A DNA stretch of 64,000 bases from Macrostomum lignano (lineage: Eukaryota), in the NCBI GenBank assembly GCA_002269645.1, contig NIVC01003213.1:1-64000 (forward strand), written 5' to 3'. The position numbers were made by a program, and so were the translations under genes. The number at the start of each line of letters is the position of its first letter. Position 1 is the first letter of the stretch. The notes under the pieces are model-generated. The model was given only the letters and a program-made list of their open reading frames with translations. It had not been told where the DNA came from and ran no database searches. Of this stretch, positions 1 to 64,000 are shown piece after piece.

Positions 1-1
1 C

Positions 2-169
2 ACCAGAGGGAGCGGCTCTGTGGTACGGACAGAAGGAGGGCAACTGCGGCTGGAGATTCGCTTCCGACAGGCTCTGGACGAAACGGTGTCCCTGATCGCT
101 CTGTGCCTGTATGACTCGTTGATTGAGGTCACCAAGCACCGGGAGCTTTTGCTGGACTATTCCTCTTAA
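2..169 (+). CDS. Polinton major capsid protein (double jelly-roll, PY), C-terminal fragment
   Basis: Frame 2 reads TRGSGSVVRTEGGQLRLEIRFRQALDETVSLIALCLYDSLIEVTKHRELLLDYSS*, matching the typical Polinton MCP C-terminus (G.LRLE..F...L.ET+.+I....++.++EI...R.+..DY). It lies directly upstream of the protease. Confidence 0.8.
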   Translation, partial: TRGSGSVVRTEGGQLRLEIRFRQALDETVSLIALCLYDSLIEVTKHRELLLDYSS

Positions 170-174
170 TTGGC

Positions 175-696
175 ATGGACGCAATTCAACTACTTAATCT
201 CGCCAGAAAATTTTTGTCTTGCCGAAAATTTCTCATCATTACTTTACATTCACGCTATAAAAATGTTTTGCCTTTGAGTCTAAAAAGAAAATATCGATCA
301 ATTTCCTTTGAAAATAAGTTTGTTTTTGTTCTACGAGTACTACAGCACAATGGTTCATTTGGTCATTGGGTGGTGTGCTATGTTGGACAAGGAAATTGCA
401 TTGAGCTGTTCAACTCCCTCGGCTGGGAACCTGAAATTTTATCTGTGGTTTATAATTTGTTTAGAGAGATTAAAACAACTGGCTTTTGGCTCCGAAGCAA
501 TATAAACAGATTTCAATGTGCTAACTCTAATAAATGCGGAATGTTTTGCATCTATTTTGCTTATCAAAAGTTTCTGTTCAATCGGTCATTTGAGGGGATT
601 TTGAAGCATTTGCATGCTAATGAAAAAAATCATTTGAATGATAGAATCTTACAGAGGTTTGAAGCCAACTTAAGAAAAGATGTGCGTGATTTCTAA
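175..696 (+). CDS. Adenain-like (adenoviral-type) cysteine maturation protease
   Basis: Motifs GHWVV, IELFNSLG and Q-C-x-x-S-x-K-CGMFC (His/Glu-Asp/Gln/Cys catalytic set); Polinton context. Confidence 0.9.
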   Translation: MDAIQLLNLARKFLSCRKFLIITLHSRYKNVLPLSLKRKYRSISFENKFVFVLRVLQHNGSFGHWVVCYVGQGNCIELFNSLGWEPEILSVVYNLFREIKTTGFWLRSNINRFQCANSNKCGMFCIYFAYQKFLFNRSFEGILKHLHANEKNHLNDRILQRFEANLRKDVRDF

Positions 697-712
697 TATT
701 TATGCATTAGAC

Positions 713-1359
713 ATGGCAGAAAAGCGAGTTTGCCACGATATCCGCCTCAGGCAGGGAAGCTGCATGATTGTCTGCGGGCCCACCAATGCAGGAAAAACAA
801 CCTTCATCAAACACCTGATCCAGTACAGAGACGTCATGTTTGATGTGAAGCCTGGCAGAGTTCTGTGGTACTATGGGATCTCACAGGCAGGCCATGCAGA
901 ACTGAGCAGCCTAGGTGTGCAGCTGCGCCAGGGTTTTCCCACCAACATCGAGGCAGCACTTAGGCCCAATGACCTGGTTGTTTTCGATGACTTAATAGAG
1001 GAAACTTCAAACTCTGCTTCAATGCGAAATTTTTTCACAGGAATCGCACATCACTTGCCGTGCTTCTTGGTGATGCTGACTCAGAATATATTTTTTAAGG
1101 GAAAAGAGTCGCGAACAATGAGCTTGAATGTAATGTACTTAGCTATCTTGAAAAACCCAGAGACCAGCTGCAGATTACAGCACTGGGCAGGCAGTGCTTT
1201 ACAGAGAAGCCCGGCTTTCTGCTGTCAGTGTTCAAGCACGTGACCGCGCAGAACAGGGGAGCCTACCTGTTCCTAGACTTTCACCCATCAACTCCCGATG
1301 AGCTGCGAGTGCGGGCCAGAATTCTGCCCAACCAGCGACCCCATCTTGTATTTGCTTAA
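713..1359 (+). CDS. A32/FtsK-like genome-packaging ATPase, frameshifted near 1159
   Basis: Walker A GPTNAGKTT, Walker B LVVFDD, and the LTQN motif. Restoring one A at ~1159 gives KNPRDQLQITALGRQ...AYLFLDFHPSTPDELRVRARILP, ending at TAA 1357-1359. Confidence 0.9.
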
Positions 1360-1401
1360 GAAAGTGAAGCTTGTTTTTTATCGGCTATTGTTTTCATCGC
1401 T

Positions 1402-1740
1402 ATGGAAGTGCTTGATTCACATGCAAGTCTTTTTGCGGTTCTTGCGTCACCTAAATATAACGTGCGCTTCAAGCGGCTGTTGATAAAAAATTGTCCAAAA
1501 GAAGTGCGTTAATTTCTTGTCGAGGCCTGCCATAATCTCTTACAAAACAATTTATTGTTTTCGATCGATGAAAAAGCTGTTCTTGCAAAGTCAAAAGAGA
1601 TAATTCGAAAGATTACTCACAAAAGAAGAAAGACAGACTTGTTGAAGGCTGGCTTCATTAAAATACTCCCGATTCTGCTTAAGCTGGTAAAGAAGAAGAA
1701 GCAAAATGAACAAATTTTCAGAAATGGTTCTGATTCCTAA
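1402..1740 (+). pseudogene. Small basic Polinton/adintovirus accessory ORF with an in-frame stop at 1510-1512
   Basis: ATG 1402 MEVLDSHASLFAVLASPKYNVRFKRLLIKNCPKEVR*FLVEACHNLLQNN...LLKAGFIKILPILLKLV is in frame with ORF 1555-1740. It resembles the conserved small Lys-rich Polinton ORF that ends in a GF-x-x-LLP-x-L amphipathic segment. Confidence 0.6.
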
Positions 1741-2302
1741 AGCAGAGTATGAGATGTTGATGCAGAATTTGAAGCCAAATGAGAATAGCACTGACGCTAA
1801 CTTGAAGCAGGCTCAGAAGAAATGCGATGATATCTTGTATGCCGAAGATTGTCCAGAAGATGTGAAAACCACCATGTATCAAAGTGCAATGCAAAGTTTG
1901 CTGGCCAGACGCAAGCACGCTGGAAAAGAAGGAGCACGCAATACTGAAGCCAAGTTGATGAAAACAGAGACACCACAGATGAACACCTGGGATGAGAAGA
2001 TCAGCAAGTCGGTGCCACAGAAATTCAAAACCAGGGCTCGCAGTCTATGGACGATCCTGTCCACCAATCCAGAGCTGATTCGAGTTTGTGAAAACGGGGA
2101 GGTGGAAATCACAGGCACGTCAATCCCTTCCTCAAACATACTGGACTTGATTCAGCACGCAGTGAGGGATTCGCCATGTGAGCGTGAACCAGTTGGGTGG
2201 AACGAGTTCATTGATTTGCTGCAGCAGAAAAAGCTTAATGTTCCGCTTTCCGCTGTTGGTAAATCAGTTAAAAAAGAAAATGGCAAACAGCAGAGGGAGT
2301 GA
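1706..2302 (+). CDS. Conserved Polinton hypothetical protein (may extend to 2399 if one extra A near 2270 is removed)
   Basis: N-terminal MVLIP and internal KARSLW...GEVEITG..IPSSNILDLI are recognisable from recurrent Polinton ORFs. The alternative frame ends ...KGYGSNTAWLKLP. Confidence 0.6.
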   Translation: MNKFSEMVLIPKAEYEMLMQNLKPNENSTDANLKQAQKKCDDILYAEDCPEDVKTTMYQSAMQSLLARRKHAGKEGARNTEAKLMKTETPQMNTWDEKISKSVPQKFKTRARSLWTILSTNPELIRVCENGEVEITGTSIPSSNILDLIQHAVRDSPCEREPVGWNEFIDLLQQKKLNVPLSAVGKSVKKENGKQQRE

Positions 2303-2427
2303 ACTGGAGAAAGAACAGGAGAGTCTAGTCAAGGGGTACGGGAGCAACACAGCCTGGCTGAAACTGCCTGCCAGAAAAGTATATAAGAAGGTGGACTGAC
2401 TCCGAAATTTCGAGGGAAAGCTGCATC

Positions 2428-3279
2428 ATGAACTACATTGACTTCCAAGGATTCCCGTGCAACAGCACAAGCAAAAGATTTGTTGTGAAAGAGTTGGCAG
2501 TTGTTCAAGTCAGAGCGGGAAGCTACCGAATTGCTCACCATGTGTACGCACCTCCGTATCCATGGGAGAGAGTCTCCACTGACATGCGAGTTTGCTACAG
2601 ACAGCTATCAAAGAGTCTGCACCAGTTTAAGTGGAGTGATGGAACCCGTCCGTACATGGAACTGGCGGAAGACATTCTGAGGATTGCCAGTGGTCCGATC
2701 TGGACAAATGGGGAAAGGAAGGCTATTTTCCTGACTGAGCTGCTTGGTAGACAGGTTTATAACCTAGAAGATTTGGGAGCACCCTCGATTAAAGATTCAG
2801 ATACTGGCTGTGCAGTGAGAAATTCATTGCTGCACTACAGTTGGCTTAAGCCAAAGTTCTGCATCAACTTAAGAAGCGAGCAGTGTCCGTGGCACAGGGG
2901 CAGTGAAGTTGGCAGAAGATTTGGTGAAGAAGTCAAGGATCAAAATGAGTCCACCTGCAGCTACAGCCCTAAGAGTGAGCAATCTGGTTGGCGGAGTGGA
3001 TCTGAGACTGGATGGTGGCAGGGGCGCCCAGCTGCCTCTACGGGAACTGGCTCTCAGCATGGCTCATGTGATCTACCGGCCCGTCTGGCCCCGGGTGCTC
3101 ATCAAGCGGATGCGAAGTCCCAGAGTGACTCTGCTACTCTACCCTACTGGGCAACTGAGCATCTGTGGCGCCAAGACCCACGCAGACGCCAAAAGGGCTG
3201 CCCGTCGCTTCATGGCTATGCTGCATCGGAGAGTGCCGGATCAACTGCTGCCTCATCAAACTATTTGTGTTCGAATTAA
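2428..3279 (+). CDS. Putative DEDD/RNase-H-like-fold nuclease family protein of Polintons (folded domain about 2428-2860; the rest overlaps the TBP-like gene)
   Basis: Motifs YIDFQGF...FVVKELA...HHVYAPPYPW...LHQFKWSDG..PY...TNGERK...VYNLEDLGAP...CAVRN..W. The N-terminal D-x-Q/E strand suggests a DEDD-like fold (inference). Confidence 0.55.
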   Translation: MNYIDFQGFPCNSTSKRFVVKELAVVQVRAGSYRIAHHVYAPPYPWERVSTDMRVCYRQLSKSLHQFKWSDGTRPYMELAEDILRIASGPIWTNGERKAIFLTELLGRQVYNLEDLGAPSIKDSDTGCAVRNSLLHYSWLKPKFCINLRSEQCPWHRGSEVGRRFGEEVKDQNESTCSYSPKSEQSGWRSGSETGWWQGRPAASTGTGSQHGSCDLPARLAPGAHQADAKSQSDSATLPYWATEHLWRQDPRRRQKGCPSLHGYAASESAGSTAASSNYLCSN

Positions 3280-3529
3280 AACTATTACTGCTCATGGACG
3301 TTTTAAGCTCCAAAATGCGCTACCGCTTACTGAACTTCTTAAAGTTTTGCCCAAAGCCCAGTATGAACCAGAAACATTTTCAGCTTTAGTTTGTCAACTT
3401 AAGTATTGTAAATGCTTGCTTTTTCATAATGCTTCTTATATTCTAAGTGGGGCAAAATCTCTGCGTATGCTAAAATCCGACAGTTCTTCCCTGTTTCGCT
3501 CTGTTAACACACTTATGCAACTAAAATAA
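2945..3529 (+). CDS. TATA-box-binding protein (TBP/TFIID)-like protein, intronless, core only (194 aa from ATG 2945)
   Basis: Two TBP repeats align with canonical TBP by eye. VSNLVG...LPLRELAL...IYRP...LIKRMRSPRVTLLLYPTGQLSICGAK..ADAKRAARRF matches LQNIVS...LDLKTIAL...EYNP...[26 protein letters not shown]...SRLAARKY. YEPETFSALV...LLFHNASYILSGAK matches YEPELFPGLI...LIFVSGKVVLTGAK. Confidence 0.88.
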   Translation: MSPPAATALRVSNLVGGVDLRLDGGRGAQLPLRELALSMAHVIYRPVWPRVLIKRMRSPRVTLLLYPTGQLSICGAKTHADAKRAARRFMAMLHRRVPDQLLPHQTICVRIKTITAHGRFKLQNALPLTELLKVLPKAQYEPETFSALVCQLKYCKCLLFHNASYILSGAKSLRMLKSDSSSLFRSVNTLMQLK

Positions 3530-3891
3530 AGCACAATAATTACCCGTCTTTAATCTTCCGACAAGAACTAGCAGAAAAAAACTTTAATTTAACTTTAATA
3601 CGAGCTATGCCTTGTTTACTAGTTTTATTTTTTGGCTACAAAAGATGCTAAAAAAATTGTCAGCAAACTGCAACACAGCGAAAATTGATACTAATATTAA
3701 AAGAACATAGGAAAAGAAAGAAAATGAAAATGCTAACACTCATAAAAGTTAAGCAAGTTTTGAAAAAGCAATGGCACGTTAAAGAAAAGTACTATAGCAT
3801 TTATGCAGACAAAATGTACATTGCGTTCCAAAAACCAAAATGCAAAGCTGAGCAAATGCTCAATTCAAAGTACGCACTAGTCAAATGTATG

Positions 3892-6542
3892 TTATTGCAT
3901 CCTCATTTGCTTGGGAGCCTGATCAGCAGCTAGTTGAGGTGCTTCTTGATTGTAACGGCGGCAGCTGTGGCGGCAGGGGTCTCTTAAAGCAAAGTGCCCA
4001 TACGGAAGACTTTGGTTTGGGGAAGTCCACGCACGCTTGTCCTCCCATACAGTCAGAGCACGCTTCTGTTGCTCTAAAGTGACTACTCTGTGTCGTCGGC
4101 TAGCGATTCTGCGTGTCAAGACGCGAAGCTCCTTCAAACTGGCAAACGCCTGCATGTAGTCATCGTGTGTGATTTCTGCCCGCAGCACACTCTTCTGAAC
4201 ACCTTTGGCTGCCTTCTTCCCTCCAGACTCGGCCTTCATCGAGTATAGTTTTGGTCTCAAAAGGATCCATTCACGATGGGGGTTGCCTGCAGATTCGTCC
4301 TTTATGCAGCCTAACTTGGCTTTTAGATCATCGGATCGGAATTGATGGTCGGCCGGGAAGTTTGAGGTATCTAGCAATCGCTGGCGAATGAGTTCTGGTA
4401 GAACAGCACTCTGAACATCGATGTTTTTAAAGCACAGAAAGAAGGAATCGGTGTCCCCACCGCATAGGGAAACTCCTTGTTGGAGAGCAGGATTCTCAAA
4501 TGTTGGCTTTAGCTTTCCATAGTACAATCGGTACATCGCCAGCTTAGAGTCATCTAAAACACATTGACCAACGTAGATTGGGCGGTCAAGAGTGACTGAT
4601 GTCTTGAAAAATTGAAAAACTACTAAGTCTTGAGTCACAATCGTAAAGTCCTTAAGATTCGGACGCGATGAATAGATTTCGGACTGCTCCTCGTTGTTAG
4701 AAATTCGAACACTGAGCCTCTTCCGTACGTTTTCCATCGTTTTGCCGAACAGGGAGTTATTCTTCAGTTTGTAATAGTCTTTTTCGAATTCCGTTGTAGC
4801 CACTGAGCGCTTTTTGCTGTTTCTGTCAATGTAGGCTTGGAAAATTGCAGCTTGACAAAATCGAATAGCTCTTCGGATCTTTTTTAGTCGCATACCGTGA
4901 CGCAAGTAGAACTTCAAAATTCGGAAATGTACGACGTAGGATTCCTTGTCATGACATGTGAGTAAAAGTTTCACACAGCCTTTGTACGGCTCGTTGCGAG
5001 TGTTCAATTCGCCCCAAAGACGTTTCATGAATGGCGGAAACTCTTCGAGCTTAGGCGCGGCCTTCTCGGGGGCAAATGGCAAATCTTGTGTCTGCGTGTG
5101 GATTACATCTGGATATTCCAAATCAACCTCAAATAGGTAGCCAACTGGACCATCGTCATCCAATTTAAGTAGCTTCTCTTCTGTCCATTCACACAGTTCT
5201 TCTTCACTAAGCCACTCAAAGTCACTGACGGGTAGTTTTTCGGACAGCGCTTGCCCGTAGAGATTATTCATGTCTACGGGGAGCAAAGAATTTGTCTCGG
5301 CATTAGAAGCTGCGCTTGATGAATCTGCACCATCTGACGACTGGTGACTGGTGACTGGTCCGGCAGTAACATGATGAACGTTCGTGAAGGTCATTCCTCC
5401 ACGAATGCCAAGCTCAAAGAGTCTGTACTTCTCAGCATCGTCGAGCAACTGGAGCGGTGTTGGCGCGGATTTCAGCGCGGAATCAAATGATAGACCTGGT
5501 GTAGTAAAGTAGTGGGCTGGGTCAAGACCGTCATCATGGAGACTCAAACGGCGAAAGTTCTGAAAACATCGGCAAGTTGACGGATGTCAAGCTGCAGGTA
5601 GGCAAGCATGTAGTCGTGCAAATTTTTTGCTTCGATCTGCTCCCAGGCTTTGCGCGCATGAGCACAGCTCTCCTCACTGCAAGCTGTCTTTGTCAGAGAG
5701 TTGAAAAACTCTTCTCTGCTCGGAAGTTCGGTCACTGCCAAATTCGCGGGGGATTTGACGAAATCATAGGGAAAGACTCCCTTGATAGACAATGTTTCAT
5801 TAGTTAACTTTGGAAAGCAGCTTTTCATTTGCTGAGTGAATTTTCTGTCCTGGAGAGGTAAGTTGCGAATCAGTTTGTCTAGACCCGCGTTTAAAAACTG
5901 GAATGAATCGAGGAACTGCAGAGTGAAGAAAATTGTTTTCTTTTTGCCTTTCGGTAGAGTGATTTCGGCGATTGGGAAATCTATTCGAAGAGACATATAG
6001 CGTTCAGAAGTCTGAGGAATGACACTCAGCTTCCAGTTTTTCATATTTCCTAACGCTGTTGAAAACAGGAGGTGCATGTCATAATTTCGGAGATTATGGA
6101 AGAAAATCGGCAGAAATCTTCGGCGAAGTTGCGCTAATTTGTTACACCGTGAACATGCGGCGCCTTTGAATTTTCCAGTCAGATGATCATGGTCATAGTG
6201 CTTGTCATTAGTGTCAGTAAACTGTCGATCACAGTAATGACAGTTGGAGGATTCACTGAAGATTTGACTAGCAGTAGTGTCTGCTTCAGCCGTTTGGTAG
6301 CTGTGCCTTCTGTTCCAGTCATAGACTTCTCGAGCCACGCGTTCCAGCTCATGAAGAAACGTTTCCATACACTCCAATGGATTTGAACTGGAGACCAACT
6401 TCACATGACCTTGATCCTTGAGTGGTGGTCCCTTCATGCCTTCACGAGCAACGAGTAGAAATCCACCCGCTGCAGGCAGATGCTCGGAAATAAAGACGGT
6501 TTTGCCAGTTACCATGCCCTCATCTGGTCTTGCTTGTACATG

Positions 6543-6577
<35 letters not shown>

Positions 6578-8536
6578 GTGTGCTGCAGACTTGCTCATTG
6601 TCGCTGACCTCCATTTCCTCAACCTTCTGATGCATGACCTCTCGAGTGTGGGGGCCTAGCGGAGAATTAAATGCTTCAATATCAGCATAGATAGCGAACG
6701 GTGCTTCAATAGTTTTGAAGTAGTTTTGAAAAGACAGCACGCTGCGCTTCTCAGTAGGAACTCGTTCCTTGACAGCAAACTCATTAGAGCGATAGCACTG
6801 CTCTCTGTGCTCACTTAGCTTCTGATCAGTTACGAAAGAGCTCAAGCAGCGTTCACACCATTTTCTGTGGTAAAGACCGCTTTTACTGTTTAGTAGCCTA
6901 TCAAGGCTCACAATTCCGCACCAGTGTTTATCCTCTTCATCCTTGTTAGCTGATTTGTTCAATAGTAGGAGAAGAACTACTTTGCGACTGCATGCGACTT
7001 CAACTCGTGGCTGCCTCAGCACACTGACACCGTTACTGCTTGACCAAGAAAAAACTACAAAACATAACCTCGGGTTCAGTAATTCGATTCGATTTAGCTG
7101 GTTGAGTCCAACGGGTAAGGAAATTCCTGAAAGATTGATATCGTTCAACCAGTCCTTGTAAGTAGAAAGCCTTTGAGGGTTTTTCCTCAAATTCTCATCA
7201 CCGTGATGCAGCACTGCAAGGCAGGCATACAAAAAACAATCAGAGCCAGTACTAGGAGGATTGATGACGGCTTTTTTGCCTTCAGCAGAGGAGGTAATTC
7301 AAAATTGCTTGCGTGACCAGAGTAGAAGCGCAGTCTTTGACCAACCGCAATATTCAAGTCGATGCAGTTGACGCGCACAATCACCCAACCACTGCCATTT
7401 GTGTTCATCTTCTCAATGATGCCTTCGCAACCATCAATCTGCTGCTTCCACCAATCATCAAAGCAAGCGGCGTCATTGACAGGTTGCAAACGAGTGCTTA
7501 CCCATCTTTCTTCCTGGTTCACCACTTCACCAGCTTGGATTCTGTTCATTCGGATGCTCATTTTTAGCTGCGCTCTAACTAAAAGATTTGGATTCACCAT
7601 CTTCTCGAATACAATTCGCTGTATTGCTTCCCTGCTCCGTCGGGCGAGTTCAAATGGGTCACATGGTGCATCGCTTGGCACGGAAATTCGATACACCACC
7701 AGAGTTTCGTTGTGCGCACTTGCTACTTGCTGAATGTCTAAAATGAAAAATTAACAGCTTTGCTTATTTTCTGTTACTCAAAAGATGGTATTCCATGATA
7801 ATGAAATTTAGACTCAATAAGCACACTTAAATCGAATTTCTCGATTTTTAAATACAAAACTTCGAATGCACCCAGGAATTAAATAACTTAAGGCTGAAAT
7901 TAAAAATGTTGTTGACTCACGATAAGGATGAATATTGCTGGCACCGTTGTTTTCGATCAAGCTGAGTTCACTTCCTGCACTGCCGCCGCCGGTGTCGCTT
8001 CCTGCACTGCCGCCGCCGGTGTCGCTTCCTGCACTGCCGCCGCCGGTGTCGCTTCCTGCACTGCCGCCGCCGGTGTCGCTTCCTGCACTACCACCGCCGG
8101 TGTCGCTTCCTGCACTGCCGCCGCCGGTGTCGCTTCCTGCACTGCCGCCGCCGGTGTCGCTTCCTGCACTGCCGCCGCCGGTATCGCTTCCTGCACTGCC
8201 GCCGCCGGTGTCGCTTCCTGCACTACCACCGCCGGTGTCGCTTCCTGCACTGCCGCCACCGGTATCGCTTCCTGCACTGCCGCCGCCGGTGTCGCTTCCT
8301 GCACTGCCGCCACCGGTATCGCTTCCTGCACTACCACCGCCGGTGTCGATCAGACTGGAACCGCTACTAGCACAATCTTGCTTAGTGTTGTTGGTGTCGG
8401 TTTCAGAGAGCCCATCGAAATCACTCTCCGAGTAGTCTGCCCCGGAACTTGATTCAGACCAATTATCTTCGCTCTCTGATTCTGACCAGCAGTCACAATC
8501 GGACTCTGAAAACTCGCTTGAGTCCTGCTCTGCCAC
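3892..8536 (-). CDS. Protein-primed family B DNA polymerase (pPolB) with an endonuclease VII-like insert; split by two 1-nt frameshifts and a predicted intron (7920-7738)
   Basis: Segments 8536-7921, 7737-~7272, ~7271-~5563 and ~5562-3892. Motifs: GSGW, ExoI YADIEA, DHDHLTGKFKGAACSRCN (Endo VII-like), FFHNLRNYD, FLDSFQF, KGVFPYD, IRGGMT, DMNNLYG, KLKNNSLFGKT, GDTDS. The start codon/first exon was not located. Confidence 0.95.
7971..8348 (-). repeat. 27-bp coding tandem repeat, ~14 units encoding DTGGGSAGS
   Basis: Unit ttcctgcactgccgccgccggtgtcgc on the + strand; open in the PolB 5' exon frame. Confidence 0.9.
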
Positions 8537-8874
8537 TTTGCCTGTTATTTGGTTCCCTTAGCTGTAATTAGTTGAGTGGTCAAATACATCTCTAATACAA
8601 AGTATGGATACAAATTAAACTTTCAAACTATTTTATTCATGCGAGAAACTAATTGAAATTAGTTTTACTAATTTTACTAAACTAATTGAAATTGATTAAA
8701 TAGAAACGAAATTCCAACTTATCCAGTCATAATGAAGTAAAAAATCGAATGCTAGCAGTATATTTTTACTTCAATTTTTCTGCATCAAAGTATTTAGACT
8801 TACAATTACAATGCTATCAGGGTAAGCTTTTGATTGTCAAAATGAATTTCATAGCCCCTGCCAGTTACCGCAGG

Positions 8875-8950
8875 CAAAAAAGGTTGAAAACTGGGGCTAC
8901 GACCGGTGCTGCCAAAAAAGGTTGAAAACTGGGGCTACGACCGGTGCTGC
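8875..8950. repeat. 38-bp direct repeat, 2 copies
   Basis: caaaaaaggttgaaaactggggctacgaccggtgctgc occurs twice in tandem. Confidence 0.85.
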
Positions 8951-9228
8951 TTGAGGCAGTTCTAGATTTTCAAAAACTTGTATTCATATTTGAGTCAACA
9001 ATTACATGATTGGCTTATTTAATTGTAGATTGATACTACTAAAAGCTATGATGCTCGAAATATTCTATCTAGCTTTGCTAATCGCTATTGATTTAAACAA
9101 AAAACACTTCTTGGCTTATTGTAAATAAAAAAGCTAAAGTACAAATTAAAGTAAAAAAATGTAAGTTAAACTGAATTTTTAAGATACACAATAGCCAAGA
9201 ATGACCAAGTGACCAAGAATTCGCTTGC

Positions 9229-10395
9229 TCAACGAGACACAAAAATAATGCTGTCATTTTCAATTTTCACAATATATCCTGCTCCAATTACTGGTGGCAG
9301 CACCAGTTGCAGTTGGTATCGAGGTACGACATTATTAGCCGCCTCAAATTCCCCGTCTCCCAATACCTCCATCAGGGAATCCAATCCAGCCGGTTCTTCA
9401 ATAATGTTTGGCTGAGCAATCTGTTCACCAATGTTATTGATGCTTGAAAGCTGCTCGCCGATGCCTGGAGGCTGCTGCTGCTGCTCGCTGATGCTAAGAG
9501 GCTGCTGTTGCTGCTTGCTGATGCTGGGAGGCTGCTGTTGCTGCTCGCCGATGCCTGGAGGCTGCTGCTGCTGCTCGCTGATGCTAGGAGGCTGCTCGCC
9601 GATGCCTGGAGGCTGCTGCTGCTGCTCGCTGATGCTAGGAGGCTGCTCACCGATGCCTGGAGGCTGCTGCTGCTGCTCGCTGATGCTAAGAGGCTGCTGT
9701 TGCTGCTCGCTGATGCTGGGAGGCTGCTGTTGCTGCTCGCCGATGCCTGGAGGCTGCTGCTGCTGCTCGCTGATGCTAGGAGGCTGCTGCTGCTGCCGCT
9801 CGCTGATGCTAAGAGGCTGCTCGCCGATGCATGGAGGCTGCTGCTGCTGCTGCTGCTCGCTGATGCTGGGAGGCTGCTCATTGTTGATAGCAATGTCGCT
9901 GTCCTCAGTCTCCTCATCGGTTGGCTCTTCGTACAGAAGGCTGTCGGGACTGTCCATGCGGATCTGCTTTCCTCTGATATCCGGGGGATGTCTAGCCGAC
10001 TGAGCAGCGAGTGGGCGTTGGAATTGTGACTGCTGCGGCTGCTCAACAAAGTCATCATCGCTGCTACAGCCGTCTCTAATTACACCGTTTATTAATTGGC
10101 TGAGAGCCTGTCGTGCAGCGGTTTGCTCTCCGGCTATTTGATGCGCTTTCTGCATAACTATGCGTCTTAAATTTTTCATTCCATTGTCTCCAGTAGGCAG
10201 CTGCTGATGCCCGCGGTGAGCTTTGAATTTTCCCGCTTTTCCTTCACGCTTCATTACAACGCCACACTGCCAGCAAACGTTGAAAGTGCTCTTGTTGCAC
10301 TCTTTGTGATGGCCAGGCTTTAAAAATCCAACAACGCACTTGTTGCAAGTTAGGCAGACTTCAAAGGTAGCATATGAGTCGCTAATCTTCTTCAT
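9229..10395 (-). CDS. Polinton accessory protein with an N-terminal Cys/His cluster and Gln/Pro-rich repeats
   Basis: 388-aa ATG ORF with CxxCxxC...HHxxC...CxxC...H..H at the N-terminus and (QQQQPPSISE/PPGIGE)n at 9430-9870. No family recognised. Confidence 0.55.
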   Translation of the reverse strand: MKKISDSYATFEVCLTCNKCVVGFLKPGHHKECNKSTFNVCWQCGVVMKREGKAGKFKAHRGHQQLPTGDNGMKNLRRIVMQKAHQIAGEQTAARQALSQLINGVIRDGCSSDDDFVEQPQQSQFQRPLAAQSARHPPDIRGKQIRMDSPDSLLYEEPTDEETEDSDIAINNEQPPSISEQQQQQQPPCIGEQPLSISERQQQQPPSISEQQQQPPGIGEQQQQPPSISEQQQQPLSISEQQQQPPGIGEQPPSISEQQQQPPGIGEQPPSISEQQQQPPGIGEQQQQPPSISKQQQQPLSISEQQQQPPGIGEQLSSINNIGEQIAQPNIIEEPAGLDSLMEVLGDGEFEAANNVVPRYQLQLVLPPVIGAGYIVKIENDSIIFVSR

Positions 10396-11528
10396 TGTTG
10401 CGGCGGAAGTGAGAATTCGGAAGACTGCAGTTATTTTTCACTTCATTTATATATATACAATTTGCGGAACACTGACCACTGAATACAGTACCCTCCAATC
10501 CCCATTAAATGTACATCATTATTTGTTCCCCACCAACCCCAATCCAGTTGTTCCTCAAACCGACCAATCCTCTCCAATCAGCATAAAATGTACATCATTA
10601 TTTGTTTCCACCAACCCCAATCCAGTTGTTCCTCAAACCGACCAATCGAACCCCCCTCCCTAATTTTCTTTCCAAGAACGGTGTACACAGCGCAGTTGTT
10701 GTGGTAGACTAGAAGAATAATAATAATTACTCGTACACGCCGATATTATTCTGGCGCAATAACAAACTTTGTGCTTAGTAGACCCCAGACCTTTATCTAA
10801 TAAAATTTCCCACAATATTTACTTTATATTAATTGGGCTTCGTTCTGTACCATAAACCGCCTATACAGTTGTAAAACTGAGATCAACGGAAGAGCCTAGC
10901 AGTGAGAGCGTCGTGAGCCCCAACTAGCTTTTATGATCCGAACACTGTATCATCCAACCCTTCCGATTTTCATACCTATATTTTTCCCTTTACACCGCCG
11001 GCAAGACTTGAACTAACCACAGCTCTGCCTAGCCCCTTATATCTCTCAGTGTACAATGGGGAGGGGGGGACATAGGTGCGTAGGCCTGCGCCATTGCTTA
11101 ACCAACCTCAGACACATACAACGCCTAATCCCCTCCTCTCGGATTTCCCCCATCCCACTTTCAAACCCAATGCAATAGGGCTCTATACTACCATGGCCCT
11201 CCTATCTCCGCAGTGCAAGTGCGGCAGAGTCTGGGTTTTTTGTGCGAATGGGTGCGAATAGCATCCTGGTCTTAAAAATCGCACCCTGAAATTTGACTCA
11301 GGGTGTGAAAAGCGCACCAGAATTTTTTGCAAGGATGTGATGCGGATTTCACAATTTAGTGTTATGTACGTCTTTAGTGTTATTAGTGTTAGACCAGTTT
11401 TTGTCTGCAGCAGTGCAGCGCATCCTGGTCTTGAAAATCGCACCCTGAAATCTAGCACAGGGTGCGAAATCGCACCCAAGTTATGGACGAAAAAACCCAG
11501 GGCAGAGTTGCATATGCGTTTCACCACT

Positions 11529-12253
11529 AGAGTTGAACAACTGTTTTAGAGCTCACCTCTCTGTCCCTGCACAGTGAAAGTGCGGCAGAGTTGAACAACT
11601 GTTTTAGAGCTCACCTCTCTGTCCCTGCACAGTGAAAGTGCGGCAGAGTTGAACAACTGTTTTAGAGCTCACCTCTCTGTCCCTGCACAGTGAAAGTGCG
11701 GCAGAGTTGAACAACTGTTTTAGAGCTCACCTCTCTGTCCCTGCACAGTGAAAGTGCGGCAGAGTTGAACAACTGTTTTAGAGCTCACCTCTCTGTCCCT
11801 GCACAGTGAAAGTGCGGCAGAGTTGAACAACTGTTTTAGAGCTCACCTCTCTGTCCCTGCACAGTGAAAGTGCGGCAGAGTTGAACAACTGTTTTAGAGC
11901 TCACCTCTCTGTCCCTGCACAGTGAAAGTGCGGCAGAGTTGAACAACTGTTTTAGAGCTCACCTCTCTGTCCCTGCACAGTGAAAGTGCGGCAGAGTTGA
12001 ACAACTGTTTTAGAGCTCACCTCTCTGTCCCTGCACAGTGAAAGTGCGGCAGAGTTGAACAACTGTTTTAGAGCTCACCTCTCTGTCCCTGCACAGTGAA
12101 AGTGCGGCAGAGTTGAACAACTGTTTTAGAGCTCACCTCTCTGTCCCTGCACAGTGAAAGTGCGGCAGAGTTGAACAACTGTTTTAGAGCTCACCTCTCT
12201 GTCCCTGCACAGTGAAAGTGCGGCAGAGTTGAACAACTGTTTTAGAGCTCACC
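11529..12253. repeat. 58-bp perfect tandem array, 12.5 units, in the Polinton subterminal region
   Basis: Unit agagttgaacaactgttttagagctcacctctctgtccctgcacagtgaaagtgcggc at 11529+58n, with no spacers. Confidence 0.97.
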
Positions 12254-12945
12254 AACCTCACCTCCACTTCAAACCCTACCCTTTCCACTCAAGCCCCGCA
12301 CCCGTTACAAAGTTTATTGCCCATTTATTAGAATTGCCAGAGGCAGACACCCAAGAAGACCAGAGCCTCTCTCTTATCTATTTCACTCCGCACTGACAAA
12401 TAGTGCGGCAGAGTTGCATAAGCATGCTATAGGATAAACACAGTGGGGCCGGGGGACGCCGAGGAGTTGCATAGGCCAGGCACAAATTGAGGTGGACGTT
12501 TCCACGCCATGCCTACCTTGTTTTTAATTTGTTTACTCTGCTATTCCAAAACCTTCCGATGCTTTGCTTTGCTACCTGCCTCCCCCAGTGCGGCAGAGTT
12601 GCATAAGCGTTTCACCACCCAGCCAATCACACCCACCCCATGCCCTTATTTCCATTGGCTATCTCAGCTGGCTCTTTTACGCCCTCCTATCCTTTTACAT
12701 TACCGCCTATCTCCGCAGTGCAAGTGCGGCAGAGTTGCATAAACTCATACTACTCTAGTTCAGTCCGAAAGTCTAGCGTTTTCTGGGGATCAAGGGTGCC
12801 CAGCGGTATCTAATCTACTTCCCTAATACCTAATCTCTTAATGCCTAATGTCTATTGTAAGCCTGTACGGCTTTCTTAGGGTCTGTACGACCTCGAGATT
12901 CCCCCTTTTTGGCCTCTGTCCTGGGTCTTTACGACCTCAAATTTT

Positions 12946-13128
12946 CCTATCTAGAGTCCTGGTTTTGGGTCTCCACGACCTCTGGTTTCCCTATCTAGAA
13001 TCCTGGTTTTGGGTCTCCACGACCTCTGGTTTCCCTATCTAGAATCCTGGTTTTGGGTCTCCACGACCTCTGGTTTCCCTATCTAGAATCCTGGTTTTGG
13101 GTCTCCACGACCTCTGGTTTCCCTATCT
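12946..13128. repeat. 44-bp tandem repeat, ~4 units
   Basis: cctatctagaatcctggttttgggtctccacgacctctggtttc at 12946, 12990, 13034 and 13078. Confidence 0.93.
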
Positions 13129-14068
13129 TATGAAAGAAATAACGAGATAAGTCTTAGCCAAATTTAGATTGGTTTCGCTAAAAGATTCTCGCAAGAATAG
13201 TTAAAAGCAAATATTGAGATCGAGCGCCGAGGTTATATTTTTTAGCGTTAACCTGATTCCTTTTATACAGAAAAATTTGGGCAAGGTGGGACGCATTTTA
13301 ACAATTACTAAAATTATAACAAAAGAATTTGATTTGTTTAGGAAATTTAAACAAATGGGAAGAAAATTTCTGATTGGCTGTGATTAAAACTCGGTTTAAC
13401 TACTGTTATAAGTAATATAAATAGTTTATAAGGATTCTGCCTCAAATATTTAATATTGAATAAATGAAATTATTTATTTATTAAATAATTTTTCATTATT
13501 TAGTAAATAAATATTCAAAAATAAATAAATAAATAAAACCACCACCGCAGAATGGTGGTTTTCATTTCTTATACATGCAGTTGACTGTGTAAAAGTGTAA
13601 CACAAGGATATCGATCGTCTTTCAACTTAAGTAGTCCTTGGCAAAAATAAGCGAAAAAAGTATTGATGAAATTAAAAATATACATGAAAATAATTACGAT
13701 TCAATAAAAATTTGATCTATGCAAATTATTTGACTGCTTGGAGTTCAAGGATTTTTTTTCTATGCCGACGGTAAATAGAGAGTGATCTGACTACTTTTAG
13801 TAGTGGGAACAGCAGCTGCAATGGATCGACTTGCATTAAATTCTTCTACATTTAGCTACATGTAACATTTTCTAAAAGATTATTTAATTGTTGGTTATCA
13901 ATTTTTAAAGAGATATTCGGTGGTCTTCTTCAAAGGCCGCTTGAAATTTTAAAACAGTTTCAAGAAATCTTCAAGACACAAACGCTGTTACTAGTAAACT
14001 CTGCATTATCTTCCTGATAGTATCTTATAGCACTGAGTCGAGGGCACTCGGAAAATGTTCTGGCGTCT

Positions 14069-14355
14069 CTGGTGCTAAAGCCCCTGCTGCTACAGCCCCT
14101 GCTGCTACAGCCCCTGGGGCTAAAGCCCCTTGGTGCTAAAGCCCCTTGGTGCTAAAGCCCCTTGGTGCTAAAGCCCCTTGGTGCTAAAGCCCCTTGGTGC
14201 TAAAGCCCCTTGGTGCTAAAGCCCCTTGGTGCTAAAGCCCCTTGGTGCTAAAGCCCCTTGGTGCTAAAGCCCCTGGTGCTAAAGCCCCTGGAGCTAAAGC
14301 CCCTGGTGCTAAAGCCCCTGGTGCTAAAGCCCCTGCTGCTACAGCCCCTGGTGCG
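14069..14355. repeat. 15/16-bp minisatellite (ggtgctaaagcccct[t])
   Basis: Direct reading. The ORFs called across it are repeat translations. Confidence 0.9.
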
Positions 14356-15011
14356 AAAAGCCCAAAGCTGCTTGTGCTACGACAATAAGCTAGCAAGAAA
14401 AGCATCCAGTCCATGTTTATTCAGAGCAGCCTTGCAAAGACAAAATTTCGTGTTTTACAAGTTTTTTCTTTAGCCAAGTCTTCAACTAGGAGGTTTCACT
14501 TTTCATTTTCACAGCCGGTTTGGCATGCACAGCAAATATGACACACGAGCAGCCAAAAAAACACATTAAATGTAAAGTATAGGCCTAGTATCCATGAACT
14601 GCACTTACTGCAATGTGTGAAAGCACACACTGAAAGAGCTTCCTTCAACCGAGCCAGGTTGAAAGCTACAACAGCTTTGGGTATGCCATCACCCTGTCGT
14701 CTCTTCCTAATGCCCATTTTTTCAACATCTTGCATTCTCTCATTGGGCCGTCCAACTTCGTAGCCAGTTAAGTGTTTGTCGCCGGGAAGTTTTTCTGGTT
14801 ATAGTGTAAATAGGGATTTTCGGCCTAGCTCATTCAGCCCATGAAATATACATGAGTCCATTGCTGCTGAAAAATTGTGCCTCACATTGAAATTGAAGCA
14901 AGCCCTAGTGGCAACGCACTGGCAATCTTTTTGATTAAGAAAGAACCGTTCTATATAGGCTTTAGATTGCCAGTAACAAATTCTTTCAACAATCCATTTG
15001 TGTGCAGCGAA

Positions 15012-18000
15012 ATGGCCTGTAAAACTGCAGTCATCACAACGGTTGCCTTGCTCTTGTGTCTGACGCTAGTTGCTGGTAACTATACCGGTATTTTAATTTT
15101 TCACATACTGTATACAGGCCATAAAGTAGTGCATGTAAAATTCATGGTGGTGATGGAAGTTACATCTAGGCGGGACTCATCTCCACTTTACTCCGCAGGT
15201 GCCACGCGTTAGCCATGAAGTAGGCATGAACTTTATAACTGGCATTGATTTTTCTGAATACAGTGTAGTCAAGGCTGTGGGATTCTATCCCCGATCTTGC
15301 GTTCAAAGCGTTCATTCCAATGTTCATCTTTCGATATGTCCTGCCTTTCTAAGAGATCTAGTGTCGCATTCATAGAACTTTTCGTTAGGAAAATTTAGGA
15401 TTCCATATTAATTTTATATCCTACATACATGTACTGTTGCCTAAAAATCATAAAAATGGAATAGCTCGTACAAAGGACCAATTTTGTTGGGCAAACCAGT
15501 AAAATCAATAGACAGAAGGTATCTGGGTCAGAAGGGTTCGTTAAATTATTTTTAAATTGAATGTAAACGGATTTTTTGAACGATGATCCCTTTTGTTATG
15601 ATAGAATTGTTTAGATTTTCATTAACGGATGCCTGTAACACTGCTCATTTGTGCATTAAAAGTTTCTGAATCTTCAGTTGTCAGTTAGCTTGAACCGAAA
15701 ATTTCTGAAAGAAGCTTAGCTCACTGCCTGAAAACGTTTTTTGAGTTAGGTGAATTACATGTAAGAAGAAGAGTCACAGCCATAGTAACACGGAGAATGC
15801 TTTTGAATGCATTTTCATTTGCCCCAAGTAATTGGCATTTTGTTCATTACTACAGAGAGCTGGCACACAATGCTAAAATTGTAGGCAAGACAGGATGCAA
15901 TAGCGTTTTTGAGGTGGAAGCCAAACAGCTAATTAGTATAAAGCTAGACTGTCCCAGCAGCTGCAAGTAAAATACCTTTTGTCTTTTTGTCAAAGTAATG
16001 AGAAAAGCATTCGCTAAACTTGCAGCAGACAACACTTGCCGGTGGCAGTCTTCCTGTAATTCTAGCCTATAGCATCATCAATTTTTAATTGTCTTGCTAA
16101 CAAGCCTCCCTCAACTTCCCCTCAACATTAAGGGTTGCTCATGGATTCAAAGGATTTACCTTTGGGAGCTAATTGAGCTGTCATCAAAAATTGGATGACA
16201 AACAGCATCTACTAAATGTTAGCAAGATTAACCACATCATTTTTTCCTTGACTAGCCCCTGGACACGCAGTGGAGCGTCTAAAATACTTCTAAAATAAAA
16301 TATGGATGTTAACTACGATTTTTTGAATTCATCAAACAGCTACTACATTCAAAAGAAATACCTTTATTACACAGCTGTGCAGCATGTCTCTGACTTCGAA
16401 CTGGTGTTTGTTGGCAAGAACAAATCGGCCCAGACATCATCGAGGTACTCGGGCACGGCGGACCCCATCCATGTCAACGATGGTGTCACCAATAGATACA
16501 TGATTCATTCAGCAGCTGGAGACCCAATGCCGTGGGTGATGCTGGACATGGATCAGCCGCACGCCGTGTTCGGTGCTCGTGTCTGGAACCGGCTTGACAA
16601 CACCTGGAACGAAAGATTTACGCAGATCAGCTTTGGTGAGTGAAGTTGGTCTTTAGTCTTTGCTTATTGTCTTGATTTGGACCTAATCTATTTGTACTTA
16701 CTTAAGTACTCTAATTCCCTCCGCCCTGCCAAAAACTCCGGCCAGGTAATTAAGCTACCTGGTGTTGTGTCGTGTAACTTGACGGGTCAACTAAATGATA
16801 ATATTGTTACGCTGAGATTTCTAATATAGTATGGTATAACGTAACTGCTAACTATATTATTATTACTGTATTTTACTTATACTGCCACTTTCAGTAGAGT
16901 AGTTGATAAATTGTCCGTATAATGTATTATTTATTGATCACGTGATATCTCTGGCTCTTTAATTTATCGATCGTGTAGTTTTCTAGTGTGGACAGAATAT
17001 CGATCATGTAGTTTTTCTAAGGTGACTAAAATATAAATAAAGCAACTGTGCGCAACTGGCACTTTACTTTCAACTACAACTGGAAACCTCAAGTCTTGGC
17101 TACACAACAACTGGCGACGAGGATCGACTAAGATGGCTCTCAACGTTAGCCCACCTGCACCATTTCTGCCAACAAGCGGATCACCGGCGGTCCCATGGAA
17201 CAGATGGCTGGACGCATTCGACTTCTATTGCCAAGCAGCCAAAATCTGGACACCCCGACCGGCAGGAGAAGAAGCCCCGACTGATGAGGCTACGCGACTG
17301 GTGACAGTGTGCAGGAACCATCTACTGCACTTCTCGGCTTCGAGGGGCAGCGGATTGCAAGGGCCCGAAACGCGATTGTCGACGGTCATACCTTTTGGCA
17401 AACCCCGATCAGCTGACGACGGTATTTGGTGACCGACCAAATGTGATGTTGGCGCGTCATCGATTCAGGGAGCGACAGCAGCTGCCGGGCGAAGACGCAG
17501 TCACGTTCGTCGCAGCGCTACGAGAGCTATCAGCCACGTGCAGCTACGGACCTCTGGCAGACGAAATGATCCGCGACCAGCTTGCCCATAAGACCAGCAG
17601 CACTCGAATACGCGAGCGTCTTCTGACGGAGGACGCCGCCAGGCTGACACTAGAGCAAGCAGTTGTCATCGCGACTACGATCGAGGACGCGGCGGCAGGC
17701 AGCAAGGCGATGGCGGCGACCAGCTCCTTTGGAAGCGTCCAGACGGTGCGGCAGGCAGCGAGGCGACAGGGCCCCGGCAGCGCTCCGCCAGACAGCAGGT
17801 CGCAGCATTCAGCCAAAAGCTCCTGCACCCGATGCGGACGGAGCCACGAGGCCAAGGCGAAGTGTCCCGCGCACGGCAAGAAATTCAACAATTGCGGGGA
17901 TTTGAACCACTTCAGTCGATGCTGCCGCAGCAAGGCACTCCAAGTCAGCGCAGACGAGACGGTCATGATCTAAGCGGTGCATGGCAGCGACGAGATCCGA

Positions 18001-19733
18001 GTCGAGCTTCAGCTGGGCACCTGCTCGAAGACTGTCAGCCTGATGGTCGACTGCCGCGCCAAAGTTTCTCTGCTCAACGAGGCTACGGCGAGAAGTCTGA
18101 GCGACATCAATCTAAAGCCATCGACAGTACAGCCACGAGCTTACGGCGGGAAGAAGATCGCCGTCGCGGGGCTCGCAACAGTCTGCGTCAAGTACTGCAG
18201 CCAAGAACTGCAACACGACTTTCACGTCACTAGGTCGGGCGAAAATATCGTCGGCCGCGATCTGATGCAGAAGCTGGGCATCCAAGTGCGACTCCAGCCT
18301 CACGATGCCAACATCGGAATTGCCAACGTGGACATCGCCAGCGAGTTCCCAGCTGTCTTAAAGCTGTCTTAACGCCCTTAAAGCATGGGTATTAATGTAC
18401 TATTAATTTAGTAAACGCTTAACGTAACAAGTTTCAGGAGGCGAAAATATTTAGGATGAGAAAACAAACTGAATGTTGAATTTGATTTTGAACATTATTA
18501 TTGCAAATTTATTAAGGAAAATGATGTTTAAAGCAAAATGCTTCCGCTATGAAATTCAGCTACCTAGCCTAAGATATCAGCATCCTATTTGAGCTTTTGC
18601 TCAAGGCTTCTGATCGAGCAACCCACCATGAGCCACAGCACTTCAGCAATCAAACCATGGTTCGTTACACCTCCCAATAAGCCTTGATATCTCAGCAATT
18701 GGTAGAGGCTACAGCCTAGTGGTCAGAGCGTCGGACTCACGACTGAAAGGTTAGGGGTTCGATTCGCGATCCACTCGGAACGATTTGTGTCCTCGAGCAA
18801 GACACCTAACTCTGCATTGCTTCAGTTCACCCAGCTGTAAAATGGGTGCCAGCATTAGCTGGGGTAAATTGGTAATTTAGTGTGTGTGATGACCCCCCGG
18901 TCCTTGGACTGAACAGCCGTACGCAGCCTTCAGGTAATAGTGACCGTACAGTTTCAAAAGCTACTTGCAGTTTATTAAAGAGTTTATTCCTTTCTTTGTT
19001 GCCTCCCGGGGGCGAAGGTTGCTAGTTTACAGCTAAAATAATTTCTGGGTATCGAGTTGAACTCGTTAGAGACATGTTTCAGAATAAGTGCTAAGATATG
19101 AATTTTCAACTTTCGGTTGCCTGCCTACCTAACCTATTTAATTTCTTTTTAAGACTTTGAAGTTGTCGCTATCCCACCTCTGCCACCACAGGTGTGACAA
19201 ACAACCCCGCCGTGTGGACTGCATTCAATTCACACCTGTTTCAACTGTGCTTCTACTACACGGATGTGCCCACTGTTGCTGACAACCCGATCAAAGTCAA
19301 CTGTTCCAAGCCCATTGTGGGCAGGTATTTCGCTATTTACAAGAACATTACTGGACTCTCTTCATCGCAACAGTACATCAACATATTTGAGATTGATATC
19401 TTAGCAAGTGAGCACCTCTGAAGATTGTAAATCCAGTTTGCTTTGCTGTAGCTAACGAATCCAAAATATTTGTTTTCAGTGGCTAAGGGAGCCTCCCTGT
19501 GCGTCAGCAGTGCTCAGTCCAGCTTCCCAGCTGCATCAAGCGCCCTCCTGACCCGATGGTCCGGCCTGAAGAGCCCTCGGCTGGACTGCATCTTCAAGTG
19601 CACGGCGCAGCCGGCCTGCCTGTTCGCTTTGGTCATTCCTGGAAACGGCGACTGCCTTCTGTTCGGACCGAGCGGGGGTCTGGCCGGCTTCATCGGCGGC
19701 AGCTGCTTCCGCTGCGTCGCCGTTCTTGAGTAG
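15012..19733 (+). CDS. Secreted F-type-lectin (fucolectin/F5-8C)-like protein with a C-terminal PAN/apple-like domain; exons 15012-15075, 16375-16635, 19192-19407, 19480-19733
   Basis: All GT-AG junctions are phase 1 and join in frame. Signal peptide MACKTAVITTVALLLCLTLVA; H...PW..LD...NRLD....R lectin-like motif; C..PIVGRY; C-x3-C-x4-C...C PAN-like tail. Confidence 0.75.
16763..18372 (+). mobile_element. Truncated, decayed Ty3/gypsy LTR retrotransposon (5' LTR, PBS, gag, protease) in intron 2 of the lectin gene
   Basis: LTR 16763-17109 bounded by tgttgtgt/acacaaca. PBS at 17112. gag starts MALNVSPPAPF...PWNRWLDAF, with frameshifts and a degenerate CCHC knuckle pair; the protease motif is degraded (LMVDCRAKVSLL). 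The element stops before RT. Confidence 0.85.
17112..17124 (+). promoter_or_regulatory. Primer-binding site, complementary to the tRNA-Ser(GCU) 3' end
   Basis: TGGCGACGAGGAT lies 2 nt after the LTR end and is complementary to the ...ATCCTCGTCGCCA end of metazoan tRNA-Ser(GCU), as recalled from knowledge. Confidence 0.75.
18705..18960 (+). mobile_element. tRNA-derived CORE-type SINE
   Basis: A-box (agcctagtggtcagagcg) and B-box (ggttcgattc, 18756-18765), then tgtgtcctcgagcaagacacctaactct...cttcagttcacccagctgtaaaatggg, which aligns with the MIR/CORE consensus. The 3' boundary is approximate. Confidence 0.75.
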
Positions 19734-21373
19734 TTCTTGGCAGCGTCTGAGTAGTCTGCGAAGATGAACGCAATTTTAAGTTCTAAAACATTAGTTGTGT
19801 CCCTCTATCATTGTCAAGACCTTATTTTTTTATTGGGCTGGGCTAAGGCCCCCTACTTGTCAAGACCTTAATTTTTGTGTTTATTTTTGCTTTTTTAAAT
19901 CTAAAAGGGAGTCTGACATGGAATCATCTTGTCACAATCAGCAGTTTCTTTCTGCCGGATCCCACTTTTGTATGGCAATGAGCATAGAGTCTTACATCCA
20001 ATTCGACGTACAACCTCTATACGCCTGTCTGAGGGGGCCTAGCCCCAGTGATCCAGCGCGGCACTCTGTGCTTGTGTGCCTGCTCAGGGGAGTCGGCGGA
20101 ATGGGCAGTAATGCCTCTCGCCGGTTGTGTGCCAATGTCGCTTAAAATGCGCCAGGGTGCACACAACCCCCCTGCCTCTAATATGAAAACGCATGTCCGA
20201 GGTTCAACTAGATGATGGGATTTTCTCCTTTAACGATCAGATAAAACCACTTCCTTCTACGGATGAAGCTGATGTCCCTTAAAACTTGAAGTTATTTACA
20301 ACTCAACCTACTAATTAATTATAGTTTTTAGTGAAGTTTACTGCTCTGTTGACATCTTTTGGTATCTTTCGACAAGGTAATTCTTGTAGTCTCGTCTAGC
20401 AGTTTCTAGTAGGATTTTCAACCTTATTGTTTTATAATACATGCACTTTAGGCCTACAGTGGCTTTGCAGCATGTGTATCAACATTGCTTTTGGTTAATT
20501 CTTTTTTACTAACGATGCAGACAAAACTACAACTGACAATATTCTATTTGAAGACAATGCAGCTTTGGTTAGAAGAATTGAAGCTAAAATCGATTATACG
20601 ACTCCCCTCGTCTCGTCGGAAAAAGTACAAATCAAGAAAGATGATAAGTAGTTACAGCACATTTGGTTTGATTGAAGAGAAAAGTTACCGAAGATGATCT
20701 TAACGCATCACGATCGTTACATTCAAGTAAGTTTGTTATAAATCATCGAATTTTTATATTTAGCGATCATTGTTTAGTGAAATCATTAAAACGACACGAG
20801 ATAACATGTAGTCTGTAAAAGTCCTTAGTCACATTGAAACTGTATTTGATCCGTCAGATTTATCTTGGAATATGGGTCCTATCTGGACCAGACGTAGCGG
20901 ACAAAGTGATCCGGACGAAAATTCATTAGACGAAATACCCTAAACCCAATGGTACTCAAATCATTGCTCTCATTGAAGTTATGCATTGCAGTACATTGCT
21001 AGAAGGAGCTTCTGTTTCTATACTTCATTGCATTTGTTGCAAGCGTCCTTTGTTTAGTTGAATTCAATTTACACAGTAAAATCATTTACCTATTTTGCAT
21101 TTGCTAGATGTTATACTATCAGTAGTCAATAAAGTTCCACAATCAAGACAATCAAAAGTACATGTTGCTTTTCATTGATTATTTTTATTACACGATAAAA
21201 TGAATGAGTTATGAACATATAGGCACTAGAGACAGTGTAGTGATTTTGGGGTTTTATAGACTTTTCTGTGAGCCCTCGTATAATTATAGTCAGTATTACA
21301 CAACCGTTTGGAATCATATAGCAAAAATCGTTATTTTCTTCATTGTAACTGCTTTATCAGACGCTGCCAAGAA

Positions 21374-22363
21374 CTACTCAAGAACGGCGACGCAGCGGAA
21401 GCAGCTGCCGCCGATGAAGCCGGCCAGACCCCCGCTCGGTCCGAACAGAAGGCAGTCGCCGTTTCCAGGAATGACCAAAGCGAACAGGCAGGCCGGCTGC
21501 GCCGTGCACTTGAAGATGCAGTCCAGCCGAGGGCTCTTCAGGCCGGACCATCGGGTCAGGAGGGCGCTTGATGCAGCTGGGAAGCTGGACTGAGCACTGC
21601 TGACGCACAGGGAAGCTCCCTTAGCCACTGAAAACAAATATTTTGGATTCGTCAGCTACAGCAAAGCAAACTGGATTTACAATCTTCAGAGGTGCTCACT
21701 TGCTAATATATCAATCTCAAATATGTTGATGTACTGTTGCGATGAAGAGAGTCCAGTAATGTTCTTGTAAATCGCGAAATACCTGCCCACAATGGGCTTG
21801 GAACAGTTGACTTTGATCGGGTTGTCAGCAACAGTGGGCACATCGGTGTAGTAGAAGCACAGTTGGAACAGGTGTGAATTGAATGAAGTCCACACGGCGG
21901 GGTTGTTTGTCACACCTGTTGTGGCAGAGGTTGGGTGTGAGAAGATTGCAATTCCTTAGATAGCAGTGCAGACTGAAGGATAGGCATTAGATTAAAGACC
22001 TGATATGTTTATTCGTGATGCAGTTTGGCTTTAGAATTATGTACTTAAAATAGTGAAAGCGCGAATATAAAGGCCCAAGCACTCACTGACTTCACTCACC
22101 AAAGCTGATCTGCGTGAATCGCTTGTGCCAGGAGTTGTCAAGCCGGTTCCAGACACGAGCACCGAACACAGCGTGCGGCTGATCCATGTCCAGCATCACC
22201 CACGGCATTGGGTCTCCGTCTGCGGTGTGAATTATGTAGGCGCTTGTGACGCCGTCGTTGACATGAATCGGGTCCGCCGAGTTTGCGTATCTCGATGATG
22301 AGTTGGCCAATTTGTTTTTCTGAACTAACACTAGTTCAAAGTCCGATAAATTCTGCTGCACAG
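21374..22363 (-). CDS. Second F-type-lectin/PAN-like paralogue, convergent with the first; exons 22363-22100, 21915-21700, 21627-21374 (signal-peptide exon not located)
   Basis: Same exon structure and splice phases. The last two exons are nearly identical to 19192-19733 in inverted orientation. Confidence 0.78.
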
Positions 22364-22484
22364 CTGTAATATGAAAGTTTTTTATTCATGGTGTTGTATG
22401 ATGAAGAAAATCTACACTGCTTACTAGTATATAAATTTATTTTTGCGTTTATGAATATGATTTTAATGTCTTACTTGCACTTAC

Positions 22485-22485
22485 T

Positions 22486-22520
<35 letters not shown>

Positions 22521-22533
22521 TTAAGTAAGTAAT

Positions 22534-22594
<61 letters not shown>

Positions 22595-22595
22595 G

Positions 22596-22640
<45 letters not shown>

Positions 22641-22653
22641 TTAAGTAAGTAAT

Positions 22654-22706
<53 letters not shown>

Positions 22707-22707
22707 G

Positions 22708-22752
<45 letters not shown>

Positions 22753-22795
22753 TTAAGTAAGTAAGTAAGTAAGTAGGTAAGTAAGTAAGTAAGTA

Positions 22796-22839
<44 letters not shown>

Positions 22840-23280
22840 AGTCAGTTAGTCCGTCAGTCAGTGAGTCAGTGAGTCAGTTGAGTCAGTCAGTCAGTCAGTC
22901 AGTCAGTCAGTCAGTCAGTCAGTCAGTCAGTCAGTCAGTCAGTCAGTCAGTCAGTCAGTCAGTCAGTCAGTCAGTCAGTCAGTCAGTCAGTCAGTCAGTC
23001 AGTCAGTCAGTCAGTCAGTCAGTCAGTCAGTGAGTCAGTCAGTCAGTCAGTCAGTCAGTCAGTCAGTTAGTCAGTCAGTCAGTCCGTCAGTCAGTCAGTG
23101 AGTGAGTGAGTGAGTGAGTGAGTCAGTCAGTCAGTCAGTCAGTCAGTCAGTCAGTCAGTCAGTCAGTCAGTCAGTCAGTCAGTCAGTCAGTCAGTCAGTC
23201 AGTCAGTCAGTCAGTCAGTCAGTCAGTCAGTCAGTCAGTCAGTCAGTCAGTCAGTCAGTCAGTCAGTCAGTCAGTCAGTC
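22485..23280. repeat. Compound tetranucleotide microsatellite (AGTA)n then (AGTC)n
   Basis: Direct reading; the switch occurs at ~22795. Confidence 0.97.
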
Positions 23281-25372
23281 ACCAAGATGCCACAAAGTTG
23301 TCGTAGGCCATTCAATTTTATCCTATTTCGCCCAATTGGCCTAGTTCCTACCCTACTTTAATCCTTCACGACTTACAAATTTGAGTCTGCGTTTGAGCAT
23401 GCGTTTGAACAAATAATTAATGACAACAGCAACTGTAGTAGTCGACGAAAGGCCAGTAGAATTTTTTTAGTTTAGCGCCACTTGGGCCGGCATTGAATGC
23501 AATTCATCGAGATACTTATATTTGAGATCTAAGCTAGGGTTCGCTCCGAGAGCAACGCGCGTGCATTAGTTTGATGTATATTACTCGCATAAATAGACAA
23601 GGGCGCAACGTGCAAGGTAGAATACTAGAGTACAAACATCTGTCCCCTACACAAATTTCGAATTACTGGTCCATGATCACGAGAGGAAATGCCGACCGCG
23701 TTGACGGGCCGCCACCGCCATGATCAACCATGTCGACTTCGGTAGCGTAGAAATAAGCGACGCTTTGTCTGTTAAAACTTCTCTGATGATGGCTAAATGC
23801 GTGATGAGTTGTTCAGATGGGAGATTCGACAAGTAACTCTCCAGACACGATCAAGCTCAGCTCCTCCGATTCCGTCGGCGCAGCCAATTCTGTCGATGTG
23901 CGTCTTCCTTTCGGCCCAACTCGTAATACCGAGAATTTCTCACTCGTCCCCCTCCCCATGCAGGATGGTGACGCCCATGGTTGCGCACCACTGTGAATTG
24001 AAGTAGAATGATTGGCTGATTGGCTAGCATGATGCGTATGACTTTCTTATTACCTATACCAGGTATTAATGAAACCCTATACAACGTAGTATTAATAAAA
24101 TATAATACTCTCTATGCCCCGACTACAATGACACGATCTATCTCGTTTACACTACATGTACCTATTTGTGGGTCGACGTTAATATATGTTGAACGCAGTT
24201 GCTTGATCTAATATCCTTATATGCATCAAGCAAAATAAGGCTACATTATATAAATACAAAATGAACATGTATTTATAGCAGTTTAAGCAAATAAACTAAA
24301 TTTTAGCTTTAATAGATGCCGTTACTAGAAGAAAAGGTAAGATGACACAAAATTTAATAATGCTCTATCCAGAAAAAATAATACCTTTAGCAGTAAGACA
24401 ACTATACAGCTTAAAAACACCCACATTGTAAACAAGGATGACTATAATCATCTTAATATCTGTATCTGAAGAGGCAGCATCAAGCTTCGAAAATCAGCCC
24501 TTAAAAACTTTTTCCGTGCTTCGTGAGTGCCGAGTCCTTCAACTACAATGGTCCTTCTTGATGTTAAATTTAAATGCTACGCATTTCATTTCACACACAT
24601 TAACTTGCTATTTAAACTTTCTACGTACTACTTTCCGTTAGTGAATAGAAAGTAAATCATGTAGCAAAACAAAATTGTTTTGCACACTTTCAAAATTAAA
24701 AAATCCTTAGAATTTTATAATATTAGATTAGAATTCTTCGTCCCGACGCCCGAAGATGTAAAATATCAGACGCGCTTTCAAAAAACTATATTTTTTACAA
24801 ACATCGGAATTTTATCATAACTCATAAACCTTCCTTTTCGAATTGAACATTGGCATTGGAATTAAAAACAGGCTATTTGCCGGAGCCAAAACTCTTAGTA
24901 CAGCTACTACTAAGCCCTACTTTAAAACAGCGCAAAGGGCAAAGGTGATTTTTAAAGTGAACTCGACTGACTTGGCTAACTGAGTCCTAATTAACCTGCA
25001 ACGATCAACAAGTCTCATCGATTTTAGTCGGCCTTGAGTTCTGTACAACTCCAGTCCATAAATATTGACTTCATTTTTATGGTTTATTTAAAATAAATTG
25101 GCATCATTGCAATCACAATCTAATCTGCTAATGTTTTAATTCAGAACTGAAATGTAGGATCACAGACTAGGCCCTATCTATTTTTTTAATAATTTTATAA
25201 TAAAATTATTGGTGGCATAGATGGGCCTATATCTGTATGTGTATAGCCTATGCCTGAATTAAACAAGAAGCCTAGTGGTTAGTGGTATGTTTAAACTAGG
25301 GCCCTGATAAATGCAAAATGCTCAGTCAGATAGGCCTAGGCCCCATAGTCAGGATCATGCTATGTGTGCGCT

Positions 25373-25647
25373 CATACATGCGCAACAGTCGGCCGAGTCG
25401 GCCGATCCGGCCGACCGATTTGGCGGCCAACCAAGGAAGTCGCAAAAATGCCCACTTAAAAAAACATCCAAGTAGTAGTACTAAGTAGCTGACGAGGCAT
25501 TTTGGCTTAAAAAGACAGTCATAGTTACTCCTGCCGTTTACCTAAAGTTGCGCTAATTTTGCTTTAGGGTTTTTTACATGTAAGTCGCATTTTTAGCCAA
25601 AAACTACGTCGCACGGCCGACCGAATTTTGGAGGTTGCGCATGTATG
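25373..25647. mobile_element. hAT-type MITE, copy 1
   Basis: 14-bp TIRs catacatgcgcaac/gttgcgcatgtatg and an 8-bp TSD tgtgcgct (25365-25372, 25648-25655). Confidence 0.92.
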
Positions 25648-26991
25648 TGTGCGCTAGAAGCCACCCCAAAATTTTTTTGCTATTCGCCAGACGCCAGGTA
25701 CGCCAGCCAAAATGCACAAGTGTGCCAGGTATAGGCCTACTAGTCCTAAATCTTAATCCTAATGTAAAAAAATGCGTAATTGCAAGTAAAGATTATAAAT
25801 TAAAATTTTGAAGATTTATGTTTTTAATTTCAAAAATAAAGCATAAAAATAAGAAGTAAAATACAATTTAAAGAATATTTCAAATAAAGCAACTGTTGTC
25901 AATTGTCATTACAATATATTTGCAAAATCATTGTTAAACTTTGTGCAAAATTTCACGCTTCATGTACTTTATTTTCTTTGAATTTGTCTCTTGCAGTAGC
26001 CATGGCACAGCTTTCTCCAGTGTTGTGTGTACCATGTATGTGCCCCATGCAGTGTGCGCCATGTAGGGTGCGCCAATTGTATATATGCCAAGGTGTATGC
26101 CAGAAGACCCTTTCAAAAATTTTGTGAGCCAAGTATACGCCAGCTGTCCTGAATGTGCACTGGAAATTTCTGGCATATATGACATGATCCCGAGTGTGGC
26201 CTAGGCCCTATTCTTTCTTTTATTTGAATGGACATTTTTTAATTTAAAATTTAAAGGGGCCTATCTATAAAACTATTATGCTTTAGCCTATGCAAATTGG
26301 GCCAGTTTTACATTTATTTTCTTTATAATGGCCTATTAAAACTAGGCCTACAACATTATATTTTAAATTAAATTAGCATATTATTATATAAATTATATTA
26401 TGACTTGATTTAGTTTTAATTTAAAGATAATATTAATAGGCTAGGCCCTAATATTCAGGACCTTTCATTTTTATCTGGATTAGCCTATTTAACTTGGCTA
26501 GTTTATATAGACAGTAAGTTAATATAATATAAATTATAATAAAAGCCTAGGCAATATTATAGAAATTTAATCTTTTAGAAAAATACATATCAAAATGCAA
26601 TGTTAATAAGCCTAAAATATTTTAATATATGTTGAAATGAACAAGTCATGAGCTGAGAATATGCGAGACAAGACAAACGTGCCAAGTGCACCGACAACCA
26701 ACAATACGATTTATTACAAGCGAGGTTCAATAGTAGCCACCCCCATCCCAGGGCTAAAACACCAACAATGTACATTAAAATCATGATAAAGAAGAGACGT
26801 GCAAAGAGCGGGAGCCACGGACCATGAGTACACGCACAGAGTTAAGAACACAAACAATACATGGAATAAAAGTGCACCCCAACCCCACGCACCAGGCCCA
26901 ACACTGCCCCCCCCCCGCCAAAGCAAACAAAGACTGAAACCACAAGAACAAAATCAAAGAGTCAAGTACAGTCACAAAGAGTCACTAGACT

Positions 26992-28816
26992 TTATAGCAG
27001 ACAGGCTGGCGAGGCCGAAGCTCGTACGGCTCTCGCTGGCCAGTTCTGGATCAGGAAGGTGCTCAACCATGGCGCTAGGAAGCTGCTCCGGCAACTCCGC
27101 CTCAGGTTCAGCCCCCTCAGGCGACCCAGGTGCCTTGGCCGGCCGGTCCACTGATTCGAGTGCGCCAGCCGCAGGCCGCTGTCTGATTGGTCCGCAGGGG
27201 CTACCAGCGCCGTGTTCTGGCCGTGCTGCACCACGAACTTGGCCGGAACCGGCAAAAATCCTGGACGCATCCTCAGCCAGATTGGATCGCCCACCTGCTC
27301 AGTCATGGTTAGCGGGTGGCAAAGGCGACGACCCCACATCAGAATGTCCGGAGAAGCCGCTCTATTTCCACTGGGCTGGCTGGTCCTGATCGTCAGCAGC
27401 AGTTTCTGCAGGAAGTGGTCGAATGGCACTATCTTCGTCCACGCCTTGAGTCCATCCTTGATGATCCTCACCAGCCTTTCTGCCTGACCGTTCGAGGCCG
27501 GATGGTACGGTGGAGTGTGCAGCTCCTGGCACCCGATGCTGCGCAGCCACTGGGACACTTTCTCCGACTTGAACTCCGGCGCATTGTCCGACACCAGTGT
27601 CCGAGGCACTCCGTTCCTGGCAAATACCGCTCTCAGAACTCGCAGGACACTGTCCGCAGTTCGGTCTGGCACCTGAATCGCCTCAGGCCACCCGGAGTAG
27701 GAGTCCGACAGCAGCAGTAGCAGGCTGACACCAGAAATCTCACAATGGTCCATGTGAACCCGGGACCACGGCTCACTCTCGGCTGGCCAGGTGTCGATTC
27801 TTCGCTGCAGGACTGGCCAAGTTTCTGAACACTGCTGGCAGTGCTCCATAAAGCTGCAAACATTGCGATTGAGACCCGGCCACCAGAACTCCCTGGAGAT
27901 GTGCGCCTTGGTGTTGTCGGTGCTTAGATGCACCTCGTCGTGCGCCACCTCCAGAATGCGCCTGCGGAGAACAGGTGGGGGCACAATTCTGGTTCTGTGG
28001 ATCACCAGACCATCTTCCACCGACAGCGCCTCCCGGCACGCTTTGTACGGCCTCTCCACCTGCGACACCTGGCCCCACTGGCCTGTTCTGATCCTCTGCT
28101 GCAGCCGCTTCATCAACGTGCACATCCTGGTTCCCTCACGAAGATCCTGCAGAGTCACAAGAGCTCCTTCTGACACGACCTCTTCATGCTCCAACTGGTG
28201 CATGGCGTCACTTGGAGGGTCTTGGGCAGCAAAACTCAAACGAGACAAGGCATCTGCATCCACCATCAGTCTTCCTGGCACATACTCAACCTCGTAGTCA
28301 AAAGCAGATAGTCGCAGGGCCCAGCGAGTTAGTCTTGCCGACACTGTTTTAGGAAGGTTCTTGCTGGGATTGAAGATGTACTTCAGTGGCTCGTGGTCAG
28401 TCTGGAGCGTGAACCTCTTCCCCAGGAGCATCTTGCGGGCTCGCTCCACTGCCCAGACAATGGCCAGAGCCTCCCGCTCAATGTTGGAGTAGTTGGCCTC
28501 AGACTTGGTCAGCGCCCGAGAGAGGTACATGACTGGGTGCCCTGACTGCACCAGCACAGCGCCCAGAGACTGCTTGCTAGCATCCACCTGCAGACACACC
28601 AGCGAGTTGACAGCAAACGGTTTCACACACGGATTCGAGCTCAGGCTCTGCTTCACATTGGTGAATGCTGCCTCGGCAGCCGCACTCCAATCAAACACAC
28701 AGTCCGCTCGACGAAGTTCCTGCAAAGGCCAACACTTCTCAGCAAAGTTGGGAACCAACCGACCATAGAACTGCGTCAAGCCCAGAAACCGCTCGAGATC
28801 CTTCTTGCTTTTCGGA
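26992..28816 (-). pseudogene. Gypsy pol 3' part: RT end, RNase H and integrase
   Basis: FLGLTQFYGRLVPNF, VDASKQSLGAVL, NYSNIEREALA, TDHEPL (RNase H); H-x4-H...C-x2-C, HMDH, SDNAPEF, YHPASNGQAER (integrase DDE). It is cut from the RT by the MITE at 28817. Confidence 0.93.
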
Positions 28817-29114
28817 CATACATGCGCAACAGTTGGCCGAGTCGGCCGATCCGGCCGACCGATTTGGCGGCCAACCAAGGAAGTCGCAAAAATGCCCACC
28901 CGAAAAAATACCTAAGTAGTAGTACTAAGTAGCTGACGAGGCAATTTGACTTAATAAGACAGTCATAGTTACTCCTGCCGTTTACCCAAAGTTGCGTTAA
29001 TTTTGCATTACGTTTTTTTTACATGTAAGTCGCATTTTTGGCCAAAAACTACGTCGCATTTTTGTTAAAACTAAGTCGCATGGCCGACCGAATTTTAGAG
29101 GTTGCGCATGTATG
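28817..29114. mobile_element. hAT-type MITE, copy 2, inserted in the gypsy RT
   Basis: Same 14-bp TIRs; 8-bp TSD ttttcgga (28809-28816, 29115-29122). Confidence 0.93.
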
Positions 29115-30364
29115 TTTTCGGAGCCTCCACATCCTGAATCTTCTGCACCATTCCCAGATCCGGCTTGATCCCCTCTTCATCGATGATGTGGCCCAGGAAC
29201 TTTAGGCTTCTGGCCTCCAAAATGCACTTCGCTTTGTTGATTTTCACATTAGCCGCCCTCAGCTTGTCCAGCACCTTCTCTCTGATATTCTGCAGCTCCG
29301 CCTTTGACACTGCTCCCATGAGCACATCATCCTGGTACACGATGACACTTGGGTGCTCACCCAGCAGCTTCTCCATCTCGCACTGGAACACAGACGGAGA
29401 AACCTTGATGCCATACGGCAGCCTGTTAAAGCGCTAGCAGCTAAAAGGGGTATTGATTATGGTGATGTCTTTTGACTCATTTTCCAGTGGAACCTAATAA
29501 TAAGCGTCAGATAAGTCCAGTTGGCAGAACAACTTCTTGTTTGCCATCTTTGAGAAGGCTGTCTTGATGGACGGAGTCAAGTACGTCTGGTCCTGCACCC
29601 ACTGATTGACAGCAGTGTAGTCTCCGCAGATCCTCACAGACATCTTGTCGGATTTCACCGTCACCACAATGGGGCTGCCCCACTCTGAGGAAGTCACCTT
29701 CTCAACTATGCCCGCCTTCTCCATCAGGTCCAGCTCCTTCTTCACCAGTGGACGCAGCGCCAGCGGCAGCTCTCTGGCTGGTTGGAAAATTGGCCTGGCT
29801 CCCGCCTTCAACAGGATCTCGCCAACTGCTCCCTTGATGCCCAACAAGCTCTCGTACCTGTTGTTGCTGGGCGGCTTGGCCTCATCTGAGTGGTGAGCTG
29901 GCAGCGAGCTGAGCAGATCCTGGCCGAGCAAACCAAACTTCTGCTTGCATTCGATGATAGGCAGCTCCGCCGGAGCGAAGCGGCCATCAGGGCCGCCAGT
30001 CTCCACCAGGCACTCCAGGATGCTGAGCTGCTTCATCACGTGCCCGTCGTAGGCCAGCATCCGAGACTTAGGCAACTTCAGTGGCGGCCTGCCAAGTTCT
30101 TCCCAGATCTTTCTCGAGATTAGTGAGCATAAGGCGCCACTGTCCTTTTCCATTTTGACCTGCCTTCTGTTGATTTTCACATCGCAGAATGCAGCAAGGG
30201 TGCCCGCACCGCAGTAGAAAACTAGCTCGTCTCTGGTTACAGCTGAGTCAGAGTGCTTGGATTCGTTGGGTGCGACAAAGTGGGTCCTGGCACTCCGGCA
30301 GACCTTCGCGAAGTGGCCAGTCTTCCCGCACTTGTGACAGGTGACCTTCAGGGCTCGGCAGTCT
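28915..30364. repeat. 1,450-bp direct duplication, copy A (MITE right part plus gypsy RT/PR/gag end)
   Basis: Matches 36320-37769 at a constant offset of 7405; the ORF tracks are identical. Confidence 0.95.
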
Positions 30365-30475
30365 TTGACTTACTTGACTTAGCTGCAGGGTGGTCCGTAG
30401 ACACAGCGGGGAGGCGAGGGTCGCCCATTCCGCTAGCCCCTGAAGGCCCGCAGACAGGCAGAGGCGTGGGGCCGG

Positions 30476-33400
30476 TCAGGGTGGTCCGCCGGTCCGTCCT
30501 GCAGCGTGATCTTCCGTTGGGAAGAAACTGGCTCGTCTAGTCGCCCGAAGGAACTGGATGAGCCGTGGGATGCTGTCGGGCTGGCAAACCTCGTCAATGG
30601 ACGGGTTCGGCCCGAGGTAGCGTAGCCGGTCTCTGTTAAAGAAAGGGCAGTGACAGACAAAGTGCTGAGCATCTTCATTGTCGCACTCGCAAAAGGGGCA
30701 AATTTCGCTCTCGAGGTCGCCTCGGAGGAAGCAGTGCCTGGCGAGGTAGCCATGGCCGGTAAGGGTCATGACAAGGGCTCGAATATCCTTCCGATTCTGG
30801 TTCAGAAGGATGTTTCTGAGCCTGTGAGACGGGCAAGGAACCGCGGCACGAGATTGCCGGCAGTTTTGGGTGCCCGCCCATCTGTCCCTGTGGAGGGAGT
30901 CAGCCCAGTCGTCGATCTGACGATTGATGACTGTCAAGGGCATAGGGACCAGGGGGGCAGGGCCGAAAAAAGAGCCAGAGCCGCCCCTCTTGGCGAGGGT
31001 GTCTGCCAGCTCGTTCCCCGGAAACCCTGCGTGCCCTGGGATCCACTTCAGCCTGACAGTATTGCTTCTGGCCAGGAGGTTGAGCTGCCGGGCGCAGTCG
31101 GCGACTGTCCGGGAGTTCGTTGTGGTGTGGCAAAGGGCCTGTAAGGCCGCTTGGCTGTCGGAGTGGATGACAATAGTCTTTCCTCTCGTAACCTTGGCGT
31201 TTAGCTCTGCAGCGCAAGAGCTGATGGCAAGGACTTCGTTCTGGAAGACTGTGGAGAGTCTACCAGTGTGCTGGGCATGCGTGGCAATTACGCGGCCGTT
31301 GATGATGATGCAGACCCCAAAGCCGGCGCGACCGTCTTTGATGGATCCGTCCGTGTAGCAATGGACCTCCTGGAAATTCCAGTGGTCATTGGCAGCATCC
31401 CTAGAGGGGATGGTGACCTTGTAGCGCTGAAAGAGGTTGAGAGTGCGGGGTTCGCCGTCAGATAGGACGTGGAGCCCGCCGCTGTCTCTCAAGTCCTTGA
31501 GGCAGAGGTCAGCGTGGGGCAGAAGCTTGCGCTTAGCCATGGCCCTATGGGGCTGGATTCGAAAGCCAGCGTCAGCTAGACGGCGGGCAGTCTTAGCCGC
31601 TTCCCTGCGGACAAAGATGTCCAGCGGAGGAATGTTGAGGAAGGCGTCGAGGCCATCGTAAGGAGCAGACGGAGGGGCGCTCATGATCGTGCGACAAGCG
31701 CGCCCTTGCGCTCTCCTGAGAGCCTCTAGACAGGTCTTTATCTGCAGGGCGCTAGCCCAGATCAGGCCGCCATACGAGATAGCGGGCCTAACCATTGCAG
31801 TGTAGATCCACCAGAGGCGCTTGGGGGTGAGCCCCCAGGTGGTGCCGACGGCCCTGCGCAATTGCGCGAGGACTGCGAAGGCCTTTTTGGCTTTTGTTTG
31901 AACGTGGGGAGACCAGTTCAGCCTGTGGTCCAGGGTAATACCCAGACATTTAGTCTGCTTGCAGAAGGGGATTTCCCTTCCGTAAAGCGTGAGCGGCCGA
32001 ATCTGCCACTTGGTCCTGCTGGTGAACATGATCGCTGCGGTCTTAGTCTCAGAGAGCCTTAAACCACAGCGGTCCGCCCATTGCTCAGCAGCGTAGATGA
32101 AGTTCTGAAGAAGGTCCCTGAGGGTATCAGGGGACGGACCAGATGCCACCGCGGTGACATCGTCCGCATATCCAACTTTCAGAATGGGGTCAGGCCGAAC
32201 ATCCCGGAGGAGCTCATCGATGACCATATTCCAGAGAACTGGAGACAGCACCCCACCTTGCGGGCTACCTTTGCAGACGGGGACCGTCCTCTGGTAGCCC
32301 AGCAGACTGGCGGTGGCCGTGCGATGGCTGATCATGTACATGATCCATCTGGTGAGATGTGAGTGCGTTAGCCTCTCACAAAGAGCTCTTCGGAACGCCT
32401 CAAAGAGGACGTTATCGAAGGCGCCAATGATGTCCAGGAAGATCCCCAGAGCAAAGCCACTACCAAGCACGGCCTTCTCGAGTTTATCGACCAGGACGTG
32501 CAGCGCGCTTTCAGTGGAGCGACCCGCCCGAAAAGCGTGCTGGTTCTCGCTGAGAGGTTTGTTCTTCAGCTCAACAGAGAGAAGGCGCCAAAGCACCAGT
32601 CTCTCCATCAGCTTGACCAGGGAGGAGGTCAAGCTGATCGGTCTGAAGGATTTGATAGAATGGTAGTCCGGGCGGCCTGGCTTAGGGATAAAGATCACCT
32701 TTGCCTCGGTCCATGCCTGCGGGACATAACCAAGCGTGATGCATGCCCGAAGAAGGCTGCAAAGTTTGCGCAGGAAGCCTGGGCATTTAACCGCCTCTCT
32801 TAGAAGGGCCGGTACAATGCCGTCGGGTCCTGGGGCTTTGAAAGGCTTGAAGGAATTTGCCGCTCTCACAATGCGGTCCTCCGTGATGATAGATGCAGCC
32901 AGCGCGTGACCTCCCTCCGAGTGATCCGGAGTGGTCTGGTTAGCTGGCTCGTTAGGGAAAAACGCAGTGAGCATTACATCAAGCGTTTCCCCTGGGTTGT
33001 CCGTGGACGTACCGTCGGTGCGTTTGACCGAGGAGAGCTTAGACATTTTGTCCAGCGTGAGCGCTTTCACAACTCTGGAGGTGGGGCGTGAGCCCTCTAG
33101 CTCCTCACAGTATTGTCGCCATTTTTGAGCCTTTGCATTCCTAACCTGCCTTTTAAACTCATGAATTGCTTCATGATAGGCGGTTTGGTCTGCAGGGCTC
33201 TTAGTTTTAGTTGCTCTGCGGTGGAGTCTCTTAGCCCTGCGACGGAGGTTGCCGAGCTCGGGATTCCACCACGGCGCCGATTTTTTCCCTTTATAGGCTT
33301 TTAAAGGGCAGGACGCCTCAAAGGCGGCGGTTAGCGTCTCTGTCAAAACAGTCGCGCACTCATCCGCCTCTCGGCACGACGTGATCGTGAATGGTTGGCC

Positions 33401-34180
33401 AGGAGACCGATGGAATTCCTTCAGGGCGAGCCCGAAGGTTTCCCAATCAGTATTTCTGGCGTTCCGTCTCCACATAACACGAGTTGCGCTACGCGCGGCC
33501 ATTAGGTTGAAGGAGATGAACTTGTGATCCGATAGTGAGGACACTGGAAGCACCCGCCACGCCCCAATACTCTGGTAGAGTCTGGGCGTTGCGAGCGTAG
33601 CGTCGATCACCTCCGACCACCGTCCGTTGTCAAAGGTAGGGGTGGACCCAGAGTTGCAGAACTCGAGGGTCGTAGAGGCAACGTAGGCTAGGAGGTCTTC
33701 GCCTCTCTGATTAATGCCAGTGCTGCCCCAGTGAGTGTGGTGGGCGTTGATGTCGCCGGCAACCATGAGCTCGTAGTTTTTGGCAGAGCAGAGCTCTACC
33801 AGCGTAGCGAGGGCTCTGGGGACGACCGCAGCATCGCCTGGTAGGTAAACCGAGGCAATGAGGGTGGTCTTCCCAGGAAGAAGGTCCTCGGATTGGATGA
33901 CGCAGATGTCCCTGTTGGACAGGTCCGATCTGAGCCACGCACTGAGCGTTTTGCTCGCAAAGATGCAAGCTCTGGGAGGCTGGTTGGCCTCGCGAGGGTA
34001 ATTATAAAAACAATTGTAGCCAGCAGGGGCGTTTTGAGGCTTACCTCTGAGAGTCCAGGGTTCCTGGACGAGGATGAGCCCCGGCTTGTCGAGCTCGGCG
34101 TAACGCATAAGGTTGACCGAGGCTGCGACGCAGTGCTGCAGATTAATCTGCAGGCAATGGATTCCCTGGTTGCTGATCAT
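30476..34180 (-). CDS. ORF2: apurinic-like endonuclease, reverse transcriptase, RNase H and C-terminal Zn knuckle
   Basis: VQEPW, GDINAH, IDATL, SDH (APE); FRPISLTS, LDIIGAFD, GSPQGGVLSP, YADD (RT); YTDGS, SDSQAAL, WIPGH, GNELADTLAK (RNase H); CPFC...EDAQHFVCHCP. ATG at 34180. Confidence 0.96.
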   Translation of the reverse strand: MISNQGIHCLQINLQHCVAASVNLMRYAELDKPGLILVQEPWTLRGKPQNAPAGYNCFYNYPREANQPPRACIFASKTLSAWLRSDLSNRDICVIQSEDLLPGKTTLIASVYLPGDAAVVPRALATLVELCSAKNYELMVAGDINAHHTHWGSTGINQRGEDLLAYVASTTLEFCNSGSTPTFDNGRWSEVIDATLATPRLYQSIGAWRVLPVSSLSDHKFISFNLMAARSATRVMWRRNARNTDWETFGLALKEFHRSPGQPFTITSCREADECATVLTETLTAAFEASCPLKAYKGKKSAPWWNPELGNLRRRAKRLHRRATKTKSPADQTAYHEAIHEFKRQVRNAKAQKWRQYCEELEGSRPTSRVVKALTLDKMSKLSSVKRTDGTSTDNPGETLDVMLTAFFPNEPANQTTPDHSEGGHALAASIITEDRIVRAANSFKPFKAPGPDGIVPALLREAVKCPGFLRKLCSLLRACITLGYVPQAWTEAKVIFIPKPGRPDYHSIKSFRPISLTSSLVKLMERLVLWRLLSVELKNKPLSENQHAFRAGRSTESALHVLVDKLEKAVLGSGFALGIFLDIIGAFDNVLFEAFRRALCERLTHSHLTRWIMYMISHRTATASLLGYQRTVPVCKGSPQGGVLSPVLWNMVIDELLRDVRPDPILKVGYADDVTAVASGPSPDTLRDLLQNFIYAAEQWADRCGLRLSETKTAAIMFTSRTKWQIRPLTLYGREIPFCKQTKCLGITLDHRLNWSPHVQTKAKKAFAVLAQLRRAVGTTWGLTPKRLWWIYTAMVRPAISYGGLIWASALQIKTCLEALRRAQGRACRTIMSAPPSAPYDGLDAFLNIPPLDIFVRREAAKTARRLADAGFRIQPHRAMAKRKLLPHADLCLKDLRDSGGLHVLSDGEPRTLNLFQRYKVTIPSRDAANDHWNFQEVHCYTDGSIKDGRAGFGVCIIINGRVIATHAQHTGRLSTVFQNEVLAISSCAAELNAKVTRGKTIVIHSDSQAALQALCHTTTNSRTVADCARQLNLLARSNTVRLKWIPGHAGFPGNELADTLAKRGGSGSFFGPAPLVPMPLTVINRQIDDWADSLHRDRWAGTQNCRQSRAAVPCPSHRLRNILLNQNRKDIRALVMTLTGHGYLARHCFLRGDLESEICPFCECDNEDAQHFVCHCPFFNRDRLRYLGPNPSIDEVCQPDSIPRLIQFLRATRRASFFPTEDHAAGRTGGPP

Positions 34181-34182
34181 TA

Positions 34183-35649
34183 TCACGCAGTTGGGGAATC
34201 GTTGAGCAGGTCATCCTCCTCCTTTTCAGTGGTGGGTGACCCGCAGACCTCCATGGGAGTTTCAGCGTCCTCAGCAGTTAGGGTGGCTGTGGAGTCCTCC
34301 GCGGACGTGAGCCCAGCGTGGACGTTACCGTCGCCTCTCCTGCGTGCTTCGGTGCTGTCACTGCCCGTCCCCTCTGCCTCGTCGGTCAGGTCGATGCGGG
34401 TGGCGCCAGCCTCCTGGTGAGTCACAGACTCGAACCAGTCGGTCGGAGCCTCCCCGCTTAGAGTCTGGCCTTCTGGCTGTTGGGGTGGAGCGCGAGAAGC
34501 GCGGGCCCGCTCACGATGCGCACGAAGGTTCTTGGCCTGGTCCAGCGCGCGCTGGATCAGGCCGGACCTCCGGGTGCTCCTGGCGGGTCTGCGATTGCGA
34601 TTTCCGGTTTCAGCAGCGCGAACTGCCTTACCGGGCATAGGATCGGCCGTTTGCCTCGGCTTCTTTGCCGGAGGAGCCTGGGCCCCAGTTCCGGTTTCGG
34701 AAGCTTTGGCATTCTTGGCTTCATCAGCTTTCCGCTCCTCGCAACGGAGGATGGTCAGCTGAGTCAGACCAATATGAATTGTGGACTTAGGCGGCAAGCG
34801 CTTAGCCCAGTCATCAGAGAGCCCTAGGATCACCGTAGCCCCCTTCTCCTTGCGGGAAGTGGCGTGGTGTAGGAGCCCGTTGACCTTAAGGTCGGGGTGC
34901 AGCTTTAGCAATATTTGCCTAAGCTGATCTCCGGACTTAATGGCACTGCCGGCCGGGATCCAGACGCGAAAGCGCTGGGTCTTCTGTCGTTCGCCCTCGC
35001 TGGCGAAGACGAGCTTGCCGAGCTTCTTGGGCCAGTTCAGCTTTGGCAGAAGCTCGCGTAGATTGCGGCTGCTCTCCTCCGAGCTGCACCAGATGAAGAT
35101 GCAGCCGTCGGTCTTGGCAGACTTGACCACGCTCACAGGGCGGCCCGCCAGGAGCTGGTCGATGAGCGCAGCATCGATGGTGCGCCAGGCACTGTCGAGC
35201 TCGTCGGCCGTGAGGTCCTGCTCTTCCCCGAAGACGATGACCGCCGGTTGGAGCTTGACCTTTGAGGCGTAGTTGGTGGCGGCGGTTCCCGAAGGCCCGG
35301 CCGCGCTTGTAGCAGGTATACTGGGTGGCTCACCAGCGGGGGTTGTATCCTGGGGGGCAGGGGTTGCTGTGGTTCCTTTCGGCCCAACAGCAGCCTCGCC
35401 CTCCCTAGGTTCCCCTTCCGCCGGTGGCCGGCCCGCAGTACCCCGTAGTCGCCGTCGCCGCTCGTTGCGGCGTTGGTTGCGGGTGCGTCGGGCTTCAGCG
35501 GAGGGCCCGGTTGCGCGTGCGGGCATGTCACCAGCCGAGCCGGCGGCAAGCCCATCTGCCCCCGGTGGGGCGGCGCTGGTGCCAGAGTCACCGGCCGGAG
35601 TTGCCGGGGCCCCGGCTTCAGCGGGGGTTAAAGAGGCGGATGACGCCAT
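34183..35649 (-). CDS. ORF1 (gag-like nucleic-acid-binding protein) of the non-LTR element
   Basis: 488-aa uninterrupted ORF directly upstream of ORF2 (TGA-TA-ATG junction), with basic low-complexity N- and C-terminal regions. Confidence 0.85.
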   Translation of the reverse strand: MASSASLTPAEAGAPATPAGDSGTSAAPPGADGLAAGSAGDMPARATGPSAEARRTRNQRRNERRRRLRGTAGRPPAEGEPREGEAAVGPKGTTATPAPQDTTPAGEPPSIPATSAAGPSGTAATNYASKVKLQPAVIVFGEEQDLTADELDSAWRTIDAALIDQLLAGRPVSVVKSAKTDGCIFIWCSSEESSRNLRELLPKLNWPKKLGKLVFASEGERQKTQRFRVWIPAGSAIKSGDQLRQILLKLHPDLKVNGLLHHATSRKEKGATVILGLSDDWAKRLPPKSTIHIGLTQLTILRCEERKADEAKNAKASETGTGAQAPPAKKPRQTADPMPGKAVRAAETGNRNRRPARSTRRSGLIQRALDQAKNLRAHRERARASRAPPQQPEGQTLSGEAPTDWFESVTHQEAGATRIDLTDEAEGTGSDSTEARRRGDGNVHAGLTSAEDSTATLTAEDAETPMEVCGSPTTEKEEDDLLNDSPTA

Positions 35650-36319
35650 AGCTGAAAGCGGGAAGGAGTGAGCTGAGTCACAAAAGAAAGAGGAAAGAAG
35701 AAAAAGAAAAGGACCGCTAGCGACCGGACAACCCCCCGGCCTTCCAGCCCATCGGCACGGTCAAACACCTTAGGCATTAGGGGGTACGTTAAGCAGTACC
35801 ACGGCCTGCAGGCTGGCAAGCCAGACCCGCATACCCAAATTCGGCCGAAGCCACTGGATGGGTCGCCAGCGTCGGAGCCCAGTCTGTCCAGCAGCCCTAG
35901 GGTCTGCCTTGAACACACGCGGGGACGAGTACCCTGGGTCGACTTGTGAAACAGCGTGAGGGGGGGGGGTCTGCGGCTGCCAGTGGCAAATAGCGGGTGC
36001 AGACCTCCCTCTCCAGCCTTGACCTGCTGAATATAGGGGCAGGCGTGAAGCATCGCAGACCGTAGCCCTTAGGCCTGGTCTGTCTCATACTTCACTGGCG
36101 TGCTGAATACACCTTCACGTGCTAAGTAGTACTATGACTAGTACTATCATACTGCCCCAGGACCCGACGGCATTGTACCGGCCCTTCTAAGAGAGGCGGT
36201 TAAATGCCCAGGCTTCCTGCGCAAACTTTGCAGCCTTCTTCGGGCATGCATCACGCTTGGTTATGTCCCGCAGGCATGGACCGAGGCAAAGGTGATCTTT
36301 AACTATGACTGTCTTAAGT

Positions 36320-37769
36320 AGTAGTAGTACTAAGTAGCTGACGAGGCAATTTGACTTAATAAGACAGTCATAGTTACTCCTGCCGTTTACCCAAAGTTGC
36401 GTTAATTTTGCATTACGTTTTTTTTACATGTAAGTCGCATTTTTGGCCAAAAACTACGTCGCATTTTTGTTAAAACTAAGTCGCATGGCCGACCGAATTT
36501 TAGAGGTTGCGCATGTATGTTTTCGGAGCCTCCACATCCTGAATCTTCTGCACCATTCCCAGATCCGGCTTGATCCCCTCTTCATCGATGATGTGGCCCA
36601 GGAACTTTAGGCTTCTGGCCTCCAAAATGCACTTCGCTTTGTTGATTTTCACATTAGCCGCCCTCAGCTTGTCCAGCACCTTCTCTCTGATATTCTGCAG
36701 CTCCGCCTTTGACACTGCTCCCATGAGCACATCATCCTGGTACACGATGACACTTGGGTGCTCACCCAGCAGCTTCTCCATCTCGCACTGGAACACAGAC
36801 GGAGAAACCTTGATGCCATACGGCAGCCTGTTAAAGCGCTAGCAGCTAAAAGGGGTATTGATTATGGTGATGTCTTTTGACTCATTTTCCAGTGGAACCT
36901 AATAATAAGCGTCAGATAAGTCCAGTTGGCAGAACAACTTCTTGTTTGCCATCTTTGAGAAGGCTGTCTTGATGGACGGAGTCAAGTACGTCTGGTCCTG
37001 CACCCACTGATTGACAGCAGTGTAGTCTCCGCAGATCCTCACAGACATCTTGTCGGATTTCACCGTCACCACAATGGGGCTGCCCCACTCTGAGGAAGTC
37101 ACCTTCTCAACTATGCCCGCCTTCTCCATCAGGTCCAGCTCCTTCTTCACCAGTGGACGCAGCGCCAGCGGCAGCTCTCTGGCTGGTTGGAAAATTGGCC
37201 TGGCTCCCGCCTTCAACAGGATCTCGCCAACTGCTCCCTTGATGCCCAACAAGCTCTCGTACCTGTTGTTGCTGGGCGGCTTGGCCTCATCTGAGTGGTG
37301 AGCTGGCAGCGAGCTGAGCAGATCCTGGCCGAGCAAACCAAACTTCTGCTTGCATTCGATGATAGGCAGCTCCGCCGGAGCGAAGCGGCCATCAGGGCCG
37401 CCAGTCTCCACCAGGCACTCCAGGATGCTGAGCTGCTTCATCACGTGCCCGTCGTAGGCCAGCATCCGAGACTTAGGCAACTTCAGTGGCGGCCTGCCAA
37501 GTTCTTCCCAGATCTTTCTCGAGATTAGTGAGCATAAGGCGCCACTGTCCTTTTCCATTTTGACCTGCCTTCTGTTGATTTTCACATCGCAGAATGCAGC
37601 AAGGGTGCCCGCACCGCAGTAGAAAACTAGCTCGTCTCTGGTTACAGCTGAGTCAGAGTGCTTGGATTCGTTGGGTGCGACAAAGTGGGTCCTGGCACTC
37701 CGGCAGACCTTCGCGAAGTGGCCAGTCTTCCCGCACTTGTGACAGGTGACCTTCAGGGCTCGGCAGTCT
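36320..37769. repeat. 1,450-bp direct duplication, copy B (includes the MITE right part, 36320-36519)
   Basis: Identical to 28915-30364; it continues uninterrupted into gag. Confidence 0.95.
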
Positions 37770-38527
37770 GTCAGTCTGCGATGTTGCGCCTGGCCGCAAC
37801 GCTGGCAGCTCTGGCCTCCACCGGCTCTGGGCCTCACCATCTTAGCCGCGTTGATGCTGTTGGCACTAGCAGAATCCTCTTCTGGCACCTCCTGGCTAGC
37901 GGGCAATGCCTGATGCACCGCCGAGTCTTTTTCAGCTTGGCCGGAGGCAGTCAGTGGCCCGAACAAAAATTTGCTCACCATCTGAAGTTGCTGCACGTAC
38001 TCGGTGATCTGGCTCACCGAGAGCTCTGTGGAGACTTCGCGCTCGAGTACCTTGCTCCGGACCTCCTGGTTGCTGAGACCGGCGATGAGGTGCATTTTGA
38101 TCAGCTGCTCAGCTGGATCAACATTCTCGCCCTTCAGCTTCTCGAATTTGCACACCACCGCCTGCTCTTGAAGTCGGGCAGCGAAGCCGGCAACCGTCTC
38201 ACCGTCTCCTTGGCGCATGGACATGAAAGCCGCTCTCTCGGCAATCAGCAGCCTCTTCTTGGGCTCCAGAAACCGCACAAGGCACTCCTTGATTTCCACC
38301 CACTTCATCTGCAAGAGCGGTTTGGGCGCGACCAGCTGCTTCACTTTGATGAGCTGTGCCACGCCAAGACAGCCAAGGAAGGCATTGGTCAACGCCAGAT
38401 TGCCGACTGTGTCATCAGTGCAATCAGTGTCCTTCCTTCCTTTTGATCCCGCCTGGGCATCAAAGACCTCGATCCACGCCCGCAACTCTTCAATGTTGTT
38501 TAGTGGGTCTCGTAGCTTTATAGACAT
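36520..38527 (-). pseudogene. Gypsy gag-protease-RT 5' part with in-frame stops
   Basis: ATG 38527 MSIKLRDP...; CCHC knuckles (CQRCGQAQH...CHKCGKTGH), protease EKDSGALCSLI, and RT SEWGSP, ICGDY, LDLSDAYY* and YQDD. Stops at ~36899 and ~36840. Confidence 0.9.
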
Positions 38528-41500
38528 CTGTAGATCCTGCTCGCGACGCCAAAATGTTGAAATGAACAAGTCATGAGCTGAGAGTATGCAAGACAAGACA
38601 AACGTGCCAAGTGCACCGACAACCAACAATACGATTTATCACAAGCAAGGTTCAATAGTAGCCACCCCCACCCCAGGGCTAAAACACCAACAATGTACAT
38701 TAAAATCACGAAAGAGCAGAGATGTGCAAAGAGCGGGAGCCACGGACCATGAGTACACGCACAGAGTTAAGAACACAAACAATACACGGAGTAAAAGCGC
38801 ACCCCAACCCCACGCACCAGGCCCAACAATATATAATCAAAGAAAATTAGCTTATACTAGCAATCTATATTGCTATTCTATTAGTATTATAAAGGTAACA
38901 AAGAAGATTTTAAAAAATAAACTATATATACTTAGGCCTATCCTAAGGGCAGGCCGCAGGGCTAACTTTTTCCATCCAAAATTGATCTGCTAATACCAAT
39001 TGTAATATGACTTTGCTTGGCTTATTAAAATTTCACTAATGCTACCAACGTTATAATAGAAGTTTTCTTTTATCTGTATAATAACCCTTAAAGCTGTTAC
39101 CAAAGTTGTAGTAGGGTTATTTTCTCAATTATGATTTATTAATATTGCTGCCACCTAGAGGGCAGAGGCCAAATGAGTACTCTACTGAGTACTTGACATG
39201 TCAAGTGATTGGCTATTTTTTCAATTTTACTTCAATTTGATTTTGAGTTTTTAAAATTGACTTCAATTTTAAGTCAAGAAATTTTACTTTGGTTAATTCA
39301 AGAAGTTGGATATTTTTAATGGGTCTGTATATAGATAATATAGGGTAAATATGCCTTTTAAGAAAGAAATATCAGCATGGCATTTCCCTTTTTTTAATAG
39401 TTGTATCAGTTTTATTGTTGCGCCCAATCTTTGTATTTTTATACAAAAAATATCTGAATAGAACACTAACTAGAAATATTATCACCTTCTTTCTTCAAAT
39501 CCTTATACAAGAATTTGGCCGGCTAACAAGCTGCAACTATGGCAAGACACTCCTGGAGATATGGATGTCATATTTTGGCAGTCAGCTAGACAACTCAGCT
39601 CTGCAGCCCTTGTTTCATAGAATTAATTGTTAAATTTATTTTTAACAATTGTACTTTTAACTCATTTATCATTTCTTTATAAGTTCATAATTAAGTCCTT
39701 ATATACTCTTCTACCTTTTGATCTGACATTGCATAAAATGTCCTGAAATTGTCTTCAAGTCTCTCATGGAATGACCAATATAAACAAACATTAATTAGTA
39801 AATTTTTTATTTTTAATAATAAATAAAGTATTAAAAACAAAATATTAATTGTTTATGATAGAATATATTCATATAAATCTTTGTATAAAATGACACTGAC
39901 AGTTTGGCTATAGAAAGTGCTATATAAAATGTGCAGATTACTCACTCAACATTTCTCAACTGGCCTACTTGATATAAGCACCAAGTCTTGACTTGATACT
40001 TGGCTTGACCAAAAATCTTTGCTCATTTGGCCTCTACTGCCACTAAGCTGTTTCAATGGTTTTTAATGTTCTTACTACTTATGTACTCTTACTAATGATA
40101 GATATTACTAGTAGTACATGAATATACCCACTGGTAGCATATATACTTTTTACTATATTATTTCTTGGCCTGAGAAGTTATTGGCACTGTCTACCCTATT
40201 CCTATATTTCAGTTATTCCTATAAAGGGATTTCTCTCAGTCCTAGGCATTTTTGGGATCAGAGTGTTATAGATTCTAAGCATTTATATTATTCTAAGGCA
40301 ATTTTACTTCTTTATAGAAATTTACCTCAGACTATTGAGATTTATCTCATTTCTAAATGGTTTCAAATTCTCCCAATGCTTGGGTCTTATAGTCCTATAG
40401 AAATTAATAAGCCAATTCAAATCTGTCAAGGCAATTTAGCTTGAATACTTTGCAAAATAGAAGAACCATAGTATTGAACATAAGAACAAAATATGATTTC
40501 ATAAATGGTTGATTCCTTCTGCCTTTTTCACATTCTATTCATCCTGCATTTTGGAACAATTTTAAACAAATTTTATATATAAAAAATAATAGAATATTTT
40601 TCAAATACACAATATTAAACAAAAACTTGGTGGAATTTTAAAATGTGCAAATTTCTAAGAAAGAATAGACTGATATTTCATACAATTTAGGAATACAAGT
40701 ATATAAACTACAAAGTGTACTATATCAATACTATAGGTTCTAACCTTGTATATGCATTATAATTTATTTTTTCATGAAACTAGTATTTAAAAAGAAAAAG
40801 GCATTGGTTGTAAAAGCTAGTTGTTAGGCTCCTATGCAACATAAATTTTACCTGGCAATTATAATACACTTTCTATAATAGTGACATAACTACAGCTACA
40901 AATTCTTTAATTTTTTAACAAAAAAACTTTAAACAAGTTTATTAGAAGTATAATTGAAATTTATGCAAATCTTGAAAATGTTGGCAAGTTTTGAACTTTG
41001 CATGTAAAGGCAAAGTTCTGTAGTTAAAATAAAACTTGTGATGACCTTTTTGACCCCAATTAAGCAAGTTCCTCTGGCATTGACTATCTAAAGACTTGCT
41101 TTAAAAGTTTCCTATATTAGATAACCCATAATGCCACATAATGCTATTTTTAAGAGTTGTATATATTATAAAGACTTGCATTTAGCTCAATTATACTTTA
41201 ATAGACTTGTTTTAATAAACTAATATATGTTAACTTTGTTTACTTTTGTTCAATTTGTCTTTAACTTGTTACATTTTGTTAAAATTTGGTGTCAAAAGAG
41301 TTTATTGCAGGAAAGTAAGACATTGCTATTATTTTATTGATTTGCATGCTATTTAAGTCTCTCTTTGTTTTTAACTATTTAGTGCTTATATTTTTTTAAT
41401 TTTATGTGAGCACTAAGTATAAATATACTAATGATATGTGTAAAGGCATACTTAATTAAATTATCTATACAATTGTATGTATATCTCAGGAGTCAACATG

Positions 41501-41902
41501 ATAGGCAGAACTGCCTTAGAACTGATGTAGTTGAACAATGTTGCCAAAAGGTATCTATAACCTTCTTGAAATTAGTAGAATGCACCAATATAGACTTAGT
41601 ATAGGCTATAGATAATTTTGTGGTTAATTTTAAATATTAATTATTCTATAGGCCTATTCTACACTTAATAGTTCTAATATTCTGATACCATTACCATATT
41701 TATGTACAGCATTCGATTGGTAAAAATAAAACAGAATATAAAATTTTAAATTGTTTGTCCATTTTAATCTTTCATTGAATGCATGTTTATTCAGTTAAAC
41801 AACATGGCCATATGAGCCACTTCTTCGAGAGCTATTGTGATTTCCTGTTAAAAAAAATACAATTGATTGTAAACATAATTAAACATCAAATAAAGAAATC
41901 AA

Positions 41903-44900
41903 ATGTCAGACAATAACAGAATTGGTAGCGGAGGCACTTCTCGGCCTCGATTTGTGCTTCCATTGACGGCGTCCAATCAGAATCGAGCTGCGCCTCAGTC
42001 GGCCTCTCCTATTGGCCAGCTGCAGACGCAGCCAGGCTTGCCCGGTCTGCCGCCTGTTGGCCAATTGAAGCTGCCAGATCAACCGGAACGACAGTTCAGC
42101 GTTGACGATCTGGAAGATCTGGGAGAGATCGGTCGGGGAGCATTTGGCTCAGTGAATAGGATGCGGTTCAAGCCCACAGGATCAGTGCTGGCTGTGAAAC
42201 GAATTCGATCTACTGTCGATCAGCGCCAGCAGAAGAATATGCTGCTGGAACTGAATGTTGTGGTCAATTGCGAGTGTCCGTTTATTGCTAGGTGAGTTTG
42301 GGAGTGACTGAGTGAGCTTGAGAGTGACTGAGTGAGCTTGAGAGTGACTGAGTGAGCTTGAGAGTGACTGAGTGAGCTTGAGAGTGACTGAGTGAGCTTG
42401 AGAGTGACTGAGTGAGCTTGAGAGTGACTGAGTGAGATTTTGAGTGACTGAGTGAGATTTTGAGTGACTGAGTGAGATTTCGAGTGACTGACTGCGATTG
42501 GGAGTGACTGAGTGAGTTTGGGAGTGACTGAGTGAGTTTGGGAGTGACTGAGTGAGATTTGGAGTGACTGAGTGAGATTGGGAGTGACTGAGTGAGATTG
42601 GGAGTGACTGAGTGAGATTAGAGTGACTGACTGCGATTGGGAGTGACTGAGTGAGATTGGGAGTGACTGAGTGAGATTGGGAGTGACTGAGTGAGATTAG
42701 AGTGACTGAGTGAGATTTGAAGTGACTGGGTGAGATTAGAGTGACTGAGTGAGATTTGGAGTGACTGGGTGAGATTGGGAGTGACTGAGGGAGATTTGGA
42801 GTGACTGAGATTCAGTGACTGAGTGAGATTTGGAGTGACTGGTGAGTTTGGGAGTGACTGAGTGAGATTTGGAGTGACTGAGTGAGATTTTGAGTGACTG
42901 AGTGAGATTTGGAGTGACTGAGTGAGATTAGGAGTGACTGAGTGAGCTTGAGAGTGACTGAGTGAGATTGGGAGTGACTGAGTGAGCTTGAGAGTGACTG
43001 ACTGAGATTGGGAGTGACTGGGTGAGATTTGGAGTGACTGAGATTCAGTGACTGAGTGAGATTTGGAGTGACTGAGATTGGGAGTGACTGGGTGAGATTT
43101 GGAGTGACTGAGATTCAGTGACTGAGTGAGATTGCGAAGTAAAAGTGGAGCCAGATTAGGAAAGCGCTTGTAAGTGTACAAAACGAACATCGAACCCTAA
43201 ACCGTTTGCTTGGCCAGGTCCTATGGCGCATTATTCAAAGAGGGCGACTGTTGGATCTGCATGGAGCTGATGGACACCAGTCTAGACAAATTCTACCGGG
43301 TTGTCTATCATCATCTTAACGAGGTCATACCCGAGGTGGTAATTGCCCAGGTTTCCTTAGCAACTGTCAAAGCGTTGAATTATCTCAAGGAGAAATTGGG
43401 CATGATGCACAGGTGAGAGGGCGTGTTGAAGAATGGGGTCTATTTTATGCAACTGGAAATCGGAATTCGCAGTCTCCTTTCTGATCCTAGTGCGGTCCCG
43501 ATGCTACCGGTATGGCAATCACTGATCCCATTGTAATCCCCGATCCCATTGTAATCCCTGATCCCATTGCAATCCCTGATCCCATTGTAATCCCTGATTC
43601 CATTGTAACCCCTGATCCCATTGCAATCCCTGATCCCATTGTAATCCCCGATCCCATTGTAATCCCTGATTCCCATTGTAATCCCTGATCCCATTGTAAT
43701 CCTTGATCCCCTTGTAATCCTTGATCCCATTGTATTCCCCGATCCCATTGTATTCCCTGATCCCATTGCAATCCCTGATCCCATTGCAATCCATGATCCC
43801 ATTGTAATCCCTGATCCCATTGTAATCCCTGATCATTGTAATCCCTGATCCCATTGTAATCCCTGATCCCATTGTAATCCTTGATCCCATTGTATTCCCC
43901 GATCCCATTGTATTCCCTGATCCCATTGTAATCCCTGATCATTGTAATCCCTGATCCCATTGTAATGTCTGATCCCATTGTAATCCGTGATCCCATTGTA
44001 GTCCTTGATCCCATTGTATTCCCCGATCCCATTGTATTCCCCGATCCCATTGTAATCCTTGATTCTATTGTAATCCACCATCCCATTCTAATCCTCAATC
44101 TCATTGTAATACCTGATCTCATTAAAATCCCTGATCCCATTTTGATCTTCGATCCCATAGCAATCCCTGATCTCATTGATTCCCGACCCCATAACTCCCC
44201 ATCGAATACTCGATCCCTATCCAGACGCGGGTACTTCAAGTGGCCATCCCGACTTCACCACCCACCCCCCTCAGAGACGTGAAGCCCAGCAACATCCTGG
44301 CAGACCGGTCGGGCCGGGTGAAGCTGTGCGACTTCGGCATCGCCGGCAAGCTGGTGGACAGCATCGCCAAGACCCGGGACGCCGGCTGCCGGCCCTACAT
44401 GGCGCCGGAACGAATCGACTATCAACGCGTCGGCGAAGGCTACGACGTTCGTAGCGACGTCTGGTCGCTGGGCATCTCGTTGTACGAACTGTGTACCGGC
44501 CGGTTTCCCTACAAACAGTGGGGCACCATGTTTGAGCAGCTGGAGCAGGTGAGAGAGTTCGTTTGGGAATTGCTGAATATAATAGAAGTTTATTATTAAA
44601 ATATCAACCCACCTGTACGGTACAAAGATCAGCCCCTCAACCCACCTGTACGGTACAAAGATCAGCCCCTCAACCCACCTGTACAGTACAGAGAATCAGC
44701 CACTCAACCCACCTGTACAGTACAGAGAATCAGCCACTCAACCCACCTGTACAGTACAGAGAATCAGCCCCTCAACCCACCTGTACAGTACAAAGAATCG
44801 CCCTCAACCCACCTGTACAGTACAAAGAATCGCCCTCACCCAACCTGTACAGTACAAAGAGTCGCCCTCAACCCATCCGCAGGTTGTTAAAAGCGAGCCT

Positions 44901-45128
44901 CCCCGTCTAACGGACGCTCGCTTCTCAGAGGAGGCTCGCAATTTTGTCAACCTCTGCCTGAGCAAAGACGTTAAAAAGCGACCAAAATATCGGCAGTTAC
45001 TGCAGCAGCCGTTTCTAGAACAGTGCGCCCAGGACTCCGTGGATATTGCTGCCTACTTCTGCAGCGTGCTGGATCGATCGCCCGATGAGGCTCGACTGAA
45101 TGAACTTCTGGCTGCTGTGCACTTTTAG
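41903..45128 (+). CDS. MAP2K4: Dual-specificity MAP kinase kinase 4 (MKK4/SEK1) orthologue; exons 41903-42291, 43218-43412, 44275-44548, 44883-45128
   Basis: GRGAFGSV, AVKRI, YGALFKEGDCWICMELMDTSLDKFY, HRDVKPSNIL, DFG, and the activation loop LVDSIAKTRDAGCRPYMAPERI (SIAKT is diagnostic for MKK4). GT-AG junctions join in frame. Confidence 0.95.
42292..43137. repeat. ~20-bp minisatellite (gagtgactgagtgagatttg) filling MKK4 intron 1
   Basis: Direct reading. Confidence 0.93.
43520..44165. repeat. ~18-bp minisatellite (gatcccattgtaatccct) in MKK4 intron 2
   Basis: Direct reading. Confidence 0.93.
44605..44880. repeat. ~33-35-bp minisatellite (caacccacctgtacagtacagagaatcagcccct) in MKK4 intron 3
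   Basis: Direct reading. Confidence 0.9.
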
Positions 45129-46619
45129 CTCTGTATGATGCTTGTATGAGTTTGTCTTTGCTCAGTGTGTTTTAATAGTAATAGGCTTGCTGTGCTCTGA
45201 TTGGTCAGGGGTTAGATTACTCTGCTATTCTCTGATTGGTCAGAAGTTGTATGATAACAAACTGCTATGCTCTGATTGGTCAGGAGTTTTTAATGACTTA
45301 GTAACTTACCTGCTTTTTTCGTGAAGATCTTTGTTTTTAATTTTGCCTGTCGATCTCAATGATTTATGATTAATAAAATTCAAGTTCTCAATCGCACTAT
45401 TCTATTCAGATCAAGTCTGTCAATGTTAATTTTGGTTCCTGCATCAGCTGTGAGTTAATACTGCTCACTCAAGTCTGTGATTATTTTTCTCTGTTGAAAT
45501 TACTTAATTCTCATTGGTTCTCGGTAGCTGTGTCTTGTTACTGCTTTACTAATGCTATTTTATCATATCAGTAATAATGATAAGGAAGTGAGATTGACTT
45601 TTTACTCATTTTTTCTGAGCAGAGAGTCTCTTGAATTACAATTCTATTGCAAAGTAGATTAAGGTATTACGAAAGTTTGTTGTTAGGTCGTTTTTAGTAT
45701 TAGTGGTAGATCGGTGTCATTTTTTCTGTTGTTGTTACATAAGTATGTAAAAATTCATTATATATTTTTATATAATTTTCTGTGTTATTTTTTTCATTGA
45801 TTTTGTACCTGTATATACTGCACTGGTAAGTAAATATGAGTTATTAAAAAATGTCATATTTATACTTGAAATTTGTCAAGTTTCCAATGAGATAAATAAA
45901 GTTCTCAGAGTCATTTTTGATAATTAATAATACGATGTTTTTGTTGTTGTTTTATTTGATTTGCAGAACTGGACCTCAAGTGTCACCTGCCAAATACTTT
46001 ATTAATAATTATTTATGCATACTGCTTACTAGTAGAAAATAATATTGCTTGGAATATTGGCTACTGTATATAATGTGCTCAAATATAAATATCTTTGTTT
46101 TTTTCAAGCAGTTTCTAAATGTATAAGCTTGTCAATTTTATATTTATTCATACAAGAAAGGGGTTTGTTAAATCTAGGGAAATATATATATATAGTTTTA
46201 GTAATGATTTGATTACTAGTGACACAATCTGTGCACCCTTGTGACTGTCTTTACTTCATTTTATTGCTTGAATTTTTAAGGCGTATCATCAAAAAGGCGC
46301 TATGAGTCAGCCATTTTTACTAAACAAGTTTCTCTCTGAGAGAATGAGTCACAGCAGCGACCTCGCCGAGTTGACTTGAAAAAAGATAGCTGCCTATTCG
46401 CGTATGTGTGTGTGTCTGTGTGTGTGTCTGTGTGGGCGTTGCTGTTTGTAGGGTAAGGGCCAACAAGTATGTACTCTGTTTTATCTAATTAATAAAAATA
46501 ATCATTTATTATTTTTTCTATTCGTCCTTTTATTTGCCTGATTATTTCTGTCAGGTAACCTTTGTCAGGCTCTTTAACATCTTTACACTCAGAAGTTCAT
46601 CCTCTGTTCTGATGCCTGA

Positions 46620-48118
46620 TTTCTTAATCCCGTATCCTGATCCCTGATCTCCTCATCCCGTATCCTGATCCCTGATCTCCTCATCCCGTATCCTGATCCC
46701 TGATCTCCTCATCCCGTATCCTGATCCCTGATCTCCTCATCCCGTATCCTGATCCCTGATCTCCTCATCCCGTATCCTGATCCCTGATCTCCTCATCCCA
46801 TATCCTGATCCCTGATCTCCTCATCCCATATCCTGATCCCTGATCTCTTAATCCCCTATCCTGATCCCTGATCTCTTAATCCCCTATCCTGATCCCTGGT
46901 CTCTTAATCCCCTATCCTGATCCCTGATATCTTAATCCCCTATCCTGATCCCTGATATCTTAATCCCCTATCCTGATCCCTGATCTCTTAATCCCATATC
47001 CTGATCCCTGATCTCTTAATCCCCTATCCTGATCCCTGGTCTCTTAATCCCCTATCCTGATCCATGATATCTTAATCCCCTATCCTGATCCCTGATCTCC
47101 TCATCCCATATCCTGATCCCTGATCTCTTAATCCCCTATCCTGATCCCTGATCTCTTAATCCCATATCCTGATCCCTGATCTCTTAATCCCCTATCCTGA
47201 TCCCTGGTCTCTTAATCCCCTATCCTGATCCCTGATATCTTAATCCCCTATCCTGATCCCTGATCTCTTAATCCCATATCCTGATCCCTGATCTCTTAAT
47301 CCCCTATCCTGATCCCTGGTCTCTTAATCCCCTATCCTGATCCCTGATATCTTAATCCCCTATCCTGATCCCTGATCTCCTCATCCCATATCCTGATCCC
47401 TGATCTCTTAATCCCCTATCCTGATCCCTGGTCTCTTAATCCCCTATCCTGATCCCTGATATCTTAATCCCCTATCCTGATCCCTGATCTCCTCATCCCA
47501 TATCCTGATCCCTGATCTCTTAATCCCCTATCCTGATCCCTGATCTCTTAATCCCATATCCTGATCCCTGATCTCTTAATCCCCTATCCTGATCCCTGGT
47601 CTCTTAATCCCCTATCCTGATCCCTGATATCTTAATCCCCTATCCTGATCCCTGATCTCTTAATCCCATATCCTGATCCCTGATCTCTTAATCCCCTATC
47701 CTGATCCCTGGTCTCTTAATCCCCTATCCTGATCCCTGATATCTTAATCCCCTATCCTGATCCCTGATCTCCTCATCCCATATCCTGATCCCTGATCTCT
47801 TAATCCCCTATCCTGATCCCTGGTCTCTTAATCCCCTATCCTGATCCCTGATATCTTAATCCCCTATCCTGATCCCTGATCTCCTCATCCCATATCCTGA
47901 TCCCTGATCTCTTAATCCCCTATCCTGATCCCTGGTCTCTTAATCCCCTATCCTGATCCCTGATATCTTAATCCCATATCCTGATCCCTGATCTCTTAAT
48001 CCCCTATCCTGATCCCTGATATCTTAATCCCCTATCCTGATCCCTGATCTCTTAATCCCCTATCCTGATCCCTGATTTCTTAATCCCCTATCCTGATCCT
48101 TGATCTCTTAATCCCCTC
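46620..48118. repeat. 28-bp intergenic minisatellite (atcctgatccctgatctcttaatcccct), ~1.5 kb
   Basis: Direct reading, with variant units in higher-order patterns. Confidence 0.95.
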
Positions 48119-48165
48119 ATTGTAAATTAGGATTCCACTTCCTCTGCCTTCGCATTCCTGCGCCT

Positions 48166-51179
<3,014 letters not shown>

Positions 51180-51726
51180 AGAGGCTCGATATAAACCGGC
51201 TCCACCAACTTTCAATTCTGATGGTACACCCGTAAAAGCTTAAAAGAATCTGTGAATCTGTGTGTACAGCTTGTCATTTGTTTAAATCGTCAACTTGAAC
51301 TCTTGCTTTTTCCTTATCTATAGATATTGTCTTCATATTTATTATAGTCAGTGTAGTTGTTTTTATTATTCCTCTTTATAGGATATAATTTTTTACTAGC
51401 ACTGTGAAGGCTTTAAGCTAAAGTTGTAAAATACATCGACGCAAAGTTCAACGCAGTTCAGCTTTTTCTTATAATATTTTTCTTACTCTTATTGTCTACC
51501 GAAAACATGCTCTTACTTTACTACTTACAAGTAGGACTGTTTGACTGAAGTCGCAATATTTGTGCACCGACTGCGGTTATTAATTCGTTTTATTCTTTCA
51601 AGAAATAGATAGACTTTTGACACTGTAAGTAGTGCAATTCTGTGTCTTTTTTATGCTGATGTAACGAAAACGACAGTTTGATAATGACGAATTTGTTTGT
51701 CTTTATTGATAACTTAGAGAAATTAG

Positions 51727-51764
51727 CAGACAGACAGACGGACAGACAGACAGATAGACAGACC

Positions 51765-51810
<46 letters not shown>

Positions 51811-51820
51811 TAGACAGACC

Positions 51821-51918
<98 letters not shown>

Positions 51919-51960
51919 TAGACAGACAGACCGCAGAAAGACAGACGGACAGGCAAACAT

Positions 51961-52002
<42 letters not shown>

Positions 52003-52031
52003 CGCAGAAAGACAGACGGACAGGCAAACAT

Positions 52032-52073
<42 letters not shown>

Positions 52074-52169
52074 CGCAGAAAGACAGACGGACAGGCAAAC
52101 ATACAGACAGACAGACAGACAGACAGACAGATAGACAGACCGCAGAAAGACAGACGGACAGGCAAACAT

Positions 52170-52207
<38 letters not shown>

Positions 52208-52236
52208 CGCAGAAAGACAGACGGACAGGCAAACAT

Positions 52237-52274
<38 letters not shown>

Positions 52275-52303
52275 CGCAGAAAGACAGACGGACAGGCAAA
52301 CAT

Positions 52304-52353
<50 letters not shown>

Positions 52354-52382
52354 CGCAGAAAGACAGACGGACAGGCAAACAT

Positions 52383-52416
<34 letters not shown>

Positions 52417-52445
52417 CGCAGAAAGACAGACGGACAGGCAAACAT

Positions 52446-52495
<50 letters not shown>

Positions 52496-52517
52496 CGCAG
52501 AAAGACAGACGGACAGG

Positions 52518-52570
<53 letters not shown>

Positions 52571-52703
52571 CGCAGAAAGACAGACGGACAGGCAAACATA
52601 CAGACAGACAGGCAAACATACAGACAGAACAGACAGACAGGCAGACAGACAGACAGACAGATAGACAGGCAGACAGACAGACAGACAGGCAGACAGACAG
52701 ACA
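51727..52703. repeat. (GACA)n microsatellite with an embedded higher-order unit (gaccgcagaaagacagacggacaggcaaacataca)
   Basis: Direct reading. It lies between the convergent TMUB and MCT genes. Confidence 0.96.
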
Positions 52704-53010
52704 GCCTGAACAAAAACGTGAGCCTATCTATTCTAATAAGTGCATGTAGAAAAAAGTTTTCAGCATGCTTTTAACGGTTTAACTGTCGATGCCTCTAAAT
52801 CTAAGTGAGCAAATTGCACCCCTCATCTTATAAACATTGTATTTCTATGTTTAGAAGTTCATATACATATAGAAGAGCGCTCGACAAACTTTGCTTTCGC
52901 TCAGCTATCTAGTTGAGGCATTTATAAATATTTGATCAATAGGTCTTATAAAATAAATGGCGAGATTTACTAGGGCAGAAATATCCTGAGTCAACATTTT
53001 CTGGGTTCGG

Positions 53011-56000
53011 TCAGGCGCTAGTATTCAGCTCAACTAAGGTTGAGTCGATCAGAGGGACGCCTCCATCAACGGCTGCTGCGGCGGCGGCTGTGGCTTTAGC
53101 TGCTGTTGCTGCTTCCGCGGTGGCGCGTTGCTGTTTGACCAGCCATGGCAACGGCATGGCAATGAAACTGCCGATTAGCATGAAGGCGGCGGCCGTCAGG
53201 TAGGAGGCGTCGAACGAACGGGTGGCATCAAAAATGGCTCCTGTTGATACAGGTGTTAGCGGTGGGTATCTTATTGTTCGCTTCGCTTGCCAGGTACCTA
53301 AGGTAGCGACACTGGCCTGGCCTACTCAAAATATTACAGAACACAAGTTTTTAGTCTCATCCATATTTTTATTTCCACACAGCAGACGCGCTCATAGATG
53401 AGTTTCTGTGCAACACACCTTCCCACACAAGTTTGCATAAATTCTGTGAACCGATATTGGTACCCTAATCTAAATTGCCTGTAGGTCAGACAATTAAATG
53501 TAGTTGCACCTGTTAATGGAGGTCCCAGCACAACGCCGACAGACTGACAGAGCAGAGTAACGCCGTATGAGTAGCTCAGATTCTCCGGTCCCAGCAGGTG
53601 AGCGCAAACGGCAGGTGTAACAGAAATGAATCCACCTGTACACGTAAGGTTAAGTAGAGAGATGAGCAGCATATGTACACAATGTATGCATTATTACACA
53701 GGTACACATCAATTGGTTCTAGTGGCATCCAAGGACTTCTAGACTAGTAGACTACTAGACTAGACTAGTTAGTCTAGAAGTCCTTGGTGGCATCACTTTC
53801 AGATCCCACTGACTGAAGAGTCAAACGACGGGAGAACTGTTGTTAATGTTAATTTTTTATTGGCTCAAGCCAGAATAGCTTGGGGTTGCCCCTCTGACCC
53901 TCAATCTAAAGTAAAACCCATTACTACTGTATTGACAGTGCTCAAAGCTGACCGCTAACTGACTAGCTAACAAGGAAGACGAATTTATTATTTTTCATTA
54001 TTAGAGGCAGGGGGCTGTCTGCGCCCTGGCGCAATTCAAGCGACATTGTCACGTACACCACCTGCAAGAGGCATTACTGCCCATTCCGCCGACTCCCATG
54101 AGCAGGTACATACGAGTAATTAAGCAGGCACACACTCGCACAAGAGTGTACAGCGGCCCCGACTTTATTTATCGTTAGGCATGTACACTTCACTGTGCCT
54201 TTGGGGGGGGGTGGCCTTCAAAGCCGTTAACTGCACGAGCAGAGCCAAGCCCTCAGACCCTAAGCTCGATGAGAATTGCAAACTCACCAATAAACAGCCC
54301 ATAGGCCACGCCGTGTGCCACCATAACTACGTAGGACTCGGACAGCACGGCTCCCAGTGCAGCTAGCCCAGCGCCAAGCATCGTGACGCCCTGCATCGCG
54401 GTCTTGTCAACGGCGCACTTGCACCTGGCCAGTCGGTCTAGCACAAATCCAAAGCCAAATCTACCAGCTACATTGGACGCGCCCATGATTGAGATGAGCA
54501 GAGCCGCCAACAGGCCCGAGTGTCCGGCTTTCCTAGCCCTGTCCGGGGCGTACAGAAATGGCGTATCGAAGCCGAAATCGAACACCAGTTGGGACAGTAG
54601 GAACAGTTGGAAATTCCTGTCGCTTAGCAGCGTCTTCAGCCTCGATAGATGGTCTGAAGAGGATTTATTTTCTGCTGATGCTGACGATGCTGCTTCTGTT
54701 GCTGCTCTTGGTCTTTTTGGCAGCGGTCTCATCAGACTAGCGAACACGACACCATTGAGCATGATGCCAGCTAGGACAAGCAGTGCTCCGCGCCATGAGT
54801 ATACGTCCATTAGGTACTCCATGAGAGGGCCGAGTGCAAACATACCTTAAATATGTGTTGCGAGTCAGTTTGAGCAACCCGAATTCTCCACTAGATCCCT
54901 CCATCCCTTAACTCTCTCCGATCCTCTGAAAACACTATGCACTCTCGGGCCCTTTACCTCTGCTTGAGTTGCACGCTCAAGGGACAAGTGTCGCTTATCA
55001 CATTGTTGACTAACCAGCAGAATATCTGACTACACATCAGTAGTTTACTACCAGCTACTCTAAAACCATCTTCGTACAGTGGACTGTCTGATCCCACACC
55101 CTGGTGTGCATGCATAGCTTCTTTAGCTTACCAAGTCCAGAGCCACCAAACGCGATACCCATTGCTGTAGAGCGACGCTTGTCAAAGTATAAGCCAACAA
55201 TGACCATTGATGGTAAGTACATCAGGCTAGTGCCGATGCCTGTTCATGTATGTTATAAGAAAATCTGTTATTGAATAAATGAATGTTAAAAGGGCTCGTA
55301 GTTACTCGTAATATTCATTTGTTAGCAGTTTTATTCTTTATGTGCGCATGCATGTACATGTACGTACGTACTGCTACTTAATTCACGCGTCCTACAGACG
55401 GCATTTTTCTAAAAGGTTTCTGCATTTAACCTAAGGGCCAGGTATAGAATCTAGCGAAAGACTGCAAGCCAAAGAGAGAAGAGGGGAGATTAGAGAGGAA
55501 GAGAGAAGCGAGATGAGAGAGGAGAGAGGGAGGGAAGAGGAGAGAGGGATTGAAAGGGGAGAGAGGATCGAGGAGAGGGGAGAGAGGGGTTGAAAGGCTA
55601 GAGAGGATCGAGGAGAGGGGAGAGGGGTTGAAAGGCTAGAGAGGATCGAGGAGAGGGGAGAGAGGGGTTGAAAGGGGAGAGAGGATCGAGGAGAGGGGAG
55701 AGAGGGGTTGAAAGGCTAGAGAGGATCGAGGAGAGGGGAGAGAGGGGTTGAAAGGCTAGAGAGGATCGAGGAGAGGGGAGAGAGGGAAGAGAGGAGAGGA
55801 GAGAGGGAGTGGAGAGGAGAGAGAAGAGAGAGAAGAGGCGAGAGGAAGAGAGGGAAGATGAGAGAGGATAATTAAAAAAATAGGAGAGCTGAAAGGAGAC
55901 AAAAACCTTGAGCGTGCCGGATTGCTATTCTGATGTTTCAAAAGGCCCGAAGAACTGAGAGAGGCTTGGCGGGCCGTATGTGGCCTGACCTACAAGGACC

Positions 56001-56578
56001 TCGTAAAAAGTCTCTTTGACTCCTAGCTACGTGCTAGCAGGTTTTGGGCCTTTGTAAGCCTTGCTACGTGCTAAGTTACTACCGAAGACGAATTTAAGTG
56101 AACCCTTAGTTACTACCAGGCCCGTTAAATTTCTCACAGCCAACTTGCCCGTGATCACTCCGATGCTGATGAGAAGAACCCACGGTTTGAAAGCAAAATA
56201 AGACAGCGCCAGGCCTGCAGCAGCAACGCAGGCTCCGACCATTGTCACTGGCCGATCGCCGAACCGTCTACTAACTAAACTGACTAGAGGCGACCCGCCG
56301 AGCTTGATGCCCGTCAGCACCGAGGATGTCCAACCATTTAACTGTCTGGAGACGCCCATCGCCTCGTCCAGGGCTAGCTCGGCCGCGATGACGCCGTAAG
56401 AGAAAGTAAAGCCGTCCATGAGTACGTGGATGAAGAAGCTGCTGAACACTACAACCCAGCCCCAGCCGCCGTCAGGGGCTTTGTAGGCGACGCCGCATTC
56501 ATTCGCAGAATTAATCTCGCTGTCTTGTTCACTTAACGGTGTCACTTCTTCCCGTTCCAGTGAAGTTTCTTCTGGCAT
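53011..56578 (-). CDS. Monocarboxylate transporter-like MFS protein (SLC16A family); exons 56578-56149, 55239-55132, 54845-54288, 53635-53510, 53240-53011
   Basis: APDGGWGWVVV signature, FGDRPV, GVITGIGTSLMYLPSMVIVGLYFDKRRSTAMGIA, GRFGFGFVLD, GPPLTGAIFD. All joins are phase 1 and in frame. Confidence 0.92.
55480..55870. repeat. Purine-rich (GA) repeat with a ~32-bp unit in MCT intron 1
   Basis: gagaggatcgaggagaggggagagaggggttgaaag-type units. Confidence 0.85.
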
Positions 56579-58170
56579 GATTTACTTTGATCTAAATAGA
56601 TCTAGGGCGAAAATTTAAGCAATGGCGGTTCTCAGTCACACGCTATAATGAGCTGCACAGGCTGCACAGCTAGGGGTCTATTGTTTATAACTCCATCTAC
56701 GAAGCTGTCTGTGTTCTGAAACTGCAGAGCTTTTATAAGGCCGGCCTTGCCTGCGTAGCGCTACTGTACAATGCGTTTTTTGCGCTCTGCGTACGTACAA
56801 TTGCTGTTCTTTTTCTCTTGCTTTTTCTCTGCCCTATGCAGTTTTATAGATGCACTTTGCTAAACGGCATTTGAACTGCCATTTTTATGTATTCCATCAG
56901 CTGAGCTTACCAATCAAGTAATCTAAATCCGTAGCTTAGGAAGCTGTCACCTGACCTGAAACCTGATCGATGGGGCAGTCTTGTCATACTCATGCCTCAT
57001 TTATATAGCGATCCACACGAATTGGAACGAATGTTAAGCATTCACTAACACTGCTCATATGGGGTGCACAATATGTTAAATGTGCATGAACAAGTGGTCC
57101 AATTATTTTGCTATCAAGCTCACTTATTGTTACTTCTATAGGTGACGTGACTTTCATTTCATTAGGAATGAAAAGTGGGTAATGCGCACAGACGCGTCTA
57201 TTGGGAAGGATATGATATCTCGGGTCATCTGAAAACCGGTCAGGACTCTAGATCCTATAGCGAGTAAAAAAGTAAAAAGTACATTCTGTACTTTTGTGAA
57301 GGATTGTCTTGAACTGATACATACTTCTATACGAGTTACCTGCCTAATTCATTTGTGCATTATAGTTATCCAGCTAATTTTAAATCAACAGACGTTGCTT
57401 CTACAGAGAGCAAGGACAACTTAATAACACTCGTAATAATAGTCATTAAGTTGTCCATACCGCTACTGAGTCCGTCCGTCCGCAATATATAGTAAAGCTG
57501 AACGGATACCATTAACTCAAAATTTGAAAACGATCTGATTAGTAAATTAGGAATTGAGGAGTTGGAAGAATGAATGCTATTGCCGTTAAACGGTCAATTA
57601 AAAGTTGTTCGGTTTCTGCTGCTCAGTGGATCGAAATCGTTAGTTTTTAATTGGCTTGACTTTAATCGGAATTTAAAGCTAGACACTTGATTGGAGGAAG
57701 TATTTGGATGAGTCATCGCTAGTGTACACTCCGATCTGAGGGGCAATAAAACGAGGAGGGTTAGGAAAATCCCTCTTGCCCTTACGGCCAGCCAGACAGG
57801 CCCGCCCCTCTGTCCTGGCCGCCCTAAAACCCTAGGCCTTAAAGTCTTAAACCCTACCCCACATTTTCCTATAGGTTAAAAATAAAACAACCACCCCAAT
57901 CTGTCCCTCTACGAAGCGCACACCGCCACAACCCCCAACCCCCAACCCAAAATCCAATCCTGGGGTTTTCCTTCCTTTTTACGCTCGTAGTTCCTTTCCT
58001 TCTCTTGGTCCGGACTTACTATGCACATCTAGCATGCCGAGGCCCTAATAGAGTTACAAAAGGACTCATAAGTTAAGATTATAGGGTAATCTGTACCAGC
58101 AATTAAAATTGGATATTATCTTAATTACTGATAACTAATTAATTAACAGGCATTGATATTTGATAAGCCT

Positions 58171-59915
58171 ATGAATAACGAAGGCCACTCGTCTGCAGAA
58201 TCGATATTGATTCCCGTGTACAGCATAGTGCAATGCAGCAACTGTAACACGGCGCAATTGGTTCAAACAGTTTTGCGAAACGTTAACTGGACATGCTGCG
58301 CCTGCAATGCTACTTCGGTTCTGTGCAGCTCTACCTCTACTCCGCCCATCGCTAGACCCTGCCAGGTGCAGTCGCTTATTTCATACTTTCTTTTTCAAGT
58401 TTTTTTAAACTAACACAGGAAGACAAATGAATGTGACCATTAGAATCAGATAAATTAGCAAATTAGCTGATTTGTGCCCGAGATCCATAAGTCGTTGTAA
58501 CACAAATACGGCAGATGATTTAGTGAGGCTCTAAAATGTAAACTTGCATGGCCATTTGGGTTGCCTTGACGTTTAATTCGTTTTTTTAAAAATGTCATAA
58601 ATCATGCGTGACTTGGGGTTGGCATGGCACAGTATTTACTGATTGCAGATTTACCCAGATAGGTTGTACGAGTATAAACAACGTATCTTCGTTTTTAGTA
58701 GTTAGTTTGTTTTAGTAGTGATTTGTTTTAGTAGTGATTTATATGCTAGCGCCCCAAACCCCCCTAAGTCAGTGGTCAGTGCCACCCTTATAAATCCTTT
58801 CCAGTGCAATGCTTCCCTTCGAAAACACCCTGCCACCTCAGTTTCACCCCCTGAAACCCCTACCACCGTAGTGCCACCCCCTGAAACCCCTAACACCTTA
58901 GTGCCACCCCCTGAAACCCCTACCACATTAGTGCCACCCCCTGAAACCCCTACCACCTTAGTGCCACCCCCTGAAACCCCTACCACATTAGTGCCACCCC
59001 CTGAAACCCCTACCACCTTAGTGCCACCCCCTGAAACCCCTACCACCTTAGTGCCACCCCCTGAAACCCCTAACACCTTATTGCTACTTTCTGAAACCCC
59101 TATCACCTTAGTGCCACCCCCTGAAACCCTTACCACCTTAGTGCCACCCCCTGAAACCCCTAACACCTTAGTGCCACCCCCTGAAACCCCTACCACCTTA
59201 GTGCCACCCCCTGAAACCCCTACCACCTTAGTGCCACCCCTGAAACCCCTATCACCTTAGTGCCACCCCTGAAACCCCTGCCACCTCAGTGCCACCCTGT
59301 GCGTGACTGTGCGCTATACTGTGCGTGATTGCAATGCCATTGCAGACCTTTTCCACCTCGCTGTCCGTAGCTTCAATCCTGTCCAACATCGATTCCGTCA
59401 ACGTTAGCAGCATCAGTGGTGCACTGGACAGCATCCATGAGGTCCTTCAGTCGGGCGTTGGCAAACTGTACAGCCTGATTGCTCAACTAGAGACCGGAGC
59501 AGATCCTAAACTGGTCGTTGAAGCTTTTCGTAGTTACTATCGCGAGGGCCTGTTTGAAAGACTTGTTGGCCTTCTGGCTAACAACAACGATTGCTACGTA
59601 GTTGACTCGGAGAGCCATGAGGTCCCACTGAGTCTTTCGCTTTTCAATCAGCCTCAAGTTCCGGTAGCCACCACTCAGGATTTGCCTGTACCTCCGTTAG
59701 CGATTACGCAGACTTGGCGCCTGGCAACGCCAACGCCAATAGTTCAAGTTGACAAATCCGATATGACGACTACGTCCACAATCTCGATCACCAAACAGCG
59801 ACCGAAGCGTCGAAACTTGCTACCGACTTCGAGGACAAATTCCACCGCCAGCGCCAACAAGAAGCCAATAATGTCGGTGGATCTTACTGAAGAAGATGAT
59901 AGTGACTGTGAGTAA
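58171..59915 (+). CDS. Possible hypothetical gene: CxxC...CxxC exon, Pro/Thr repeat exon and a globular segment ending in a SIM-like motif (model uncertain)
   Basis: ATG ~58171 to a donor at ~58366 (cag|gtgcag); acceptor ~58804 in phase 0 with the (PPETPTTLVP)n frame; non-repetitive ORF 59325-59915. Joining all parts needs two C-run corrections and passage through a TGA at 59304. Confidence 0.3.
58845..59290. repeat. 30-bp minisatellite (ttagtgccaccccctgaaacccctaccacc)
   Basis: Direct reading; the unit length is a multiple of 3. Confidence 0.92.
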
Positions 59916-60049
59916 AGCTTGTGACTTTCAGGTATTGCATTGAAAGTGAATGTTCCTAGCATTCTAATACGAATAATGATCATATTAAAGTTATGCAGTT
60001 TTAAAGCCATGGTAAAGATTTTGACTAAAAATACTGTGCAAATGATTAA

Positions 60050-62665
60050 TAGTTACAGAATGTGTTACAGTGGATAGTTACAGAATGTGTTATTACAGTG
60101 GATAGTTAGAGAGTGTGTTACAGTGGATAGTTACAGAATGTGTTATTACAGTTGATAGTTACAGAGTATGTTACAGTGGATAGTTACAGAATGTGTTACA
60201 GTGGATAGTTACAGAGTATGTTACAGTGGATAGTTACAGAATGTGTTACAGTGAAAGTTACAGAATGTGTTACAGTGGATTAGTTACAGAGTGTGTTACA
60301 GTGGACAGTTACAGAATGTGTTACAGTGGATAGTTACAGAATGTGTTACAGTGGATAGTTACAGAATGTGTTGCAGTGGATTAGTTACAGAATGTGTTAC
60401 AGTGGATAGTTACAGAATGTGTTACAGTGGATTAGTTACAGAATGTGTTACAATGGATAGTTACAGAATGTGTTACAGTGGATTAGTTACAGAATGTGTT
60501 ACAGTCGATATTTACAGAGTGTGTTACAGTGGATAGTTACAGAGTGTGTTACAGTGGATAGTTACAGAGTGTGTTACAGTGGATAGTTACAGAATGTGTT
60601 ACAGTGGATTAGTTACAGAATGTGTTACAGTTGATAGTTACAGAGTGTGTTACAGTGGATAGTTACAGAATGTGTTACAGTGGATAGTTACAGAGTGTGT
60701 TACAGTGGATAGTTACAGAATGTGTTACAGTGGATTAGTTACAGAATGTGTTACAGTCGATATTTACAGAGTGTGTTACAGTGGATAGTTACAGAGTGTG
60801 TTACAGTGGATAGTTACAGAGTGTGTTACAGTGGATAGTTACAGAATGTGTTACAGTGGATTAGTTACAGAATGTGTTACAGTTGATAGTTACAGAGTGT
60901 GTTACAGTGGATAGTTACAGAATGTGTTACAGTGGATAGTTACAGAATGTGTTACAGTGGATAGTTACAGAATGTGTTACAGTGAAAGTTACAGAATGTG
61001 TTACAGTGGATTAGTTACAGAGTGTGTTACAGTGGACAGTTACAGAATGTGTTACAGTGGATAGTTACAGAATGTGTTACAGTGGATAGTTACAGAATGT
61101 GTTACAGTGGATAGTTACAGAGTGTGTTACAGTGAAAGTTACAGAATGTGTTACAGTGGATTAGTTACAGAATGTGTTACAGTGGATAGTTACAGAATGT
61201 GTTACAGTGGATTAGTTACAGAATGTGTTACAGTGGATAGTTACAGAATGTGTTACAGTGGATTAGTTACAGAATGTGTTACAGTCGATATTTACAGAGT
61301 GTGTTACAGTGGATAGTTACAGAGTGTGTTACAGTGGATAGTTACAGAGTGTGTTACAGTGGATAGTTACAGAGTGTGTTACAGTGGATAGTTACAGAGT
61401 GTGTTACAGTGGATAGTTACAGAGTGTGTTACAGTCGATTTTTACAGAGTGTGTTACAGTGGATAGTTACAGAGTGTGTTACAGTGGATAGTTACAGAGT
61501 GTGTTACAGTGGATAGTTACAGAGTGTGTTACAGTGGATAGTTACAGAATGTGTTACAGTGGATTAGTTACAGAATGTGTTACAGTTGATAGTTACAGAG
61601 TGTGTTACAGTGGATAGTTACAGAGTGTGTTACAGTGGATAGTTACAGAATGTGTTACAGTGGATAGTTACAGAGTGTGTTACAGTGGATAGTTACAGAG
61701 TGTGTTACAGTGGATAGTTACAGAATGTGTTACAGTGGATTAGTTACAGAATGTGTTACAGTGGATAGTTACAGAGTGTGTTACAGTGGATAGTTACAGA
61801 GTGTGTTACAGTGGATAGTTACAGAGTGTGTTACAGTGGATAGTTACAGAGTGTGTTACAGTCGATATTTACAGAGTGTGTTACAGTGGATAGTTACAGA
61901 GTGTGTTACAGTGGATAGTTACAGAGTGTGTTACAGTGGATAGTTACAGAGTGTGTTACAGTGGATAGTTACAGAATGTGTTACAGTGGATTAGTTACAG
62001 AATGTGTTACAGTTGATAGTTACAGAGTGTGTTACAGTGGATAGTTACAGAGTGTGTTACAGTGGATAGTTACAGAATGTGTTACAGTGGATTAGTTACA
62101 GAATGTGTTACAGTGGATAGTTACAGAATGTGTTACAGTGGATTAGTTACAGAATGTGTTACAGTGGATAGTTACAGAATGTGTTACAGTGGATTAGTTA
62201 CAGAATGTGTTACAGTCGATATTTACAGAGTGTGTTACAGTGGATAGTTACAGAGTGTGTTACAGTGGATAGTTACAGAGTGTGTTACAGTGGATAGTTA
62301 CAGAGTGTGTTACAGTGGATAGTTACAGAATGTGTTACAGTGGATTAGTTACAGAATGTGTTACAGTTGATAGTTACAGAGTGTGTTACAGTGGATAGTT
62401 ACAGAGTGTGTTACAGTGGATAGTTACAGAATGTGTTACAGTGGATAGTTACAGAGTGTGTTACAGTGGATAGTTACAGAGTGTGTTACAGTGGATAGTT
62501 ACAGAATGTGTTATTACAGTTGATAGTTACAGAGTATGTTACAGTGGATAGTTACAGAATGTGTTACAGTGGATAGTTACAGAGTATGTTACAGTGGATA
62601 GTTACAGAATGTGTTACAGTGAAAGTTACAGAATGTGTTACAGTGGATTAGTTACAGAGTGTGTT
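60050..62665. repeat. 24/25-bp minisatellite (gttacagtggatagttacagagtgt), ~2.6 kb
   Basis: Direct reading. Confidence 0.97.
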
Positions 62666-63174
62666 ACAGTAGATTGCCGGTTACTGTACTACAAAAATTA
62701 AAGCCGTAGCTTTAGTACAAATTCTGCTAAATTAAACCAGTGATTAAGAGTCACTTTTAGTATTTGCTTTAATACAAAGCATTTTAAAAAACGCTGCTTA
62801 AAAAAAGTCTACTGTGAGATCCTGTCAGAACATTCATTACCTTCGCAAATTTTAAGAAGAATTTTTAACTAAGAATTTCTTAACTACGAGTATTCCCTTG
62901 ATTTTATGTCCATATACTAAAAATTATGAAACTATTTATCAATTTCAAAGTAGCATACAGTAGCATTGTATCGTTGTCTGAACGTTTGAATAAGTTTTTT
63001 TTCGCTTTAGTGCACTGCACTTTGTCAAATTTAATAAAAACACCTTGATTTTGTTTTAATAAGCTTCTCAACCAATAGTGCAACTTTTGATGATTCTTTT
63101 AGTTAATCTTATTTGTTTTGTTTTACCTGCAGATGGCTAGTCACAGTTAATATCAACCTCTTATTCAATACTCT

Positions 63175-63495
63175 CCTCCTTCTATCCTATAATCTCATCC
63201 TCTTATCCTATAATCTCATCCTCCTATTCTATAATCTCATTCTATTATCCTATAATCTCATCCTCTTATTCTATAATCTCATCCTCTTATCCTATAATCT
63301 CATCCTCCTATTCTATAATCTCATCCTCTTATTCTATAATCTCATCCTCCTATTCTATAATCTCATCCTCTTATTCTATAATCTCATCCTCCTATTCTAT
63401 AATCTCATCCTCTTATCCTATAATCTCATCCTCCTATTCTATAATCTCATCCTCTTATTCTATAATCTCATCCTCCTATTCTATAATCTCATCCT
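63175..63495. repeat. 21-bp minisatellite (ataatctcatcctcttattct)
   Basis: Direct reading. Confidence 0.93.
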
Positions 63496-64000
63496 CTTCT
63501 TCATACACCTGCAACTCTTTTCACTTACGCGTACTACTGAATAAAGCTATCTAAAACAAAAACTATTATGTATGTAATGGCACAAGAAATCAAACTACGT
63601 GATAAAGTGATTAATTCGGTGAAAAGACAAGACTAGATAGTAATTTTATTATCGTTTAAGCATGAATTTGGTTTATTTCTAAAAGGCAGGTATTACATGT
63701 AGATTAGGTGGATTAAAAAAGTAAAAAAAATCTAATTGAATGGGTGGGTCTAAGGGGCAATCGATGAAGCTGTAAATTTTGTTTTTTATTAAATTATCTG
63801 TTTGATGCTACATTAGATAACTATAAGTTAGTTATAAGCCCGTATATTACTATAATTGATACACCAGTACAATACTGTCTACGGGTGTAATACAAAAGCA
63901 ATTGACTATAGTGTCTTAGATGAGTGAATATTTTTCAGTAACTATGGTTACGGCAAGTTCAAAATTGACTAGCGGTAGGAAACTGTAGCAATTAGCAAAT

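Follow-up and report, generated by a model that had tools for sequence, protein, structure and literature searches.

A Polinton (Maverick) of Macrostomum lignano encodes a two-lobed TATA-binding protein (TBP), and three Polinton groups of this genome (A, B and C) carry a TBP gene, which is a stable component of the elements under purifying selection. Most virion-module genes of these elements are preceded by a strand-specific, promoter-like word, and the element-encoded TBP is probably a late-gene initiation factor, comparable to the herpesvirus TBP mimics, that recruits host TFIIB and RNA polymerase II (Pol II). The window analysed is the stretch of 64,000 nucleotides at the start of contig NIVC01003213.1, and its features are collected in Table 1.

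The 194-aa product matches the Pfam TBP profile PF00352 over two stretches (E 6.7e-21; 74.4 bits against a cut-off of 22.9) in a profile search that the first-pass annotation had proposed, and all 35 matches at E≤1e-3 in a sequence search of the PDB are TBPs or TBP-containing chains. An AlphaFold2 model (pLDDT 95.7), made from a 92-row alignment with cellular TBPs among its rows, has the saddle fold and matches solved TBPs in Foldseek at TMq 0.75–0.84. The first-pass annotation had described an intronless, core-only TBP-fold frame with both repeats, two GAK motifs, a YEPE stirrup and changes at two of the four intercalating phenylalanines, and all of these are present: CGAK at residues 74–77, SGAK at 168–171 and YEPE at 140–143, with F145 and F160 kept, and P49 (next to W48) and Y66 at the other two positions. 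The gene is likewise on the same strand as the protease, ATPase and capsid genes and convergent with the protein-primed polymerase gene (pPolB), as had been stated.

The copy in the window starts inside the capsid gene at the contig start, and only the right end of the element is present. The gene order is capsid end, protease, ATPase, PW-like, PX-like, Maelstrom-like and TBP, followed by pPolB on the other strand and the terminal inverted repeat (TIR). The labels PW (also Cupiennin-like), PX and penton are presumptive, being based on gene order and appearance. This copy has broken frames for ATPase, PW, PX and pPolB but an intact TBP frame.

Table 1. Positions of element genes and putative signals in the window.
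Feature	Position	Strand	Evidence
Major capsid gene (double-jelly-roll), 3′ end, cut by contig start	1..170	+	98.6% DNA match to C96
Adenain-like protease	175..696	+	Peptidase_C5 E 0.002, below cut-off
CTTAAGAA word before packaging ATPase	669..676	+	Core 42 nt before ATG
A32/FtsK-like packaging ATPase, frame broken	713..1358	+	Walker A; weak Pox_A32; tblastn to intact copy
CTTAAGAA word before PW/Cupiennin-like gene	1355..1362	+	Core 45 nt before ATG
PW-like and PX-like genes, both broken	1402..2325	+	Gene order, appearance; no Pfam hit
TATAAGAA word before Maelstrom-like gene	2382..2389	+	Core 44 nt before ATG
Maelstrom/DEDD-like ORF, its last 111 codons in the -1 frame over the TBP N-lobe	2428..3279	+	Atlas lead PF13017, score 0.88, lead only
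CTTAAGAA word before TBP gene, inside upstream ORF	2868..2875	+	TAAG core 75 nt before ATG
TBP gene	2945..3529	+	194 aa, core only; Pfam, PDB matches, model and fold search, dN/dS
Recurrent recombination point, TBP N-lobe/C-lobe boundary	3285..3300		Identity drop at ~3290
AATAAA poly(A) signal overlapping TBP stop	3524..3529	+	Sequence
Protein-primed DNA polymerase B, several pieces	3892..7549	-	DNA_pol_B_2 E 1e-6; tblastn
Canonical TATA box (TATATATATAAA) before Cys-rich ORF 9229-10395(-)	10445..10456	-	Sequence
Right TIR, ending TACTACT at 12754	12071..12754		Matches both C96 ends

A complete sister copy (G000:C96), 98.6% identical and 17.2 kb long, has an integrase, TIRs of ~700 bp and a 6-bp target site duplication (TSD). 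TIRs with AGTAGTA/TACTACT ends and 6-bp TSDs bound the complete copies C96, C110, C494, C84, C114, C2183 and C1157, and sister copies also encode an rve integrase and a PC4-like gene. A capsid homologue from C84 was modelled at a pLDDT of only 50; its top fold matches, which include the Sputnik, PBCV-1 and faustovirus major capsid proteins, are all double-jelly-roll capsids (Z 13.8, rmsd 6.6 over 328 residues), and PHROGs and PDB sequence searches with the capsid protein gave no naming match. The elements thus share pPolB, rve integrase, ATPase, protease, double-jelly-roll capsid, TIRs, AGT ends and 6-bp TSDs with the Polintons/Mavericks (adintoviruses) described in the accessible portions of PMC8502044 and PMC8097293, the capsid being assigned by fold on a low-confidence model and the protease and ATPase by weak Pfam matches, motif and gene order.

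The element also contains tandem arrays of 58-bp units in the TIR (11529–12240) and of 27-bp units in a small ORF (7968–8350), as well as Gln-rich repeats inside the Cys-rich ORF (9400–9880), and positions 8913–11528 have no alignment to C96. Elsewhere in the window, frames that are retroelement-like by appearance occur at 17305–18372, 26995–30369, 30479–35760 and 36902–38635, including Gypsy-like gag/pol pieces and a LINE-like ORF of 1244 aa preceded by another ORF, and there are long simple repeats at 48–53 kb.

With 150 of 234 candidates scored, the genome contains at least 151 matches to the group-A TBP; of the best 98, 95 are free of stop codons. Duplicated contigs inflate the copy counts: host TBP and host TRF2 each occur three times. 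The group-B TBP is ~38% identical to that of group A, and its best 40 rows are at 71–100% to their own query. Group C has 80 genome matches, a different gene order, a deoxynucleoside kinase (Pfam dNK E 1e-19) and a gene that is dUTPase-like by appearance, the last two seen at G000:C1680, C593 and C362 (L184–L241). A tblastn search had suggested that group C is without a TBP, and this was ruled out by a profile search that found the gene in five of nine stretches, the other four being possibly incomplete; two of three group-C proteins score above the Pfam cut-off and the third matches at E 3e-4. No TBP-less Polinton group was found among the groups examined, with 111 of 420 capsid candidates scored.

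Among nine representatives of group-A subfamilies, dN/dS is 0.09–0.45 for the N-lobe (36 of 36 pairs) and 0.07–0.38 for the C-lobe (26 of 36 pairs computable, 10 saturated). The low dN/dS, the fixed position in TSD-bounded copies and the many copies bear out the first-pass proposal of a stable, selected element gene, and the genome search, dN/dS and phylogeny that it called for gave many intact copies, ratios below 1 and a placement apart from host TBP. A passenger host retrocopy evolving neutrally is exceedingly improbable: the gene is intronless in groups A and B, although the host TBP core is also one open frame, and the 24% identity to host TBP and dN/dS far below 1 refute this reading, and the fixed position in TSD-bounded copies speaks against it. 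Grouping of A and B with host TBP is also rejected in an AU test (p 0.018, quick tree).

Several copies depart from the common arrangement. Group-C TBP frames (L207, L210, L222, L226, L228, L239) begin at a pyrimidine-rich stretch ending in AG with no suitable ATG, which suggests a spliced 5′ end, and in C362 the TBP frame continues into the kinase gene. In the group-B copies C254 and C1157 (L173–L176) the integrase is followed directly by the protease; since the capsid genes are missing and yet C1157 is TSD-bounded, these look like deleted non-autonomous copies. G000:C272 (L228–L229) has a 1.7-kb inverted duplication of the left part of the element, 99.9% identical.

In two quick trees the group-A and group-B proteins form one branch on the eukaryote side (SH-aLRT 99 and 95) with database proteins P0003-5, P0007-9, P0021 and P0027, of which P0003-5, P0007-9 and P0027 are assigned by the tree alone; monophyly of A, B and C together has a support of 50. 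The closest named database relatives are M. lignano gene models. Public gene models (P0024–P0026, P0028) have parts of the Polinton TBP spliced into unrelated host genes, so that databases list the gene under misleading names. Among 1.84 billion representatives searched, no more than eight matched at E≤1e-30: four gene models of the host, three members of the clade and a doubled plant TBP. Close kin are therefore narrowly spread. Scans of viral contigs confirmed no relative, and a metagenome scan gave 26 loci at 19–29% identity, of which the 14 inspected are archaeal-, eukaryote- or giant-virus-like by appearance and none is Polinton-like. Short core-only TBPs (P0074, P0096, P0121, P0076, P0116, P0117 and others), many from metagenomes and a number of them showing N159T/V161T together with P191 loss, could derive from other virus-like elements; those including P0074, P0096 and P0121 fall near the clade without strong support.

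The TBP gene is a hinge between the virion and polymerase modules. At ~3290 identity to other subfamilies drops from 94–99% to 62–72% and the depth of the DNA run drops ~9-fold, the N-lobe staying linked to the virion module and the C-lobe to pPolB. This is the point at which at least nine saturated variants of the C-lobe are joined to a few types of N-lobe (L110–L129); in L127 there is another crossover, close to the end of the ATPase. That PolB lineages exchange virion modules had been proposed in general terms in the accessible part of Starrett 2021.

The overlapping -1 frame shows signs of dual coding. Sites at which a T would risk a stop in the -1 frame have it in 0 of 18 cases in the window copy, against 39% in controls, and in 0 of 12 in group B, against 30% (p 0.014); synonymous divergence in the overlap is pS 0.30–0.36, as against 0.52–0.74 in neighbouring genes of the same pairs. 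The frame is open over the whole TBP N-lobe (2947–3279; L080, L126, L127) for 107–129 codons in groups A and B and has a Ser/Gly-rich extension. A Maelstrom-TBP fusion by frameshift was considered as a general feature and rejected, an in-frame stop lying 0–31 codons before the TBP ATG.

Residues are numbered below as in yeast TBP. In all 18 A/B-type proteins N69, V71, T112, L114, E186, P187, E188, F190 and F207 are invariant, the DNA-face residues among them being N69, V71, T112, L114, F190 and F207, and F116Y, T124C, N159T, V203K, K120Q/H, V122S/T, V161T/S and P191S/T/N are altered, most DNA-contact positions being those of Table 1 of PMC12529657. The stirrup residues E186 and E188 are fixed in 18 of 18 and are D/E in group C, and L189 is variable among A/B-type proteins. 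The F99 position is P in group A, with W adjacent, and is of uncertain register in B and C, while R98, R196, K201 and K211 are mostly altered in A/B-type proteins. Groups A, B and C all have F116Y-P117, V122S/T, N159T/S and V161T/S, but P191, lost in all 18 A/B-type proteins, is retained in 7 of 7 group-C rows (6 distinct). A DNA face that was rewritten and then frozen fits a new specificity better than decay, and with the phosphate contacts R98, K120, R196, K201 and K211 and F99 changed, DNA binding could be weaker.

The Polinton TBP shares the two-lobed saddle, N69, V71, F190, F207 and the E-P-E stirrup with cellular TBP (PF00352). It differs from cellular TBP and TRF2, to which it is 21–27% identical (24% to host TBP and 21% to host TRF2), in lacking an N-terminal extension and in F116Y, the F99 change, N159T, V161T, T124C, V203K and P191 loss. 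With F190, F207 and N69 present, and F116Y, F99 to P and N159T, it therefore departs from the four phenylalanines and the N69/N159 pair of a canonical TBP. The likeness to TRF2/TLF suggested by the first-pass annotation is not supported, since host TRF2 (Y/R/H/F at the four Phe positions) retains only F207 and the Polinton TBP (P/Y/F/F) retains F190 and F207; TRF2 also falls apart from the Polinton TBPs in trees.

Upstream of most virion-module genes, at 33–110 nt (up to ~165 nt) from the start, lies the word, which resembles CTTAAGAA in groups A and B and is TATAAGCA in group C. Neither the word nor the Maelstrom-like frame overlapping the TBP gene had been noticed in the first-pass annotation. 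In complete copies TAAGAA, for the most part as CTTAAGAA, occurs on the sense strand before the integrase, penton-like, ORF130, capsid, ATPase, PW-like, Maelstrom-like and TBP genes, and the CTTAAGAA word precedes the TBP gene in 31 of 32 distinct intact group-A copies. The distance from core to ATG in A/B is mostly 33–56 nt, with 63–81 nt for TBP, 102–108 nt for capsid, ~147 nt for ORF130 and 10 and 93 nt for the group-B penton-like gene. TAAGAA ranks top of the 4096 6-mers in the pooled A1, A2 and B elements, with 20 occurrences inside upstream intervals, to which ~19% of the block belongs, and 6 outside them (Bonferroni p 1.6e-6, with a strand ratio of 26:0 over the three lineages), the intervals having been set after the motif was seen and A1 and A2 being related. 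In group C it is TATAAG, mostly as TATAAGCAA, that is enriched (21:8 inside versus outside, Bonferroni p 5e-7, strand ratio 29:1, four elements), although in C362 alone it is outside the top four 6-mers; in all four elements the core lies 41–54 nt from the start of the penton-like and PW-like genes, and before capsid the distance is up to ~165 nt. The word is missing before the protease in A/B, the ATPase in B, and INT, PX or ATPase in some C elements. Because it falls in different reading frames of the upstream genes, it is a signal at the DNA level.

The outer genes, including the PC4-like gene, have the canonical TATAAAAG, TATATAAG or TATAAATA, and TATAAAAG also precedes the group-B TBP gene in 15 of 16 cases. 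Aligned to a TATA box, both words have G at position 6. Position 1 is C in 18 of 24 hand-picked group-A sites and 3 of 7 group-B sites and T in group C, where the strict T1-A2 arises partly by construction since the sites were picked by TATAAG. Informative positions run from -2 to +5/6 around TAAG, favouring this register over the alternative in which TAAG corresponds to TATA positions 5–8. According to the available text of PMC1636458, the TBP C-lobe binds the 5′ half of the box, Pro191 is suggested to bar a base other than T at position 1, G is accommodated at positions 3 and 6, and ordinary TBP can bind TATAAG, the word of group C. The pairing of P191 loss with C at position 1, and of P191 retention with T, is the most specific link between protein and word, seen in only two or three independent lineages. 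An AATAAA lies within 45 nt of the TBP stop in eight of nine group-A subfamilies, in keeping with Pol II transcripts, and is absent there in the one group-B copy tested. Contigs of presumed RNA runs cover genes of both strands but are uninformative as to expression level, strand and start site.

In the favoured reading the outer genes would be started by host TBP at canonical TATA boxes, and the viral TBP would bind the 8-bp word in the minor groove, where loss of Pro191 may admit C at position 1 and the common changes V122S/T, F116Y, N159T and V161T may suit G at position 6. The intact E-P-E stirrup, judged from residue conservation, would recruit host TFIIB and hence host Pol II, since neither was found in the element. 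This would amount to an early/late switch in which the viral TBP serves the capsid, packaging and integration genes, the late-gene role being read from motif position. No Pfam TFIIB match occurs in the element ORFs scanned or the listed element loci, a very divergent cyclin fold being possible among the unnamed ORFs, and the 13 TFIIB-family matches in the genome are on 7 contigs that have no listed TBP copy. Since the group-A TBP gene is behind its own word in nearly all copies (31/32), the switch would need a bootstrap, and the varying spacing (10–147 nt in A/B) counts against the mechanism. Groups A and B each also have a gene like that of the PC4/p15 coactivator (L074:7305–8033(-) and L061:6795–7433(-)), preceded by a canonical TATA box, whose product is a possible partner of the TBP. 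The idea in the first-pass annotation that the element redirects initiation to its own promoters thus gains specific support from the TAAG-core word.

Alternatively, the word could be no more than a weak TATA box of the usual kind, recognised by host TBP or some other factor, with the viral TBP supplementing TBP activity, for example in cells with limiting host TFIID or in Pol III service through Brf. We regard this as unlikely. Wild-type TBP tolerates G at position 6 (PMC1636458, in the part available), group C and some group-B sites begin with TATA, and the same acidic pair also binds Brf1/2 (PMC7221094, accessible part), but the predominance of C at position 1 in group A (18/24) places there the base that Pro191 is suggested to exclude, and the DNA face has been rewritten and then held invariant rather than kept canonical. 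The protein could also be a decoy, whose stirrup would bind host TFIIB or Brf with poor DNA binding, dampening host transcription while something else reads the word. The fixed E-P-E and the changes at F99 and five basic DNA contacts would suit a decoy; however, the concave DNA-facing residues are the most invariant part of the protein across lineages with saturated dS, and a matched word co-occurs with the TBP and co-varies with it at position 1, which makes this reading quite unlikely. Of the host-shutoff decoy put forward earlier, the TFIIA part is doubtful because the E93 and N91 positions, presumably those that contact TFIIA, are changed, and the TFIIB part is the less likely use of the stirrup.

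TAAG might also be an initiator for the RNA polymerase of a baculovirus- or nudivirus-like helper, as virophages borrow helper promoters, with the TBP otherwise employed. Almost every site agrees with the baculovirus late motif [A/T/G]TAAG, whose TAAG core is described in the accessible text of PMC13483298, and the varying spacing is also in keeping with such an initiator. Against this, the information extends over ~8 bp, the footprint of a TBP, and differs by group outside TAAG, the outer genes use canonical TATA boxes, and every group examined carries a TBP gene, so that a helper polymerase is a distinctly improbable reader. A search of the genome for LEF-8 gave no match, but neither did its controls, and it is uninformative on this point.

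The virus-encoded TBPs nearest in role to the proposed late-gene factor are the beta- and gammaherpesvirus mimics such as KSHV ORF24, which, as described in the available parts of PMC12529657 and PMC6541308, have in common with it a virus-encoded TBP fold, host Pol II and a variant TATA box before structural genes, and polar residues at the V122, T124 and V161 positions. ORF24 is a 752-aa protein with Pol II-binding and extra DNA-binding domains that acts in a six-member complex, reads TATT and has a model described as incompatible with direct TFIIB binding, whereas the Polinton TBP is a bare 194-aa core with the TFIIB stirrup kept and a TAAG-core word, and has neither the large multidomain form nor the TATT motif. 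A divergent viral TBP fold is also found in the Nucleocytoviricota and in poxvirus VITF-3 (PMC7221094 and PMC12917281, accessible parts), and Foldseek matched giant-virus TBPs at 10–20% identity. The large-virus TBPs vary at two stirrup glutamates, come with their own TFIIB and mostly serve a viral RNA polymerase (PMC7221094, same portion); in the Polinton TBP both acidic residues are invariant, and no element TFIIB or polymerase was found. The Polinton TBP is thus neither a TRF2 nor a member of the herpesvirus TBP family, nor is it shown to be of the giant-virus TBP/TFIIB type.

The first-pass annotation had placed TBP outside the canonical Polinton gene set and left open whether it had been reported; one printed mention of a TBP-like gene exists. 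In a literature search on Polintons, Mavericks or adintoviruses with TBP or promoter, whose scope lay outside most subscription journals, the one relevant mention was a TBP label in a related element in the legend to Fig. 5 of Starrett 2021, which in the part available does not reveal the element meant and has no text on function or a promoter word. The accessible text of PMC8097293 has nothing on element promoters, and that of PMC10675990 mentions TBPs in mirusvirus-like elements.

These observations bear on whether animal Polintons are autonomous viruses and how their capsid genes are timed, and in the literature accessible to the search no promoter or transcription factor was found described for them. 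If the proposed mechanism is correct, a bare TBP core borrowing host TFIIB would be a third route to a viral late promoter inside the nucleus, and the Polinton TBPs would form a natural series of variants altered in DNA specificity. All three groups examined have a TBP and a word, and Pro191 co-varies with position 1; on this basis we suggest, tentatively and as somewhat short of probable, that a viral TBP with its matched private word is an ancient control switch common to many animal Polintons. Such a switch would be the smallest known late-transcription system and a natural altered-specificity TBP, and would provide direct evidence of an autonomous virus-like programme in which one minimal protein reprogrammes host TFIIB and Pol II.
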